The notes under the pieces were generated by a model. It did not search any database and was not told the origin of the DNA. It saw only the letters and a list, made by a program, of their open reading frames with translations. Shown here piece after piece: positions 1 through 64,000 of a stretch of DNA of 64,000 nucleotides. The stretch lies in contig CM059432.1 in the NCBI GenBank assembly GCA_030390025.1, positions 76,510,001 through 76,574,000 on the forward strand, written 5' to 3'. Source of the DNA: Squalus acanthias. Its lineage: Eukaryota. The position numbers and the translations under genes were made by a program. Every line of letters begins with the position of its first letter. Position 1 is the first letter of the stretch.

Positions 1-890
1 AAGGTGATTTAAATATGGGATTTTATTCCAAATATTGTTTGTGATGTTTTATTCAATTGTTGATGTTAACTGATTTCAATGTAGTCATTCTATACTTGCT
101 ATACGGGTTTTGTATAAAAAGCTAATATTAGAGTGAAATGTTCCGTGTTATTTTGCTACTGTAAAATCACAGACTTTTTACCCCATCAAGATAACTTGCT
201 GTATAATAGTTGCAATTCCACTGTTGTTAAATAATTAATAATGAGCTAAAGTACTGCACTCTTTTCTGGGTTTGAAAGGCCATTTGTTTAATTTTTGATC
301 CTCTCCAGTTTCTATCTATTGTTCTGGTCTGAAAATTTATTTCCAGCCAAACCATGTGTCATATGACAGACCATACTCTATCAATGGCTCTGAAAATAAA
401 ACTCCTTATTTAGATTGCAGAAAGTGCAGCCTACAAACCTTTAGCTGGTTAAGAAAATATTATAGCCCTGATCTAAACTTAAACCGTCAGAATGGAATTG
501 TTTGTCTTGCTTTTCTATAATGAACCTTTTTTTGATGTTAATCAATAACATGACTTTCTGATACTTTTACCTTCAGCTCTGTGAGATCTTGTCAATGAAA
601 TCATCACTCACTGTAGAAATGTCAGCATCTTACAGAATGCCCATGACGGAAAATAGTAACATAAAAGAACAAGGCATGAAAAGCAGGGAAGTGAAGAAAA
701 CAGTGACAATGGTTTTGATGAATTATTCTGTAATTAATCTGAACTGACTACAAAATCTGAAATTTTTCAAACATGTAGATCCTGCCAAACAGTAGCAGAT
801 GGAAGCCGTAAAATTTTCAGTATCCATTTTGGAAGGTAACCACAGTCATATGAGTGATATGGGATTAGTCTATCCAGCTCCACACTTGCA

Positions 891-3496
891 TATAAGAACA
901 TAAGAAGTAAGAGCAGGAGTAGGCCATACGGCCCCTCGAGCCTGCTCCGTCATTCAATAAGATCATGGCTGATCATCGACCTCAACTCCACTTTCCCGCC
1001 CGATCTCCATATCCCTTGATTCTCCTTGAGTCCAAAAATCTAACTATCTCAGCCTTGAATATACTCAAAGACACAGCATTCACAGCCCTCTGGCGCAGAG
1101 AATTCCAAAGATTCACAACCCTCTGACTGAAGAAATTCCTCCTCGTCTCCGTCTTAAGTGGCCTACCCCTTATCCTGAGACTATGCCCCCTAGCTGTAGA
1201 CACTCCAGCCAGGGGAAACAACCTCTCAGCATCTACCCTGTCAATCTCCTTCACAATCTTGTATGTTTCAATGAGATCACCTCTCATTCTTCTAAACTCC
1301 AGAGAGTATAGGCCCATTCTACACAATCTCTCATCATAGGGTAGCCCTCTCATCCCAGGAATCAATCTAGTGAACTTTTGTTGCAACGCCTCCAAGGCAA
1401 GTATATCCTTCCTTAGATAAGGAGACCAGAACTGTGCACAGTACTCCAGGTGTGGTCTCGCCAAGGCCCTGTACAATTGTAGCAAGACTTCCTTACTCCT
1501 ATACTCCAACCCCCTTGCAATAAAGGCCAACATGCCATTTGCCTCCCTTATTGCTTGCTGTACCTGCAGCTAGCTTTCTGTGTTTCTTGCACGAGGACAC
1601 CCAAATCTCTCTGAACATTTGAAAGTTTCTCACCATTTAAAAAATATTCTGTTTTTCTATTCTTCCTACCAAAGTGAATAACCTCACATTTCCCTACATT
1701 ATATTCCATCTGCCACCTTACTGCCCACTCACTTAGTCTATCTATATCCCTTTGCAGACTCTTGTGTTCTCCTCACAGCTTACTGTCCCACCTAGCTTTG
1801 TATCATCAGCAAACCTGGATACATTACACTCGGTCCCTTCATCTAGGTCATTAATATAGATTGTAAATAGCTGAGGCCCCAACACTATTCCTTGCGGCAC
1901 TCCACTAGTTACAGCCTGCCAACCTGAAAAAGATCCGTTTATCCCTACTCTGTTTTCTGTCTGTTAACCAATCCTCTATCCATGCTACTATATTACCCCC
2001 AACCCCATGAGTCCTAATCTTGTGTAATAATCTTTTATGTGGCACCTTATCGAATGCCTTTTGGAAATCCAAATATACTACATCCACTTGTTCCCCTTTA
2101 TCTACCCTGCTAGTTACATCCTCAAAAAACTCTAATAAATTTGTCAAACATGATTTCCCTTTCATAAAACCATGTTGACTCTGCCTAATCATGTTATGAT
2201 TTTCTAAGTGACTTGATACCACTTCCTTAACAATGGATTCCAGCATTTTCCCGACGACTGATGTCAGGCTAACTGGCCTGTAGTTCCCTGTTTTTTCTCT
2301 CCCTCCTTTCTTGAATAGCGGCGTTACATTTGCGACCTTCCAATCCGCTGGAACCTCTCCAGAATCTAGGGAATTTTGGAAGATCAAAACCAATGCATCC
2401 ACTATCTCTTCAGCCACCTCTTTTAGAACCCTAGGATGTAGGCCATCAGGTCCAGGGGATTTGTCGGCTTTTAGTCCCATTAGTTTCTCTAGTACTTTTT
2501 CTCTATTTATATTAATTACGTTAAGTTCCTCACCCTCTTAGACCCTTGATTCCTCACCATTTTTGGTATGCTTTTTGTGTCTTCTACTGTGAAGACAGAT
2601 ACAAAATATTTGTTTAATGTTTCTGCCATTCCCTTATTCCCCATAATAATTTTTCCTGTCTCAGCCTCTAAGGGTCCAACGTTTACTTTTGCTACTCTTT
2701 TCCTTTTTACATACTTGTAGAAACTCTTACAATCTGCTTTTATATTTCTTGCTAGTTTTCTCTCGTATTCTATTTTTTCCTTTTTTATCAATTTTTTGGT
2801 CAACCTTTGCTGGTCCTCAGGCTTACTATTATTCTTCGCAACATTATAAGCTTCTTCTTTCAAAATAATGCTATCCTTAACTTCTTTAGTTAGCCACGGT
2901 TGGATCACTTTTCCCGTGGAGTTTTTGTTTCTCAATGGAATATATTTTTGTTGAGAATTATGAAATATTTCTTTAAATACTAGCCACTGCTTATCTACCG
3001 CCATACCCTTTAATCTATTTTTCCAATCTAGCTTAGCTAACTCACCCCTCATACCTCTGTAATTGCCTTTATTTAAGTTTAAGACTCTAGTTTCGGACTT
3101 AGGCAAGTCACTCTCAAAATTAATGTAAAATTCTATCATATTATGATCACTCTGCCCCAGCGGATCCTTTACTATGAGATTGCTAATTAACCCTGTCTCA
3201 TTACACAATACAAGATCTAAAATAGCCTGTTCCGTGGTTGGTTCCATGACATATTGTTCTAGGAAACTGTCCCAAATGCATTCCATGAACTCGTCCTCCA
3301 GACTACCTTTGCCAATTTGATTTGTCCAGTCTATATGAAGATTAAAGTCCCCCAAGATTATTGCATTACCTTTGTTGCAAGCTCCTACTATTTCTTGATT
3401 AATATTCTGTCCAACGGTATAGCTACTGTTAGGGGGCCTATATACTACTCCCACCAGTGTTTTCTGCCCCTTGTTATTCCTTATCTCCACCCATAT
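891..3496 (-). mobile_element. CR1 LINE (family A), 5'-truncated within the APE domain, frameshifted
   Basis: ORFs 2516-3547 (APE: VVYRPP, GDFN, SDH), 1905-2480 (RT: SPGPDG, YLDFQKAFDKV) and 982-1533 (C-terminus LEYCAQFWSP..RNFFSQRVVNLWNSL); (TTCTTATG)n-type tail at about 891-907. Confidence 0.95.
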
Positions 3497-6400
3497 GTTA
3501 TGTATATCCTTCACTTCCTCAATTTTCTGTAATTTTACTGTTTTCATTCATGGACATTGTATAAGATAGTAGCATTTTGATGAAGGTGACAATTTTAATA
3601 TACTTATTGTACTACACTAACCACAATATAGATACATCAGTTTATAAAGGTCCATCTACTTTGTCCATGTTAGGTCATCAAGCTTTCACTATCACTTGTT
3701 CAGATATTTCCTTAAAAAAATTTGAACTCCAGTGTTCTCTCTATCTATGTATTTCAGCATGTATATGTGCATGCATTTTATGTATTAAAATGCCATCTTT
3801 TGGAAGCGTACAATATAAGAGGGGTTCTTCTATTGGGTTCTCTATTTGTCTGAAAGCCATAAACAACGCACATTATTTCAGAGCTCAACCTGGGGTGTAT
3901 TTTCCTCTGTTTGCTAATGTTAATGAAAACCTTGTCAATATAATTCTTTTCCCCACTTTATATGCACACTGTTTTGCTAACATTAGTAAGCAGAGGATAT
4001 TGTACACTCTTGTGACATAAGTGCCTTATAAAAAAGGCATGCTGGAGAATATATATGGATTAATAGATATAGTACCCACTGTTATACTGTGACATTGGTA
4101 TCTGTATAGTGTGATGCTCAGAGTTACACTGCTGGCTGCATTTCATACTCTGGCCAGTGAAAGAAGAGTGGGAAGTGTGTGTATGCATCCATAGAGCCAT
4201 GCTCCCATGAAAGCTACTTTTTAAAGTTTTGAGACAGTGGGAGAGGAGGAAGAGCGTTACTTCTCTTATCATTAAAAACATTCCATACTGAGTTAAAAAC
4301 AAGTTCCCAGGAAATCCAATCGACCATCTGGGCACTTTTAAACCAGTCTTAGTGCCATACCAGAGTTGCACTAAACCCACTGCAAAGTCAAAAGTGTTCT
4401 CATATTTCCCAGTTTCAGTGCGCTAGTGAATGAGATCACCTACCTGACTCATGAATTATACTGCTTGTTTTGCATATATGTGCATCAGAAACCACTTTGC
4501 ATCAACATGGAAGTGTTATCATAACTGCAGCCGTAGCAACAGATTCACCAATATTTCTGCAAAATAGGTATGTCAAACTGGTGACATTTAGAACGCTGAG
4601 TCCACTGCCCTGAAGCTGTCACCGTGTGACTTGCTGTGCTTACACCAGTCAGTGAAATACAACAAATATAGAAAATGAACAGTGAATACAACAGTTACTG
4701 AAGAAAAGCCATACGTTAAATTTAAGGATTATTTAAAGCAAGCAACTCCAAAAAAGTAGTGATTTAGCACGTGCTGCTTTTGTCATACCCGAATCACATC
4801 TTGCAGATTTGCTTGGCTTCTCTGACAACGTAGAGGGAACGTCCATTAGTGCCTTATGCACAGCACCCACATAATGAATAGGCAATGCTCATTCACGGCA
4901 ATTATCTTGGGACTTTTGGAGCTTCCCCCTGCACAATCAGGACATTTACATACAGCATGTCATGTTGAGGTGACAAATTTTCTAGGACAGTATTACCATC
5001 TGTCACCAACTGAGCTCTGTGACACTCAGGGTCTCACCAAATAAGCTCAGGCCCCATTCACGATAAAAGCACTGTAATTTCTGACTGTTTAAATTCCTAC
5101 CTGTGTTCACCCTGCATTGAGTGAAGCGTAGTTCACTTGTAAAAAAAATGAGCAGCTAGCTTTATACTAAAACAGGCTAGTGCACTGCACAGAGATGTAA
5201 CCCTGGGCACCTCTGGGGTTCTTAAAACTACTCAAGATGGAGGATATCAATGTTTGTTATCTTGTACACAATGTATGGGGGAAGCAGGGGTAAGTATATG
5301 TAGCATCTGGTGGTCAAAACCAGAGAAGGGATATAGTAAAAATATAGCAAAATAACAGCAGATGCTCAAAAATGAATCTGAACACGCCAGTGCAATCAGA
5401 TTAATGCTGGATAAGAATAAGTACCGTGCCTTCTGCGGAAAATTCTGCTGTGCCAATCTTTTTAACCCTGGGTTTCCTGCATCGATGTAAAGTGCTTGTA
5501 CCTGCGTATTAAAATAATCAGAATATACAAAACTTTTCATTCCGTTTCAAGCTATCCCTTTTATATTTTAGTTTATAGTACTCTTTTTCAAATTTACTTG
5601 CAGAACTGATTAAAAGCACCAAGCCCGAGTTTAAAGGAAACTGCTGTCGGGCAGTTGTTTATCTACAAAGTCTAAAAACAATTCTATTCAGAAATGGATA
5701 CAACAGTTTCAGCACATAACACTAGCTGAACTTTACTAACAAAGAATCACATAATGATCCCTGCATTTGGCTCACAGCCTGAAAATGTTACTCCGGTATC
5801 TTGCATAATAATAAGGGATCAATTCGCAAGGAAGGTTTTATTAATAAAATGTAACTCTAGAACATGTTGGCAGCATTTCTGATTCCCTCTACAAACAGGA
5901 TATTATAGTTTTCCATTTTACCTAACACTTACAAGCAGTGCAAGTACATTCTCTGCGTTCTCTTCATTCAATTTTTTTTTAAGTTAAGCATTTTGGTCAT
6001 GTCTGTCAAACATAGGTCTGAAAATATGCACTGTTCCACCTTTTCCTCAATCCTGTGTTCCTGTACCATCATTACTAAGGCAGTTTGCAGCACCTTACTG
6101 GAAATCCTGGAGTCATACTGTAGCTAACATCCTTCCACAGATTTAACACAGGCTGGAGTAAAGCATCCATGTTATGCCTGAGTCAGCCTGCTTGTGCTGG
6201 AACTGTGTATCAAAAGACTGCTCCAATCCACGTTTAAAAGCTTGGACTAACATTAGATTTCATATGATTTATAAAATAAACATAGAAAGATATATTATAT
6301 TATTACAAAGCTATATTTCTGGAAGGATTAAGAATTATTAACCATTACCTTTTTAAAAAAATATACGTTTTTGAACATGACGACGAAAGGGGAAAATTTT

Positions 6401-6799
6401 CAGCACTGAGAAAGCAGATTAGGATTGCAGCTCCGCCTTAAATTTATAGAATTCCCAGTGAGAGATCACTGGGGAAATAGCACCTCTCTTCTGTCCCATA
6501 AAATTAATAGCTGAAAATCAGAGCCCTCATTCGCAGCATCCTCCAAGGGAGCTCAGGGGGCCTTGTTTAGTATGCAATAATATCAGCTAGCACTAAAATA
6601 GTGAAATTGGAGGAGAATGCCCACAGTAAGACTTTAAATCCAGAGTAGACTGCGTCAATATATTTAAAAAGGCTGTGCAAATGCAAAAGTTACAAATGCT
6701 CAGCAATATTTCGAATTCCTTCAATAAAGCTTGAAAGCTATCCCTTCCTTCGCTTTCTTGTTGGTGGTCGGAGCCCATCCCCCAGATATTTGGCACAGC

Positions 6800-7220
6800 C
6801 CCAGCAGATTAATGCTGTGCAGCCTGAACGCGTGGCCGGAGAGAAATTAATCAAAAATCAACAGCCCACAGGATTAATTTAGTAGGTAAATTCCTGTCAT
6901 CACATAATCATCAGCAATGTAATATTTGACTTTCATCAAATCAGTTTCAGCCAAAGCAGCCAGGGATAATAACGGAACTGAGAAACAGCTGTTGTCCACC
7001 TCCCCCCATGGGCTTGGAGGAGGCGCCAAGTCTCCCAGTGTTAACGTGACCCGCTGCAGCAAACATTTCAAATGCAAACGCGAGAGGGCTTTTTTTTTCC
7101 TCTCCAGCATTATTATTCCCCTTTTTGCACGAGCAACATCGCGTCACTTCCATAGCGCAGATGCATTAGACATAGAGCGACCGTCTCGTTTAACTTCAAA
7201 CAACTTTTATTTTGCATAAA
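6800..7220. promoter_or_regulatory. Candidate conserved non-coding element/enhancer
   Basis: Unique, locally CpG-retaining patch with clustered TAAT/ATTA and TGCAAA/TTTGCA motifs inside a TE-free block; conservation not testable here. Confidence 0.3.
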
Positions 7221-10200
7221 AGACCCCCCCCCCCCCCCATTTGATACTCGAAGGTGTTTCCTGCACAGTAACGGATAAGATTTCTTCCCCATTATCCTCC
7301 TGAAAATGATCGCAGCCATAGGAAACAACGAAACAAGACCAGAGCAACCCCAAATGCAAAGCATTTGATATTCAGTGGCTGCTAACTGCCCAAGTACTTC
7401 ATTTGCTGCTTTCAAAACCTGCACCCTTTGTATCCGGTAAAACTTAGGCTGGCTATTCAATAAACGTTATTATTTACGGTAGATGCAGATGGTTGCTTCA
7501 TTAAAAAAATATTGGTGCAATACCAAAAATTAGTCTAATCTTGTTTCGATTTTACTGCATAAATGCATCTAAGCCTAAGGTTAACTATCCCCTTCTCTCT
7601 AAAAATTCCTATGTATAAATTCAGGATGAATATTTTATAGAGAACCCCGACTTTTAAGGTTAAATGCAATCAAACGATTTTTCTTATTTATCTTTGCGTC
7701 AATTCAGACTTTCGCCTCATAACCTCTCACTCCTGTCGGCTGTTTTACAGAGACTGACAACAGTTTGAATAATGCTGACAAGCTTGTTTACAGTCTTCAG
7801 CACTGTTTAGTCTGAATTTATCAGACGTTCTTAGATAAAGAGGATGAGGACTATGGTTCTGTGGGCAGATCACGACTGTCAATTAAAAGGGAGACAACAT
7901 CGCCCAGCATCTTACATCCTTGGCATTATATAACCTGAAAATGCATATGTGTTTCTACTTTAGATATATATTTAAAACTATAAACTAATTGTGCTATATT
8001 GTGGAAGGAGCAACTAACATCCTAATTTTAATGTGTTGAATTTCTACAAACATTTTTTAAAAGCTCACAAGAATAGTCACATTTACTCTGAAATTAAAAA
8101 TGTTACTCCCTTAAATTGCCTTGTTTGACTTGAAACAAGAATTCTAGCCTTGCCATGTTATTTTGACTATAGAGTAAAACTACTCCAAAGAGCCATAATA
8201 CAGAGATGTATTGCAGTGCTCCTTTTGGTTGTTTTGCTAAAATGCATTGTACAATCGCTCAAATCAAATGTGACCAGCACACTGTTCCATTGCATATACC
8301 TTGCTCCCTTCACAAGGTTCTATGCATTTGTTAATGTAATTATATTACCATGGAGTAATTATTCAGGGCCCCAAGGAGAACAGTGAATAGACAGCATCAG
8401 AGTAGTGCACTCATTAAAGCTATTGTCGTCCTTGAAGATTAAATTTATAATCTCAGGTCTGTGGAAGGCCCGAGGTATACAAACATAGATGTTGTATATT
8501 TGTACTTGATCTTTTTTTGTTATGGTATGAAAAGGAAATTCAACATTAGCAGCACAGTTGGAGTGGATGGTCCAGGTTTAATGTGAAACACTGCTTTACA
8601 TTAGCAACTCCTCCCATGCATTTACTTGTAATATGTCAGACAGGGAGCACTTCTTCTCAAATCCCAGGGCCTACCAGGTTTAGTTTAAATTAAATTTTGC
8701 AGAATATCTAAGTCTATTACAGGAAATTAGGAAGCACTAACATCTCAGCATGGCTATCACTCACTTTTATTGAGTCTTTTTGACCGGTCTTTCTTAGCTT
8801 CATGTGCACCTGTCGATAAACTGCAATTCATTGTTAAGAGTTGTGTTGACAAATTGGTGCACATTAACGCTCACAGTAGCTGCCCAAGGCAGCAGCACTA
8901 GAGGGGATCAGTGCAGCTTCTTCTCTCTTCCTCTCTCTTTTAAACACAATGCAGTCAAAGAGATACATCACAAAGCAGGTCATATAGAGGCTCGAACATT
9001 ACCAGAAACATGACTACATCATTTTCTAAAAAGAAGTGGGAGGGAATCAGACATTTATTTTGCCATTCTGTTGAGAATCAGCTGCTCTTCTTCAACCAGA
9101 TTTATAGAATCATTAACCCTTTCGAAGAATGTTTGAGAACATAGAAGAATCCTCATATTCAGTAGATTAAGAGGGACAACATACTCATAAGATGCGTGCA
9201 TAACAAGAATATTTCTGGCTGTACTTACTAAGCTTAAGCAAAGTAGAAATATGCTTATACAGCATTAATGTGTTGCATCAATGAGATTTACAAATGGCGT
9301 GTGTGTATTTGGCAGTATTAGAAAGTGGTGGACAGCCCAGTATCTCTGGTAGTCATCAAGCTAACATTGCATGCTGGACAGCTAAACTAACCTGCACGGA
9401 GCTATTCAACTAGCGAGGTAGTGGGGAAGGAAACTAACAGGATTGGTACCATCTTGCAAAAGTACATCTCTGTTGGCTGATGTTGTCTGTGTCTCAGTCT
9501 GTCCTGCTGTCCTTTCTGATCGAAAAGGGAGGTGTGCAGTGATGGATCTAGAAGAGAAGGAAAAAGGAAATTACAAATGGGTTCCCGGTCTTTATTATAT
9601 ATAAGAGGTAGAACTCTACAGTAGCTTCAGTTATGCCAGGGTCACAGAAATGAGAAAATCAATAAAAACAGACTTTCTATGATAGCCCCACCTGTATACC
9701 CCATTGCACCTCCCCCTTCTCCTGCATTGAAATATTGTACACGTTTTCTGATTTGCCATTTATTTCCTAGTTTTGTTTTCCTACCATCACTTTTTATTTT
9801 GCTTTTGACTGCATCCATTAACTTCTGGTTTTGATTTATTATTTTTCATTACAACCTTTCCATCCGATTTAAGGCAAATGAGCTACAAATAGTGGTGCAG
9901 AAGGATTAGGCCTTGATCCTCCTGCACATAATGGAGGTCTGAACTGAAGGTTCTGGATAATTTCCACATAGATGTTTGATATCTCTTATGTATATTTTCC
10001 GTGAATGGTGCTTAATGTTATCAAGTCAATTTTCAGAAATACACAAACATTTCTGTAGCTAACTTTTCTGAATAGAATCTAAATTTCTAGTACTTTGATG
10101 CAGAAGCATCATTGCAGCCCTTAAATGGTTAGTAGGGCCCATTGTTGAGCAGAACCAGGACAAAGACTTGCAAAGGAATACAGAAGCAGCTGGTTCAATT

Positions 10201-13200
10201 TAAAGGAATAGAGGTTATTTAATTTTCTTCAGACGTATATACAGCTGGCAGAGCAGCACTGACCAAATCCTTTGAAAAAAAATCAGCTTAATAAACATGC
10301 AGAAAATGACACAAATGAGGTGCAAAAGTGTGCCGGGTTATTCTAATGACTGGATTAACAGCGGGTAGATTAACGGGCTGTCTTTGTAGGAGCTGGTGTC
10401 CCATTTTTTTCACCCAGTGGTTCAAAAAAGTATTAGATTCTTATGTAACCTCAGATGATATTTTATCTCCGTTATCATGGGAAACGCATACCTATTTTTT
10501 GTGATCAAATATTTGTAACCAGTTTTAGTTATTGATCACATTGGAATGTAATAATACTTTTGTTCCTTTACATTTAGGTGCACTCCCACTAGTTAAATAG
10601 TGAATTCCGCTGTCATCTCCTACACTTCTCTAAACACAGCAATGCTTTTTAAACTGGGGGGAGGGGTGGGGTCCAATAAGAATGATTGCAACACACATTA
10701 GTAGTCTGTGCAACTTTCATTGGGAGTAAGAGCCATAAGCTTTCTCAACATGGAATTTAAATGCAAAGGTTTCTTATTTTTAGATTCTAATGATGATGCT
10801 ATTTGTCTTCTTAAAGTTACCATGCCTCATACAGTGAAAAACAATGAAAATGCATCCAAACCTGCTCACTGAAAACTTGATGATGCCATGAATTACAGTA
10901 GTCTGCATTCAAGTTTGTAAATAAACATCAATACAATAAGTGTTTATTCAATTCCTGTTTTAATTTTAAAAAGAGGCATCAGGTTCAATGTTACCTCCTT
11001 TAAGGAGACACCATTGCTGTTGTCTGTTGATATATAAAAAAAATTTCAATTACTATATTCATGTTTAACTTTATACTGTTTTTTCTCATATATGACAGCC
11101 TTAATATATCAGGAAAGGTAAATGATAAATATATTCTAGATACAGACTTTTTTTTGGAGCAGTGTGTTCCTCTTGGAATAACGTGAGATGTGAAACTCCA
11201 GCAGCCATTCACATTTGTCACAATCCTTGACAAAATGTGCACAGTTTGCAGTTTCTAAAACCAGAGAAAATGTTCTCAATAATATCCTTCTGATAATAAC
11301 ATGCATTTTGCATGGCTCCTCAAAGACAGCAGTACAGAGTGGCTTCACTGTACTATACTGGAAATCTCCTGCAATTAGCTTTGTTTCGTGAACAGTATGT
11401 TGTATAATTTCTGTATTTCATTAGTATATTGTATATAGTGATCTAAATTTCAGGTATAGTATGTGTTACTGTTTTTCATTAGTTTTATATTTAAACACTC
11501 AAATCTATCTTCCAATAAATATATAGCATTCCCAGGGCCAATTGCAGTGGTTCCAAACCTGATAAACAATTAGAATTGCAATATGCCTTGTGTACAATCA
11601 AGTGTTATACCACTTGTCCTGGCATAATGCCCATAAAATATTTTTCCCATGTCAGCAACGTAATGTCATAATTGAGAATAAATGGCACCATGAAGAATAG
11701 ATTTTCCATAATGGTGTCACTAGAGTCAGTCCACAATCTATGCATCAATTTAGTTCCCATTTAAAATTAAAATGTACATCTAACTTATTATTCTTCATTT
11801 GAATTATTTAATTGAAATGTGGTATAAACAGAATGCATGTTCGATAGCCCACTTGTGATGTTGACCATAACTTGCTATTCATGAGTTAGCAGATCAACCT
11901 GCTGATGATATATATCTCACAGCTCTTCATCACGCGACCTTCATAATCCTTTAGACAAAAAGATAACAAATAAAATTATAAAGAATTTATTCAAGGTCAT
12001 ATTTTAGTGTCTCAATGCAAAGTTGCACTAAATTAGTTATGTTGTACTGCTTCATTAAGCTTTACTTTATAAATCATCTGTTTAGTACAAATGTATCAAT
12101 CCATTTACACCACTGTTCATTCCTGAAACTATTTAAACCAACATTGACTATCACATCACAAACTGTGTAATAAAATAATGAAATTAATCCTAAGCCATTT
12201 TTCATCATTCTGTATCTAAACTCTATTTTGTTTTGAGTGTTTGTGGTTATCTATAAACAAATAAAGTCTTTACCCATGTCCTACGGCCTTAAATAAGTAG
12301 AGTTCATCTCTGGACAAATCTCTTAAAACACCTGACTTTCTTGTCACACATGTTTCTTATCAGATAATTTCTCATCAGCTAATCAATAATGCAACAGCAA
12401 ATTGCATTTAAATAAACATTAGCAACCATGTTAATGAACAAAACCCATCTGCAATTTGTCAAAGTCAGGAGCTCTGAACTCATTTGCTGTTCATTAGAAT
12501 ACAGCAGGATGGGCCTTTGATAGGATTTATCTATATTATAATTTGCATTTAAAAACAAAAAATAATGCCACAGATCTACTCCAAAGATGTGCTTGAACTG
12601 TGTTTTTTAAATCAAATTATATATCACATGTATTGCATTCTTTCCTGCTAACAATTCAAGGAAAAGGACATAATTTGCTGGATAGAAGCAATCTTGCGAA
12701 TGCACAATGCAGCAATAGTAGTGACGGAGTTTAAAATTGCATTAAATTCAAACTGCCTATATGGGAAGAGAAGGAAAGTATAAACCATGATCTCAATTGG
12801 CTGCTGGGTAAAAAGGCCCACATTGTGCTCTTTATAAGATCTGCTGGAAATTTGGTTAAATGATTTGGTCGCATTACGTTACATAGCATTTCTTACTGTG
12901 ATTTTTTTTGAGGGTCCTACACTTCAGAGTTATCCAAGTACATAGTGACTGTTTATTATTTAAACCTTTTGGCTTTTTTGATTTCTTAACAATAATGTAA
13001 CCATGTCAGCTGCATTTGTGTACTCTTTTTTGTTTAAGAAAAACATTTTTGCGAAACCCTTGTGAGAATAAAAAGGATCCAATCTATGTGTAGTTCGTCA
13101 TAATTTTATCCAGTTACACGCAATAACGAAATACTGCCTCTTTATTGTTGGGGAAAGGATCGATCACGTACTGGTCGCGATCAAGGAAGGACATCGAATG

Positions 13201-15119
13201 CAAATGGATTCAGTCAATTCCACTGAAACATCGTCATACGAGGACAGCCATATAATCAGGGTCAGCTTTCATACCAGCATGACAGAAGAGAATTTAGAAG
13301 TGAAGTGTTTTTGTTGAAAGCGTAATTTCTGAATCTGCCCATAAACACTGTTTCATCAGGCAGCTGTATTATCCATGCTAGGATTTCTTGCCTGGGTCTA
13401 GGAGTGGTACAATTAATCAATCTTTATGTAAAAAATGTAAATTGAACTTGTTTTGAAAAACCATATCATTTTGAAACAACTATTTTGCATTTTGTTTTCA
13501 GCAGTTTATTTTAATACTATAAAAAAGAAGAATGGAGGGCAAATCAAGCTTTAAGTAAAGAGCCTCAAAATTGTATTTGTCAATTTGAGCATTGTATTCA
13601 TTTCAGAAGAACTCATATCCAAATATTAACAAGAGTTCCCCACCAATATTACAATATATTTTTAACTGAAACAGAAATAGTTCAAAAGTAAATGTAATTA
13701 CTTTTAGAAATGGTCACTAACATTTTTGGTAATTATGTTACAGTCAGTTGCTCAATGATTTATATGCTTTGAAACATAATTATTAAGGTATTTCATATTC
13801 CCTCACTGTTACTCATTATCACCTTAGTGTATGAGTACAATTGTTATATTAGGACTCCAAAAATTACCAAAGAGTTGTCAGAATAAGGGCATAGTTCAAA
13901 TAATCATTGATGACGGCTGGAATAAGTAATTAAATGAGCAAGGAAAAAGAGAGAGTGTAGATTTGATTCAGAAATCAGTCCCTGCTGTAATTGGGTGAAA
14001 AGTCTAATGATAACACGCACCCCACCAGTCATGCAGGACACAACGTGCTTGCATGTAACAGAGCTAGAAACATGAAACTGAGCCAAAAAAAAGTATTCAC
14101 TTAACAAGAATTGACAGCTAGACATATTTGTTAATGGGTACAGATAGACTTTTAAAAAATCTCACTTATTAAGTGAGCAGCAATATAGACTTAATAGAGG
14201 CAATGCAAAAAAAATATTTAACACTGGAAAGTAAAGCAAACTCAGGAAATAATTCAAACTGCACCGAAGCTAACCATGGTGATGATCCTAATTACCATAA
14301 AACATACATAATCATATGTTATGTTCATTATATTTCATTTACTTTCAATGAACTGAGTTAAATTATGTTGTTCTGTGGGCAATGTGACACATTAATTTCT
14401 TTGATTAACAATTGTCTATCAAATGATTTAAGCACTTGCAGCATAAAAAATCCCTCAAAAACCTGAAGGATTAATAGGACAACATGGTGTTAAAAGTACA
14501 GTAATAATAATTAATTGAATCAATACCAGTAGTGTTCAGGATATTTTTCTGGTTTGCATTTATATAATCAATATAGGATATGAATGTAATTCCACGAAAT
14601 CAATGTAAACGGAGAAAGCAAATGATCATATAACACCTCAGTTTCCATTTTACTGTATTCTAATTTATACAATATGATGTTTACACATACAAATCACGTT
14701 GATTTATTTCCTTACAGCAATAGATCCTGATTCTTTACTGTATTTAAGTACATCAGAACACTCCCCACATTGAGTTTTACCAGTATGAAAATGACCTTTG
14801 TCAATGTGGAGCATAGCTATATAATTGTGTCTAATGTATGTAAACACTTAGGCCGCGATTTTGCCAGCGGAGGCGGGTTGGAGTCGGGTTGAGTGGTCAG
14901 TGGCTTCCGGTCCCGCTGCCGGCTTCAGCCGCTCCCAAATCAGGATTTTAATTTAACTGGGCTTATTAAGCCCGACGTGCGCTCTACCCGGCCCAATCAG
15001 TGGGTGTGGGTCTGCTGCTCGCCTCTGCTGACGTCTTCCATTCAGGAGCTTTTAAGGGGCCCATGTAGCCTTTGCATTTCATTTGGTTTATGCTACTCCT
15101 GAAAACGGGTCCTGTAAAA

Positions 15120-17146
15120 ATGACTGCTGCAAGATCGAAGGCTGCTCCTAGATTTGATGCATACCTTGGCTGCAGTGTGTACCATCTACAAGATGCACTG
15201 CAGCAACTCGCCAAGGCTTCCTCGGCAGCACCTCCCAAACCCGCGACCTCTACCACCTAGAAGGACAAGGGCAGCAGGCGCATGGGAACACCACCACCTC
15301 CAAGTTCCCCTCCAAGTCACACACCATCCTGACTTGGAAGTATATCGCCGTTCCTTCATCGTCGCTGGGTCAAAATCCTGGAACTCCCTCCCTAACAGCA
15401 CTGTGGGAGTACCTTCACCTCACGGACTGCAGCGGTTCAAGAAGGCGGCTCACCACCACCTTCTCAAGGGCAATTAGGGATGGGCAATAAATGCTGGCCT
15501 TGCCAGCGACACCCACATCCCATGAAAACGAATAAAAAAAACTCCCTCCATTCTCTTGTGGAGGGAGTAAGAAGGCTCAGGGATATTCTGTTCCCTCTCG
15601 ATGGCCGAAGGAAGCCTCCTCAGCAGACAAAGGCAGCCTGGCTGCAAATTGCTGAGGAGGTAAGCTCAAGGTTGGTGTGCACACCCACCTGGGTGCAGTG
15701 CCGAAAAAGGTACAATGATCTGCTACGCTCAGCAAAAGTGAGTATCACATCACACTTACCTTCTATCTGCCTCCCATCTGTTCTCATCACCAGCACTCAG
15801 CATTGTCAACCTACTCCTCCACATCCCAACTTACCCTTACTTCCCTTGCACCCTTACCTATCCCTCTCTATGTACAGAATCACTTCACCATCCTACTATG
15901 CACCCCTCACACTTGTTCTCACTGTTATGCAATGACAATAACTAACAAGGCACAGGGAAGCACTTTGGTTTTGGCACCTCACTCCATCTTTGTCTCCCTC
16001 TGAGCTTCTATGTTATGGAATCTTTACACTCATTCCATCAATCTCACTGAAACTCTACTTTTGTCCCTCATTACAGGAAAAGAGAGCCCGCAATAAGAGG
16101 GAGAGAGCGAGGACAGGTGGAGGCCCACCATCACTCACAACTTTAACAAATGCTGAGGAGGCTGCTCTCGACATAGTCGGAGGTACAGAGGAGTTGGAAG
16201 TGGGGGATGGAGAGACGGGCACAGTCGAGTAAGCTGGTGACAGAATAGCTTTGCAACCCTCATTAAGATTTCATGAGTGACTGAAATGGCATCTGATGTT
16301 CATACAGATTGAGTTCTGATCATCTGCACAATAGGATGTTTCTGCAACCTAAATATCACATGTCTAACTCATGCCTTTACTCCCCCACAGGACAATCGAG
16401 AGCCCTCCTCCCCACTGTCCAGGAGGAAGAGTCAGACGACTCCTCAGAGGAACCTGCAGCCTCTGAGGGAGCAGCGTCACCAGAACTCAGCGCATCCAGC
16501 ACCAGCGCAGATACGCACACCTCGGTGGGTCCTTCGCGACATAGAGTAGTGTTATCACCTGGTGTATCACAGCTCACAAGTGAGCATCAGCAGATGGTGG
16601 AGACAGTGACAGCAGTGGAGAGTCCTCGTCGGAGGTTGCAGGATGCTCCCAGCTCTGCTCAGCTGCATGTAGACGCCGTGCCTCTGGGACCATCCAGAAA
16701 GGTAACTGCGAGTGTGCAGGGAATGGAGGAGTCCATCTCAAACATGAGCAATGTGGTGGTGCACTCAATGGCGAATGTAGGTGCCGCCATGGAAAGGATG
16801 GCAACCTCCATGGAGGACATAAATCGCCAGACTCAAATGAGCATGGTGACTCTTCTAAATAGATGGTCGGCTATGGAGGATAGATGAGCATCTATTGAGG
16901 AGAGGAACCAGAGATACATGGACATCCCCGTTATGAGGACTGTAAGTACAGAGACGGGTTCTCATGGTCCCACTGATGTGCAGCAAGGTGCTCTCCAGCC
17001 ACTTGCTAGCAGTGAAGTGCGGGTGACCCATGAGAGGGATGTTGGTGGTCATAAGCAAGGAAGTGTGGGCTCCTCTCCAAGCGCTCACACGACCATGCCA
17101 CAGCGGAGCCCCAGATGCCTCACCGAACTGGGATGGCCGTCTCAGC
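15120..17146 (+). pseudogene. Harbinger Myb/SANT-like DNA-binding protein gene, 3 exons, disrupted
   Basis: Exon 1 15120-15737 (MTAARSKAAPRF..AWLQIAEEV..TWVQCRKRYNDL, donor GTGAGT); exon 2 from 16077 (EKRARNKRERARTGGG); exon 3 from 16391. LINE insertion in exon 1 and premature stops. Confidence 0.85.
15160..15540 (+). mobile_element. 3' fragment of family-B CR1-group LINE
   Basis: Near-identical to 38810-39186; ends in GCTGGCCTTGCCAGC stem-loop and A-rich tail; splits Myb exon 1. Confidence 0.92.
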
Positions 17147-17282
17147 CTCTGCACCCTCTCAATGGCCTTCACATCCTTCCTAAAGTGTGGTGACGCAATA
17201 CTCCAGTTGTGGTCTAACCAGCGCTTTATAAAGGTTCAGCGTAACTTCTCTACTTTTGTACTCAATACCCCTATTTATGATG
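17147..17282 (-). mobile_element. Internal CR1 RT fragment at the deletion junction of the Harbinger
   Basis: Similar to 1385-1525 (TACTCCAG.TGTGGTCT, GTACTC..ACCCCT). Confidence 0.7.
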
Positions 17283-17852
17283 TTATAAGCGCTCAGTCAA
17301 TGTGGCCAGAGGGTCTTCCAAGGAGGTCACAGTGCATATGGATTTCAGCTTAAACACTCACAAGCTCAAAAGACCTGCAAAATGTGTTCCAAAACCTCAA
17401 AGCACAAAGTTCTGTCATCTGAAAGTCAGCCATGTTGCACCTCCGCTTTTATGCTGCAGGAGCAGCTGTCAACAGTTCAGATCCTTGCTGAACCCGGCAC
17501 AATCAGCTGGCGTGTTTGTCGGACGACAGGCAACATGCTGAATATTTCTTAAAATGGGAAAAGCCAGTTAAAAAGGTATTATGTAAGCAGTTAACAAGCT
17601 GTTAACTGCCTTAAGTGTCTCTCCCGCCGTCAATCATTTGGATTTTTACTCCCGACCCACCTCCAAACCTGTCCTCTGAGCCCTGGCAAAATCGCGGCCT
17701 TAGGTACAGATCGTGTTATTAATGATATGAACTTACTTCTGTAGGCTGACTTAACAGAGGTCTAAAGTGGATACACAGTAAAGACAATCCTGACTTAAAA
17801 GTGAAGTTGAGACAAACATTGCAAGGTTGACTGATTTTTGAGAGGACACGGA

Positions 17853-19376
17853 GGGGGAAAAATTTAGTAGGTTAGCGCCTCCATTAGCACCTGCAGAGGG
17901 CGGTAACGGGGCGCTGATGCAGTAGCGTCTGGGCGAGGCAAATCCAGCGATGCATGGCAAATCCAGCCCCCTGTTGCGCCGCCGGTACGAGGTACCGTTG
18001 GGGACTTTAACGCCATGCAGCTCGTGACGTCAGTGAGTGTGCAACGCTCACCGGGCGCCCCATCTGCAAAATTTATTGTCGCCACTTAGCTTTGCGCCTC
18101 GACCAGACAGCGACAGGGAGAGCAGGCGCACAGCTGCAGGAACCCGGCTCCAGTGACATTATTTAAAGGCATCAGCATTAATCACTTGCAGCTGTTAGGG
18201 TAGGTTAGTTTCAGTGGCTTCTTGTCAGTTTCAGCCAGTGGACCAGTTTGTATGAGTAATTTCCAGCTTCTTTTTTATCAGCAGTCTTCTGGCAAGTGCA
18301 AAGTGGCTACATTTATTGTTCAAAGATTCAAACTGCTACACTTGGCAACATTAATGGGGGCTGTACTGGGGTGCCACCTCGCCCTACAGGGTCTACAGCG
18401 GAGGGAGCGTAGGCAGCGAGAAAGACGGGAACATGTGCACAGAGGGATGAGGAGGGACATTGGGGCTCTCACCAGGAGGCCTTACCCTCCAAGGGTATTC
18501 CGGCAGCACTTCTCCTACCTTCAATTAAGCGAGGAGCAGTGTATTAGATGGCTCCGCAGCACCAAGGTAGTGGTCACAGAACTCTGCCACCTCCTCCAAA
18601 CAGACCTCCAGCCTCACACCAGGATGACTTAAACCCCAGATCCTTTTTGCTCACCACATGCCCATCATACCATCCCTGTGTCATGCCATATCACAGGGTC
18701 CTGCTGGGCGCAAAGGTGAAATTAGGGAGACCAGAAAATTTTGCAAACTCCATTAATAAATTTATGCATAAACATATCACACATATCACATTAATTCTAA
18801 TAACTAATGACCCATGTGCCTGCCATAGTTGAATATCTGTCATTATGTGCAAGGCATGAGATATGGGTGTGAGTGTTGGTAGGTAGTGATTGTTGGTGGG
18901 TGAGTGCTGGGGGTCTGGTGCTTTGGGCAATGTGTGAAGATTGTGGTACAGGTGGTGGTATGTAGCATTTGTTGAAGCATTCAATCATCCTGACCACCCG
19001 ACTGAGGTGGATCTGCCATGAGCACACCTGCTTCAGTCCTCCGGCTCCTTCTCCTTGTTGTGCTTCTCCTTGCTGAGGCAGCTGCACAGTCAGCAATGCT
19101 GAGAATGAGGTGCTGCTGTATCAATGAACCTCCCCTTTAAGTACTGGGAAAGCCTGTGGCAATGATGAGTTGAGATTAGACTGCACCCGATATTGGTCCA
19201 CCCTTTCAGTGTAATGCCACTGAGCTAGGCCTTTAAGATTTGATTTAACGCCCTTATCATTTCTTTGAGCAGTGAGAATGAATTTTGTGTGCAGTCTAAA
19301 GCATTAGCGCCTGGCGCTAATTCTCACACTTTCTAAAGATATCACCCATTCCTGGGCTATAATGAATTCCTCTCCC
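17853..19376 (+). mobile_element. Internally deleted, old Harbinger element
   Basis: Degenerate TIRs (GGGGGAAAAATTTA vs GGGAGAGGAATTCA); 5' region homologous to 60744-61030; transposase N-terminus on +, Myb remnant on - near 18980-19010. Confidence 0.65.
18354..18632 (+). pseudogene. Harbinger transposase N-terminal fragment
   Basis: RRPYPPRVFRQHFSYLQLSEEQCIRWLR..VVTELCHLLQTDLQP matches the start of the transposase at 61208 (VTELCHLLQPELQP). Confidence 0.8.
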
Positions 19377-19607
19377 TGAGTTTGATGTGTCTCATATTTT
19401 TGACTGCACTTACAATCTCACTAAAATTATCTCAGAATTTTTTTAGTCTCTTTGATTTATAACATACTGATTTTGTTCTAACTGTCATTCTGCATTATTT
19501 TTGTGTTTGTATGTGGAGTCCTGGTCATACTTTTTTCTTTTTCATGCTACATTTTTAACAGTATGAAAATGAATAATTTTATTGCTAAAAAACTCCTCAG
19601 ACATATG

Positions 19608-20748
19608 GGCCGGAATTTTAATTTGGAGATGTGTAGGGAGTGGGGGCGAGGGTTGTGGGGGGGTGGTGGTGGGTGGCTGGAAAGTGGTCAGGAAATCCGG
19701 GAGAATGGAGAATGGGTTTCCTGCAGGCCCTGCCAAATTTAACGGCAGGGCCTGATTAGCATTTACAATCTCTGTTTCCTGCCCGCAGCCAGCCAGATGG
19801 AGAGGCTGGCTGGCTGTCGGGCAGGTAGGCCTGCGGCACCAGGCCGCAAAGAGGAGGAAGGGTGGGATCAGGGTGGGATCGGAGGTCGGTGGGTGATCGG
19901 GGCCCGGAGGGGGGAGGTCGGAAGGTGATGGGGGACTGGAGGGGGGACGTCGGAAGGTGATTGGGGGCCAGAGGGCGGAGGTCGGAAGGCCGGAGGGTGA
20001 TTGGTGGCCAGAGGAGGGCAGGTCAGAAGTTGATTGGGGGCTGGAGGGGGGAGGCCAGAAGATGATCGGAGGCCAGAGGGCGGAGGTCGGACGGCCGGAG
20101 GGTGATCGGGGTATGAAGGGGCGAGGTTAAAAGACCGGGGGGTGGGGGTGGGGGGGGGGTGGGATTAGTAGACGGTGGGAGGATCGGGTGCCGGAGGGGA
20201 GATTGGGGGACAGAGGGGAGATTGGGGGCCGGGTGGTGGTCAGAGGCCGGGGGCAGAGAATCAAAGTATGGAGGGGGGATCGGGAGCCGAGGATCGAAGG
20301 CCGGAGGGGAATCGGAGATCGGAGGCCTCGTGGGGGGGGAGATCAGAGGCTTCGGGGGGCGGGGAGGTCGGGGGGAGATCCGAAGGGTCGGTGGGGTGTC
20401 TGATCATGGGGTTTGGCGAGGCAGGAACGCTGAATCCAGCAGGTAAGTGAAAAGGCACTTACCTCCTGGATCCTGCAGTCCTCACCTCCCTTTAGCTGCT
20501 GCGTTCCTCGATGCCGCCCACAGTTAAATTTGAAATGGTGGTCACCATGAGGCACGTAGCCTCATTATAATATTTAAATTCCAACCTGCCTCCTGGGAGT
20601 GGGTTGGCTGCCCGCCCCCCACCCCCACCCCGTCCCACCTCAGTTAAAACTGGAAGTGGGCGGGTTGAAGTTCGGGATTCAGATTTTTAACTCTTTAACC
20701 TCCCACCCGACCCCAACCTACCCATTTTTTGGGGTTAAAATTTCTCCC
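19608..20748. mobile_element. Harbinger-type MITE with G-rich degenerate internal repeats
   Basis: TIRs GGCCGGAATTTTAA / GGGAGAAATTTTAA (11/14), flanks ATG/ATA; abrupt GC-rich island. Confidence 0.7.
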
Positions 20749-21394
20749 ATAGGGAGTGGTTCAACAAGAACCTAATACCTGTACTCTGCCAAACCACTCC
20801 ATAGTGAGTGAGAGAGGGGGGGAGAAGGCTTCATTTTGACCAGTTTCACTGGCATTCATTTTTGGGGCTAAATAGTATGTTAAGTTGGCAACTATGTTAA
20901 TGCATCCTGTCCAAGTAACCGTACAGCAAGACTACAGCTGATAGAAGATGGATTGTAATGCAACGTCATTCATCTTATTCAATAAACTGTGTGTCACACT
21001 CTCGCTCATTCTATTGTATAAATGATAATACATACATGCCTTGTCCTGTTATGCGATCTTGGTCACAAATCTCAATACAGTATAATAGTGCAATGCAGAT
21101 TAAGGATAAAAAACCTTGCAATCTATCATATACTAAGGATAAAATCATTCAGCTAGGAGAACTACAGACATTCGAAGCAATGTAGCATGCTGATTTTGCT
21201 GCAATCCCCAAAATGACTGCTGCAGTTACTTACCTAAAGGTAGGAAAAGAGAATAAACATTGTCCAAATAGGACTGTCCACTTCTACCTCCTTTCAAGAT
21301 ATACAAACAGGACTGTCCTGGTAGACCAGTCTGTTCTTGTCCCATTGAACTAATTTCATTTTAAGTTGACACTATTTTATTCCCCCCATCTGCC

Positions 21395-22820
21395 CCCCCC
21401 CACCCTTGTCCAGTCCCAACCCACCTACATCAGTGACTCTTCTGACGCCCTATGCACTTTAATGAATTATCGTTTTCTGGTCCCAACTGTCTCCTTCTCG
21501 CCATGGATATACAGTCCCTCTACTCCATTACCCTTTACTAGAGGGCCTGTGGCCCCTCGGCTTCCATCATCACCCTCCTCCATCTGGTTAAACTTCTTCT
21601 CACCTTGAACAACTTCTGCTTTAACTCCATATGCCTCCTGCAAATAAAAAGTGTCACTAACGGAACATGCTTGAATCCTAGCTAAGCCTGTCTTTCTGTA
21701 GGATTTGTTGAACACTTTTTTACAGTCCTACTCAGTTCCTTTCCTGATCTCTTTTTCTGTTACAGTGATGATTGTGTTAGTGCTGCTTCCTATTCTCGCT
21801 CTGATTTAAAAAAAAATAATTAGTTGTGTTTCAAATTTCCACCCATTGTTTACCTTTGCATGGTCCATCTTTGACACTTCTCCTTTCCCTTCCTAGACTT
21901 CTTTCTCTCTCTTTATCTCTGTAAACGTGCTTTCCACAGACATCTATTACAGGCCCACTGACTTCTGCAGCTACCTGGATTATACTTCTTCCCATCCCAC
22001 TTCCTGTAAGGACTCTATTCCTTTCTCCTAGTTTCTCCATCTCTAGCACATCTGCTCTGATGATGCCACTTTTCAAACCAGAGCTTCTGAAATATCTTCC
22101 TTTTTCTGCAACCAAAGATTCCCCTTCTCTGTGGTAGACAAGACCCTCAACTGGCTCTGCCAATCAGCCCTTACCCCTCCTCTCACAGCCATGTTAGGGT
22201 CATCTTTGCCATCACCTTCCACCTCACCAGTCTTCATATTCGCCAGATCATCTTCCACCATTTTCGCCAGCTCCAACTTGATCCCACCGCCAAATGTGTC
22301 TTCCCCTCCCCTCCTCTCTCTGCTTTCTGTAGGGACCGTTCTATCTGTGACACCCTGGTTCACTCTTCCATCAGTCATACCACCTGCTCTCCTATCCTTG
22401 GCACCTTCCTATGCAAGTGCTGGAGATGCAATACCTGCCCACTCACCTTCTTCTACACAAATGTTCAGGGCCCCAAACACTCTGTCCATATGAGACAGCA
22501 ATTTACGTGCACTTCCTCCAACCTAGTAGACTGTATCCGCTGTTCACAGAGTGGTCTCCACTATATAGGGGAAACCAAACGTAGGTTAGGCAACTGCTTT
22601 GCCAAACACCTTTGCTCTGTCCGAAGGTGACCCCAAGCTCCCTGTCACTTGCCACATCAATTCCCCATCTCATTCCCACTTTGACCTCTCCAGTTTTGGC
22701 TTCCTAGACTGTTCCAAATGAAGCTTACTGCAAGCTTGAAGAACAGCACCCTATCTTTCTATTAGGCACTTTGCAGCCTTCTGGCCTTAACATTGAATTT
22801 AAGAACTTCAGATCTTAACT
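21395..22820 (+). mobile_element. Degenerate Penelope-like retroelement (RT + GIY-YIG remnant)
   Basis: Colinear with the reverse complement of 55264-56700 (e.g. CCTGTAAGGACTCTATTCC, TATATAGGGGAAACCAAACG, AACATTGAATTTAAGAACTTCAGATC); many frameshifts. Confidence 0.85.
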
Positions 22821-23574
22821 TTAGTCCCATTTCCTTTATGGGAGGAAATGCTTGTGATGTGGGATGGTTGGATGTCGGTGCTATTTTTCGGGGTGGGGGG
22901 GTGGTGGCACTTATGGTGTGGACCTTTCATTAGAGCACTGCAGGAGGAGCAGTCTACTGTTGTTATCAGCCTGCCTTTTTCTAAGGCTGCTGGATTCTGT
23001 TCCACTTTGTCAGCTTTTCCTATTTCAATTTCAGAACTGTCTTACCTTCCACGCTTAGCTTGAGCTATTCATACGTTCTCTCTGGCTCTTAAATATCTTT
23101 AATTTCTTTTATTATGTTTCTGTTTCTCCCTATTATTTCATGTTATTATCACTTCAGCCATTTAACTATCTCCTTTTAAGTGCTTTACAGGTCATTCTAA
23201 TTCCTCTCATGTAAGTGTAAGCATTTTATCCACATTCACTTTGTTCTGTTCCTTTTTAAATGCTGTTCATCTGTAATAGGCAGAATATGACTTCTTCCAG
23301 AGCTAAACACTTATTTCCACTTGATATCAAAACAGAGGTATACAACTGTTTGCTATTGTGTCCGTATCTTCTGATCACCAGTGAATTGTTAATCTATGAA
23401 GTGCATTTGTGAACAGAACCCTACTTATGGGTGAAAAAGGAGGTTCAACACCAGATTGTCTTCTTTATTTCCATTAAATTTTCCAATTGTCAGGTCTGTG
23501 TTGCTTTGCTAACACTACCTCAACCCTCTCTACACTAACTTGCTAACATGTCTACAAATGAATTTTTCTTTCAG

Positions 23575-24577
23575 CTTGAAGGAAGTGGCTGATGCTGAGG
23601 TATGATTCACCGAGCACTGAACTTCTGGCATCTCACTCAAGTGGGCATTTTTCAACTTTGGGGGCTTTTACAATTGAGCCTGATTCTATCTTCACTTGAC
23701 ATCCAGACATCTCGGACTAGAAATACATTGATGTCGTGCCCGTTTTACAGGCGTAAAACTGGCACTTAAAAATCCAATATGGCGGACAGTGTGCATGCAC
23801 ATTCTGTGCATGCCCTTATTGGGAAAGGTTGAAGTATAGGCGTCCAGGCGTCCACACATGAAACAGATATTAGGCCCTTTCCATATGCAAATAGGGGACT
23901 TAATGCCTGTTTCAGGACCCAGTGCCGAAGTTGGGCTGCCCTGACTACAGCTGGTGCTGGGCCTGCTGCATTTAGGATAACCAAGTCTGTATACGGCCTA
24001 ACTGGCGGTCCTTAACAGCACCGCTGAGGGCGCCACCAGAAAGGTACATTTTTAAAAAATACATACCTGAATATGGAGCCAACGTAGGAGGAGTGCTCCT
24101 CTCAGGTCTACAGCAATCCCGAGGACCATTACCACCGGCTCCTACTTGGCCACCTCCTGATCGCCTCCCTCTCGATCCCTCCTGGGACTTTACCTGATGG
24201 CCTCTGCTGGCAACACAGCACTCCGCAATCTACATCTGCTTCGCTTGCGAGCTGCCTGGGGATGTGCAGGTCTAATTTAAATGTGACCCATTATCGAGTA
24301 TGCCTCAGGCCTACTCATTCCAGTGCAGGGATTTTTCCCTGTACCCAAGTCGAGTTGGCTGGCCTGGTGCTGTCCAATTTCAGCCCCGTGAACTTACTAG
24401 CAAGGATCACTGAGTAATGATCAGGAGTGAGGTAATTTGCTCCATCACCCAATGACACTAGGGCCAATTGTAGCACTCTCACTACCACCCTCGAGTACAT
24501 CTGCTAACTCAACCCTGGCCAGGAATCATGCTGATCTGTATGGCTCAGCACAACACTCAGGTGAATGCTAAAGGGGA
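23575..24577 (-). mobile_element. Old SINE-like element split by the MITE at 23714-24387
   Basis: Reverse strand shares GCTACA(A/C)TTGGCC and ACTCCTGAT blocks with 49005-49100; boundaries approximate. Confidence 0.45.
23714..24387 (+). mobile_element. Harbinger-type MITE (same family as 59707-60336)
   Basis: Starts GGACTAGAAAT, ends ATTTCAGCCCC; interior aligns with the reverse complement of 60040-60336; TSD not preserved. Confidence 0.7.
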
Positions 24578-25129
24578 TATTTTACAAAATAAATCTGCAC
24601 CTGAGTAAAATGTCTGCAAAGTGGTTTTCATAAATAGTGGTTCTAAAATTTAAAGACCTGAAATGTGCTGGTTTTGTTGCAGTTTACAAATTGGCTGCTG
24701 CAGTTGTCAACTTAAGTTAGAAAATGGAGGCAGCAGTTTTCAATAAGGAGCTAGATGCTCTCATTTCTGAGGTCATAAGCATCATGATTAGCTATTTGGA
24801 CATTACTACCTGAGACTGTCAAAGGGAGAGTACAACAAAGTGTGTCAGCAGACATGCTAAAGCATGAAATCCATAATAGAAATAAAACAAAAGATGAGTC
24901 AATCTGAAGTGATACCTCTGCAATTCTCCCAGAAATAAAACATTAAAAAATGCCACAATTTTTCAGATCAGTAAAATGTATGTGAGTAAGCAGTACTAGT
25001 GTAGCCTTTTTTCATATGCAAGTCTGGTTGTGAGCCATGTTAATGTTAATGCAACAGGATTTCACTGCATTCATAGCCCAGGCTATGAATGATACATTTG
25101 AATATGTGTTTCATGTCTATATAAATAAT

Positions 25130-25874
25130 GGGCCAAAAATTCATCCCGCGACGCGAGAGTACGCACTGCGTACTCTCGCGTATTCTCTCTCCAATTGCCG
25201 GTTTTCTGCATGCCCTGCGCATGCGCTGAAAACCGGCACTTGGTCTTTTGAAAAGGGGGCGGTTCCTCGGTGCATCGCGTGCGCGCTACAGGCTGCGCGC
25301 ACGCTGTGCACTTCGTACTTTGGACACGCAGGTAAGGACGGAAGATTTTAGAAATGGAAAAAGGAGGAGTAAGACCCACTTTTAACAAGGTAAGTAGTGA
25401 ATTAAGTATTTTTTTGAATTTTTTTTAACAGGTATATCTTTTTTAGAGACTTTAAAGACAGGTAAGTTTATTTTTATAACTTTTTAAAAGATTTTACATT
25501 TTTTCAAAAATTTAATTTTTTATTTAAAGTGGTTAATTTATTTAACTATACTTATTTTATTAATGTGATGGTTTTTTAAAAAAAATTTAATTGAGGTTTA
25601 GCTGTTATTTTGGGGGGGTGTAAGATTCATAGATTTCACAGCACGTATGTGAAACTTATGAATGGAAGATGGTGTGCTGCCATTGGCTCTAACTGAGTCA
25701 CGTGATCCCACAGCTCGCACGAATTCACTACGCCGGTGGGATACGCAAGCACTGCCCAGCTGATGTCTGGAACATCAAGTTCGTGCGAGCTGGATCTGAA
25801 AAAGCACACGTGGAGTGAGAGATCGCGGGGAAGCCTTACCCCCGCGGGAACAGAGCGAGATCAATTTCTGGGCC
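25130..25874. mobile_element. Harbinger-type MITE
   Basis: 20-bp TIR GGGCCAAAAATTCATCCCGC / GGCCCAGAAATTGATCTCGC (16/20), AAT target duplication on both sides; CpG-rich arms with AT-rich centre. Confidence 0.85.
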
Positions 25875-26658
25875 AATATCTAAACAACAATTTGCTGGTG
25901 CAGTGCAGTGACTTACAATAAGCAAGCCATCTTAGTTATTTTTGTTGGGATAATAGCTCATGGAGAGCAATTACTTGAGCATGGATTGGAACATCTTTGA
26001 ATGCCTTGTTGTTTATTGGTAAACTTAATTGTGAATCGTTACATATTACTTGAGAATGCAAGCTTTGCATTTTTGAGAAAGAATAAGATTTGCTTTATTT
26101 ATGAAACATAGGCCGGAATTACTTGGGGTCCGTGCGGGCAGGAATGTAGGTGGGTTGGGTGGGAAATTCGAAAAAAGTAGCAGCGGGTCGGGAACTTGCC
26201 AACATCCCGCCCCTACGCGCCTTTCCTCGGGCGCGTTTGCCTGTGCGGCAGTGACCCAACCGGCAGAGGTGAGCGGCCTAATTGAAATTATTATAGCCTT
26301 GTTTTCAGACAGTTAAGAGCCTTTTTCCCCCTACATTTCAAATTTCCCTGCATGGCCACGGGATTCACGCAGCTCGGGAACCACATCTGTCAACCTGAGG
26401 CGGGAGTTGAGTGGCCATTGCTCCAGCTGATTATTTGACAGCATCAAATGTACTATAAAAGCTCCCACCTCACAGCTGGTCACTTTCCTTAGGCAGAAGC
26501 TGCTGCTGACTGAATTCTCAGCACAGATTGAGCTTTCTGCAGGCTGCAAGTGTTTCCAGCAAAGTCTCCATCGAGTCTCACCTCATTGGAAGAACCTCTC
26601 TCACCATTGACAGATCACTTCTGTCAACTCTACTTGACCTGCCATCTCTTCCATCAGC

Positions 26659-27908
26659 ATGGATGCTGTTTATACTGTCTCACCTTGGTCCTCAGAATCT
26701 GACCACGATGAGTCCCAAGACCAGCAGCATCAGGCACACCAGCAGCACCAACAACACCAACTAACCTTCTCCTCAACGCCCTGATGCTCCACAGGACAGA
26801 GGCCATCAGCACAGGGCTGCACCGCGCCGAAGGCAATACCCCCAACACAGGGTATACAGGCAGAAGATGAGCTTCCTCAACATGACTGAGCAGCAGTGCC
26901 AAAGGAGGCTCAGCCTATCGTGCCAGGTCATCACAAACATTTGCACATTGCTGGAGGAAGACCTGCAGCCCAGAGCAGTGGGTGGACACACCTTACCAGT
27001 GGCTGTCAAAGTCTCCAGCACCCTCAACTTCTTCGCCTCAGGCTCCTTCCAGGGATCTGCAGCAGACATTTGCAGCATCTCACAGTCAGCTGCCCACAGA
27101 TGCATCACACAGGTCACCAATGCCCTGTTTGACAAGTCAGCCAATTATATCAACTTTGCCACTGATGAAGCCAGTGTTACTGAGTGGGCGATCGGCTTTG
27201 CCACTCTGGCTGGCTTCCCATGGGTGCAGGGTGTCATCGACTGCACACATGTGGCCATCAGGGCACCCCATCACCACCCAGGAGTATTTGTGAACCGCAA
27301 AGGCTTCCACTCCCTGAATGTGCAGCTGGTCTGCAACCATAGGAAGATCATTATGCATGTGTGCGCCAAATTCCCTGGCAGCTGTCATGACTCTTTTGTG
27401 CTGCACCAGTCCACCCTCCCTCAACTCTTCGCAACTCCAAACAGACTTTCTGGCTGGCTGCTTGGAGGCAAGGGCTATCCATTGAAGACGTGGCTCATGA
27501 CACCCTTGAGGAGGCCAAGTGCTGAGGCCGAGGAGAGATATAATGAAAGTTACATCTCCACCAGATGTGTCATAGAGCAGAAATAGGCATGCTCAAAATG
27601 CAATTCAGATGCTTGACAGATCTGGAGGAGCCCTTCAGTATGCACCAGCCAGGATCTCCAGAATTGTTGTGGTCTGCTGCGCCCTGCACAACATAGTGCA
27701 GCAGTGAGGATTAGCGCTGCATGAGGGGCAAGGCACTGAACGCACCGCCTCTTCAGAGGAGGAGGAGCAGGAGGAGGAGGAGGACGAGCAGTTGGAAGAC
27801 GAGGAGGAGCAGGAGCTGTAGGAACCTGCAGAGCAGATCCCACCAGCACTCAAGCACATTGCTGCCTGGGAAGCCAGGGATGGCTTCATCATGGCCAGAT
27901 TTACTTAA
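26659..27908 (+). pseudogene. Harbinger DDE transposase (HARBI1-like family)
   Basis: ORF 26867-27586: [30 protein letters not shown] (second catalytic D changed to G), VIEQ; frameshift near 27580; acidic C-terminus. Confidence 0.92.
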
Positions 27909-28611
27909 CTTTACGCAGTACACCCATATGGCTGTCACATGCTTTGCCAGGTTGGCAACACCCCACAGCCACACCATAAAGCATCCTTACAATGACCAAT
28001 CCATTCCTTTCACAGTCACCACCATCACTCCAACTAACGAAGCCACTTCAAATGGTGCACACAAATTTGTCCAAGACTGGAAAGTTTTGAAAAGAAAGAA
28101 ATTTATGGTTCACATTAAATTAACTGAAACTTCACATTAACATTGAATAAAACACCCAAGTGGCTACCCTTGTGAATCTACTTGTGTGGCATCTTTCTCT
28201 TCCACGTGCTTCTACGTGGTGCTACCCCTGTGGCTTCAGCAGAGCTAGAGGCAGCCTCCTCACTTCCCTGCTGCGACTGCTTAGCCAGTTTTGGGGGTCA
28301 TCCTCTGGGTTTTGGAGCCTGTGATGGCCCCGCCAAAGTCTGCTCTTCCTGCGACTGTGCAGGGGCAGACTCGGCCATCGCTGTCCGGGGAGGCATCTGG
28401 GGCTCTGACTGAAGGTGTGGCAATGGGGTGAAATGTGAGCGCTTTGAGAGGAGCCCAGACTTCCATGTCCCCTCTCACCATCATCCCTCTCATGGGCCAC
28501 CCGCACGTTCCTGCTAGCAAGGAGCTGGAGAGCACCTTGCTGCACATCAGTGGGGCCATGAGGACCCACATCTACACTGATATCCCTCCTAGAAAGGACA
28601 TCTATGAGCCT

Positions 28612-28990
28612 CTGCCATCTAGTGTCCATAGAGAGCCATCTAGTGTCCATAGAGAGCCATCTATCCTCCGTAGATACCCATCTATCCTCCATAGAAAGCA
28701 ATCTATCCTCCGTAGATACCCATCTAGTGTCCATAGATAGCCATCTATCCTCCGTAGATACCTATCTATCCTCCATAGAAAGCCATCTATCCTCCGTAGA
28801 TACCCATCTAGTGTCCATAGATAGCCATCTATCCTCCGTAGATACCCATCTAGTGTCCATAGATAGCCATCTATCCTCCGTAGATACCCATCTATTCTCC
28901 ATAGATAGCCATCTATCCTCCATAGAAAGCCATCTATTCTCCATAGATAGCCATCTATCCTCCATAGAAAGCCATCTATTCTCCATAGAG
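28612..28990. repeat. 21-bp coding minisatellite, about 18 units
   Basis: Unit like CCATCTATCCTCCATAGA(T/A/G)AG; minus strand reads S(M/T)(E/D)(D/N/T)RW(L/V). Confidence 0.95.
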
Positions 28991-29146
28991 ACCGTGTGCT
29001 CCTGTGAGTGGCACATTAGCTGCTCCATGCAGGTGGCCATCCTATCCATGGAAGAGCCTACAGTCGCCATCGCCTGCGACACAGTGATGCTCATGTTGGA
29101 GATGGACTACTCCATTCTCTGAATACTGGCAGTCATCGCGCTCGCA

Positions 29147-31181
29147 TAGAAACATAGAAACATAGAAGATAGGAGCAGGAGTAGGCCATTCGGCCCCTCT
29201 AGCCTGCTCCGCCATTTAATGAGATCATGGCTGATCATCCAAATTCAGTACCCTGTCCCTGCTTTATCTCCATATCCCTTGATCCCTTTAGCCTTAAGAA
29301 ATATATCTAACTCCTTCTTGAATATATTTAATGAATTGGCCTCAACTGCCTTCTGTGGTAGAGAATTCCACAGGTTCACCACTCTCTGGGTGAAGAAATC
29401 CCTCCTCATCTCAGTCCTAAATGGCTTACCCCTTATCCTTAGACTGTGACACCTGGTTCTGGACTCCCCCGCCATCGGGAACATCCTTCCTGCATCTAGT
29501 CTGTCTAGTCCTGTTAGAATTTTATAGGTTTCAATGAGATCCCCTCTCATTCTTCTAAACTCTAGCGAATACAAGCCCAATCATCCCAATCTCTCTTCAT
29601 ACGTCATTCCTGCCAACCCAGGTATCAGTCTGGTGAATCTTCACTGCACTCCCTCCATGGCAAGAATATCCTTCCTCAGATAAGGTGACCAAAACTGCAC
29701 ACAATACTTAAGGTGTGGTCTCACCAAGGTCCTGTACAACTGCAGCAAGACATCCTTGCTCCTGTACTCGAATCCTCTCGCTATGAAAGCCAACATACCA
29801 TTTGCCTTCTTAACCGCCTGCTGCACCTGCATGCTTACCTTCAACGACTGGTGCACAAGGACTCCCAGGTCTCGCTGCACTTCCCCTTTTCCCAATCTAT
29901 TGCCATTCAGATAATAATCTGCCTTCCTGTTTTTGCCACCAAAGTGGATAACCTCGCATTTATCCACATTATACTGCATCTGCCATGCATCTGCCCAATC
30001 ACCCAACTTGTCCAAATCATACTGGAGTTTCTCTGCATCCTCCTCACAACACACATGCCTACCCAGCTTTGTGTTGTCTGCAAACTTGGAGATATTACAT
30101 CTAGTTCCCTCGTCTAGATCATTAATATATATTGTGAATAACTGGGGTCTTGGCACCGATCCCTGCGGTACCCCACTAGTCACTGCCTGCCACTCGGAAA
30201 AAGACCCGTTTATTCCAACTCTTTGCTTCCTGTCTGCCAACCAGTTCTCTATCCAAGTCAGTACCTTACCCCCAATCCCATGTGCTTTAACTTTGCATGC
30301 TAATCTCTTATGCGGGACCTTATCGAAAGCCTTCTGAAAGTCCAAATACACCACATCCACTGGTTCTCCCTTATCTATTCTACCAGTTACATCCTCAAAA
30401 AATTCCAGTAGATTAGTCAAGCACGATTTACCTTTTGTAAATGCATGTTGACTTTGTCCGATCCAGTCACTGTTTTCCAAGTGCTCTGCTATTGCATCTT
30501 TTATAATGGACTCTAGCATTTTCCCCACTACCGATGTCAGACTTACAGGGGTATAATTCCCCGTTTTCTCTCTCCCACCTTTTTTAAATAGTGGGGTTAC
30601 ATTAGCTACCCTCCAATCCATGGGAACTGTTCCAGAGTCTGTAGAATTTTGGAAGATGACCAGCAATGCATCTACTATTTCTCGGGCCATTTCCTTAAGT
30701 ACCCTAGGATGTAGATTATCAGGCCCTGGGGATTTATCGGCCTTCAATCCCGTCAATTTCCCTAACACCATTTCCCTACAAATACTGATTTCATTCAGTT
30801 CTTCCCTCTCATTAGACCCTATGTTCCCCGACATCTCTGGGAGGTTATTTGTGTCCTCCTTTGTGAAGACAGAACCAAAGTATGTATTTAATTGGTCTGC
30901 CATTTCTTTGTTCCCCATTATAAATTTCCCTGATTCTGACTGCAAGGGACCTACGCTTGACTACACCAATCTTTTTCTCTTCACATATCTATAGAAGCTT
31001 TTACAGTCAGTTTTTTATGTTCCCTGAAAGCTTACTCTCATACTCTATTTTCCCCCTCTTAATTAATCCCTTTATTCTCCTTTGCTGAATCCTAAACTGC
31101 TCCCAATCCTCAGGTTTGCTGCTTTTTCTGGCCAATTTATATGTCCTCTCCTTGGATCTTATGCTATCCCGAATTTCCCTT
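29147..31181 (-). mobile_element. CR1 LINE, 5'-truncated
   Basis: RT ORF 29641-30945 (YLDFQKAFDKV, GVPQGSV, KFADN), C-terminus 29245-29580, (TTTCTATG)n tail, GCA duplicated at both junctions. Confidence 0.95.
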
Positions 31182-32315
31182 GCAAAACCTGTCAGAGCCT
31201 CCTGCACTTCTTGCTACACCTCCAGGATCGCCCTCTTCTTGGATGGCCCCCGAGGCTCAGCGTCTGCATGCAGCTGAGCAGAGCTGGGAGTGTCCTGTGC
31301 CCTTCGACGAGCAGTCTCCACTGCTGTCTCTGTCACCACCATCTGCTCTTGCTCGGTTGTGATTTGTGAGACACCAGGTGACAACACTATTCTATCTCGC
31401 GAGGGACCCACCGAGGTGTGCGTTTCTGCTCTGGTGCTGGGTGCGCTTCTGTCTGGTGACGGTGCGCCCTCAGAGGTTGGAGGCTCCTCTGAGGAGTCGT
31501 CTTCCTCTTGTTCCTGGACAGTGGTGGAGGCCCTTGATGATTGTTAGTTGGTATAATTGCACTGGGATGAGGGTGAGTGTGAGGGGTGACTAGTAAGATG
31601 GGGATGTGATAATGTAGATAGAGAGAGAGGGATGGGTGGAGGTGCAAGTATGTTGGTGTGAGTAAGGATGTGCAGGAGAAGGGTTGGGAAAGCAGAGTGA
31701 TGGGGATGTGATGAGAGGCACAGCAGGATGAAGGTGAGTGTGGCTTTGGACTCATCTTTCCTGATCTAACAAGATCGTTGAAGTGTTTGCGGCACTGCGC
31801 CCAGGTCCTCCTGACGATATCCCTGCTATTCACATCCTCTGCTATTTGGAGCCAGGCTCCTTTGCTCTGCTGGCGAGGTCTCTTCCACGCTGCGTGCTCT
31901 GACTCCCTCCACAAGCATATGGAGCGAGTCATCGGAGAACCTAGCTGCCTCTGTACAGTCATCTCTGGTGGTGTGTGCAGCAGTGGAATTATGAAGTGCA
32001 CTGACTGCACACTCCCAGGTGAACCTTCAAATGCAATGTGGCCATGGCTCCTTTACGTATCCCAGCTGAAAACGCGTCATCAATGATGTCACCAGACCCG
32101 CACCTTTTAATTGGGCTGTGTAACGCGCAGGGCAGGCTTAATAGGCGGCATTAATGTAAAGTCGTTCTGTGGAGCAGGATGGAGCCAGCAATGGGCTCGC
32201 GACTCGCCATGCCGACCGCGCACACCAGACCCGCCCAGGTAAAGAAAATTCCAGCCATACAGTCAGCACAATTAGCCATCAATGGCAACTGGGCATCAGG
32301 AAAGTTTAAACATTG

Positions 32316-32587
32316 CCCTCAGTGTAATGCTTCCTGCCCTCAGTGTAATGCTCTCTGCCCTCAGTGTAATGCTCTCTGCCCTCAGTTTAATGCTCTCCGT
32401 ACTCTGCCCTCAGTGTAATGCTCACTGCCCTCAGTTTAATGCTGTCCGTACTCTGTCCTCAATGTGATGCTGTCTGTCCTGATTGTAATGCTCTCTGTAC
32501 TCTGCCCTCACTGTAATGCCCTCCGTACTCTGACCTCAGTGTAATGCTCTCTGTATTCTGCTCTCAGTGTAATGCCCTTTGCCCTCA
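32316..32587 (+). repeat. Minisatellite, left (diverged) part
   Basis: Units CCCTCAGTGTAATGCTCTCTG(TACTCTG), 21/28 bp. Confidence 0.9.
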
Positions 32588-32594
32588 GGAACAG

Positions 32595-32671
32595 TAGCAT
32601 AGTGGTAATGTCAATGAGCTAGTAATTCAGTAGGCCTGGACTAATGATCCAGAAACATGAGTTCAAAATCC
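32595..32671 (+). promoter_or_regulatory. Type-2 internal RNA polymerase III promoter (A and B box)
   Basis: A box TAGCATAGTGG (32595-32605) fits TRGCNNAGTGG; B box GTTCAAAATCC (32661-32671) has one extra A relative to GTTCRANNC. Confidence 0.8.
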
Positions 32672-34365
32672 CACCACGGCAGCTGGGGAATTTAAATTCA
32701 GTTAATTAAATAAATCTGGAATAAAAAGCTAGTATCAGTAATGGTAACCATGAAACTATCGGATTGTTGTAAAAACCAATCAGGTTCACTAATGTCCTGT
32801 AGGGAAGGAAATCTGCCGTCCTTACCTGGTCTGGCCTATATGAGACTCCAGACCCACAGCAATGTGGTTGACTCTTAAATGCCCGCTGAAATGGCCTGGC
32901 AAGCCACTCAGTTGTAACAAACCGCTACGAAACACAATAAGAAGAATGAAACCAAACGGACCACCCAGCATCGGCGTCGGCACCGGCTACAGACACGGCA
33001 ACGGCACACCCAGCCCACTCGACCCTGCAGAGTCCTCCTCACCAACATCTGGGGACTTGTGCCAAAATTGGGAGAGCTGTCCCACAGACTAGACAAGCAA
33101 CAGCCTGACATAATCATACTCACAGAATCATACCTTTCAGCCAATGTCCCAGACTCCTCCATTACCATCCCTGGGTATATCCTGTCCCACCGGCTGGACA
33201 GACCCACCAGGGGTGGCGGCACAGTGGGATACAGTCGGGAAGGAGTGGCCCTGGAGTCCTCAGGTCAAGCATGGGCAAGAAAACCTGCTGATTGCCACCT
33301 ACCGCCCTCCCTCAGCTGATGAATCAGTACTCCTCCACTTGCAAGGGCACAGGATGTACTTTGGGTGGAGACTTCAATGTCCATCACCAAGAGTGGCTCG
33401 GTGGCATCACGACTGACCGAGCTGGCCGAGTCCTGAAGGACATAATTGCCAGTCTGGGCCTGAGACAGGCGGTGAGAGAACCAACACGAGGGAAAAACCT
33501 ACTTGACCTCGTCCTCACCAATCTGCCTGTCGCAGATGCATCTGTCCATGACAGTATTGGTAGCAGTGATCACCGCACAGTCATTGTGGAGACGAAGTCC
33601 TGTCTTCACACTGAGGACACCCTCCATCATGTTGTGTGGCACTACCACCGTGCCTAATGGGATAGATTCAGAACAGATCTAGCAGCTCAAAGCTGGGCAT
33701 CCATGAGGCGCTGAGGGCCATCAGCAGCAGCAGAATTGTATTCCACCACAATCTGTAACCTCATGGCCCAGCATATCCCTCACTCTACCATTACCCTCAA
33801 GCCAGGGGACCAACCCTGGTTCAATAAGGAGTGTAGAAGAGCATGCCAGGACCAGCACCAGGTGTACCTAAAAATGAAGCTGCAACACAGGATTACATGC
33901 ATGCTAAAAAGCGGAAGCAGCATGCTATAGACAGGGCTAAGCGATCCCACAATCAACGAATCAGATCAAAGCTCTGCAGTCCTGCCACATCCAGTCGTGA
34001 ATGGTGGTGGACCATTAAACAACTAATGGGAGGAGGAGGCTCCAAGAATATCCCCATCCTCAATGACGGTGGAGCCCAGCACGTGTGCAAAAGACAAGGC
34101 TGAAGCGTTTGCAACCATCTTCAGCCAGAAGTGCTGAGTGGATGATCCAGAGCGGCCTCCTCCTGAGCTCCCCACCATCACAGAAACCAATCTTCAGGCA
34201 ATTTGATTCACTCCACGTGATATCAAGAAACGGCTGAGCGCACTGGATACAGCAAAGGCTATGGGCCCCGACAACATCCCGGCTATCATGCTGAAGACTT
34301 GTGCTCCAGAACTAGCTGTGCCTCTAGCCAAGCTGTTCCAGTACAGCTACAACACTGGCATCTAT

Positions 34366-37300
34366 GTGTGTGTGTGCTAGGCCGATGTCTCCAATTTCTT
34401 GGATCCTCTTGCCATTGGACCAAGAAATTGCTCTGTCAAGCCCATGTGGTAGCTGATGTGCAACGGCCACCCCACGTTAAAATAATTCACGCAAAGGCAT
34501 CTTCCACCCTTTTAAATGAAGTTTGGGACCTGGAACGTCAGGACCCTCATGGACAACCCGAACAGTGACAGACCAGAATGCTGTACTGCTATCGTTGCCC
34601 AGGAGCTCAGATGTTTCGACATAGACATCGCCGCCCTAAGCGAGACCCGGTGGGCAGGGGAAGGCCAGCTCAAGGAGCAAGGCGGTGGTTACACCTTCTT
34701 CTACAAAGGCAAACCTGAAGAAGAACACCGCCTCCATGGGGTAGGCTTCGCCATAAAAAATGAGCTAGTTGAACGTCTCAGAGACTCCCCTTGTGGAATA
34801 AATGTATGCCTCATGACTCTACGGCTCACCCTAGCCCGGAACCAGTGCGCTACAGTCATCAGTGCGTACGCCCCAATACTGGAAGCCACAGACGAGACCA
34901 AAGAGGAATTCTACTCCAGCCTCGAACAATCCCTGTCCCGAGTCCCAACAGGTGACAAACTGATCCTCCTTGGCGACTTCAACGCCAGAGTTGGAAAGGA
35001 CACAGACCTCTGGGGAGGTGTGATTGGCAGAGAGTGGGTAGGGAAAGTCAACTCCAACGGCACCCTCCTCCTGACGAAATGCTTAGAACATGGCCTTGTC
35101 ATAACCAACACCTTGTTCCGTCAGAGAGACAAGTAGAAGGCTTCATGGCAACACCCTCGCTCCAAGCACTGGCATCTGCTGGACTACGTCATCGTCCGAG
35201 CGAGGGACCGCAAGGACGTCCGCATCACCCGCGCCATAACAGGAGCTGATGACTGCTGGACAGACCACCGCCTAATCCGCTCTGTCATCTCCATCAACGT
35301 AGCCCCAAAACAGCGGCGGCAACAGAAGCAATGCCACAGGAAAATCAACGCTGGAGCACTCAAAGACCCTGCTAAGAAAGCCCTATTCAGCCTGTGCCTC
35401 ACAAACAACCTGACGACTCCCAGTGATGCAGAGACAGAGAGTGTCCACAGCGCCTGGTCTGCACTCAAGGCCTCCATAATCAGCACCTGTGAAGAGACGC
35501 CCGGTCACTCGACCAGGAAACGCCAAGACTGGTTCTATGAGAACAACTGGGAGATCCAGGAGCTAATAAGCTGCAAGTGCAAGGTATTCCTGATTTGGAA
35601 ACAGTAACAGAACTCGAGAGCAAGAAAGCAGCTCTACAGGCGCTTAAAGGCCGAAGTTCAACAAAAAACTTGCGACCTACAGAACAGATGGTGGGTGGAG
35701 AAAGTGCAGGAGATCCAGCAGCTAGCCGACAACCATGACGTGCGTGGATTCTTTAGCGCAGTCAAGACCACCTATGGCCCAAGCACCCAAGGTCCTACCC
35801 CACTGTGGGCCAAGAACGGAGAGGTACTCATCAAGGACAGAGAGGCAGTCATGCCCGCTGGAAGGAGCACTTAGAAGATCTCCTTAACCGAGACTCTGTC
35901 TTCGACGCAAGTGTCCTCAACTCCATCCCGCAGCATGCTACCCACCACCACCTCAGCACAACCCCAGCCCGGCATGTGGTTGAAAGGCCATCCGACAACT
36001 GAAGAACAACAAGGCCCCAGGAGCAGATGGAATCCCCGCCGAGGCGCTAAAACATGGCGGAGAAGCACTATTGGCATGAATACAAGAACTAATTTCACTT
36101 ATTTGGAAGGAGGAGAGCATGCCAGGGGATCTCAGAGACACTAATCGTGACCATCTTCAAGAAAGGTGACAAGTCCGATAGCGGTAATTAGAGAGGAGTC
36201 TCCCTGCTGTCTGCCATAGGGAAAGTCATCGCAAGAATCCTCCTCAATCGCCTTGTCCCAGTGGCTGAAAAGCTCCTCCCAGAGTCGCAATGTGGATTCC
36301 ACCCACTAAGGGGCACAATGGACATGATCTTCACCGCGCATCAACTACAAGAGAAATGCAGGGTACAGCACCAACCGCTGTACATGGCCTTCTTTGACCT
36401 CACAAAGGCCTTCAACACCATCAACCGTGAGGGATTATGGAGTGTACTCCTCAAATTCGGCTGCCCGCAGAAGTTTGTCACCATCCTCCGCCTGCTTCAT
36501 GACGACATGCAAGCCATGATTCTGACCAACGGATCCACCACAGACCCAATTCACGTATGGACCGGGGTCAAGCAAGGCTGTGTCATCGCACCAACGCTCT
36601 TCTCGATCTTCCTGGCTGCAATGCTCCATCTCACCCTCAGTAAGCTCTCCGCTGGAGTGGAGCTAATCTACAGAACAAACAGGCAACTGTTCAACCTCCG
36701 TCGCCTCCAGTCCAGATCCAAGGTCGTCCCATCCTCTGTCATCGAATTACAATATGCAGATGATGCTTGCATCTGCGCACACTCTGAGGTCAAACTCCAA
36801 ACCATTGTCAACAGCTTCACCGAAGCGTACAAGTGCATGGGCCTTACACTAAACATCCGTAAGACAAAGGTCCTCTACCAACCTGCCCCCCGATTATCAA
36901 AATCTATGACGAGGCCTTGGACAACATGTACCACTTTCCATACCTTGGGAGCCTACTGTCAACAAGGGCAGACGTCGATGACGAAGTCCAACACCGCCTT
37001 CAGTGTACCAGTGCAGCCTTCGGTCGCCTGAAGAAGAGAGTGTTTGAAGACCAGGACCTCAAACCCAGCACCAAGCTCATAGTCTACAGAACAGTAGTGA
37101 TACCCGCCCTCCTGTATGCTTCAGAGACATGGACCATGTACAGCAGGCACCTCAAAGCACTGGAGCGGTACCACCAACGCTGCCTCCGCAAGATCCTGCA
37201 AATCCATTGGCAGGATAGGCGCACCAACGTCAGTGTTCTCGCTCAGGCCAACATCCCCAGCATCGAAGCTTTGACCACGCTCAATCAACTCCGATGGATG

Positions 37301-37734
37301 GGCCACATCATCCGCATGCCCGATATGAAACTCCCAAAACAAGCGCTCTACTTGGAGCTCCGACACGACAAGAGAGCCGCAGGTGGGCAGAAGAAACGCT
37401 TCAAGGACACCCTCAAAGCCTCCTTGAAAAAGTGCAACATCCCCACCGACACCTGAGAATCCCTGGCCCAAGACTGCACAAAGTGGAGGAGAAGCATCCG
37501 GGAAGGCGCCGAACACCTCGAGTCTCTTCACCGGGAGCAAGCGGAAGCCAAGCACAAACAGCGGAAGGAGTGCATGTCAACCCAAGCACCCCATCCACCC
37601 GCCCCTTCAACCACCGTCTGCCCCACCTATGACAGAGACTGTAGGTCCCGCATTGGACTCATCAGTCACCTGAGAACTCATTTTCAGTGTGGAAGCAAGT
37701 CATCCTCGGTTCCGAGGGACTGCCTAAGAAGAAG
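34366..37734 (+). mobile_element. Full-length RTE-clade LINE (decayed)
   Basis: MKFGTWNVRTL APE start at 34516, RT with GVKQGC and QYADD, C-terminal C..C..H..H-like motif, (AAG)n tail, ATCTAT target duplication (34360-65 / 37735-40). Confidence 0.95.
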
Positions 37735-39186
37735 ATCTATCCGACAATGTAGAAAACTGCCCAGGTATGTCCTGTCCACAAAAAGCAGGACAAATCCAAT
37801 CCGGCCAATTATCACCCAATCAGTCTACTCTCAATCATCAGCAAAGTGATGGAAGGTGTCATCGAGAGTGCTAAAAAGCAGCACTTAGTCACAAATATCC
37901 TGCTCACTGATGCCCAGTTTGGGTTCCGCCAAGACCACTCGGCTCCCGACCTCCTTACAGCCTTGGTCCAAACATGGACATAGGAGCTGAATTCCAGAGG
38001 TGAGGTGAGAGTGACTGCCCTTGACATCAAGGCAACATTTGACCGAATATGGCATCAAGGAGTCCTTGTAAAACTGAAGTCAATGGGAATCAGGGGGAAA
38101 TCTCTCCACTGGCTGGAGTCATACCTAGCATAAAGGAAGATGATTGTGGTGGTTGAAGGTCAATCATCACAGCCCCAGGACATTGCTGCAGGAGTTCCTC
38201 AGGGCAGTGTCCTAGGCCCAACCATCTTCAGCTGCTTCATCAATGACCTTCCCTCCAACATAAGGTCAGAAATGGGGATGTTCGCTGATGACTGCACAGT
38301 GTTCAGTGCCATTCGCAACTCCTCAGATAATGTAGCAGTCCAAAGCCCACATGCAACAAGACCTGGACGACGTTCAGGCTTGGGCTGATAAGTGGCAGGT
38401 AACATTCGCGCTACAGAAGTGCCAGGCAATGACTATCTCCAACAAGCGAGAGTCTTACCATCACCCCTTGACATTCAACGGCATTACCATCGCCAAATCC
38501 CCCACCATCAACATCCTGGAGGTCACCATTGACTAGAAACTTAACTGGACCAGCCACATAAATACTGTGGCAACAAGAGCAGGTCAGAGGCTAGGTATTC
38601 TGCAGTGAGTGTCTCACCTCCTGACTCCCCAAAGCCTTTCCACCATCTACAAGGCACAAGCCAGGGGTGTGATGGAATACTCTCCACTTGCCTGGATGAG
38701 TGCATTTCAAACAACACTCAAGAAGCTCGACACCATCCTTGACAAAGCAGCCCACTTGATTGGCACCCCATTCACCACCTTAAACATTCACTCCCTCCAC
38801 CACCAGCTTACCGTGGCTGCAGTGTGTACCATCTACAAGATGCACTGCAGCAACTCGCCAAGGCTTCTTTGGCAACACCACCCAAACCCACGACCTCTTC
38901 CACCTAGAAGGACAAGGGCAGCAGGCACATGGGAACACCACCACCTCCAAGTTCCCTCCAAGTCACATTCTATCCTGACTTAGAAGTATAGCGCTGATCC
39001 TTCATCGTCGCTGGGTCAAAATCCTGGAACTCCCTCCCTAACGGCATTGTGGGAGTAACTTCACCACACGGACTGCAGTGGTTCAAGAAGACGGCTCACT
39101 GCCACCTTCTCAAGGGCAACTAGGGATGGGCAATAAATGCTGGCCTTGCCAGCGATGCCCACATCCCATAAACAAATATTAAAAAA

Positions 39187-40441
39187 GTGTAAAACTCTCT
39201 ATATTCAGCCCTCAGTGTAATGCTCTCTGCCCTCAGTGTAATGCTCTCCGTACTCTGTCCTCCGTGTAAAGCTCTCTGCTCTCAGTGTAATGCTGTCCAT
39301 ACTCTACCCTTAGTGTAAAGCTGTCCTTGCTGTGCCTTCAGTGTAATGCTCTCTGCCGTCAATGTAATGCTTCTGCCCTCAGTGTAATGCTCTCCATACT
39401 CTGCCCTCAGTGTAATGCTCTCTGTACTCTGCCCTCAGTGTAATGCTCTCTGTACTCTGCCCTCAGTGTAATGCTCTCTGTACTCTGCCCTCAGTGTAAT
39501 GCTCTCTGCCCTCAGTGTAATGCTCTCTGTACTCTGCCCTCAGTGTAATGCTCTCTGTACTCTGCCCTCAGTGTAATGCTCTCTGTACTCTGCCCTCAGT
39601 GTAATGCTCTCTGTACTCTGCCCTCAGTGTAATGCTCTCTGTACTCTGCCCTCAGTGTAATGCTCTCTGTACTCTGCCCTCAGTGTAATGCTCTCTGTAC
39701 TCTGCCCTCAGTGTAATGCTCTCTGTACTCTGCCCTCAGTGTAATGCTCTCTGTACTCTGCCCTCAGTGTAATGCTCTCTGTACTCTGCCCCCAGTGTAA
39801 TGCTCTCTGCCCTCAGTGTAATGCTCTCTGTACTCTGCCCTCAGTGTAATGCTCTCTGTACTCTGCCCTCAGTGTAATGCTCTCTGTACTCTGCCCTCAG
39901 TGTAATGCTCTCTGTACTCTGCCCTCAGTGTAATGCTCTCTGCCCTCAGTGTAATGCTCTCTGTACTCTGCCCTCAGTGTAATGCTCTCTGTACTCTGCC
40001 CTCAGTGTAATGCTCTCTGTACTCTGCCCTCAGTGTAATGCTCTCTGTACTCTGCCCTCAGTGTAATGCTCTCTGTACTCTGCCCTCAGTGTAATGCTCT
40101 CTGTACTCTGCCCTCAGTGTAATGCTCTCTGTACTCTGCCCCCAGTGTAATGCTCTCTGCCCTCAGTGTAATGCTCTCTGTACTCTGCCCCCAATGTAAT
40201 GCTCTCTGCCCTCAATGTAATGCTCTCTGTACTCTGCCCTCAGTGTAATGCTCTCTGCCCTCAGTGTAATGCTCTCTGCCCTCAGTGTAATGCTCTCTGT
40301 ACTCTGCCCTCAGTGTAATGCTCTCTGCCCTCAGTGTAATGCTCTCTGCCCTCAGTGTAATGCTCTCTGTACTCTGCCCTCAGTGTAATGCTCTCTGCCC
40401 TCAGTGTAATGCTCTCTGTCCTCAGTGTAATGCTCTCTGTA
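39187..40441 (+). repeat. Minisatellite, right (homogeneous) part
   Basis: Dozens of near-identical 28-bp CCCTCAGTGTAATGCTCTCTGTACTCTG units mixed with 21-bp variants. Confidence 0.97.
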
Positions 40442-43400
40442 CAATCAACCCCTGCAATGATACATTGTAACTTGTTAAATATACTATTTATGGTTACAGT
40501 TAAATAATGAAAGACTTGCTAAAATGTTTTGAAAATTCCCTCTGTTTTAGTAGAGATATAATGCATATGTTTAAACATTTAATATAAGCTTTCAGCTTTT
40601 TCTGCAAATAAAAAAATTTGCGCAGTCATCAGTTAAAAATGGAAGCTTGAGAACAAAATAGATTGTAGCCATCACTGAAGGACTATCCTCAGCTGCAGAA
40701 AATAAACAAACCTCTGTGTATAAAAGCAAAGTAACACATTCTAAAATAATTCTCAAATGCTGCACTCACCCAATGTGCTAAAATTGGATTCAATATTATT
40801 TGTACCTTTTGAAGGAGGCATATATTGTTGATATAATATATAAACAATATAAAAAATGTAAACTATATATACTAAGCTGGTTTGTATAAAGACTTTGCCT
40901 CAATGCTTACTGATGGATCATCATACAAGGAAGCTGAGAGCTTTAACAACATTAAGCATGGTATCATGGGAGTCTCTTGTGTGCGGTTTTATTTGCAGCA
41001 GTCAGGTTAATGAGCCCACCAGCCCACTTGATGTTGAGGGCCTCATAACAAAGAATTCTCTCATTAAACACTCCCTGGCATTGCGTTCGGAAACAAAGTG
41101 ACATTCAAAGTGTTGAATGCCTTTGTGCTAGTTGTTCCTGCCAGGCTGCAGAGCCAGTCATGGCATCGATCCTACAATGTCCTGGCAGCCATCCAGTGAC
41201 ACGCCGGCCTCTCCAGTGTGCAGCGGCATTTGCCAATCTAAGCAGCATCGGTATACAAACAAGCATGGCACACGACGAGCCTGGCGAGCAGCCAATATGG
41301 AGCAGCTGAGTGGGCTGACTTCCTTCTAATTTGTCTGAAATCAAGTCCTCCCCGTTCATTGAATTCTCTTCTTGCCGATTTATTTTCACTTCCACAATGA
41401 AGACAGAAATAGCATTTATTTCCTATCTGGATTTCTAACATTTTGTTCATTAAAACTGCTAGAAACAAAATATTTCCCAGAGTACTACCAAAATCTCTAC
41501 TGCAAGACAAACTTTTCATTAGTGTGACCCCTAAGAGTGTTATCAGCTAACTAGCAGGTGTGTCCCTTTATCACAGTCTTACACACCAAAGCATGACGGG
41601 TAAACCCTTAACTTGTGATTCAGCTCAAGCTTGCATTATTCATGAGATTCAGTGTTTGCAATTCAGGACCAATTTACTAGGAAAGAAATAATTTCACTGA
41701 GGGTTACAAATCCTGCCTTCTTAATAGGAATGTAATGCAGAACTTGAAACATTTTTTTTAAACTTCCAAATCAAATCTTAGTTATTGCACTATAGCCAAG
41801 AGACAACATAATTATTTATCTTAAACTTGGCTTATGAGTAGCAAACTAAACAATCACAAATTCACATAATTTTGCAATTAAAATTTTGTTATATATACCA
41901 ATTGGAAAAAGTTACTATACCATCCATATATATCTGGTAACCTTTGTATTAATAGTCGTAGTATCATCATTAGGGTTAATTTAACCCACATTGTGGCTTC
42001 ACAAAAGTAACTAGTGCAATTTTTATTCAACTGCTCCTGCTTCCTTCAACAACAAACACAGTAAGTGTTGATTTTTTTGGCAATCATTTTATTAATTGTC
42101 ACAAGAATGCCTCCTACAATATTGTATGTTACAATTTTGAAGATTTCCAGTAGTCCCTACACAACCTATGTTTTATTTAACAGGACAATTCTTAATATTT
42201 ATCCATACAAACAGCTTGATATTGAGAGCTCATTTGCACATAGTACTACATTAATAGTATTTGCTGAAGACATTAATTTATCAGAATAACGATGGCAACT
42301 GTGCTCAATCCTGACTAATTCGTTGAATCTCTCATTTCACTTACATTATTGAAAGATGTTCGCCATCATTTTACATCCTCAGATATTATATGCTGAAGTG
42401 AATTATTCTGAATGCTAACATAAATTTAAAAGAAAATTCAAAGCACGTACCAGCATTGAACCAATTGGTAATTCTGAGTTTGCCACATTCTTAGGCCTGG
42501 GGTTACAAGGGTTAACGATTTTTCATGCAGGAAGCCTGCATCTTCCAACAGCTATTTATGGAATCTGCAGAAACAGCTGAACTGACTGCAATGATGTCAT
42601 ACACTGATGGAATGTTCTGTTCCGCAGCACGTTCACAAGCCGCCTGGGTCTCCTGAAGACTTTGCATGCAGTCTGAGCAGCAACACATTATGAAGCTGAG
42701 GCACTAATTCAGCAGCACCAATCAATATCACACTGCTGACTCTCTCCTGATCTCTCACCCCAACAGCATACTGCCGGGAAAGCTCTGTGCCTCACTGACA
42801 GTGAGAGAAAGCTGCCTCGATACAGCTGCTGATTCCACAATCTATCAAGGTTCATTTTTTTTGTGACTAAAACCAGAGAACTGCCGCAATGAAAACAATT
42901 TTGGACGGTCAGTTCCTCGCTCCACTGGCTGTGTATTTGCTTGGCTTCAGCTGTCCACTTGCAGGCCATTTTATACATTTCATTGATTACATAACCTATT
43001 AGTCTGTCTCTTGTACTGGTTCCTTTAAATTATCTGTAGGAAAAGTAGGAACTTCCTCTCCCCTCACATATATTTACTGAGCCTTTGGGTATTTTCACTG
43101 TCCTTAAAAGAACACAGTTGCCTAGCAACTATTATGGTTACCATGGTGAATCCATGTGTAAGCAGCTGCTGCAATCAGCATTAACACCAGGCTCGCAGGC
43201 AAATCATACCGATACATAAGGGAATGTGTAGAGGGTGATTGCCTATATAATGTTACTCATTAAACAGACATTCCACAGTTTATATTTCTCCAGTACAATT
43301 ATATCAATATCATTCTAACACAAAAACAACAGTACTATATTCTTTGCCCATATAGGCTACATTTTAAAATCATTCAAATCAAATGAGCCTAACATGTGTC

Positions 43401-43944
43401 TAGTATGTTTTTCTCAATTTTTTCCGTAGATGCATTTGAAACAAATCAAATTAACCTTGCCAAATAATATAGCTCTACAGGAATACAATATCGCTCCCGT
43501 ACTTGCACTCTTATATTACCCTGGGTTCAGTTATATTTCTTTCAATAAGTTCTGGAAAGTTGTAATAAATTAGAGTAAAACTTTGGTTATCATCCTTACA
43601 TTAAAACTACTGTGTGGGGTGGAAACACATTGTCAGTCTGTAATACTCAATTTTACTGTGATGTGACTTTTTGTGTTCCATCGAAGTGAAAATTATTAGG
43701 GAATGAAGTTACCAATCTGATGGTGGGTCGAATTCTGGCAGGCTGTTTTGGATTACTTCAGGGAGGTAGTCTCACCCCGCTTCAGTTAGTGCCTGCTGGG
43801 GACTTTTCAAACTTTGGCTCCTCTGAACATTTGACCATCATTTGGGCAATGGCAAATGGAGCCTCAATACCAGAATAAGCTACACAGGATTCATTCCACC
43901 TCCAGCAGGTACTAGTTTCATAATGGTATTTGATGTACAACCAG

Positions 43945-44170
43945 CACTCTTTTCCCAGAGAGTAGTGAGCCTCTGGAATACATTGCCAGCTGGTGTGGTG
44001 GATGCTGACACTTTTCATGCCTTCAAGAGGAAGCTGATCCGGTTCTTGACTGGGGCAAGGGTGGAATTAGGCGTAGGAATTGTCTAGTCATGATGTTCTA
44101 GCCATCATGAGTGTGGGGCAGGCTTGATGGACCAGCTGGTCTTTTTCCTGCCCCTCAAATTCACATATTT
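43945..44170 (+). mobile_element. Old CR1 3' fragment
   Basis: FSQRVVSLWNTLP..AFKRKL, followed by a CR1-type 3' UTR. Confidence 0.7.
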
Positions 44171-44208
44171 CTATAAATGATAATGATGTGACTCATACAG
44201 GCCTATAA

Positions 44209-44368
44209 ATCATAGAATCATAGAATGGTTACAGCACAGAAGGAGGCCATTGAGCCCATTGAGCCCATGCCAACTCTCTGCAAGAGCACTTCAGCTAGTC
44301 CCACTCCCCTGCCCTTTCCCCGTAGCCCTGCACATTTTTTTTGTTCAGGTACTTATCCAATTCCCTTA
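44209..44368 (-). mobile_element. Short CR1 3' end
   Basis: (ATCATAGA)n tail followed by ACAGCACAGAAGGAGGCCATT. Confidence 0.75.
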
Positions 44369-45138
44369 TCAGTTTTTAACCACCATCACCATACAGATGC
44401 ATATCACCAAAGCTGTGTCCATCAATAGAGCAGGCCCCTTCCCAATCCATACACAAAACCTGTTCTCAGATATTCCTAGAATACTACAGCACAGAGGGAG
44501 GCCATTTGGCTGATGGAGTCTGCGCTGGCTCTTTCGAAAAGCAATCCTGTTTGTCCCACTCCCCCGCTCTTTCCCCATATCCCTGTAAAATTTTCTCCTA
44601 CAAATATTTATACAATTCCCTTTTGAAAGCTACTATTGAATCTGTTTCCACCACCCTGTCAAGCAGTCCATTCCAAATCCTAACTACTCGCTGCCTAAAA
44701 TTTTTTTCCTCATGTCGCCTCTGCTTCTTTTGTCAATCAACTTAAATCTGTGTTCTCTGGTTATCGACCCTTCAGCCATTGGAAACAGCTTTTCTTTATT
44801 TACTCTATTTAAACCCTTCATGATTTTAAACACCTCAATCAAATCTCCTCTTAGCCTTCTCTGCTCTAAGGAGAACAACCCCAGCTTCTTTTATTTTTGT
44901 TCATTCCTGGGATGTGGACGTTGCTGGCAAGGCCAGCATTTATTGCCCATCCCTAATTGCCCTTGAGAAGGTGGTGGTGAGCCACCTTCTTGAACCACTG
45001 CAGTTCGTGTGGTGAAGGTACTCCCACAGTGCTGTTAGGGAGGGAGCTCCAGGATTTTGACCCAGTGACGAGGAAAGGAACGCCGTCATATTTCCAAGTC
45101 AGGATGGTGTGTAACTTGGAGGGGAACTTACAAGTGAT

Positions 45139-47016
45139 AGACAGGCTAAGTGAGTGGGCAAGACAGGCTAAGTGAGTGGGCAAGAACATGGCAAATGGAA
45201 TATAATGTGGAGAAATGTGAAGTTATCCACTTTGGTAGGAAAAATAGAAAAGCAGAGGATTTTTTAAATGTTGAGAGATTGGGAAATGTTGGTGTTCAGA
45301 GGGACCTGGGTGTCCTTGTACATGAATCACTGAAAGTTAACATGTAGGTACAGCAAGCAAATAGGAAAGCAAATGGCATGTTGGCTTTTATAACAAGAGG
45401 ATTTGAGTATAAGAGTAAAGACGTCTTACTGCAATTATATAGGGCCCTGGTGAGACCACACCTGGAGTATTGTGTATAGTTTTGGTCTCCTTACCTAAAG
45501 AAGGATAGACTTGCCATAGAGGGAGTGTAATGAAGGTTCACCAGACTGGTTTCTGGGATGGGTGGATTGTCCTATGAGGAGAGATTGTGTAGACTAGGTC
45601 TATATTTTTTTCTTAACGCTTATGGGATGTGGGCGTCGCTGTCAAGGCCAGCATTTATTGCCCATCCTAAGTTGCCCTTGAGAAGGTGGTGTTGAGCCAC
45701 CTTCTTGAACCGCTGCAGTCTGTGTGGTGAAGGTACTCCCACAGTGCTGTTAGGGAGGGAGTTCCAGGATTTTGACCCAGTGACGATCAATGATCGGCGA
45801 TATACTTCCAAGTCAGGATGGTGTGTGACTTGGAGGGGAACTTGGAGGTGGTGGTGTTCCCATGTGTCTGCTGCCCTTGTCCTTCTAGGTGGAAGAGGTC
45901 GCAGGTTTGGGAGGTGCTGCCGAAGAAGCCTTGGCGAGTTGCTGCAGTGCATCTTGTAGATGGTACACACTGCAGCCACGGTACGCCGGTGGTGGAGGGA
46001 GTGAATGTTTAAGGTGGTGGATGGGGTGCCGATCAAATGGGCTGCTTTGTCCTGGATGGTGTCGAGCTTCTTGAGTGTTGTTGGAGCTGCACTCATCCAG
46101 GCAAGTGGAGAGTATTCCATCACACTCCTTACTTGTGCCTTGTAGATGGTGGAAAGGCTTTGGGGAGTCAGGAGGTGAGACACTCACCGCAGAATACCTA
46201 GCCTCTGACCTGCTCTTGTTGCCACAGTATTTATGTGGCTGGTCCAGTTAAGATTCTGGTCAATGGTGATACCCCAGGATGTTGATGGTGGGGGATTCGG
46301 CGATGGTAATGCCGTTGAGTGTCAAGGGGAGGTGGTTAGACTCTCGCTTGTTGGAGATAGTCATTGCCTGGCACTTCTGTGGTGTGAATGTTACCTGCCA
46401 CTTATCAGCCCAAGCCTGAACGTCATCCAGGTCTTGTTGCACGCGGGCATGGACTGCTTCATTATCTGAGGAGTTGTGACTGGCGCTGAACAATGTGCAG
46501 TCATCAGCCAACATCCCCATTTCTGACCTTATGTTGGAGGGAAGGTCATTGATGAAGCAACTGAAGATGGTTGGGCCGAGGACACTGCCCTGTATTCTCT
46601 AGAGTTTAGAAGAATGAGAGGTGATCTCATTGAAACATACAAAATTCTTATAGGGCTTGAGAGGGTAGATGCAGGGAGGATATTTCCCCTGACTGGGGAG
46701 TCTAGAACCAGGGGTCACAGTCTCAGAATAGGGGGTCGGCCATTTAAGACTGAGATGAGGAGAAATTTCTTCACTCGGAGGGTGGTGAATCTTTGGAATT
46801 CTGTACCCCAGAGGGCTGTGGAGGCTCAGTCATTGAGCATATTCAAGACAGAGATCAATAGATTTTTGAATATTAAGGGAATCAAGGGATATGGGGATAG
46901 TGCAGGAAAGTGGAGATGAGGTAGAGATCAGCCATGATCTTATTGAATGGCGGAGCAGGCTCAAAGGGTCAAATGGCCTACTCCTGCTCCTATTTCTTAT
47001 GTTCTTATGTTCTTAT
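45139..47016 (+). mobile_element. CR1 family A 3' part, split by a family-B LINE
   Basis: WQMEYNVEKCEVIHFG..; MRGDLIETYKIL..WNS; (GTTCTTAT)n tail. Confidence 0.92.
45607..46592 (-). mobile_element. Family-B LINE 3' fragment
   Basis: ORF 45620-46183 (STIYKAQVRSVMEYSPLAW), 3' stem-loop, TATT duplicated. Confidence 0.92.
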
Positions 47017-49004
47017 GTGATGGTGTCCCCATGCGCCTGCTGCCCTTGTCCTTCTTGGAAATAAAAGTCGTGGGTTTGGGAGGTACTGTTGAAGAAGCCT
47101 TGGTGAGTTACTGCAGTGTATCTTGTAGATGGTACACACTGCTGCCACGGTGCGCTGGTGGTGGAGGGAGTGAATGTTCATAGTGGTGGATGGGGTGCCA
47201 TTTAAGCGGGCTGATTTGTCCTGGATGGTGTCGAGCTTCTTGAGTGTTGTTGGAGCTGCACTCATCCAGGCAAGTGAAGAGTATTTCATCACACTCCTGA
47301 CTTGTGCCTTGTAGATGGTGGAAAGGCTTTGGGGAGTCAGGAGGTGAGACACTCACTACAGAATACCTAGCCTCTGACCTGCTCTTGTTGCCACAGTATT
47401 TATGTGGCTGGTCCAGTTAAGTTTTTGGTCAATGATGACCTCCAGGATGTTGATGGTGGGGGATTCGGCGATGGCAATGCCGTTGAACGTCTAGGGGAGG
47501 TGGTTAGACTCTCGCTTGTTGGAGATAGTCATTGCCTGGCACTTGTGTGGCGCGAATGTTACCTGCCAGTTATCAGCCTAAGTCTGAATGTCGTCCAGGT
47601 TTTGCTGCATGCGGGCATGAATTGCTTCATTATCTGAGGGGCTGTGAATGGAACTAAACACTGTGCAATCATCAGCGAACATCCCCACTTCTAACCTTAT
47701 GATGGAGGGAAGGTCAATGATGAAGCAGCTGAAGATGATTGAGCCTAGGACACTGCCCTGAGGAACTCCTGCAGCGATATCCTGGGACTGTGATGATTGA
47801 CCTCCAACAACCATCTTCCTTTATGCTAGGTATGACTGCAGCCAGTGGAGAACTTTCCCCCTGATTCCCATTGACTTCAATTTTACTTGATGCCAAACTT
47901 GGTCAAATGCTGCCTTGATATCAAGGGCAGTCACTCTCACCTCACCTCTGGAATTCAGCTCTTTTGTCCATGTTTGGACCATGGCTGTAATGAGGTCTGG
48001 AGCTGAGTAGTCCTGGCGGAACCCAAACTGAGCATCAGTGAGCAGGTTATTGGTGAGTAAGTGCCTCTAGATAGCACTGTCGACTACACCTTCCATTACT
48101 TTGCTGATGATTGAGAGTAGACTGATGGAGTGGTAATTGCCTGGATTGGATTTGTCCTGCTTTTTGTGGACAGGACATACCTGGGCAGTTTTCCACATTG
48201 TCGGGTAGATGCCAGTGTTGTAGCTGTACTGGAATAGCTTGGCTAGAGACGCAGCTAGTTCTGGAGCACAAGTCTTCAGCACAATGGCCGGGATGTTGTC
48301 AGGGCCCATAGCCTTTGATGTATCCAGTGCGCTCAGCCGTTTCTTGATATCACGTGGAGTGAATCGAATTGGCTGAAGACTGGCTGCTGTGATGGTGGGG
48401 ACCTCAGGAGGAGGCCGATATGGATCATCCACTCAGCACTTCTGGCTGAAGATGGTTGCAAACGCTTCAGCCTTGTCTTTTCCACTCACTTTCTGGGCGC
48501 CGCCATCATTGAGGATGTGGATCTTCATGGAGCTTCCTCCTCCCATTAGTTGTTTAATGGTCCACCACCATTCACAACTGGCTGTGACAGGACTGCAGAG
48601 CTTTGATCTGATCCATTGATTGTGGGATTGCTTAGCTCTGTCTATAGCATGCTGATTCTGCTGTTTAGCATGCATGTAGTCCTATGTTGCAGCTTCCCCA
48701 GGTTGGCACCTCATTTTTAGGTACGCCTGGTGCTGCTCCTATCATGCTCTTCCTGAACTCCTCATTGACCTAGGGTTTTTCCCCTGGCTTGATGGTAATG
48801 GTAGAGTGAGAGATATGCCGCGCCATGAGATTACAGATTTTGGTGGAATACAATTCTGCTGCTACTGATGGCCCACAGCGCCTCATGGATGCCCAGTTTT
48901 GAGCTGCTAGATCTGTTCTGAATCTATCCCATTCTCCAGTCTATCCATGTAACTGTAATCTCCATCCCTGGAACCATTCTAGTAGTCATTTGTGACTTTG
49001 ATTA

Positions 49005-49100
49005 GGGCCAGCAGTGGGGGACAGTAGGGATGCTACACTTGGCCTCAGCACACACAGCCCAGCGAGTGGAAAAATCAGACAGGGACTTAACTCCTGATTG
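49005..49100 (+). mobile_element. Old SINE-like fragment
   Basis: Similar to the reverse complement of 24420-24500. Confidence 0.4.
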
Positions 49101-49206
49101 TTGGAATTGTGCTTATGTGGACAGAAGTTATACATTTTGAACTCAGAATCCAGTCCGTATCTACCTCTTGCAACTTGGTGCTTTATCTGCAGTACTGTCA
49201 AGAACT

Positions 49207-50341
49207 AATGTTGGTGTTCAGAGAGATTTAGGTGTCCAAGTACAAGAAACACAGAGTAAGCATGCAGGTACAGCAAGCAATTAGGAAGGTAACTGGCATG
49301 TTGGCCTTTATTACTAGAGGGTTGGAGTACAAGTGTAAGAAGGGTACGGTAGCATAGTGGTTATGTTACTGGATTAGTAACCCAGAGGCTGGGACTAATA
49401 ATCCAGAGACATGAGTTTAAATCCCACCACGGCAGCTGGGGAATTTAACTTCAGTTAATTAAATAAATTTGGAATTAAAAAGCTGGTATCACTAATGGCA
49501 ACTACCGGATTGTTGGAAAAGCCCAACTGGTTTACTAATGTCCTTTAGGGAAAGAAATCTGGCGTCCTTACCTGGTTTGGCCTATATGTGACTCCAGACC
49601 CACAGCAATGTGGTTGACTCTTAACTGCCCTCTGAAATGGCCTAGCAAGCCACTCAGTTGTAACAAATCGCTATGACAAAGCACTGTGGAACTACATTCA
49701 CCACAAGTACTATAGCTGACCACCACCTTCTCAAGGGAAATTAGGGATAGGCAATAAATACTGGCCTAGCCAGCGATGCCCACATCTTGTGAGTGAATAA
49801 ATTTAAAAAAGAGACTGTGCACAGTTTTGGTTTCCATACCTAAGGAAGAATATACTTGCCTTAGATGCAACAAATGTTCACTAGATTAATTCCTGGGATG
49901 AGAGGGTTGTTCCTCTGAGGAGAGATTGAGTAGATTGGGCCTATACTCTCTGGAGTTTAGAAGAATGAGAGGTGATTTCATTGAAACATTTAAGATTCTG
50001 AGGGGGATTGACAGGATAAATGCTGAGAGGTTGTTTCGCTTGGCTGGAGAGTCTAGAGTTAGGGGGCATAGTCTCAGGATAAGGGGTCGGTCTTTTAAGA
50101 CTGAGATGAGGAGGAATTTCTTCACTCGGAGGGTTGTGAATCTGTGGATGCTCAATTGTCAAGTATATTGAAGACTGAGATAGATAGATTTTTGGACTCT
50201 AGAGGAATCAAGGGATATGGAGATTGGGCAGGAAAGTGGAGTTGAGGTCGAAGATCAGCCATGATTTTATTGAATGGCGGAGCAGGCTCGAGGGGCCGTA
50301 TGGCCTACTCCTGCGCCTAATTCTTATGTTCTTATATTCTT
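49207..50341 (+). mobile_element. CR1 3' fragment containing a SINE
   Basis: ORF 49926-50171 (GLYSLEFRRMRGD), 3' UTR matching 891-980, TTCTTATGTTCTTA tail. Confidence 0.9.
49342..49810 (+). mobile_element. tRNA-derived SINE sharing both ends with the family-B LINE
   Basis: A box 49350-49360, B box 49415-49423; 49343-49676 matches 32588-32930; 49680-49810 matches 39040-39186. Confidence 0.92.
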
Positions 50342-50434
50342 AAAGCTGATGCATTAATGTTGAAAAGATCAGGTGCAACACAAGCAGATCAAAGTTCTCT
50401 TTACACTCTACTAACAAGATGACTTAAATCCAAT

Positions 50435-50990
50435 GGGGCTGAATACCATGCGGGTTCCACCTGTCTCTTGCTGTAACTTTGGTCGGAGACCCGCAGTGGA
50501 GTTACGCCAGTCCCCCGGAGTTTCATCCCCAACTTATTTAAGAAGGCATTCTTATTCATTGTCAATGGGGAAGAATTTCAAGCATCTGCCATGCATGCTC
50601 TGACTAATTTTTACAGTTCTACAGCAGTCTAACCAGCTCTCCTTAAAGGGACTGCTGGGAGCTATGGAAATGTACTTATTTTTAACCTACCTTTTCTGTG
50701 GAGCCAGGGGGAGCAGGGGTGCTCCATGGCAGTACCTCAGGCTGCTGCCAGCCTGCAATCGTCCTCCCCTCCCATTTGCCCTTTCCAGAACTTACCTAAG
50801 GGCCACTGCTGGCGAGGCAATCGCAACATATTTTGATTCATTTGCACGGGTGAGGTAACTCATCACGATTATTACAATGATGCCCGGGACCCAATTTCTG
50901 TCAAGCCTTGGACTTCCTGGTTCAGGCACGTGTTGGTTGTGAACACAATCAATTATGCACCGGAAACAGGCCAAAGCAAATTTTTATCCC
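50435..50990. mobile_element. Harbinger-type MITE (diverged)
   Basis: AAT on both flanks, weak GGG..AAT TIRs, core GGAGCC..GTGCTCC similar to 24075-24100. Confidence 0.5.
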
Positions 50991-51199
50991 AATTAGTGTT
51001 GAATTAGAAGCAGTTTTGTGGTGATGGAGCCCAAATTCCATAATTCCTGGTTGACCCTGCTACTGCCCTTCCTCCTCCAAAGTCTCTATGATGAGATATC
51101 TTTGTAATGCAAATTTGCTCAAGAGGTAGTGCACAACCACAATCCTTTGAGACCTTACACAAACTACATAGCAGGGCTCCCCAGAATGATCCAGGCACC

Positions 51200-52032
51200 T
51201 GAAGTGTACATAAAACATACCAATACTGTACTCAATTGTGACTTTAGTGACTGCATTATACCTTACTCAACCTGTGTCCTGGGATGTTGCACTGGCATTA
51301 TCAACCATAGCTGCAAAGGATAGACTTGATCTCCCAGGAGTCACCCTGAGATGTTGCTTTCAGGGTGGAAGAGTCTTGGCTTCCCAGACTACCTTAAACT
51401 GAATGTATCATGGCAACTCCCAGGGAAGCAAGCAATCACTTGCATGATATAGTACTGTTGGTTACAAATGAGCTGTACATCAAGAGAGTGGAATCCTTTC
51501 CTGTTTGTGTAAGTGATGGTATTGATCAAAAGAACTTTTATTACCACGTAAGTGCAATCTATGAATCCCTGAAACTTCCGGACTCCTATCATTGGGTAAA
51601 ACTGCTGCTGGATGTCCTTGGGGAAGTGGATGAAATTGCTTGTTGCAGCAAACAATACATCTGTGAGTTGTTTAATTCATCTGCGCACAACTTGTATTAG
51701 TGATGTCCCCAGTGTCAGCCTGGTATAACCCTATAGCATAAAGGTTCAGAGGAGGTGTGACCTTAACAGCCATTGGTACCATGGCACCTGTGATGGAGAT
51801 GGGCTATAGGTTGGGATGTAGCATGTGACAGCTTCCTTTGCGAAAAACAGCCTCTGCAGACACTTCTCCTGGGACACCTGGAGGTACGGGTACCTCGCCC
51901 TCTATATTCTGGTGTGAGGGTACCAGCAGGTGGTGCCTGTATCTCTGGTGAAGCTTGACCAGTCTGGTATTTCTCCATTGCTTCTTCTCTTCCAAAAAGC
52001 AAAGATACAAGGAAGCTTACAATGGAAGCCAA
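51200..52032 (-). pseudogene. Highly decayed Harbinger transposase
   Basis: ORF 51389-51655: [37 protein letters not shown] downstream; element ends unclear. Confidence 0.8.
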
Positions 52033-52715
52033 TTATGGCCGGTCTGAAATGTGTGTGTGTGTGTGTGTGTGTAGAGGAGGTGGGGGGTGGTGGGGGTGGG
52101 GAGGTGGTTTAAATCATAGCCCTGCTGTAAACGGCACGAAAGTAGGTGGGAAGATAGTTAGAAACAGCAAAAAGCACAAAGAGGCATAATTGAAAGATTT
52201 CTGAAAATCCTCCCAATCCTTGTCGGTCTCTAAATTCATTTCCAACACTTTTTCCAGCACCTATACACCTTAGGCATAAGTTTTCTAAGGACCAGAACAT
52301 AACTGGATGTAACTGAATTTAAAATAATGCAAAATGGGATGCCACCACGTCATTGCCATCTCACCTGCTTTTGACCATCTGTATATCGATGGGTGCCTTC
52401 TCTGGCTGATGGAAATAGTACTGGAAACTGGGCCGAGCAAAAAAAATGGCAGAGTTCTGGTGGAATGCAACTGCCATCCATTTCCCACTACCAGTTGCCT
52501 AATTTATGACACTAAAACAGGCAGCTGCGAGTGGAAAATCCAGGTTAGACAATTCATAACACACTGAAGGTTTGAGTGGCTTGAAAACTCAATAAAGTTG
52601 CATACATTTAACCAAAATCTACCATAAATGGAAGGGACACATGTGTACCAGATGTATACAGTTGCAGGCATAGAGAAAAAACAGAGCCCTCTCAAAAATA
52701 ACCTCAATGAACAAT

Positions 52716-54103
52716 GGGCTAAAGGTTCGATTACCCCGAAAACAGACGCGGGGATCGCAATGTGCGATCAATCTGCACCTGTTCTTTCTGATGTAATCTG
52801 GTCATTTACATGATTGCAGCATGCAGCCCAGCACTGAATGTGCTGCTGAGTGGCTGCACGCTCAGCAGGGGGCCCAAGTTCGTGTGAGGCTCACCCCAAT
52901 TAAAACTAGCCTGCACTTATTAAAGCCAGCCTGCACCTCTTAAAGGGGAGGTGCAGTTTGACGAGAGCAGGTGCTGGAAGTCATTCCAGAAGTGAGTTTG
53001 ACCTGGCAAAGAAACAGAATTGGCACAACATGCCAGAGAGACAGCGCCAAGGTTTTCCGACACAGCACTGAAGGCATTAGTGCAGGAGGTGGACAGGAGG
53101 AGAGAGGTCCTGCATCCACAGGGGGCCAGGAGGGCCTCCAGACAGACACTGCAAAGGCAGTGGGAGGAAATAGCCATGGAGGTAAATGACAGTAGTGTTG
53201 CCCGGAGGACTTGGATGGAGTGCCGAAAGAAGTTGAATGACCTCACACGAGTGGTCAAAGCCAATGAATGCATCTTCAAATGCCAGATGTCACCAACTGC
53301 ACCACTAGCCTCACACACTGCTCAATGCACCACACCCCCATCACTCACCTACCAACAATCTCTGTCAAACAGGACTCATACCTAACATTCATAACTTCAC
53401 CACACCCTCACACACTTAGCACTGCTGCAAGCCTCACACCCACATCTCACACCTTGCACACACTGCCAGATATTCAAACATGACTGGCCACATCAACCAA
53501 ACACATTGCACCATACTCACTGACACACTTCCTTCTCTCTTGCAGGAGAAGGTGGCACACAACCACAGGCAACAGAAGCTAACCAGAGGTAAACAGGCGC
53601 ACCTGCATATCCTAGCCCAGATGGAGGAGATGGTGCTTGGCATTATTGGAGTGGCCGTGGCTGAGGCTGTGGCCAGTGGCGTGGTTGAAACCATTGAAGA
53701 TGATGGTATCCTCTACAAACTCACCAAGAGCCAGTAGAAATCAATCAGCAACTAACCTGAAAGCAGGTGTTGATCACTTTAAATAGCACTAGTAGGAGTC
53801 CTTCCTGCTGCTGAACGCTTGTTCAGCTGTGAGAGGTTAAGAGAGGGTGTTAGCTCCAGAATTGAGGTAGAAAATTGCAGCGCTGGTGTCAAATCAGCGT
53901 TGCACACTGATTGACATCATGATCTTTGTATTCTGCATACTTCCGGCCCATGCTCCCTATACCGAAGCAAAGGACCTCACCAAAATGGCGTCTGGCGCAG
54001 CCCACACCAGATGTGTGCACGTGTGGCGCAGATGCCATTTTTGACACAAAACGGCACCCGTAACGTCCAAAAATTGGGCGCTCCGGAGCCAAATTTCTCG
54101 GCC
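52716..54103 (+). mobile_element. Harbinger deletion derivative retaining Myb exons 1-2
   Basis: 53020-53260 APRFSDTALKALV..WEEIA..TWMECRKKLNDL; exon 2 from 53547 (EKVAHN..); right end ATTTCTCGGCC; left TIR and TSD weak. Confidence 0.7.
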
Positions 54104-55208
54104 TACTTCAGTAACAGCAATCTATAGCTTATGCTCACCTTAATGTAGCTTTTTTTGATTTTAGCTGAAGTTAACTCTTTAATAAAGAACATAAGAAAGG
54201 ATGAAACAAGAATAAACTATTTGACCCATTCTTGCTACTCTTTCCACAAATGATGTTTGTGAATATGAGAATATGAGAGTAAACTAGCAAGAGACATAAA
54301 ACAGACTGTATGTAAACAGGAAAAGATTAGTGAAAGTAAATGTGGGTCCCTTACATGCTGAAACAGGAGAAATTATAATGGGGAATAAGGAAATGGCAGA
54401 GAAATTAAACAAATACTTTGTGTCTGTCTTCACGAAAGAAGACGCAAAAACTTCTCGGAAATAGTGGAGAACCAAGGGTCTAGCGAGAATGAGGAACTGA
54501 AAGAATTTAGTATTAGTAAAAAAATAGTACTGGAGAAATTAATGGGACTGAAAGCAGCTAAATCCCCTGGACCTGATGGCCTACATCCTAGGGTTTTGAA
54601 AGAGGTGGCTATAGAGATAGTGGATGCCTTGGTTGTCATTTTCCAAAATTCCATAGATTCTAGAACAGTTCCCGTGGATTGGAAGGTCGCCAATGTAACC
54701 CCACTATTTAAGAAAGGAGGGAGAGAAAAAATCGGGCACTACAGACCAGTTAGCCTGACATCAGTAGTGGAGAAAATGCTAGAATCTATTATTAAGGACG
54801 TGGTAACAGGGCACTTAGAAAATAATAATAGGATTGGACAGAGTCAACACGGATTTATGAAAGGGAAATCGTGTTTGGTGAATCTGTTAGAGTTTTTTGA
54901 GGTTGTAACTAACAGAATAGATAAGGGGGAACCAGTGGATGTGGTGTATTTGGATTTTCAGAAGGCATTCGATAAGGTGCCACACAAGAGGTTATTAAAC
55001 AAAATTAGGGCTCATGGGATTGGGGGTAATTACTAGCATGGATTGAAGATTGGTTAACGGACAGAAAACAGAGAATAGGAATAAACGGATCATTTTCGGG
55101 TTGGCAGGCTGTAACTAGTGGGGTACCGCAAGGATCAGTGCTTGGGCTTCAGCTATTCACAATCTATATCAATGATTTGGATGAGGGGACCAAATGTAAT
55201 ATATCCAA

Positions 55209-58200
55209 TCTCTGTGGGAGAGAAGAACAGAACAAAAGTGTGGATAAAAAATATATATATATGTTATGATCTGAAATTGTTGAATTCAATGTTGAGTCCA
55301 GAAGGCTGTAAAGTGCCTAATCGAAAGATGAGGTGCTGTTCCTCGAGCTTATGCTGAGCTTCCGTGGAACAATGCAAGAGGCCGAGGATGGTGAGGTCTG
55401 AATGGGAGTGGAGCAGTGAATTAAAGTGACAGGCGACCGGAAGCTCGGGGTCCCCCTTACGGACTGAACGGAGGTGTTCCGCAAAGTGGTCACCCAATCT
55501 GCGTTTGGTCTCCCCAATGTAGAGGAGACCACATCGTGAGCAGCGAATACAGTATACTAAATTGCAAGAAGTACAAGTAAATCGCTGTTTCACCTGGAAG
55601 GGGTGTTTGGGGCCCTGGACAGTGGGAAGTGGGGAGGTATAAGGGCATGTGTTGCATCTCCTGCGCTTGCACAGGAAGGTGCCGGGGAAGGGGTGTTGGG
55701 GGTGATAGAGGAGTGGACTAGGGTGTCGCGGAGGGAGCGGTCCCTACGGAATGCTGAAAGGGGAGGTGAGGGGAAGATGCGTTTGGTGGTGGGATCACGC
55801 TGGAGGTGGCGGAAATGGCGGAGGATGATACGTTGAATGTGGAGGCTGGTGGGGTGAAAGGTGAGGACAAGGGGAACTCTATCGTGGTTCCGGGAGGGAG
55901 GAGCAGGGGTGAGGGCAGAAGTGCGGGAGATAGAACGGACACGGTCGAGGGCCGTGTCAACCACTGTAGAGGGAAATCCTCGGTTGAGGAAAAAGGAAGA
56001 CATGTCGGAAGCACTGGTATGGAAGGTGGCATCGTCAGAGCAGATGCGGCGGAGACAGAGAAACTGGGAGAATGGAATAGAGTCCTTACAGGAGGCGGGG
56101 TGGGAGGAAGTGTAGTCCAGGTAGCTGTGGGAGTCAGTGGGCTTGTAGTGAATGTTGGTCAATAATCTATCCCCAGAGATGGAGACGGAGAAGTTGAGGA
56201 AGGGAAGGGAAGAGTCGGAGATGTATCATGTGAAGGTGAGGGAAGGGTGGAAATTGGAAGCAAAGTGAATGAAATTATCTAGTTCAGGACAAGAGCAGGA
56301 AACGGCACTGATACAGTCATCAATGTACCGGAAAAAGAGGTGAGGGAGGGGACCTGTGTAGGACTGGAACAAAGAGTGTTCCACATATCCCACGAAAAGG
56401 CAGGCATAGCTAGGACCCATGTGGGTTCCCATAGCTACACCTTTGATTTGGAGGAAGTAAGTGGAGTCAAAGGAGAAGTTGTTCAATGTGAGAACAAGTT
56501 CAGCCAGGCGGAGGAGGGTGGTGGTGGATGGGGACTGGTTGGGCCTCTGTTCAAGGAAGAAGCGGAGCGCCCTCAGGCCATCCTGGTGGGGGATGGAGAT
56601 GTAGAGGGATTGTATGTCCATAGTGAAAAGGAGGCGGTTGGGGCCAGGAAACTGGAAACTGTTAAAGTGGCGGAGGATATCCTGTTTGTGGATATTGGGA
56701 AGGAGGTAGAAGCGGGCTGTGCGGGGTTGGGGAACTATGAGGTTGGCGGCCATGGGGGGAAGATCTCCAGAGGAGATGAGGTCAGTGACAGTCTTGGAAA
56801 CGGTGGCTTGATGTTCGGTAGTGGGGTCATGGTCCAGGCGGAGGTAGGAGGAGGTGTCGGAGAGTTGGCGTTCAGCTTCCGCTAGGTAGAGGTCGGTTCG
56901 CCAAACAACAACAGCACCACCCTTGTCAGCCGGTTTAATGACAATGTCAGGGTTGGATCTGAGAGAATGGAGTGCTGCAAGTTCAGAGGGAGGTAGGTTG
57001 GAGTGAGTGAGGGCAGCAGAGAAATGGAGACGGCCGATGTTACGCCGGCAGTTTGCAATGAAAAGATCTAGAGAGGGTAAGAGGCCAGAGGGAGGGGTCC
57101 AGGTAGAACGAGAATTCTGAAAGCGGGAGAAAGGGTCAGCCGTGCGGCGGGAAGACTCCTGGCCAAAGAAGTGGGCACGGAGGCGAAGGCGGCGGAAAAA
57201 GAGCTCAGCATCGTGCCGAGCTCGAAATTCAAGGGGATGAAGCTTAGGCCTTTGCTAAGGACTGATCGTTCGGGGTCAGAGAGGGGAAGGTCAGAGGGGA
57301 TAGTGAAAACGCGGCAGGGGGTGAGATTGGGAGAAGGGATGGGGTCAGAGGAAAGTGAAGGGGAAGAAGGTTCCGGAGGGGCGTTGGTGTACAAGAGTTG
57401 TTGAAGCTTGCGATCCTTGACACCTGAAAGGAAGAAAGAAATTTTTTGTTAAAGCGCCGGATGAGGCGAAGGATGAAATGGAACTGCGGACCAGGACAGC
57501 TTTGAGATAGAGTGAGTCGGTGCTGCTGAAGAGAGAGGTCGAGAGTGTTCATGTGACGTCGCATGGCATTCAGCGTGGATCTCAGGATATGGCGAGAGCA
57601 GTGGTTCGAGGAACGCTGAATATCTTGGAGATATCTGTAGTCCTGGGTGGTTCCAAAACACGAAGGGTGGAATTTCAGTTGGAATCCACGTGGAGTAAGT
57701 CAGAGCCGGAGACAGTTGCTGAGGAAAGATATGTGGCTGTGAAAGCAAGTTTTGGTAGATACCTGATCAAACACGAGAAGGGAGACAGAAAGCAATGAAG
57801 ATGAACAAGGTAAAAGAGACAAACGGAAATCCCGTCGAAGAGAAGAGCAGAACTTCTTCAAGGTGGGCATTCCTGGAAGAGAGGTGGCAGTGGACCAAAC
57901 ACTAATACAAAAACAAAATACTGCAGATGCTGGAAATCTGAAATAAAAACAGAAAATGCTGGAGACACTCAGCAGGTCAGGCAGCATCTGTGAAGAGAGA
58001 AACAGAGTTAACGTTTCAGGTCGATGACCTTTCGTCAGAACTGGAAAAAAGCAGGAAATGTAACAGATTTTTAAGCAAGTGTAGTGGCTGGGAAATGGGG
58101 GAGGGGATGAAAGAACAAAAGGGAAGGCCTGTGATAGGCTGGAAGGCAGGAGAGATTAAGAGACATTGAGAGACATTAAGAGATATTCAAGGCAAAAGGG

Positions 58201-58590
58201 GATGGTAATGGGACAGGTTAAGAAACAAAGGATGGCTCTAGATGAAGTGTAAATTGCACTGGCAGAATGGAAGACAGCTGCCCTGTGGGAGAGAAGAACA
58301 GAACAAAAGTGTGGATAAAAAATATATATATATGTTATGATCTGAAATTGTTGAATTCTATGTTGAGTCCAGAAGGCTGTAACGTGCCTAATCGAAAGAT
58401 GAGGTGCTGTTCCTCGAGCTTAAGCTGAGCTTCCGTGGAACAATGTAAGAGGCCGAGGATGGTGAGGTCTGAGTGGGAGTGGAGCAGTGAATTAAAGTGA
58501 CAGGCGACTGGAAGCTCGGGGTCCCCCTTACGGACTGAACGGAGGTGTTCCGCAAAGCGGTCACCCAATCTGTGTTTGGTCTCCCCAATG
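55209..58590 (-). mobile_element. Penelope-like element with pseudo-LTR (partial tandem) structure
   Basis: RT (GVAMGT, RYIDD) and GIY-YIG (LYIGETKRRL..EH); direct repeat 55211-55520 / 58283-58592; TSD AAT(A/G)TATCCAA; frameshifted ORF about 57870 to 55264. Confidence 0.93.
58006..58042 (-). ncRNA. Minimal type I hammerhead ribozyme in the Penelope pseudo-LTR
   Basis: Minus strand AGTT-CTGACGA-a-AGGTC atc GACCT-GAAAC-GTT-AACT: conserved core, stem II, 4-bp stem I, palindromic stem III. Confidence 0.8.
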
Positions 58591-59706
58591 TATCCAAGTT
58601 TGCTGATGATACAAAGCTGGGTGGGAATGCAAGTTGTGAGGAGGATGCAAAGAGACTTCAAGGTGATATAGACAAGATAAGTGAGTGGGCAGGAACATGG
58701 CAAATGGAATATAATGTGGAGAAATGTGAAATTAACCACTTTGGTAGGAAAAATAGAATAGCAGAGTATTTTTTAAATGGTGAGAGATTGGGAAATGTTG
58801 GTGTTCAGAGGGACCTGGGTGTCCTTGTACACGAATCACTGAAAGTTAACATGCAGGTACAGTTAGGAAAGCAAATGGTATGTTGGCCTTTATTACAAGA
58901 GGATTTGAGTATAAGAGTAAAGACGTCTTACTGCAATTGTATAGGGCCCTGATGAGACCACACCTGGAGTATTGCGTACAGTTTTGGTCTCCTTACCTAA
59001 GGAAGGATATACTTGCCATAGAGGGAGTGCAACAAAGGTTCACCAGACTGATTCCTGGGATGGGGGTGATTGTCCTAAGAGGAGAGATTGAGTAGACTAG
59101 GCCTATATTCTCTAGAGTTTAGAAGAATGAGGGGTGATCTCATTGAAACATACAAAATTCTTACAGGGCTTGAGAGGGTAGATGCAGGGAGGATGTTTCC
59201 CCTGACTGGGGAGTCTAGAACCAGGGGTCACAGTCTCAGAATAAGCAGTCGACCATTTAGGACTGAGATGAGGAGAAATTTCTTCACTCAGAAGGTGAGG
59301 AATCTTTGGAATTCTCTACCCCAAAAGGCTGTGGAGGCTCAGTCGTTGAGGATATTCAAGACAGAGATTGATAGATTTTTGAATATTAAGGGAATCAAGG
59401 GATACGGGGATAGTGCAGGAAAGTGGAGTTGAGGTAGAAGATCAGCCATGATCTTATTGAATGGCGGAGCAGACTCAAGGGGCCAAATGGCCACTCCTGC
59501 TCCTATTTCTTATGTTCTTATGATGTTCAATCGACCTTATCATGGATTGTATTAGGCCCCCTTAATCTCCTGAAGGAAAGGTTTGCCTAAATACTGATTC
59601 TTAAGGATCAGCAAGAAACCTCTGTAATATCTTTACACTGCCACACCGCTGAAAACCTGGCTGACTGCTCTCTCCCTCTCTTTACTATCAGAGGAACGGA
59701 CATATG

Positions 59707-60336
59707 GGGGTAGATATTTTTGCATGCCCATTTCTGGATGCGCAGGGAAGGGGTGCAGGGAATGATTCATGCGCCTGAATGGTGAGGTCCGAGGCCCCCC
59801 TGATATTGGGTCTCAGGTCTCAGTTCCATCCAGCCAGCGAGACTTTAAATGCTCGCTATTGAACAGTGAATGAAGATCGGGCCACTGCTAGCATCGCAGC
59901 GGCCCTTAGGTAAGTGAGGACCGGGTCGGTAGATTGGAGGCCGGGAGTGGGGGTGGTTAGCAACAGAGATCAGGCATTGGCGGAAGGAGTGGAGCGGTGA
60001 TGGGCAGATTCTTTAAATGTACGGTCCGGACGGGCACAAATGCTCCTCCCATCTCCACATTCAGGTAAAAGTATTTCAAAAATTTACCTTGTTGATAACA
60101 TGCGGTGCCAGAGTCTATTGTTTCTGAGTGCCAAACAAATCTTGCAGCGGAGGCCTCAAACAAGCGTTAGGCCCCTCTTTTGCATATGCGAAGGGCCTAA
60201 CGCCTGTTTCAGGCGTGGGAACTGCACATTCAATTTTTGTCCTTTCCCAATATGGCGGGCGGCGCACTTCTGGCTGGAAATATGTGCGTTTTTCCTGCCC
60301 ACCATACTGGGTGTTGTGCAGCTGGATTTCTAGGCC
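59707..60336 (-). mobile_element. Harbinger-type MITE
   Basis: Right end reads GGCCTAGAAAT on minus; homologous to 23714-24387. Confidence 0.7.
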
Positions 60337-61207
60337 ACAATGTATCCCTGTCGCTAAGCTAAGAAATTGAAATGAGAGCTTAATTGAACTCTGATGAAAA
60401 ATTAACTTTGAGTTAATTGCAAAATAGTATTTTATTGATTTGGGAATAACTGGGCTGGCTTAATACCCATTTACTGCCAAAAGTGTCATCCTTCACAACC
60501 ATCAATCTGAATATAGGGCTGTACTTTAAATTCATGTTGAGTTTCATTTTATCTCACATATTGAGTATTGACATAAATACCAGCAAGCCTTTAATCATTA
60601 TTTTTTCAGTAAATCTCTGAAATTGCAAACTGATGCTGCCTATGCTGCTTTTGGGCAGCAAAACTTCAGCACGTTCGTCTGCTGGTTATTCAGTGGATCT
60701 AATTTCAATCTAAATTCAAGGCATCAGGAAGTTTAGTGTCCAAGGCCTAGAAATTCCGGGGTTTAGCGCCGGCTGTTACCGCCCGATTGAGGACAAAAAT
60801 GGCGGCCACCGCACTTCCGCCCGCTGGGCGGCAGCGCTGCCGGTGTCCGCACTCACAATAATTATGGAGATTATGCAGATCATGACGTCAGTGATTGTGC
60901 AACGCTCACTTGACACCCGATCTGTGATTTTTGAGTTCACCGCTCCACTTACTATTTTAATTCTGACCAGCTGAGCAAGCATTGACAAGCAGGAAGGAGC
61001 CTCCAGCAGCATTACTTAAAGGCATCATCAGCAACAACTTGCAGCTGACATGTTTCTTCAGTTTGACTGGCTCTGTGGAACTTGCTGCAACTCTAGCAGC
61101 TTTCTAAACTTCTTTCAAGTTCCTAATGTAACAGGGAGTGTTGGTGCAAGTGGAGAACATTGTCATTCTTATTTAAAGGCTTCTGCTCACAACACTTGCT
61201 CACAGTC

Positions 61208-62467
61208 ATGAGGGCTTTACTGCCAGTCCCCTTCGCGCTCGAGTATCTTCAGGAGAGGGAGCGGAGGCAGCGAAGAAGAGGAGAAGATGCTCGCAGAGGG
61301 AGGAGGAGGAGGGCTAAGAGGGCTCTCACAGGAAGCCTTACCCACCTATGGTCGGCAGAGAGCACTTCTCTTATATCCACTTAAGCGAGGAGTAGTCTAT
61401 TAGGAGGCTCCGCTTCAGCAAGGAGATGGTCACAGAACTCTGCCACCTCCTGCAACCAGAACTGCAGCCTCAGAGCAGGGGGACCACGGCTCTCCCAGTA
61501 GCCCTCAAGGTCACTGTGGCGCTCAATTTCTTCACCAGCGGATCCTTCCTGTCTGCAGCAGGAGACATAGCTAACATCGCCCAGTTCGCCGTCTATCGCT
61601 GCATTCAGGAGGTCACAGAGACTCTCTACACCAGGAGAAGGGACTACGTTTTCCTCTCTCTGAGCAGAGAGAAGCAGGATGAGTGCGCATGTGGCTTTGC
61701 CAGGATAGAGGGGTTCCCCATGGTGCAGGGTGCTATCGACAGCATCCACGTGGCTTTGCAGGCGCCGCATAACAATCCTGAGATCTTCCGTAACCACAAA
61801 GGCTACCACTCACTTAATGTGCAGTTGTTGTGCAACCACACCCAGCGCATCCTGATGGTCAATGCCCGCTATCCTGGCAGCAGTCATGATGCCTTCTTCC
61901 TGCGTCAGTCCGGTGTGCCAGCAATCTTCCAGCCACCACATCAAACCCGAGGGTGGCTGCTCGGAGACAAGGGCTATCCGCTCTGCACCTGGCTCATGAA
62001 TCCCTTTCACAACACCAACACGCGTGTCCAGCACTCATACAAGAGAGCCATGCTGCCACCAGGAACATCATCGAGCAGACCATCGGGCTGCTGAAGCAAC
62101 TGTTCCACTGCCTTGACTGCTTGGGAGGAGCCCCCCAGCACTCAGCGGAGCGGGTGTCCTATTTCGTAGTGGCCTGCTGCATGCTTCACAACTTGGCCAT
62201 TATAGAAACATAGAAACATAGAAGATAGGAGCAGGAGTAGGCCATTCGGGTATGAAGGTGCAGCCCTTGCCAGCAGGGATTGTGGGACCACCTCAGGAAG
62301 AGGATGAGGGAGAGGAGGAGGAGGAATAGGAAGATAAAGAGGAAGAGCCAGAGGAGGAGGACGAGGAGGAAGAGGAGGAGGACAAGGAGGAAGGGAGGAG
62401 GCAGGCAGCAAATTTCCCTTCGGCACAGGCTGCCCATGAGTGCCTCATCAGACTCTGATTCCAGTGA
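61208..62467 (+). pseudogene. Harbinger DDE transposase, frameshifted
   Basis: GAIDSIH, NHKGYHSLNVQ, YPGSSHD, LGDKGY, IIEQ; acidic tail; 47-bp CR1 insertion. Confidence 0.92.
62204..62250 (-). mobile_element. 47-bp CR1 extreme 3' end
   Basis: Matches 29147-29193; TAT duplicated (62201-03 / 62251-53). Confidence 0.9.
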
Positions 62468-62706
62468 ATGAAACCGTAGATCCCTGTTGCTCACCACATC
62501 CTCAACAACCACATCCCCATCATACCATCCCTCTGTCACGGAATATCACAGTGTCCTCCTGGGCACAAAGCAGAAATGAGAACCACCACAAAATAAACAT
62601 TCCAAACAAAATTAATACATTTATCAATAATCAATTCACACATACTATATCAACTTAATCTTGTGCAATCCCTTAGTGCCTGTCGTTCAGGTGCCCTTTC
62701 CTGATC

Positions 62707-63994
62707 TAGTGCTCCTATGCAGTGCTCCCCCAGTGGCTGCAGTATGGCTAGTGGAAGGCTGCTGAGTTTCTATGGGGGAGACTTCAGATGGCCTTGCAGG
62801 ATGACCTCAACTAGCTCTGGACCTAGAAGGCTCAGCTGTAGACTGCACCACCTCAGCGGCAGCAGTCTGGGCTGGCTGGCTGACAGGCAGTGGCAAGGGC
62901 AATGGTGGAGTGGCAGTGGTGGGAACAGGAATGCTGTCATCCTGAGAGAGGACAGCAGGGTCCTGCTCCACAGATCCACTGCCACTCCCCCGGGGCGACG
63001 CCTAAGCTTTCCTAGCAATCTGTTGAAGGATAGATTGCTGGTCTGCTGCGACACCCTGCAAGCCCTGTTCGACAGTGGTAAACACAGCTACAATGCAGCA
63101 GACTGAGCTTGTGTGGCAGCAAGCTGAGACAGTAGGACAGCGGTCTACACTTCCACTGCAGCACTGAGACGTTGGGTCGCTTCTGCCTGTGCTGCAATGG
63201 AGGCCGCGACAGCGCCCATCACACGCAGCATCATGGCTGGGTCAACAAGGTCACTCCTGGAGTTGTCCATCATTTCCATCCTGGAAATCATGGGTTCCAA
63301 GCTCTGCGCAAAGCCCCGTCCAATGTTGGAGGCAGACTCCTCCATGCTCCTTGACATTGCGAAGAGGCTGTCTGGCAGGCTTGCCATTGCACCTAGCGAT
63401 TCGGTGTGCATGCTCATCACCCTTCTTCTGAAGACCGCCCTATCGAGGTCCTCATCTGAGTCCTGCGTGCGACCTCGCCCTCTGGGGAGCTGCCCCTGAG
63501 CTACCCTTTCTCCCTGGCTTTACTGTAGCTCACTCATGCCCAGTGCCTCAGCCTGAGCAGATCCCGCATCTACACTGCCCTTTAAAGTACGCGCAGTGCC
63601 AGTTTCTGAGCTCGTGTCTGCGAGTGACAGATGCAGTGACATTGTGTCTTCTTCTCCCCCCTCGCTCTCCTCAATCGCCTCAAGGACAGGCTCTGCTGCT
63701 GCTTGTTCTTGGTTAACTGAAAGCAGAAAGGCACAAGAGTCAGGTTATTGTGAGAGGATGGGGGGGGGGGAGGGGCGCGGGGTGGGGTGGTGAAAGCAAG
63801 ATATCCATGTATACAGCATCAGCAGCTTGTAAGGGAGAAGAGATTGTGGGATGAGGGGGAAGTGGGATGTGAGAAGAAGCATTAGGAATGGGCATACTGT
63901 TGTTGTCCCCAAGGGCTTCAACTTTGCCCTTTCCTACGGCCTCGGTGACTTCCCCTCCAATGATGTCAAGCACTCTCTCCTCCAGTTGGCTCAA
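62707..63994 (-). pseudogene. Downstream exons of the Harbinger Myb-partner gene
   Basis: LSQLEERVLDIIGGEV (exon 2-like, compare 16150-16200 and 53620-53660) and MSRSMEESASN (compare GMEESISN at 16720). Confidence 0.7.
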
Positions 63995-64000
63995 GGCTTG

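What the first reader, a model, noticed from the sequence alone, without database searches (positions are those of the whole stretch)
32588..39186. tRNA-headed, ORF1-less LINE: candidate RNA polymerase III-driven autonomous retrotransposon
Seen: the element begins with A and B boxes, has about 340 bp of SINE-like leader, and reaches the first APE motif (LTNIWGL, about 33038) only about 100 bp later, leaving no room for ORF1. APE, RT and the 3' tail follow. Removing it rejoins one minisatellite unit (GCCCTCAG|TGTAA), so head and body inserted as one piece. Known: CR1-group LINEs normally use Pol II and usually have ORF1; tRNA heads define non-autonomous SINEs. Inference: a protein-coding LINE that adopted a SINE promoter. 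I cannot check whether this is already described; the tail resembles CR1-Zenon-type elements from memory only.
Basis: partly seen in the sequence, partly recalled or inferred. Interest (0 to 1): 0.85.

Follow-up and report, generated by a model that had tools for sequence, protein, structure and literature searches.

The report
Protein-coding LINE with a tRNA promoter
This is a decayed copy of an abundant 3.3-kb jumping gene that encodes its own copying enzyme but starts with a tRNA-type promoter and has lost almost every T-rich stop signal of RNA polymerase III, so it was probably made by the polymerase thought to serve only non-coding SINEs.

Summary
Real, and a family, not a one-off. The head-to-ORF junction has 836 exact pattern matches in the genome. 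All 16 of 28 body-picked copies that reach the leader carry the head; no other 5' end appeared. The head is tRNA-derived with a duplicated anticodon arm. One 973-codon APE-RT frame follows, with no AUG before APE, under purifying selection in source lineages (pN/pS 0.26 shared, 1.07 private). Five-base windows with four or more T number 1 against 20 expected; A, C and G are normal. The genome's own CR1 and 49 relatives are not so depleted; its RTE is partly depleted under one null. Best reading (0.68): an autonomous, Pol III-transcribed LINE that also sheds SINE-sized derivatives. No transcript evidence was obtained. Lack of ORF1 is probably ancestral in this lineage. Ten literature searches found no description; Repbase and Dfam were not checkable. 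This scan reported the same family four times before, elsewhere in this genome.

The parts
32588..39186 (+). Whole insertion: decayed full-length copy of the tRNA-headed LINE (about 3.2 kb) with a nested RTE LINE
32588..32680 (+). tRNA-derived head (anticodon loop reads as Thr-AGT in many copies); A box 32595-32605, B box 32661-32671 (one extra A in this copy)
   Evidence: box consensus recalled
32615..32652 (+). Tandemly duplicated anticodon arm (32615-32630 and 32636-32652); older relatives have a single arm
32681..32914 (+). Non-coding leader body, shared with SINE-sized derivatives; no Deu or Meta core motif found in it
32915..33037 (+). In-frame stop (32915-32917), then a 40-codon basic extension with no in-frame AUG; near-cognate ACG at 32927-32929 is the candidate start (inference); the AUG at 32946 is out of frame
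33038..33600 (+). APE endonuclease domain (two small deletions in this copy)
34366..37734 (+). Nested RTE-type LINE, a separate family, flanked by a 6-bp duplication at 34360-34365 and 37735-37740
37741..39123 (+). Rest of the host ORF: reverse transcriptase (FADD at 38281-38292) and C-terminal part, stop at 39121-39123
39124..39186 (+). Short 3' UTR and A tail, shared with the SINE-sized derivatives
32314..32587 (.). Minisatellite, left flank
39187..40442 (.). Minisatellite, right flank
49342..49810 (+). SINE-sized derivative of the same family: head to nt 342 joined to the 3' end

Best explanation
An autonomous, single-ORF LINE of the wider CR1 group whose 5' end is a SINE-type head. SHOWN: head, leader, APE-RT frame and tail moved as one 3.3-kb unit many times; the ORF was kept under selection; the sense strand is nearly free of T-rich windows. 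INFERRED: TFIIIC binds the internal A and B boxes and Pol III transcribes the whole element from about its first base, stopping at the first T run beyond the A tail. The uncapped RNA is translated without a cap from a non-AUG codon (best guess: the ACG three codons after the in-frame stop). The protein binds the 3' tail in cis and inserts the copy by target-primed reverse transcription. Each full-length copy carries its promoter with it. Internal deletions that keep head and tail give SINEs that use the same enzyme. The head most likely came by a template switch from a tRNA-derived SINE onto an already ORF1-less LINE, replacing its 5' UTR and its AUG.
For: Family: 836 exact head-to-ORF junction matches, 0 for the reversed control; 39 of 39 other head-picked copies run into the body, and many are 3.2-3.3 kb with unrelated flanks. 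One 5' end: 18 of 49 junction-picked copies begin at nt 1-4, the other 31 are truncated inside the leader; 16 of 28 body-picked copies reach the leader and all have the head. ORF selection over 113 copies: pN/pS 1.07 for private changes, 0.42 at 10-20% and 0.26 at 20% or more; 21 of 43 variants shared by at least 10% are synonymous, against 24% expected, P = 0.0003. Terminator signature: no run of 4 T in 3311 nt; 4-of-5-T windows 1 vs 20 expected, 0 of 1000 shuffles as low, while A, C, G are 76/78, 94/92, 43/38; in the ORF 1 vs 16.9 when the protein is held fixed; TTT is the most depleted trinucleotide. Controls: own CR1 ORF2 47 vs 41.7, own RTE 13 vs 11.1, lowest ratio among 49 relatives 0.64 against 0.06 here; 0 of 34 relatives with enough upstream DNA have an A+B box pair. 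Contigs of two other organism labels bridge the junction (X9 record 31, X10 record 8). Pol III-made Alu RNA needs no ORF1p, whereas Pol II-made Alu RNA does (PMC2666806, abstract).
Against: No direct transcript evidence. The absence of plain TTTT is only weakly significant alone: P = 0.02 by base shuffle, 0.12-0.14 when the element's own codons are shuffled. The genome's RTE also has only one TTTT and is depleted under the same-protein null (4-of-5-T 13 vs 27.8, P = 0.003), so some T-run avoidance occurs without a tRNA head. Most relatives used as controls are more T-rich and come from other hosts. No AUG and no unusually stable leader fold (z = -1.3) leave translation unexplained. No intact copy was seen (longest natural frame 549 aa) and full-length copies are mostly 3-4% from the majority sequence, so the family may be extinct here.
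Confidence: 0.68

Rival explanations
1. Split labour: Pol III makes the RNA that gets copied, but the protein comes from a capped Pol II read-through transcript of the same source loci.
For: Explains the T-window depletion and ORF selection without translation of uncapped RNA.
Against: A capped transcript would still meet nine AUGs in the first 360 nt, none opening the long frame. Purifying selection is easiest to explain if the protein acts on its own RNA (inference).
Confidence: 0.14
2. Ordinary Pol II LINE: the SINE head is a captured 5' UTR that acts as a Pol II promoter or passenger, and T-poverty has another cause (composition, avoidance of U-rich RNA signals).
For: 5' UTR swapping is common in LINEs (established knowledge). 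The co-resident RTE is also nearly TTTT-free. RTE-1_DAn and relatives are said to hold a tRNA-like sequence (PMC5786205).
Against: The depletion is T-specific and about 16- to 20-fold, against none by base shuffle in RTE and CR1. A and B boxes and the tRNA 5' end are kept across old and young forms.
Confidence: 0.12
3. A giant non-autonomous SINE that carries a LINE body as cargo and is moved by another LINE.
For: No AUG for APE; no intact copy found.
Against: Shared variants in the ORF are under purifying selection; the majority frame is open for 973 codons; no headless master was found.
Confidence: 0.05
4. One-off chimera or chance adjacency of a SINE and a truncated LINE.
For: None left.
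Against: 836 exact junction matches; independent flanks.
Confidence: 0.01

Closest known systems
Single-ORF CR1-group LINEs of invertebrates (Zenon / CR1-Zenon type)
   Same: One APE-RT ORF of about 970 aa with a short basic N-terminal extension; top homologs 40-45% identical on 3.3-3.7-kb contigs. In a quick RT tree the family sits in a 49-row group (SH-aLRT 87) that also holds lepidopteran and crustacean proteins, apart from the genome's own CR1. Zenon-1_Hm has its ORF at 172-3333 (PMC4016481).
   Different: The relatives' database proteins nearly all start at a Met before APE, show no A+B boxes upstream (0 of 34) and no T-window depletion. No protein named Zenon was in the tree.
tRNA-derived SINEs (SINE2) with a LINE-type tail
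   Same: tRNA head with A and B boxes, fixed 5' end, body, LINE tail, A tail; the family's short forms are such SINEs.
   Different: The long form encodes APE-RT under selection. PMC5786205 states that SINEs cannot encode a protein and are Pol III products while LINEs are Pol II products.
Bipartite non-autonomous LINEs and SINEs derived from them (Kojima 2018, PMC5786205)
   Same: Short elements made of the 5' and 3' ends of a LINE by internal deletion.
   Different: There the small-RNA head is added after deletion and only RTE, Ingi, Vingi and R2 are listed as sources. Here the autonomous element already has the head, so one deletion yields a SINE.
RTE-1_DAn and relatives
   Same: LINEs noted to contain a tRNA-like sequence (one sentence in PMC5786205).
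   Different: RTE clade; position and role of that sequence are not given; a search for the name found only that paper.
SacSINE1 / Deu-SINEs and MetaSINEs
   Same: tRNA-headed SINEs of fishes; MetaSINE heads are most like tRNA-Thr (PMC4824008), as this head appears to be.
   Different: Deu and Meta core motifs taken from the paper's bivalve sequences do not match the leader; SacSINE1 has an L2 tail (PMC5499810).

Membership tests
Autonomous APE-type non-LTR retrotransposon (LINE) | APE and RT in one long ORF | tested here: met
   Pfam PF14529, PF03372, PF00078; 973-codon majority frame
Autonomous APE-type non-LTR retrotransposon (LINE) | Dispersed copies, fixed 3' end, variable 5' truncation | tested here: met
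Autonomous APE-type non-LTR retrotransposon (LINE) | ORF under purifying selection in source elements | tested here: met
   pN/pS 1.07 private, 0.26 shared at 20% or more; P = 0.0003
Autonomous APE-type non-LTR retrotransposon (LINE) | Target site duplication | tested here: inconclusive
   None at this copy; 6 of 13 full-length copies share 5 bp or more across their ends, 15% in mismatched pairs, with the largest of 500 shuffles reaching the observed value
Autonomous APE-type non-LTR retrotransposon (LINE) | Pol II transcription, capped mRNA, AUG start | not testable with these tools
   No in-frame AUG before APE; polymerase not testable
CR1 clade proper (two ORFs) | ORF1 upstream of ORF2 | tested here: not met
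   APE begins at nt 450 of the element; no other 5' end in 28 body-picked copies
CR1 clade proper (two ORFs) | RT groups with vertebrate CR1 | tested here: not met
   30% identity to the genome's CR1 ORF2, separate branch in a quick tree
Zenon / CR1-Zenon | RT groups with named Zenon elements | tested here: inconclusive
   Same broad group as unnamed lepidopteran RT proteins (38-40% identity), SH-aLRT 87, quick tree only; no named reference
Zenon / CR1-Zenon | Single ORF | tested here: met
   Zenon ORF positions in PMC4016481
SINE2 (tRNA-derived SINE) | tRNA-derived head with A and B boxes | tested here: met
   RF00005 32.9 bits on older single-arm head, 22.3 bits with 22-nt insert on a full-length copy
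SINE2 (tRNA-derived SINE) | Short and non-coding | tested here: not met
   3.3 kb with a selected ORF; met only by the short derivatives
SINE2 (tRNA-derived SINE) | No internal Pol III terminator | tested here: met
SINE2 (tRNA-derived SINE) | Transcribed by Pol III | not testable with these tools
   Needs ChIP or 5'-end chemistry
Deu-SINE (SacSINE1) | Deu domain in the body | tested here: inconclusive
   A 14-nt core from bivalve Deu sequences has no match in the leader at 3 mismatches; the SacSINE1 consensus itself was not available
MetaSINE | 66-bp Meta domain after the head | tested here: inconclusive
   A 13-nt core has no match in the leader at 2 mismatches and printed bivalve sequences look unlike it; full consensus is in a figure not held

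The most novel reading that the evidence does not exclude
An autonomous retrotransposon transcribed by RNA polymerase III: a 3.3-kb uncapped RNA, purged of T-rich terminators, that is translated from a non-AUG codon into its own APE-RT, needs no ORF1, and gives rise to new SINE families by single internal deletions. It would be a living link between LINEs and SINEs and a natural Pol III mRNA.
Probability: 0.5. Interest if true: 0.9.

Novelty: new variant of a known kind. Interest (0 to 1): 0.78.

Why it matters
The split between Pol II-made coding LINEs and Pol III-made non-coding SINEs is treated as a rule (PMC5786205). A successful family that breaks it makes three old questions testable in one construct: whether an uncapped Pol III RNA can be a natural mRNA for a 110-kDa enzyme, whether the polymerase rather than the sequence sets the need for ORF1p, and how SINEs come to share a tail with their LINE. 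A compact self-promoting 3.3-kb element would also interest people who build RNA-based gene-insertion tools.

Tried and rejected
ARAGORN on the window found no tRNA and Rfam on 32400-33200 only a chance snoRNA hit: explained by decay and the duplicated arm. ARAGORN at a lowered threshold called tRNA-Thr(AGT) at many heads but also many chance tRNAs, so the Thr label is soft. A genome tRNA search (63 matches) gave Lys and Cys genes in the 16 loci checked, so the donor tRNA was not identified. Leader folding: z = -1.3, no sign of a special structure. Mutations that would create TTTT are as frequent among copies as other changes to T (1.2% each, 37 sites), as expected after insertion; the test has no power for source elements. 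T runs at the 3' tail in 20 of 84 long copies against 10 of 84 in the flank: not taken as an encoded terminator. The out-of-frame AUG at element nt 358 as a regulatory uORF: lost in 10 of 101 copies and in an older form, so doubtful. One-off chimera: rejected. Deu or Meta identity of the leader: no support. Four leader motifs were not found in the supplements of PMC7245038; one leader motif found two unrelated plant papers. The careful tree did not finish; the quick tree is used. In one search one of the 12 truncated copies (L039) was cut at the wrong place, so only 11 were tested for a shared upstream sequence. Structure prediction was not run, since APE-RT is a known fold.

Full report
Observation. 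The sequence bears out the ends (32588, 39186), the A box (32595-32605), the B box (32661-32671, with one extra A in this copy) and the first APE motif at 33038. The element sits in a minisatellite and its removal rejoins one unit without a duplication. The span is two elements, however. Pfam finds two APE and two RT regions. The inner pair, 34366-37734, is an RTE-type LINE with many copies of its own and a 6-bp duplication. The host is about 3.2 kb and decayed.

It is a family. The 401-bp junction has 6439 first-look candidates; the 39 other scored hits all span it at 93-94%, with unrelated 5' flanks. An exact pattern across the junction matches 836 places and its reversed control none. All 39 other head-picked copies continue into the body and many reach the tail at 3.2-3.3 kb. 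Picking copies by the body alone is the fairer test: 16 of 28 reach the leader and all 16 carry the head; the other 12 stop at nt 341-894. Of those 12, 11 were tested for a shared upstream sequence and only one duplicated pair shared any. Of 49 junction-picked copies, 18 begin at nt 1-4. Public runs with eight organism labels hold a fifth or more of the words (one may be the source), and contigs of two labels bridge the junction.

The head. It is tRNA-derived. A full-length copy aligns to RF00005 with a 22-nt insert (22.3 bits, under the cut-off), and an older single-arm relative passes the cut-off at 32.9 bits. The insert is a tandem copy of the anticodon arm. One older single-arm copy continues about 70 nt into the start of the coding region, which suggests the head-ORF link predates the duplication. 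The leader matches neither a Deu nor a Meta core motif, so the SacSINE1 label in earlier scan notes is not supported, though the SacSINE1 consensus could not be seen.

The ORF. A majority sequence of 23 copies is 3311 nt with one 973-codon frame whose first Met is about 286 codons in. APE therefore has no AUG. A stop precedes the frame, and a near-cognate ACG three codons later is my guess for the start. Across 113 distinct copies, private changes are neutral (pN/pS 1.07) while shared ones fall to 0.58, 0.42 and 0.26 with rising frequency (P = 0.0003). The source elements, all headed as far as sampled, needed their protein. Closest homologs are single 960-1050-aa ORFs at 40-45%, whose database proteins nearly all start at a Met ahead of APE. 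A quick tree puts the family with these and with lepidopteran and crustacean proteins, away from the genome's CR1. So lacking ORF1 is probably ancestral; the new traits are the head and the lost AUG.

The Pol III signature. Pol III stops at runs of T on the sense strand (established knowledge). The family has no TTTT in 3311 nt. Alone that is weak: P = 0.02 by base shuffle and 0.12-0.14 with its own codons, and the RTE has only one. The wider test is strong. Five-base windows with four or more T number 1 against 20 expected, with 0 of 1000 shuffles as low, while A, C and G match expectation. In the ORF the count is 1 against 15.5 by base shuffle and 16.9 with the protein held fixed. The genome's CR1 gives 47 against 41.7, its RTE 13 against 11.1, and 49 metagenome relatives never fall below a ratio of 0.64. 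Against this reading, the RTE is depleted about two-fold under the fixed-protein null (13 against 27.8), and most relatives are more T-rich. TTT is the most depleted of 64 trinucleotides and Phe is 1.8% against 4.2% in homologs.

Short forms. 276 exact matches join the leader directly to the tail, and the 100 listed show several recurring breakpoints. Some keep sequence found further inside the long form on one or both sides, as at window 49342-49810 and L279 and L282; these most likely arose by deletion from the long form. Others could descend from an older SINE, so the order of the first event is not settled.

Mechanism and odds. Best reading (0.68): internal Pol III promoter, full-length uncapped RNA, cap-independent non-AUG translation, cis retrotransposition, SINEs by deletion. 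Structure, copy number, selection and T depletion are shown; polymerase, start codon and cis action are inferred. It fits the report that Pol III-made Alu RNA needs no ORF1p (PMC2666806, abstract only). Rivals: protein from a separate capped transcript (0.14), a Pol II LINE with a captured head (0.12), a non-autonomous giant SINE (0.05).

Literature. Ten searches showed no paper describing a tRNA-headed coding LINE of this kind; most listed papers were seen only as listings, subscription journals are missing, and Repbase and Dfam could not be searched, so the consensus may already be deposited under some name. [quoted passage not shown] That the host looks like a cartilaginous fish is recalled from its repeats and from earlier scan notes, not tested.

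Earlier scan findings. Four notes describe the same family elsewhere in this genome, two of them with the missing TTTT. They are not independent support. Each of my tests was run here, and the T-run observation came before I read them.

Verdict. A real and unusual family: new variant of a known kind, interest 0.78. If Pol III transcription and translation are shown, 0.9.

Noticed in passing
window 34366-37734 (+): Nested RTE-type LINE of an abundant family (about 3.4 kb, single ORF with its own AUG); its majority ORF is also nearly free of TTTT.
   Followed up: partly
window 47017-48933 (-), 45617-46592 (-), 44894-45129 (-), 15159-15539 (+): Four more 5'-truncated or broken pieces of the same tRNA-headed family in this window.
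   Followed up: partly
window 49342-49810 (+): SINE-sized head-plus-tail derivative with its own breakpoints.
   Followed up: yes
L276, L286-L306: An older related SINE family (70-85% identity) with a single anticodon arm and the same leader and tail; about 6000 first-look candidates, which include younger forms.
   Followed up: partly
L064-L099 5' flanks: Many full-length copies have AC (or its CpG decay) just before the first G, so the true 5' end may be two bases earlier.
   Followed up: partly
3' tails of 84 long copies: The short A tail often reads as a T run followed by A (20 of 84); cause unknown.
   Followed up: partly
L255-L274: A young CR1 family (99% identity between copies) with open ORF2 frames of up to 934 aa; used as control.
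   Followed up: partly
window 29314-30948 (-): A CR1-type RT fragment that groups with the genome's young CR1.
   Followed up: partly
window 31387-32052 (-): A 221-codon frame with a stretch that looks like a Myb/SANT DNA-binding domain, as in Harbinger-type transposons (recalled likeness).
   Followed up: no
window 28614-28989: 21/42-bp minisatellite, about 18 copies.
   Followed up: no
runs X10 and X12: In these organism labels the head-to-tail short form is common (47 and 53 contigs with that loose end) and contig depth at the head far exceeds depth just inside the ORF.
   Followed up: no

Follow-up and report, generated by a model that had tools for sequence, protein, structure and literature searches.

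A single-ORF LINE with a tRNA-like head

The window (the whole 64-kb stretch of Squalus acanthias DNA that was analysed) contains several copies of a retroposon family, here called family B, whose main copy starts at 32588 on the forward strand and is inserted into a minisatellite. The element begins with a tRNA-like head (32588..32671, +) with an A box at 32595-32605 and a B box at 32659-32671, both assigned by consensus patterns. The A box begins 7 nt after the 5' end and the B box another 64 nt downstream, a spacing that exceeds that in most tRNAs, and the B box of this copy has one extra A. This arrangement of the boxes is that of a type 2 Pol III promoter, as in tRNA-derived SINE heads. 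The head is followed by a body (32672..32930, +), which family B has in common with a SINE at 49343 and which contains one TTGTT at 32764.

The single ORF is divided in two by an insertion. Its first part (32918..34365, +) comprises a basic leader, an endonuclease matching the Exo_endo_phos_2 profile (E=7e-13), a linker and the start of the reverse transcriptase (RT), and is decayed by frameshifts and stops. The endonuclease frame opens at 32918, immediately past the stop at 32915-32917, and no in-frame AUG was found from that stop to the first endonuclease strand; the 12 AUGs that precede the endonuclease lie upstream of the frame or out of it, most of them within the body. The element has no ORF1 between the head and the endonuclease. 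A nested RTE-type LINE (34366..37739, +), flanked by ATCTA repeats at 34361-34365 and 37735-37739 and missing from the other family-B copies, separates this part from the second (37740..39123, +), which contains the remaining RT and the C-terminus and ends with the stop at 39121-39123. The RT matches the RVT_1 profile (E=3e-29, on the copy at 47017), and at 38865 the main copy has one TTCTTT which reads TTCTT in two other copies. The 3' UTR (39124..39186, +), also common to the SINE, consists of a stem-loop with AATAAA in its internal loop and then an A-rich tail; the stem-loop has a folding z of -3.5 and none of 200 shuffles folded equally well.

Four other LINE copies are present in the window: an internal piece at 47017..48933 (-) which is 90.8% identical to the main copy, a 5'-truncated copy at 45612..46592 (-, 92.5%) and two short 3' copies at 44886..45129 (-, 85.8%) and 15159..15541 (+, 91.6%). 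The presence of endonuclease and RT within one ORF fits an APE-type non-LTR retrotransposon (LINE), as do the 5'-truncated copies, the shared 3' end and the A-rich tail. Family B is a LINE of roughly 3.3 kb with a single ORF for endonuclease and reverse transcriptase and a tRNA-like head of SINE type.

The SINE itself (49343..49810, +) consists of the family-B head and body (49343-49676) fused directly to a piece of about 140 nt from the 3' end of the family. Over the 344 nt of head plus body, its opening 334 nt and 32588-32930 show 86% identity, and the same A/B-box pair is present. This element retains only the 5' and 3' ends of the autonomous LINE, which is the make-up of a bipartite non-autonomous LINE. 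The Rfam tRNA model scored 13.4 bits on 49349-49428 (E=3), below its gathering score of 29, and in this sub-threshold alignment the D and T arms of the SINE head are in register. The same model had no match on the LINE copy, and a scan of 32400-33200 with Rfam gave one chance match. ARAGORN detected no tRNA, either across the window or among the 60 loci scanned of 80 from related elements.

Head and ORF across four organisms, and relatives of family B

Part of 32588-34365 is present in 20 of the 24 listed runs, and at least half of its words in 14. Four runs from four organisms (X1, X5, X9 and X17) were compared as assembled contigs, which are silent on polymerase, start and strand; X17 may be RNA. 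In all four, contigs covered all 30 bins, which include head, junction and ORF, and the same substitutions recurred (among the 40 listed of 132). Loose ends at 32666 (732 in X5 and 616 in X9) correspond to a B box without the extra A, those at 34364/34365 run on into the sequence found at 37740, as in RTE-free copies, and a SINE-type joint was seen at 32934 in X9 (50 loose ends).

A one-off origin of the 32588 copy as a chimera, in which template switching placed a SINE head on a 5'-truncated ordinary LINE of a family with another 5' end, is very unlikely. It would agree with the fact that, of the five family-B LINE copies found here, a single one is complete at its 5' end, and with two properties of the contigs: depth falls at 32940-32999 in all four runs, and among the pieces listed none has at least 31 nt on both sides of 32930. 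However, the junction variants at 32955, 32974 and 32976 recur in every run, with 77-111 contigs each in X1, X5 and X9 and 21-38 in X17, with as many as 45-91 letters left before the contig stops. Moreover, record 1 of X1 spans 32729-32951, single contigs link the body to the ORF interior (32795-33496, 32805-33210 and 32928-33003), and no loose end among those listed occurs before 32935-33000. Head, junction and ORF belong to one family with support that is good but, because of the lacking 31-nt bridge and the low depth, not complete.

The family-B protein is 67-79% identical to gene models of Heptranchias perlo. It also matches single-ORF proteins of about 930-975 aa with up to 44% identity, several of them on contigs of 3.2-3.8 kb, and proteins of Branchiostoma, crustaceans and insects, identity outside sharks being 28-47%; with the N-terminal 113 aa as query, one protein was retrieved. 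In an RT tree whose 55 rows were drawn from these homologs and the loci and included no named clade references, family B was sister to a group that includes a Branchiostoma protein (91/84, not firm) and was not RTE-like, and the family-A CR1 elements of the window fell in a separate clade (100/98). This separate clade and the absent ORF1 speak against an assignment of family B to the CR1 clade sensu stricto.

Among the distant relatives, none of the 32 loci for which both a long ORF and the DNA ahead of it were available showed a head. A relaxed head pattern occurred in 1 of 21 loci and in 3 of 158 window bins, a weak test because the pattern misses the 32588 copy itself, and blastn of head, SINE and tail against the 80 loci gave nothing better than E=0.006. 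The single-ORF LINEs of the CR1/L2 group from amphioxus, crustaceans and insects resemble family B in their endonuclease-RT protein but differ from it in their ordinary T-run content and in having no detected head where upstream DNA is present.

T clusters and Pol III terminators on the sense strand

The sequence-only reading of this DNA had proposed that family B avoids runs of four T (T4) on its sense strand, and the count on which it rested is correct. The forward-strand runs of four or more T nearest to the element are at 32105, 34510, 37681 and 40527; since 34510 and 37681 lie within the nested RTE, the 3,224 nt of 32588-34365 and 37735-39186 contain none, and the first T4 downstream of the element is that at 40527. 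As had also been read, T4 is absent from the copies near 15160 and 45607 (15159, +, and 45612, -); it is absent too from the short copy at 44886 and from the SINE. The single T4 of the 47017-48933 piece, at 47063-47066, was rightly called copy-specific, as it is missing from the three further copies that align at this place, and all window copies together with the SINE head have one T4 in 7,059 nt. Among the four organisms no listed change to T creates a T4, as judged by eye, nor is there one in the loose-end consensus letters that fill deletions of the 32588 copy; one X17 contig has one T4. In contrast, the statement that TTT is common has to be withdrawn: there are 10 exact T3 in the 3,224 nt, and 9 runs of three or more T against 13.8 expected in the coding part.

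Taken on its own, the zero count is only marginally beyond chance. Mononucleotide shuffles (1000) expected 4.57 T4 (P=0.008), dinucleotide shuffles 2.25 (P=0.073) and trinucleotide shuffles 0.75 (P=0.41), and the codon-shuffle check that had been proposed, run with a hand-set reading frame, gave a marginal result (2.35 expected under the synonymous null, P=0.058). The family-B protein written in the codon usage of the RTE would have 1.62 T4 (P=0.17), in that of a Penelope-like element 4.15 (P=0.007) and in that of CR1 over 6. A regression on 68 related frames, which are those of the 80 loci with a frame of at least 300 aa without N (12 were dropped), predicts 5.1 for family B (P about 0.015), although this is an extrapolation below the T range of those frames. 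The nested RTE (18.5% T), which serves as composition control for family B (20.6% T), has only two T4 as had been observed, against 2.25 expected. The reading had named a count within compositional expectation as evidence against itself, and the data come close to that: both the dinucleotide and the synonymous null give P=0.06-0.07, and the RTE is almost equally poor in T4. The family-A CR1 elements do have many such runs (11, 3, 5 and 3), but these numbers are at expectation for their composition. The T4 count was dropped as a proof in itself, being underpowered.

A wider measure, chosen after inspection of the data, gave a clearer result. Family B has 2 windows in which 4 or more of 5 nt are T, where 14.3 are expected and none of 1000 mononucleotide shuffles was as low, and 1 against 7.5 in the coding part under the synonymous null (P=0.002). 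Clusters of A, C and G are not depleted and C-rich clusters are in excess. As CpG decay yields T followed by G and could mimic such a deficit, nulls that absorb it were run, and the deficit held: 2 against 9.4 with dinucleotide shuffles (P=0.001) and 1 against 5.8-6.4 when synonymous codons were shuffled within strata set by the following base (P=0.004-0.009). The RTE was at expectation (11 against 8.6 and 7 against 6.8-7.4, respectively). The TpT ratio of observed to expected is 0.77 in family B and at least 0.88 in the 68 frames, but it was dropped as a proof of terminator avoidance because CpG decay places T before G and the corrected index is 0.74 for family B and 0.79 for the RTE.

This measure coincides with a terminator set published independently. 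In the part of the study of Orioli (2011) available to us, human Pol III is partly terminated by T3VT2, T2VT3, T3VT, TVT3 and T2VT2, of which T2VT2 is the weakest class, with T2GT2 almost inactive (PMC3141230). Active classes were taken from that part as T4+, T3VT2/T2VT3, T3VT/TVT3 and T2[AC]T2, with strengths that are those of human and not of shark Pol III. Active sites on the family-B sense strand number 1 against 7.9 expected (P=0.001). The controls gave 39 against 35.6 on the antisense strand of family B, 10 against 7.5 in the nested RTE, 29 against 23.0 and 14 against 14.6 in CR1, 5 against 3.8 and 8 against 7.3 in Harbinger, and 23 against 29.4 (P=0.051) and 21 against 22.8 in the Penelope-like element, where T3-containing sites show a milder deficit (18 against 25.3, P=0.017). 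Just two T-rich sites recur between copies of the window, TTGTT (32764) and TTCTT (38865). As is expected of a Pol III unit, which has no internal terminator on the non-template strand, the 32588 copy has no T4+ and one interrupted run.

The comparison with related families that had been suggested was also made. None of the 68 frames lacks T4; on the 4-of-5 measure the ratio of observed to expected is at least 0.73 (median 0.98, synonymous) and at least 0.79 (dinucleotide) in those frames, against 0.13 and 0.21 in family B. The loci L015 and L001, which score best against the close relative P0001 and have 23% T, have 4 and 2 T4 and 14 and 9 T clusters (11.6 and 12.2 expected). The hagfish element CR1-7_EBu has protein motifs that resemble family B by eye and, again by eye, 7 T4+ runs in its coding part (PMC7245038). 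Among the elements tested the T-cluster deficit is confined to family B, to its sense strand and to T.

An origin of this deficit by chance, through a T content of 20.6%, codon bias, CpG decay and a measure defined after the fact, is improbable. It accommodates the T4 count, for which P ranges from 0.06 to 0.41 under three nulls, and the two T4 of the RTE, as well as the absence of a significant deficit under three of seven window definitions (5 of 6, 5 of 7 and 5 of 8; 600 shuffles) and its weakness in the 5' half alone (0 against 2.2, P=0.078; 600 shuffles). Terminator sites in the second and third copies are likewise few without being significantly so (3 against 5.3, P=0.17, and 1 against 2.8, P=0.18). 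Moreover there is one evolutionary sample, since all copies and the four organisms share one near-identical family sequence; the caution that the copies are not independent was well placed. Chance does not, however, account for a 4-of-5 deficit that holds under the dinucleotide and next-base-stratified nulls, would survive correction for the 11 element rows tested and matches the published terminator set (PMC3141230, as available in part). Base composition, which had been offered as part of the cause, fits the similar T4 counts of family B and the equally T-poor RTE; on the wider T-cluster measure the RTE is at expectation and family B is below it.

Probable transcription of family B and its relation to LINEs and SINEs

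The tRNA-like promoter and the near absence of T-rich stop signals suggest that this coding element was transcribed by Pol III. Avoidance of Pol III terminators, the explanation first proposed for the missing T4, finds its better argument in the T-cluster deficit combined with the A/B-box head, T4 alone being marginal. We put at roughly 0.55 the probability that the SINE-type head of family B served as the promoter from which Pol III transcribed this LINE family with its single ORF, with polymerase, cap state and start codon as predictions from the DNA. TFIIIC would have bound the internal A and B boxes while the family was active, and RNA polymerase III would have read through the element from end to end. 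Selection may then have removed T4 and interrupted T-runs from the sense strand, since a transcript that ended at such a run would lack the 3' stem-loop, which is presumably needed by the RT. Both this selection and the recognition of the 3' end are inferred, as is the route of translation.

A less probable but serious possibility is that the head is of SINE type and the full-length RNA was nevertheless a Pol II product, started either in the head region or at host promoters further upstream. In that case the boxes would serve only the SINE or short transcripts, and the lack of T clusters would reflect a mutation bias specific to the family or selection against U-rich RNA signals for Pol II pausing, splicing or decay. 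LINEs are regarded as Pol II units in the available part of PMC5786205, a capped RNA would remove the problem of translation, the sense strand is T-poor with a preference for C-ending codons as in the RTE, and the Penelope-like element is also mildly deficient. On the other hand, the RTE, CR1, Harbinger and the 68 related frames are at expectation, the excess of C-rich clusters indicates that pyrimidine tracts as such are tolerated, and the shared sites that survive fall in the two weakest Pol III classes. In addition, the 12 upstream AUGs would impede cap-dependent scanning as well.

Under Pol III transcription, translation is the demanding step, as Pol III RNAs are uncapped and poorly translated. 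An uncapped RNA with 12 AUGs before the ORF would have to be translated by a non-scanning route. An IRES in the body finds no support, as folding there is not unusual (z=-0.30 and -0.03), and the search for a ribozyme or a stable structure in it was negative. According to the accessible part of PMC5814959, R2 is co-transcribed by Pol I and has an HDV-like ribozyme, and cap-independent translation has been proposed for L1Tc of Trypanosoma cruzi. Both are non-LTR elements with RNA that is not normally capped, and they offer a precedent for the translation of family B, but they have no tRNA-type Pol III promoter, whereas family B carries the A/B-box head.

The SINE at 49343 can be explained as family B minus its coding middle. 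The SINE may have arisen from the LINE, or the LINE may have captured the head. Shark tRNA-derived SINEs share their 3' tail with a partner LINE (SINE2); the tail of SacSINE1 (Deu) is like that of L2-2_CM or CR1-4_DR, and HE1 pairs with HER1 (PMC5499810, PMC3747384 and PMC4824008, available in part). The available text of the shark SINE papers describes tail sharing only (these three, PMC10468316 and PMC3531059). Like the 49343 element, shark SINE2s have a tRNA-like head with A/B boxes, a non-coding body and a tail shared with a LINE; however, their head is on the SINE, whereas in family B the LINE itself bears head and body. SacSINE1 and HE1 were compared with family B by description. A Deu/SacSINE1 label for the body is not supported: 32672-32930 has no match by eye to an alignment of about 130 nt, part of the 330-nt vertebrate Deu domain (PMC7245038, Fig. 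S4, available in part), and a 14-nt Deu core motif, with 2 mismatches allowed, occurs nowhere in the window.

Non-autonomous LINE derivatives that have gained a tRNA head are described for Bov-B, Bov-A and Bov-tA and for Vingi-2_ACar and SINE2-1_ACar (PMC4494074 and PMC5786205, available in part), and the available part of the latter has SINE middles supplied only by RTE and Vingi. These derivatives resemble the 49343 SINE in having 5' and 3' parts of a LINE and no ORF, but there the head is found only on the non-autonomous derivative, whereas in family B, which is not RTE-like, it is on the coding element. No description of a coding LINE with a tRNA head was found in the literature by title and abstract, and Repbase or Dfam may hold the family under another name; motifs of the window were absent from the paper texts and supplements searched, save for one chance 10-mer.

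We would give even odds to the wider scenario, in which an autonomous coding family, transcribed as a Pol III unit, multiplied in the genomes of cartilaginous fishes, with a 3.3-kb mRNA purged of canonical and non-canonical terminators, cap-free translation from a non-AUG or internal start and a SINE formed by internal deletion. In the standard division, as given in the available part of PMC5786205, LINEs are coding and transcribed by Pol II or co-transcribed, and SINEs are Pol III units unable to encode protein. Pol III use by family B is plausible and, if true, a LINE that encodes protein and is driven by a tRNA promoter would not fit this division of polymerases and would provide a direct route to a SINE, by deletion of the ORF with both ends kept. 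The pattern of terminator classes is also a sequence test applicable to the consensus of any family. Family B would moreover allow long elongation by Pol III and the translation of uncapped RNA to be studied in a natural case, and would represent a type of retroposon between LINE and SINE with a natural Pol III mRNA.

Insertion site and reading frames of family B

The main copy of family B, a single-ORF LINE, interrupts a 21/28-nt minisatellite (32314-32588 and 39186-40442), and no clear target-site duplication was found for the insertion in this repeat. The frameshifts of this copy are explained by the deletion of three or four short stretches (at 33337, 33877 and 33258-33284), which are present in other copies, as seen in contigs of the sequencing run X17 and of other runs.

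Two features bear on where the endonuclease frame begins. A 76-codon frame (32862-33092, + strand) starts within the body shared with the SINE copy and overlaps the endonuclease frame at an offset of +1; its first 22 codons are likewise open in the SINE copy (49608). This frame may represent either an upstream ORF or the initial part of a frameshifted start. Moreover, the endonuclease frame has an ACG codon at 32927, which corresponds to ATG in the SINE copy and is an alternative candidate start.

The 3' end of family B and the nested RTE

All five copies of the 3' stem-loop (39124-39186 in the main copy) carry AATAAA within the internal loop, and in two of them a second AATAAA lies immediately 5' of the A tail.

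The RTE-type LINE nested in the main copy opens with a TG microsatellite, and its 5' UTR is short (34366-34515). One of its two TTTT runs directly precedes the start codon and the other is close to the 3' end.

Other transposons and gene models

The element at 55212-57700 (- strand), with only a weak RT match in Pfam, is tentatively classed as Penelope-like by a motif. Its T3-containing words among those that terminate human Pol III are in mild deficit (18 observed against 25.3 expected, P=0.017). In addition, decayed Harbinger-type transposons with DDE_Tnp_4 and Myb/SANT genes lie at 26765-27586, 61396-62094, 15396-15935 and 53002-53385.

Two gene models matching the family-B protein, P0075 and P0121, contain an in-frame family-B piece, within an aldo-keto reductase and after a PF06534 domain, respectively. 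These pieces are either exonised copies or annotation artefacts.
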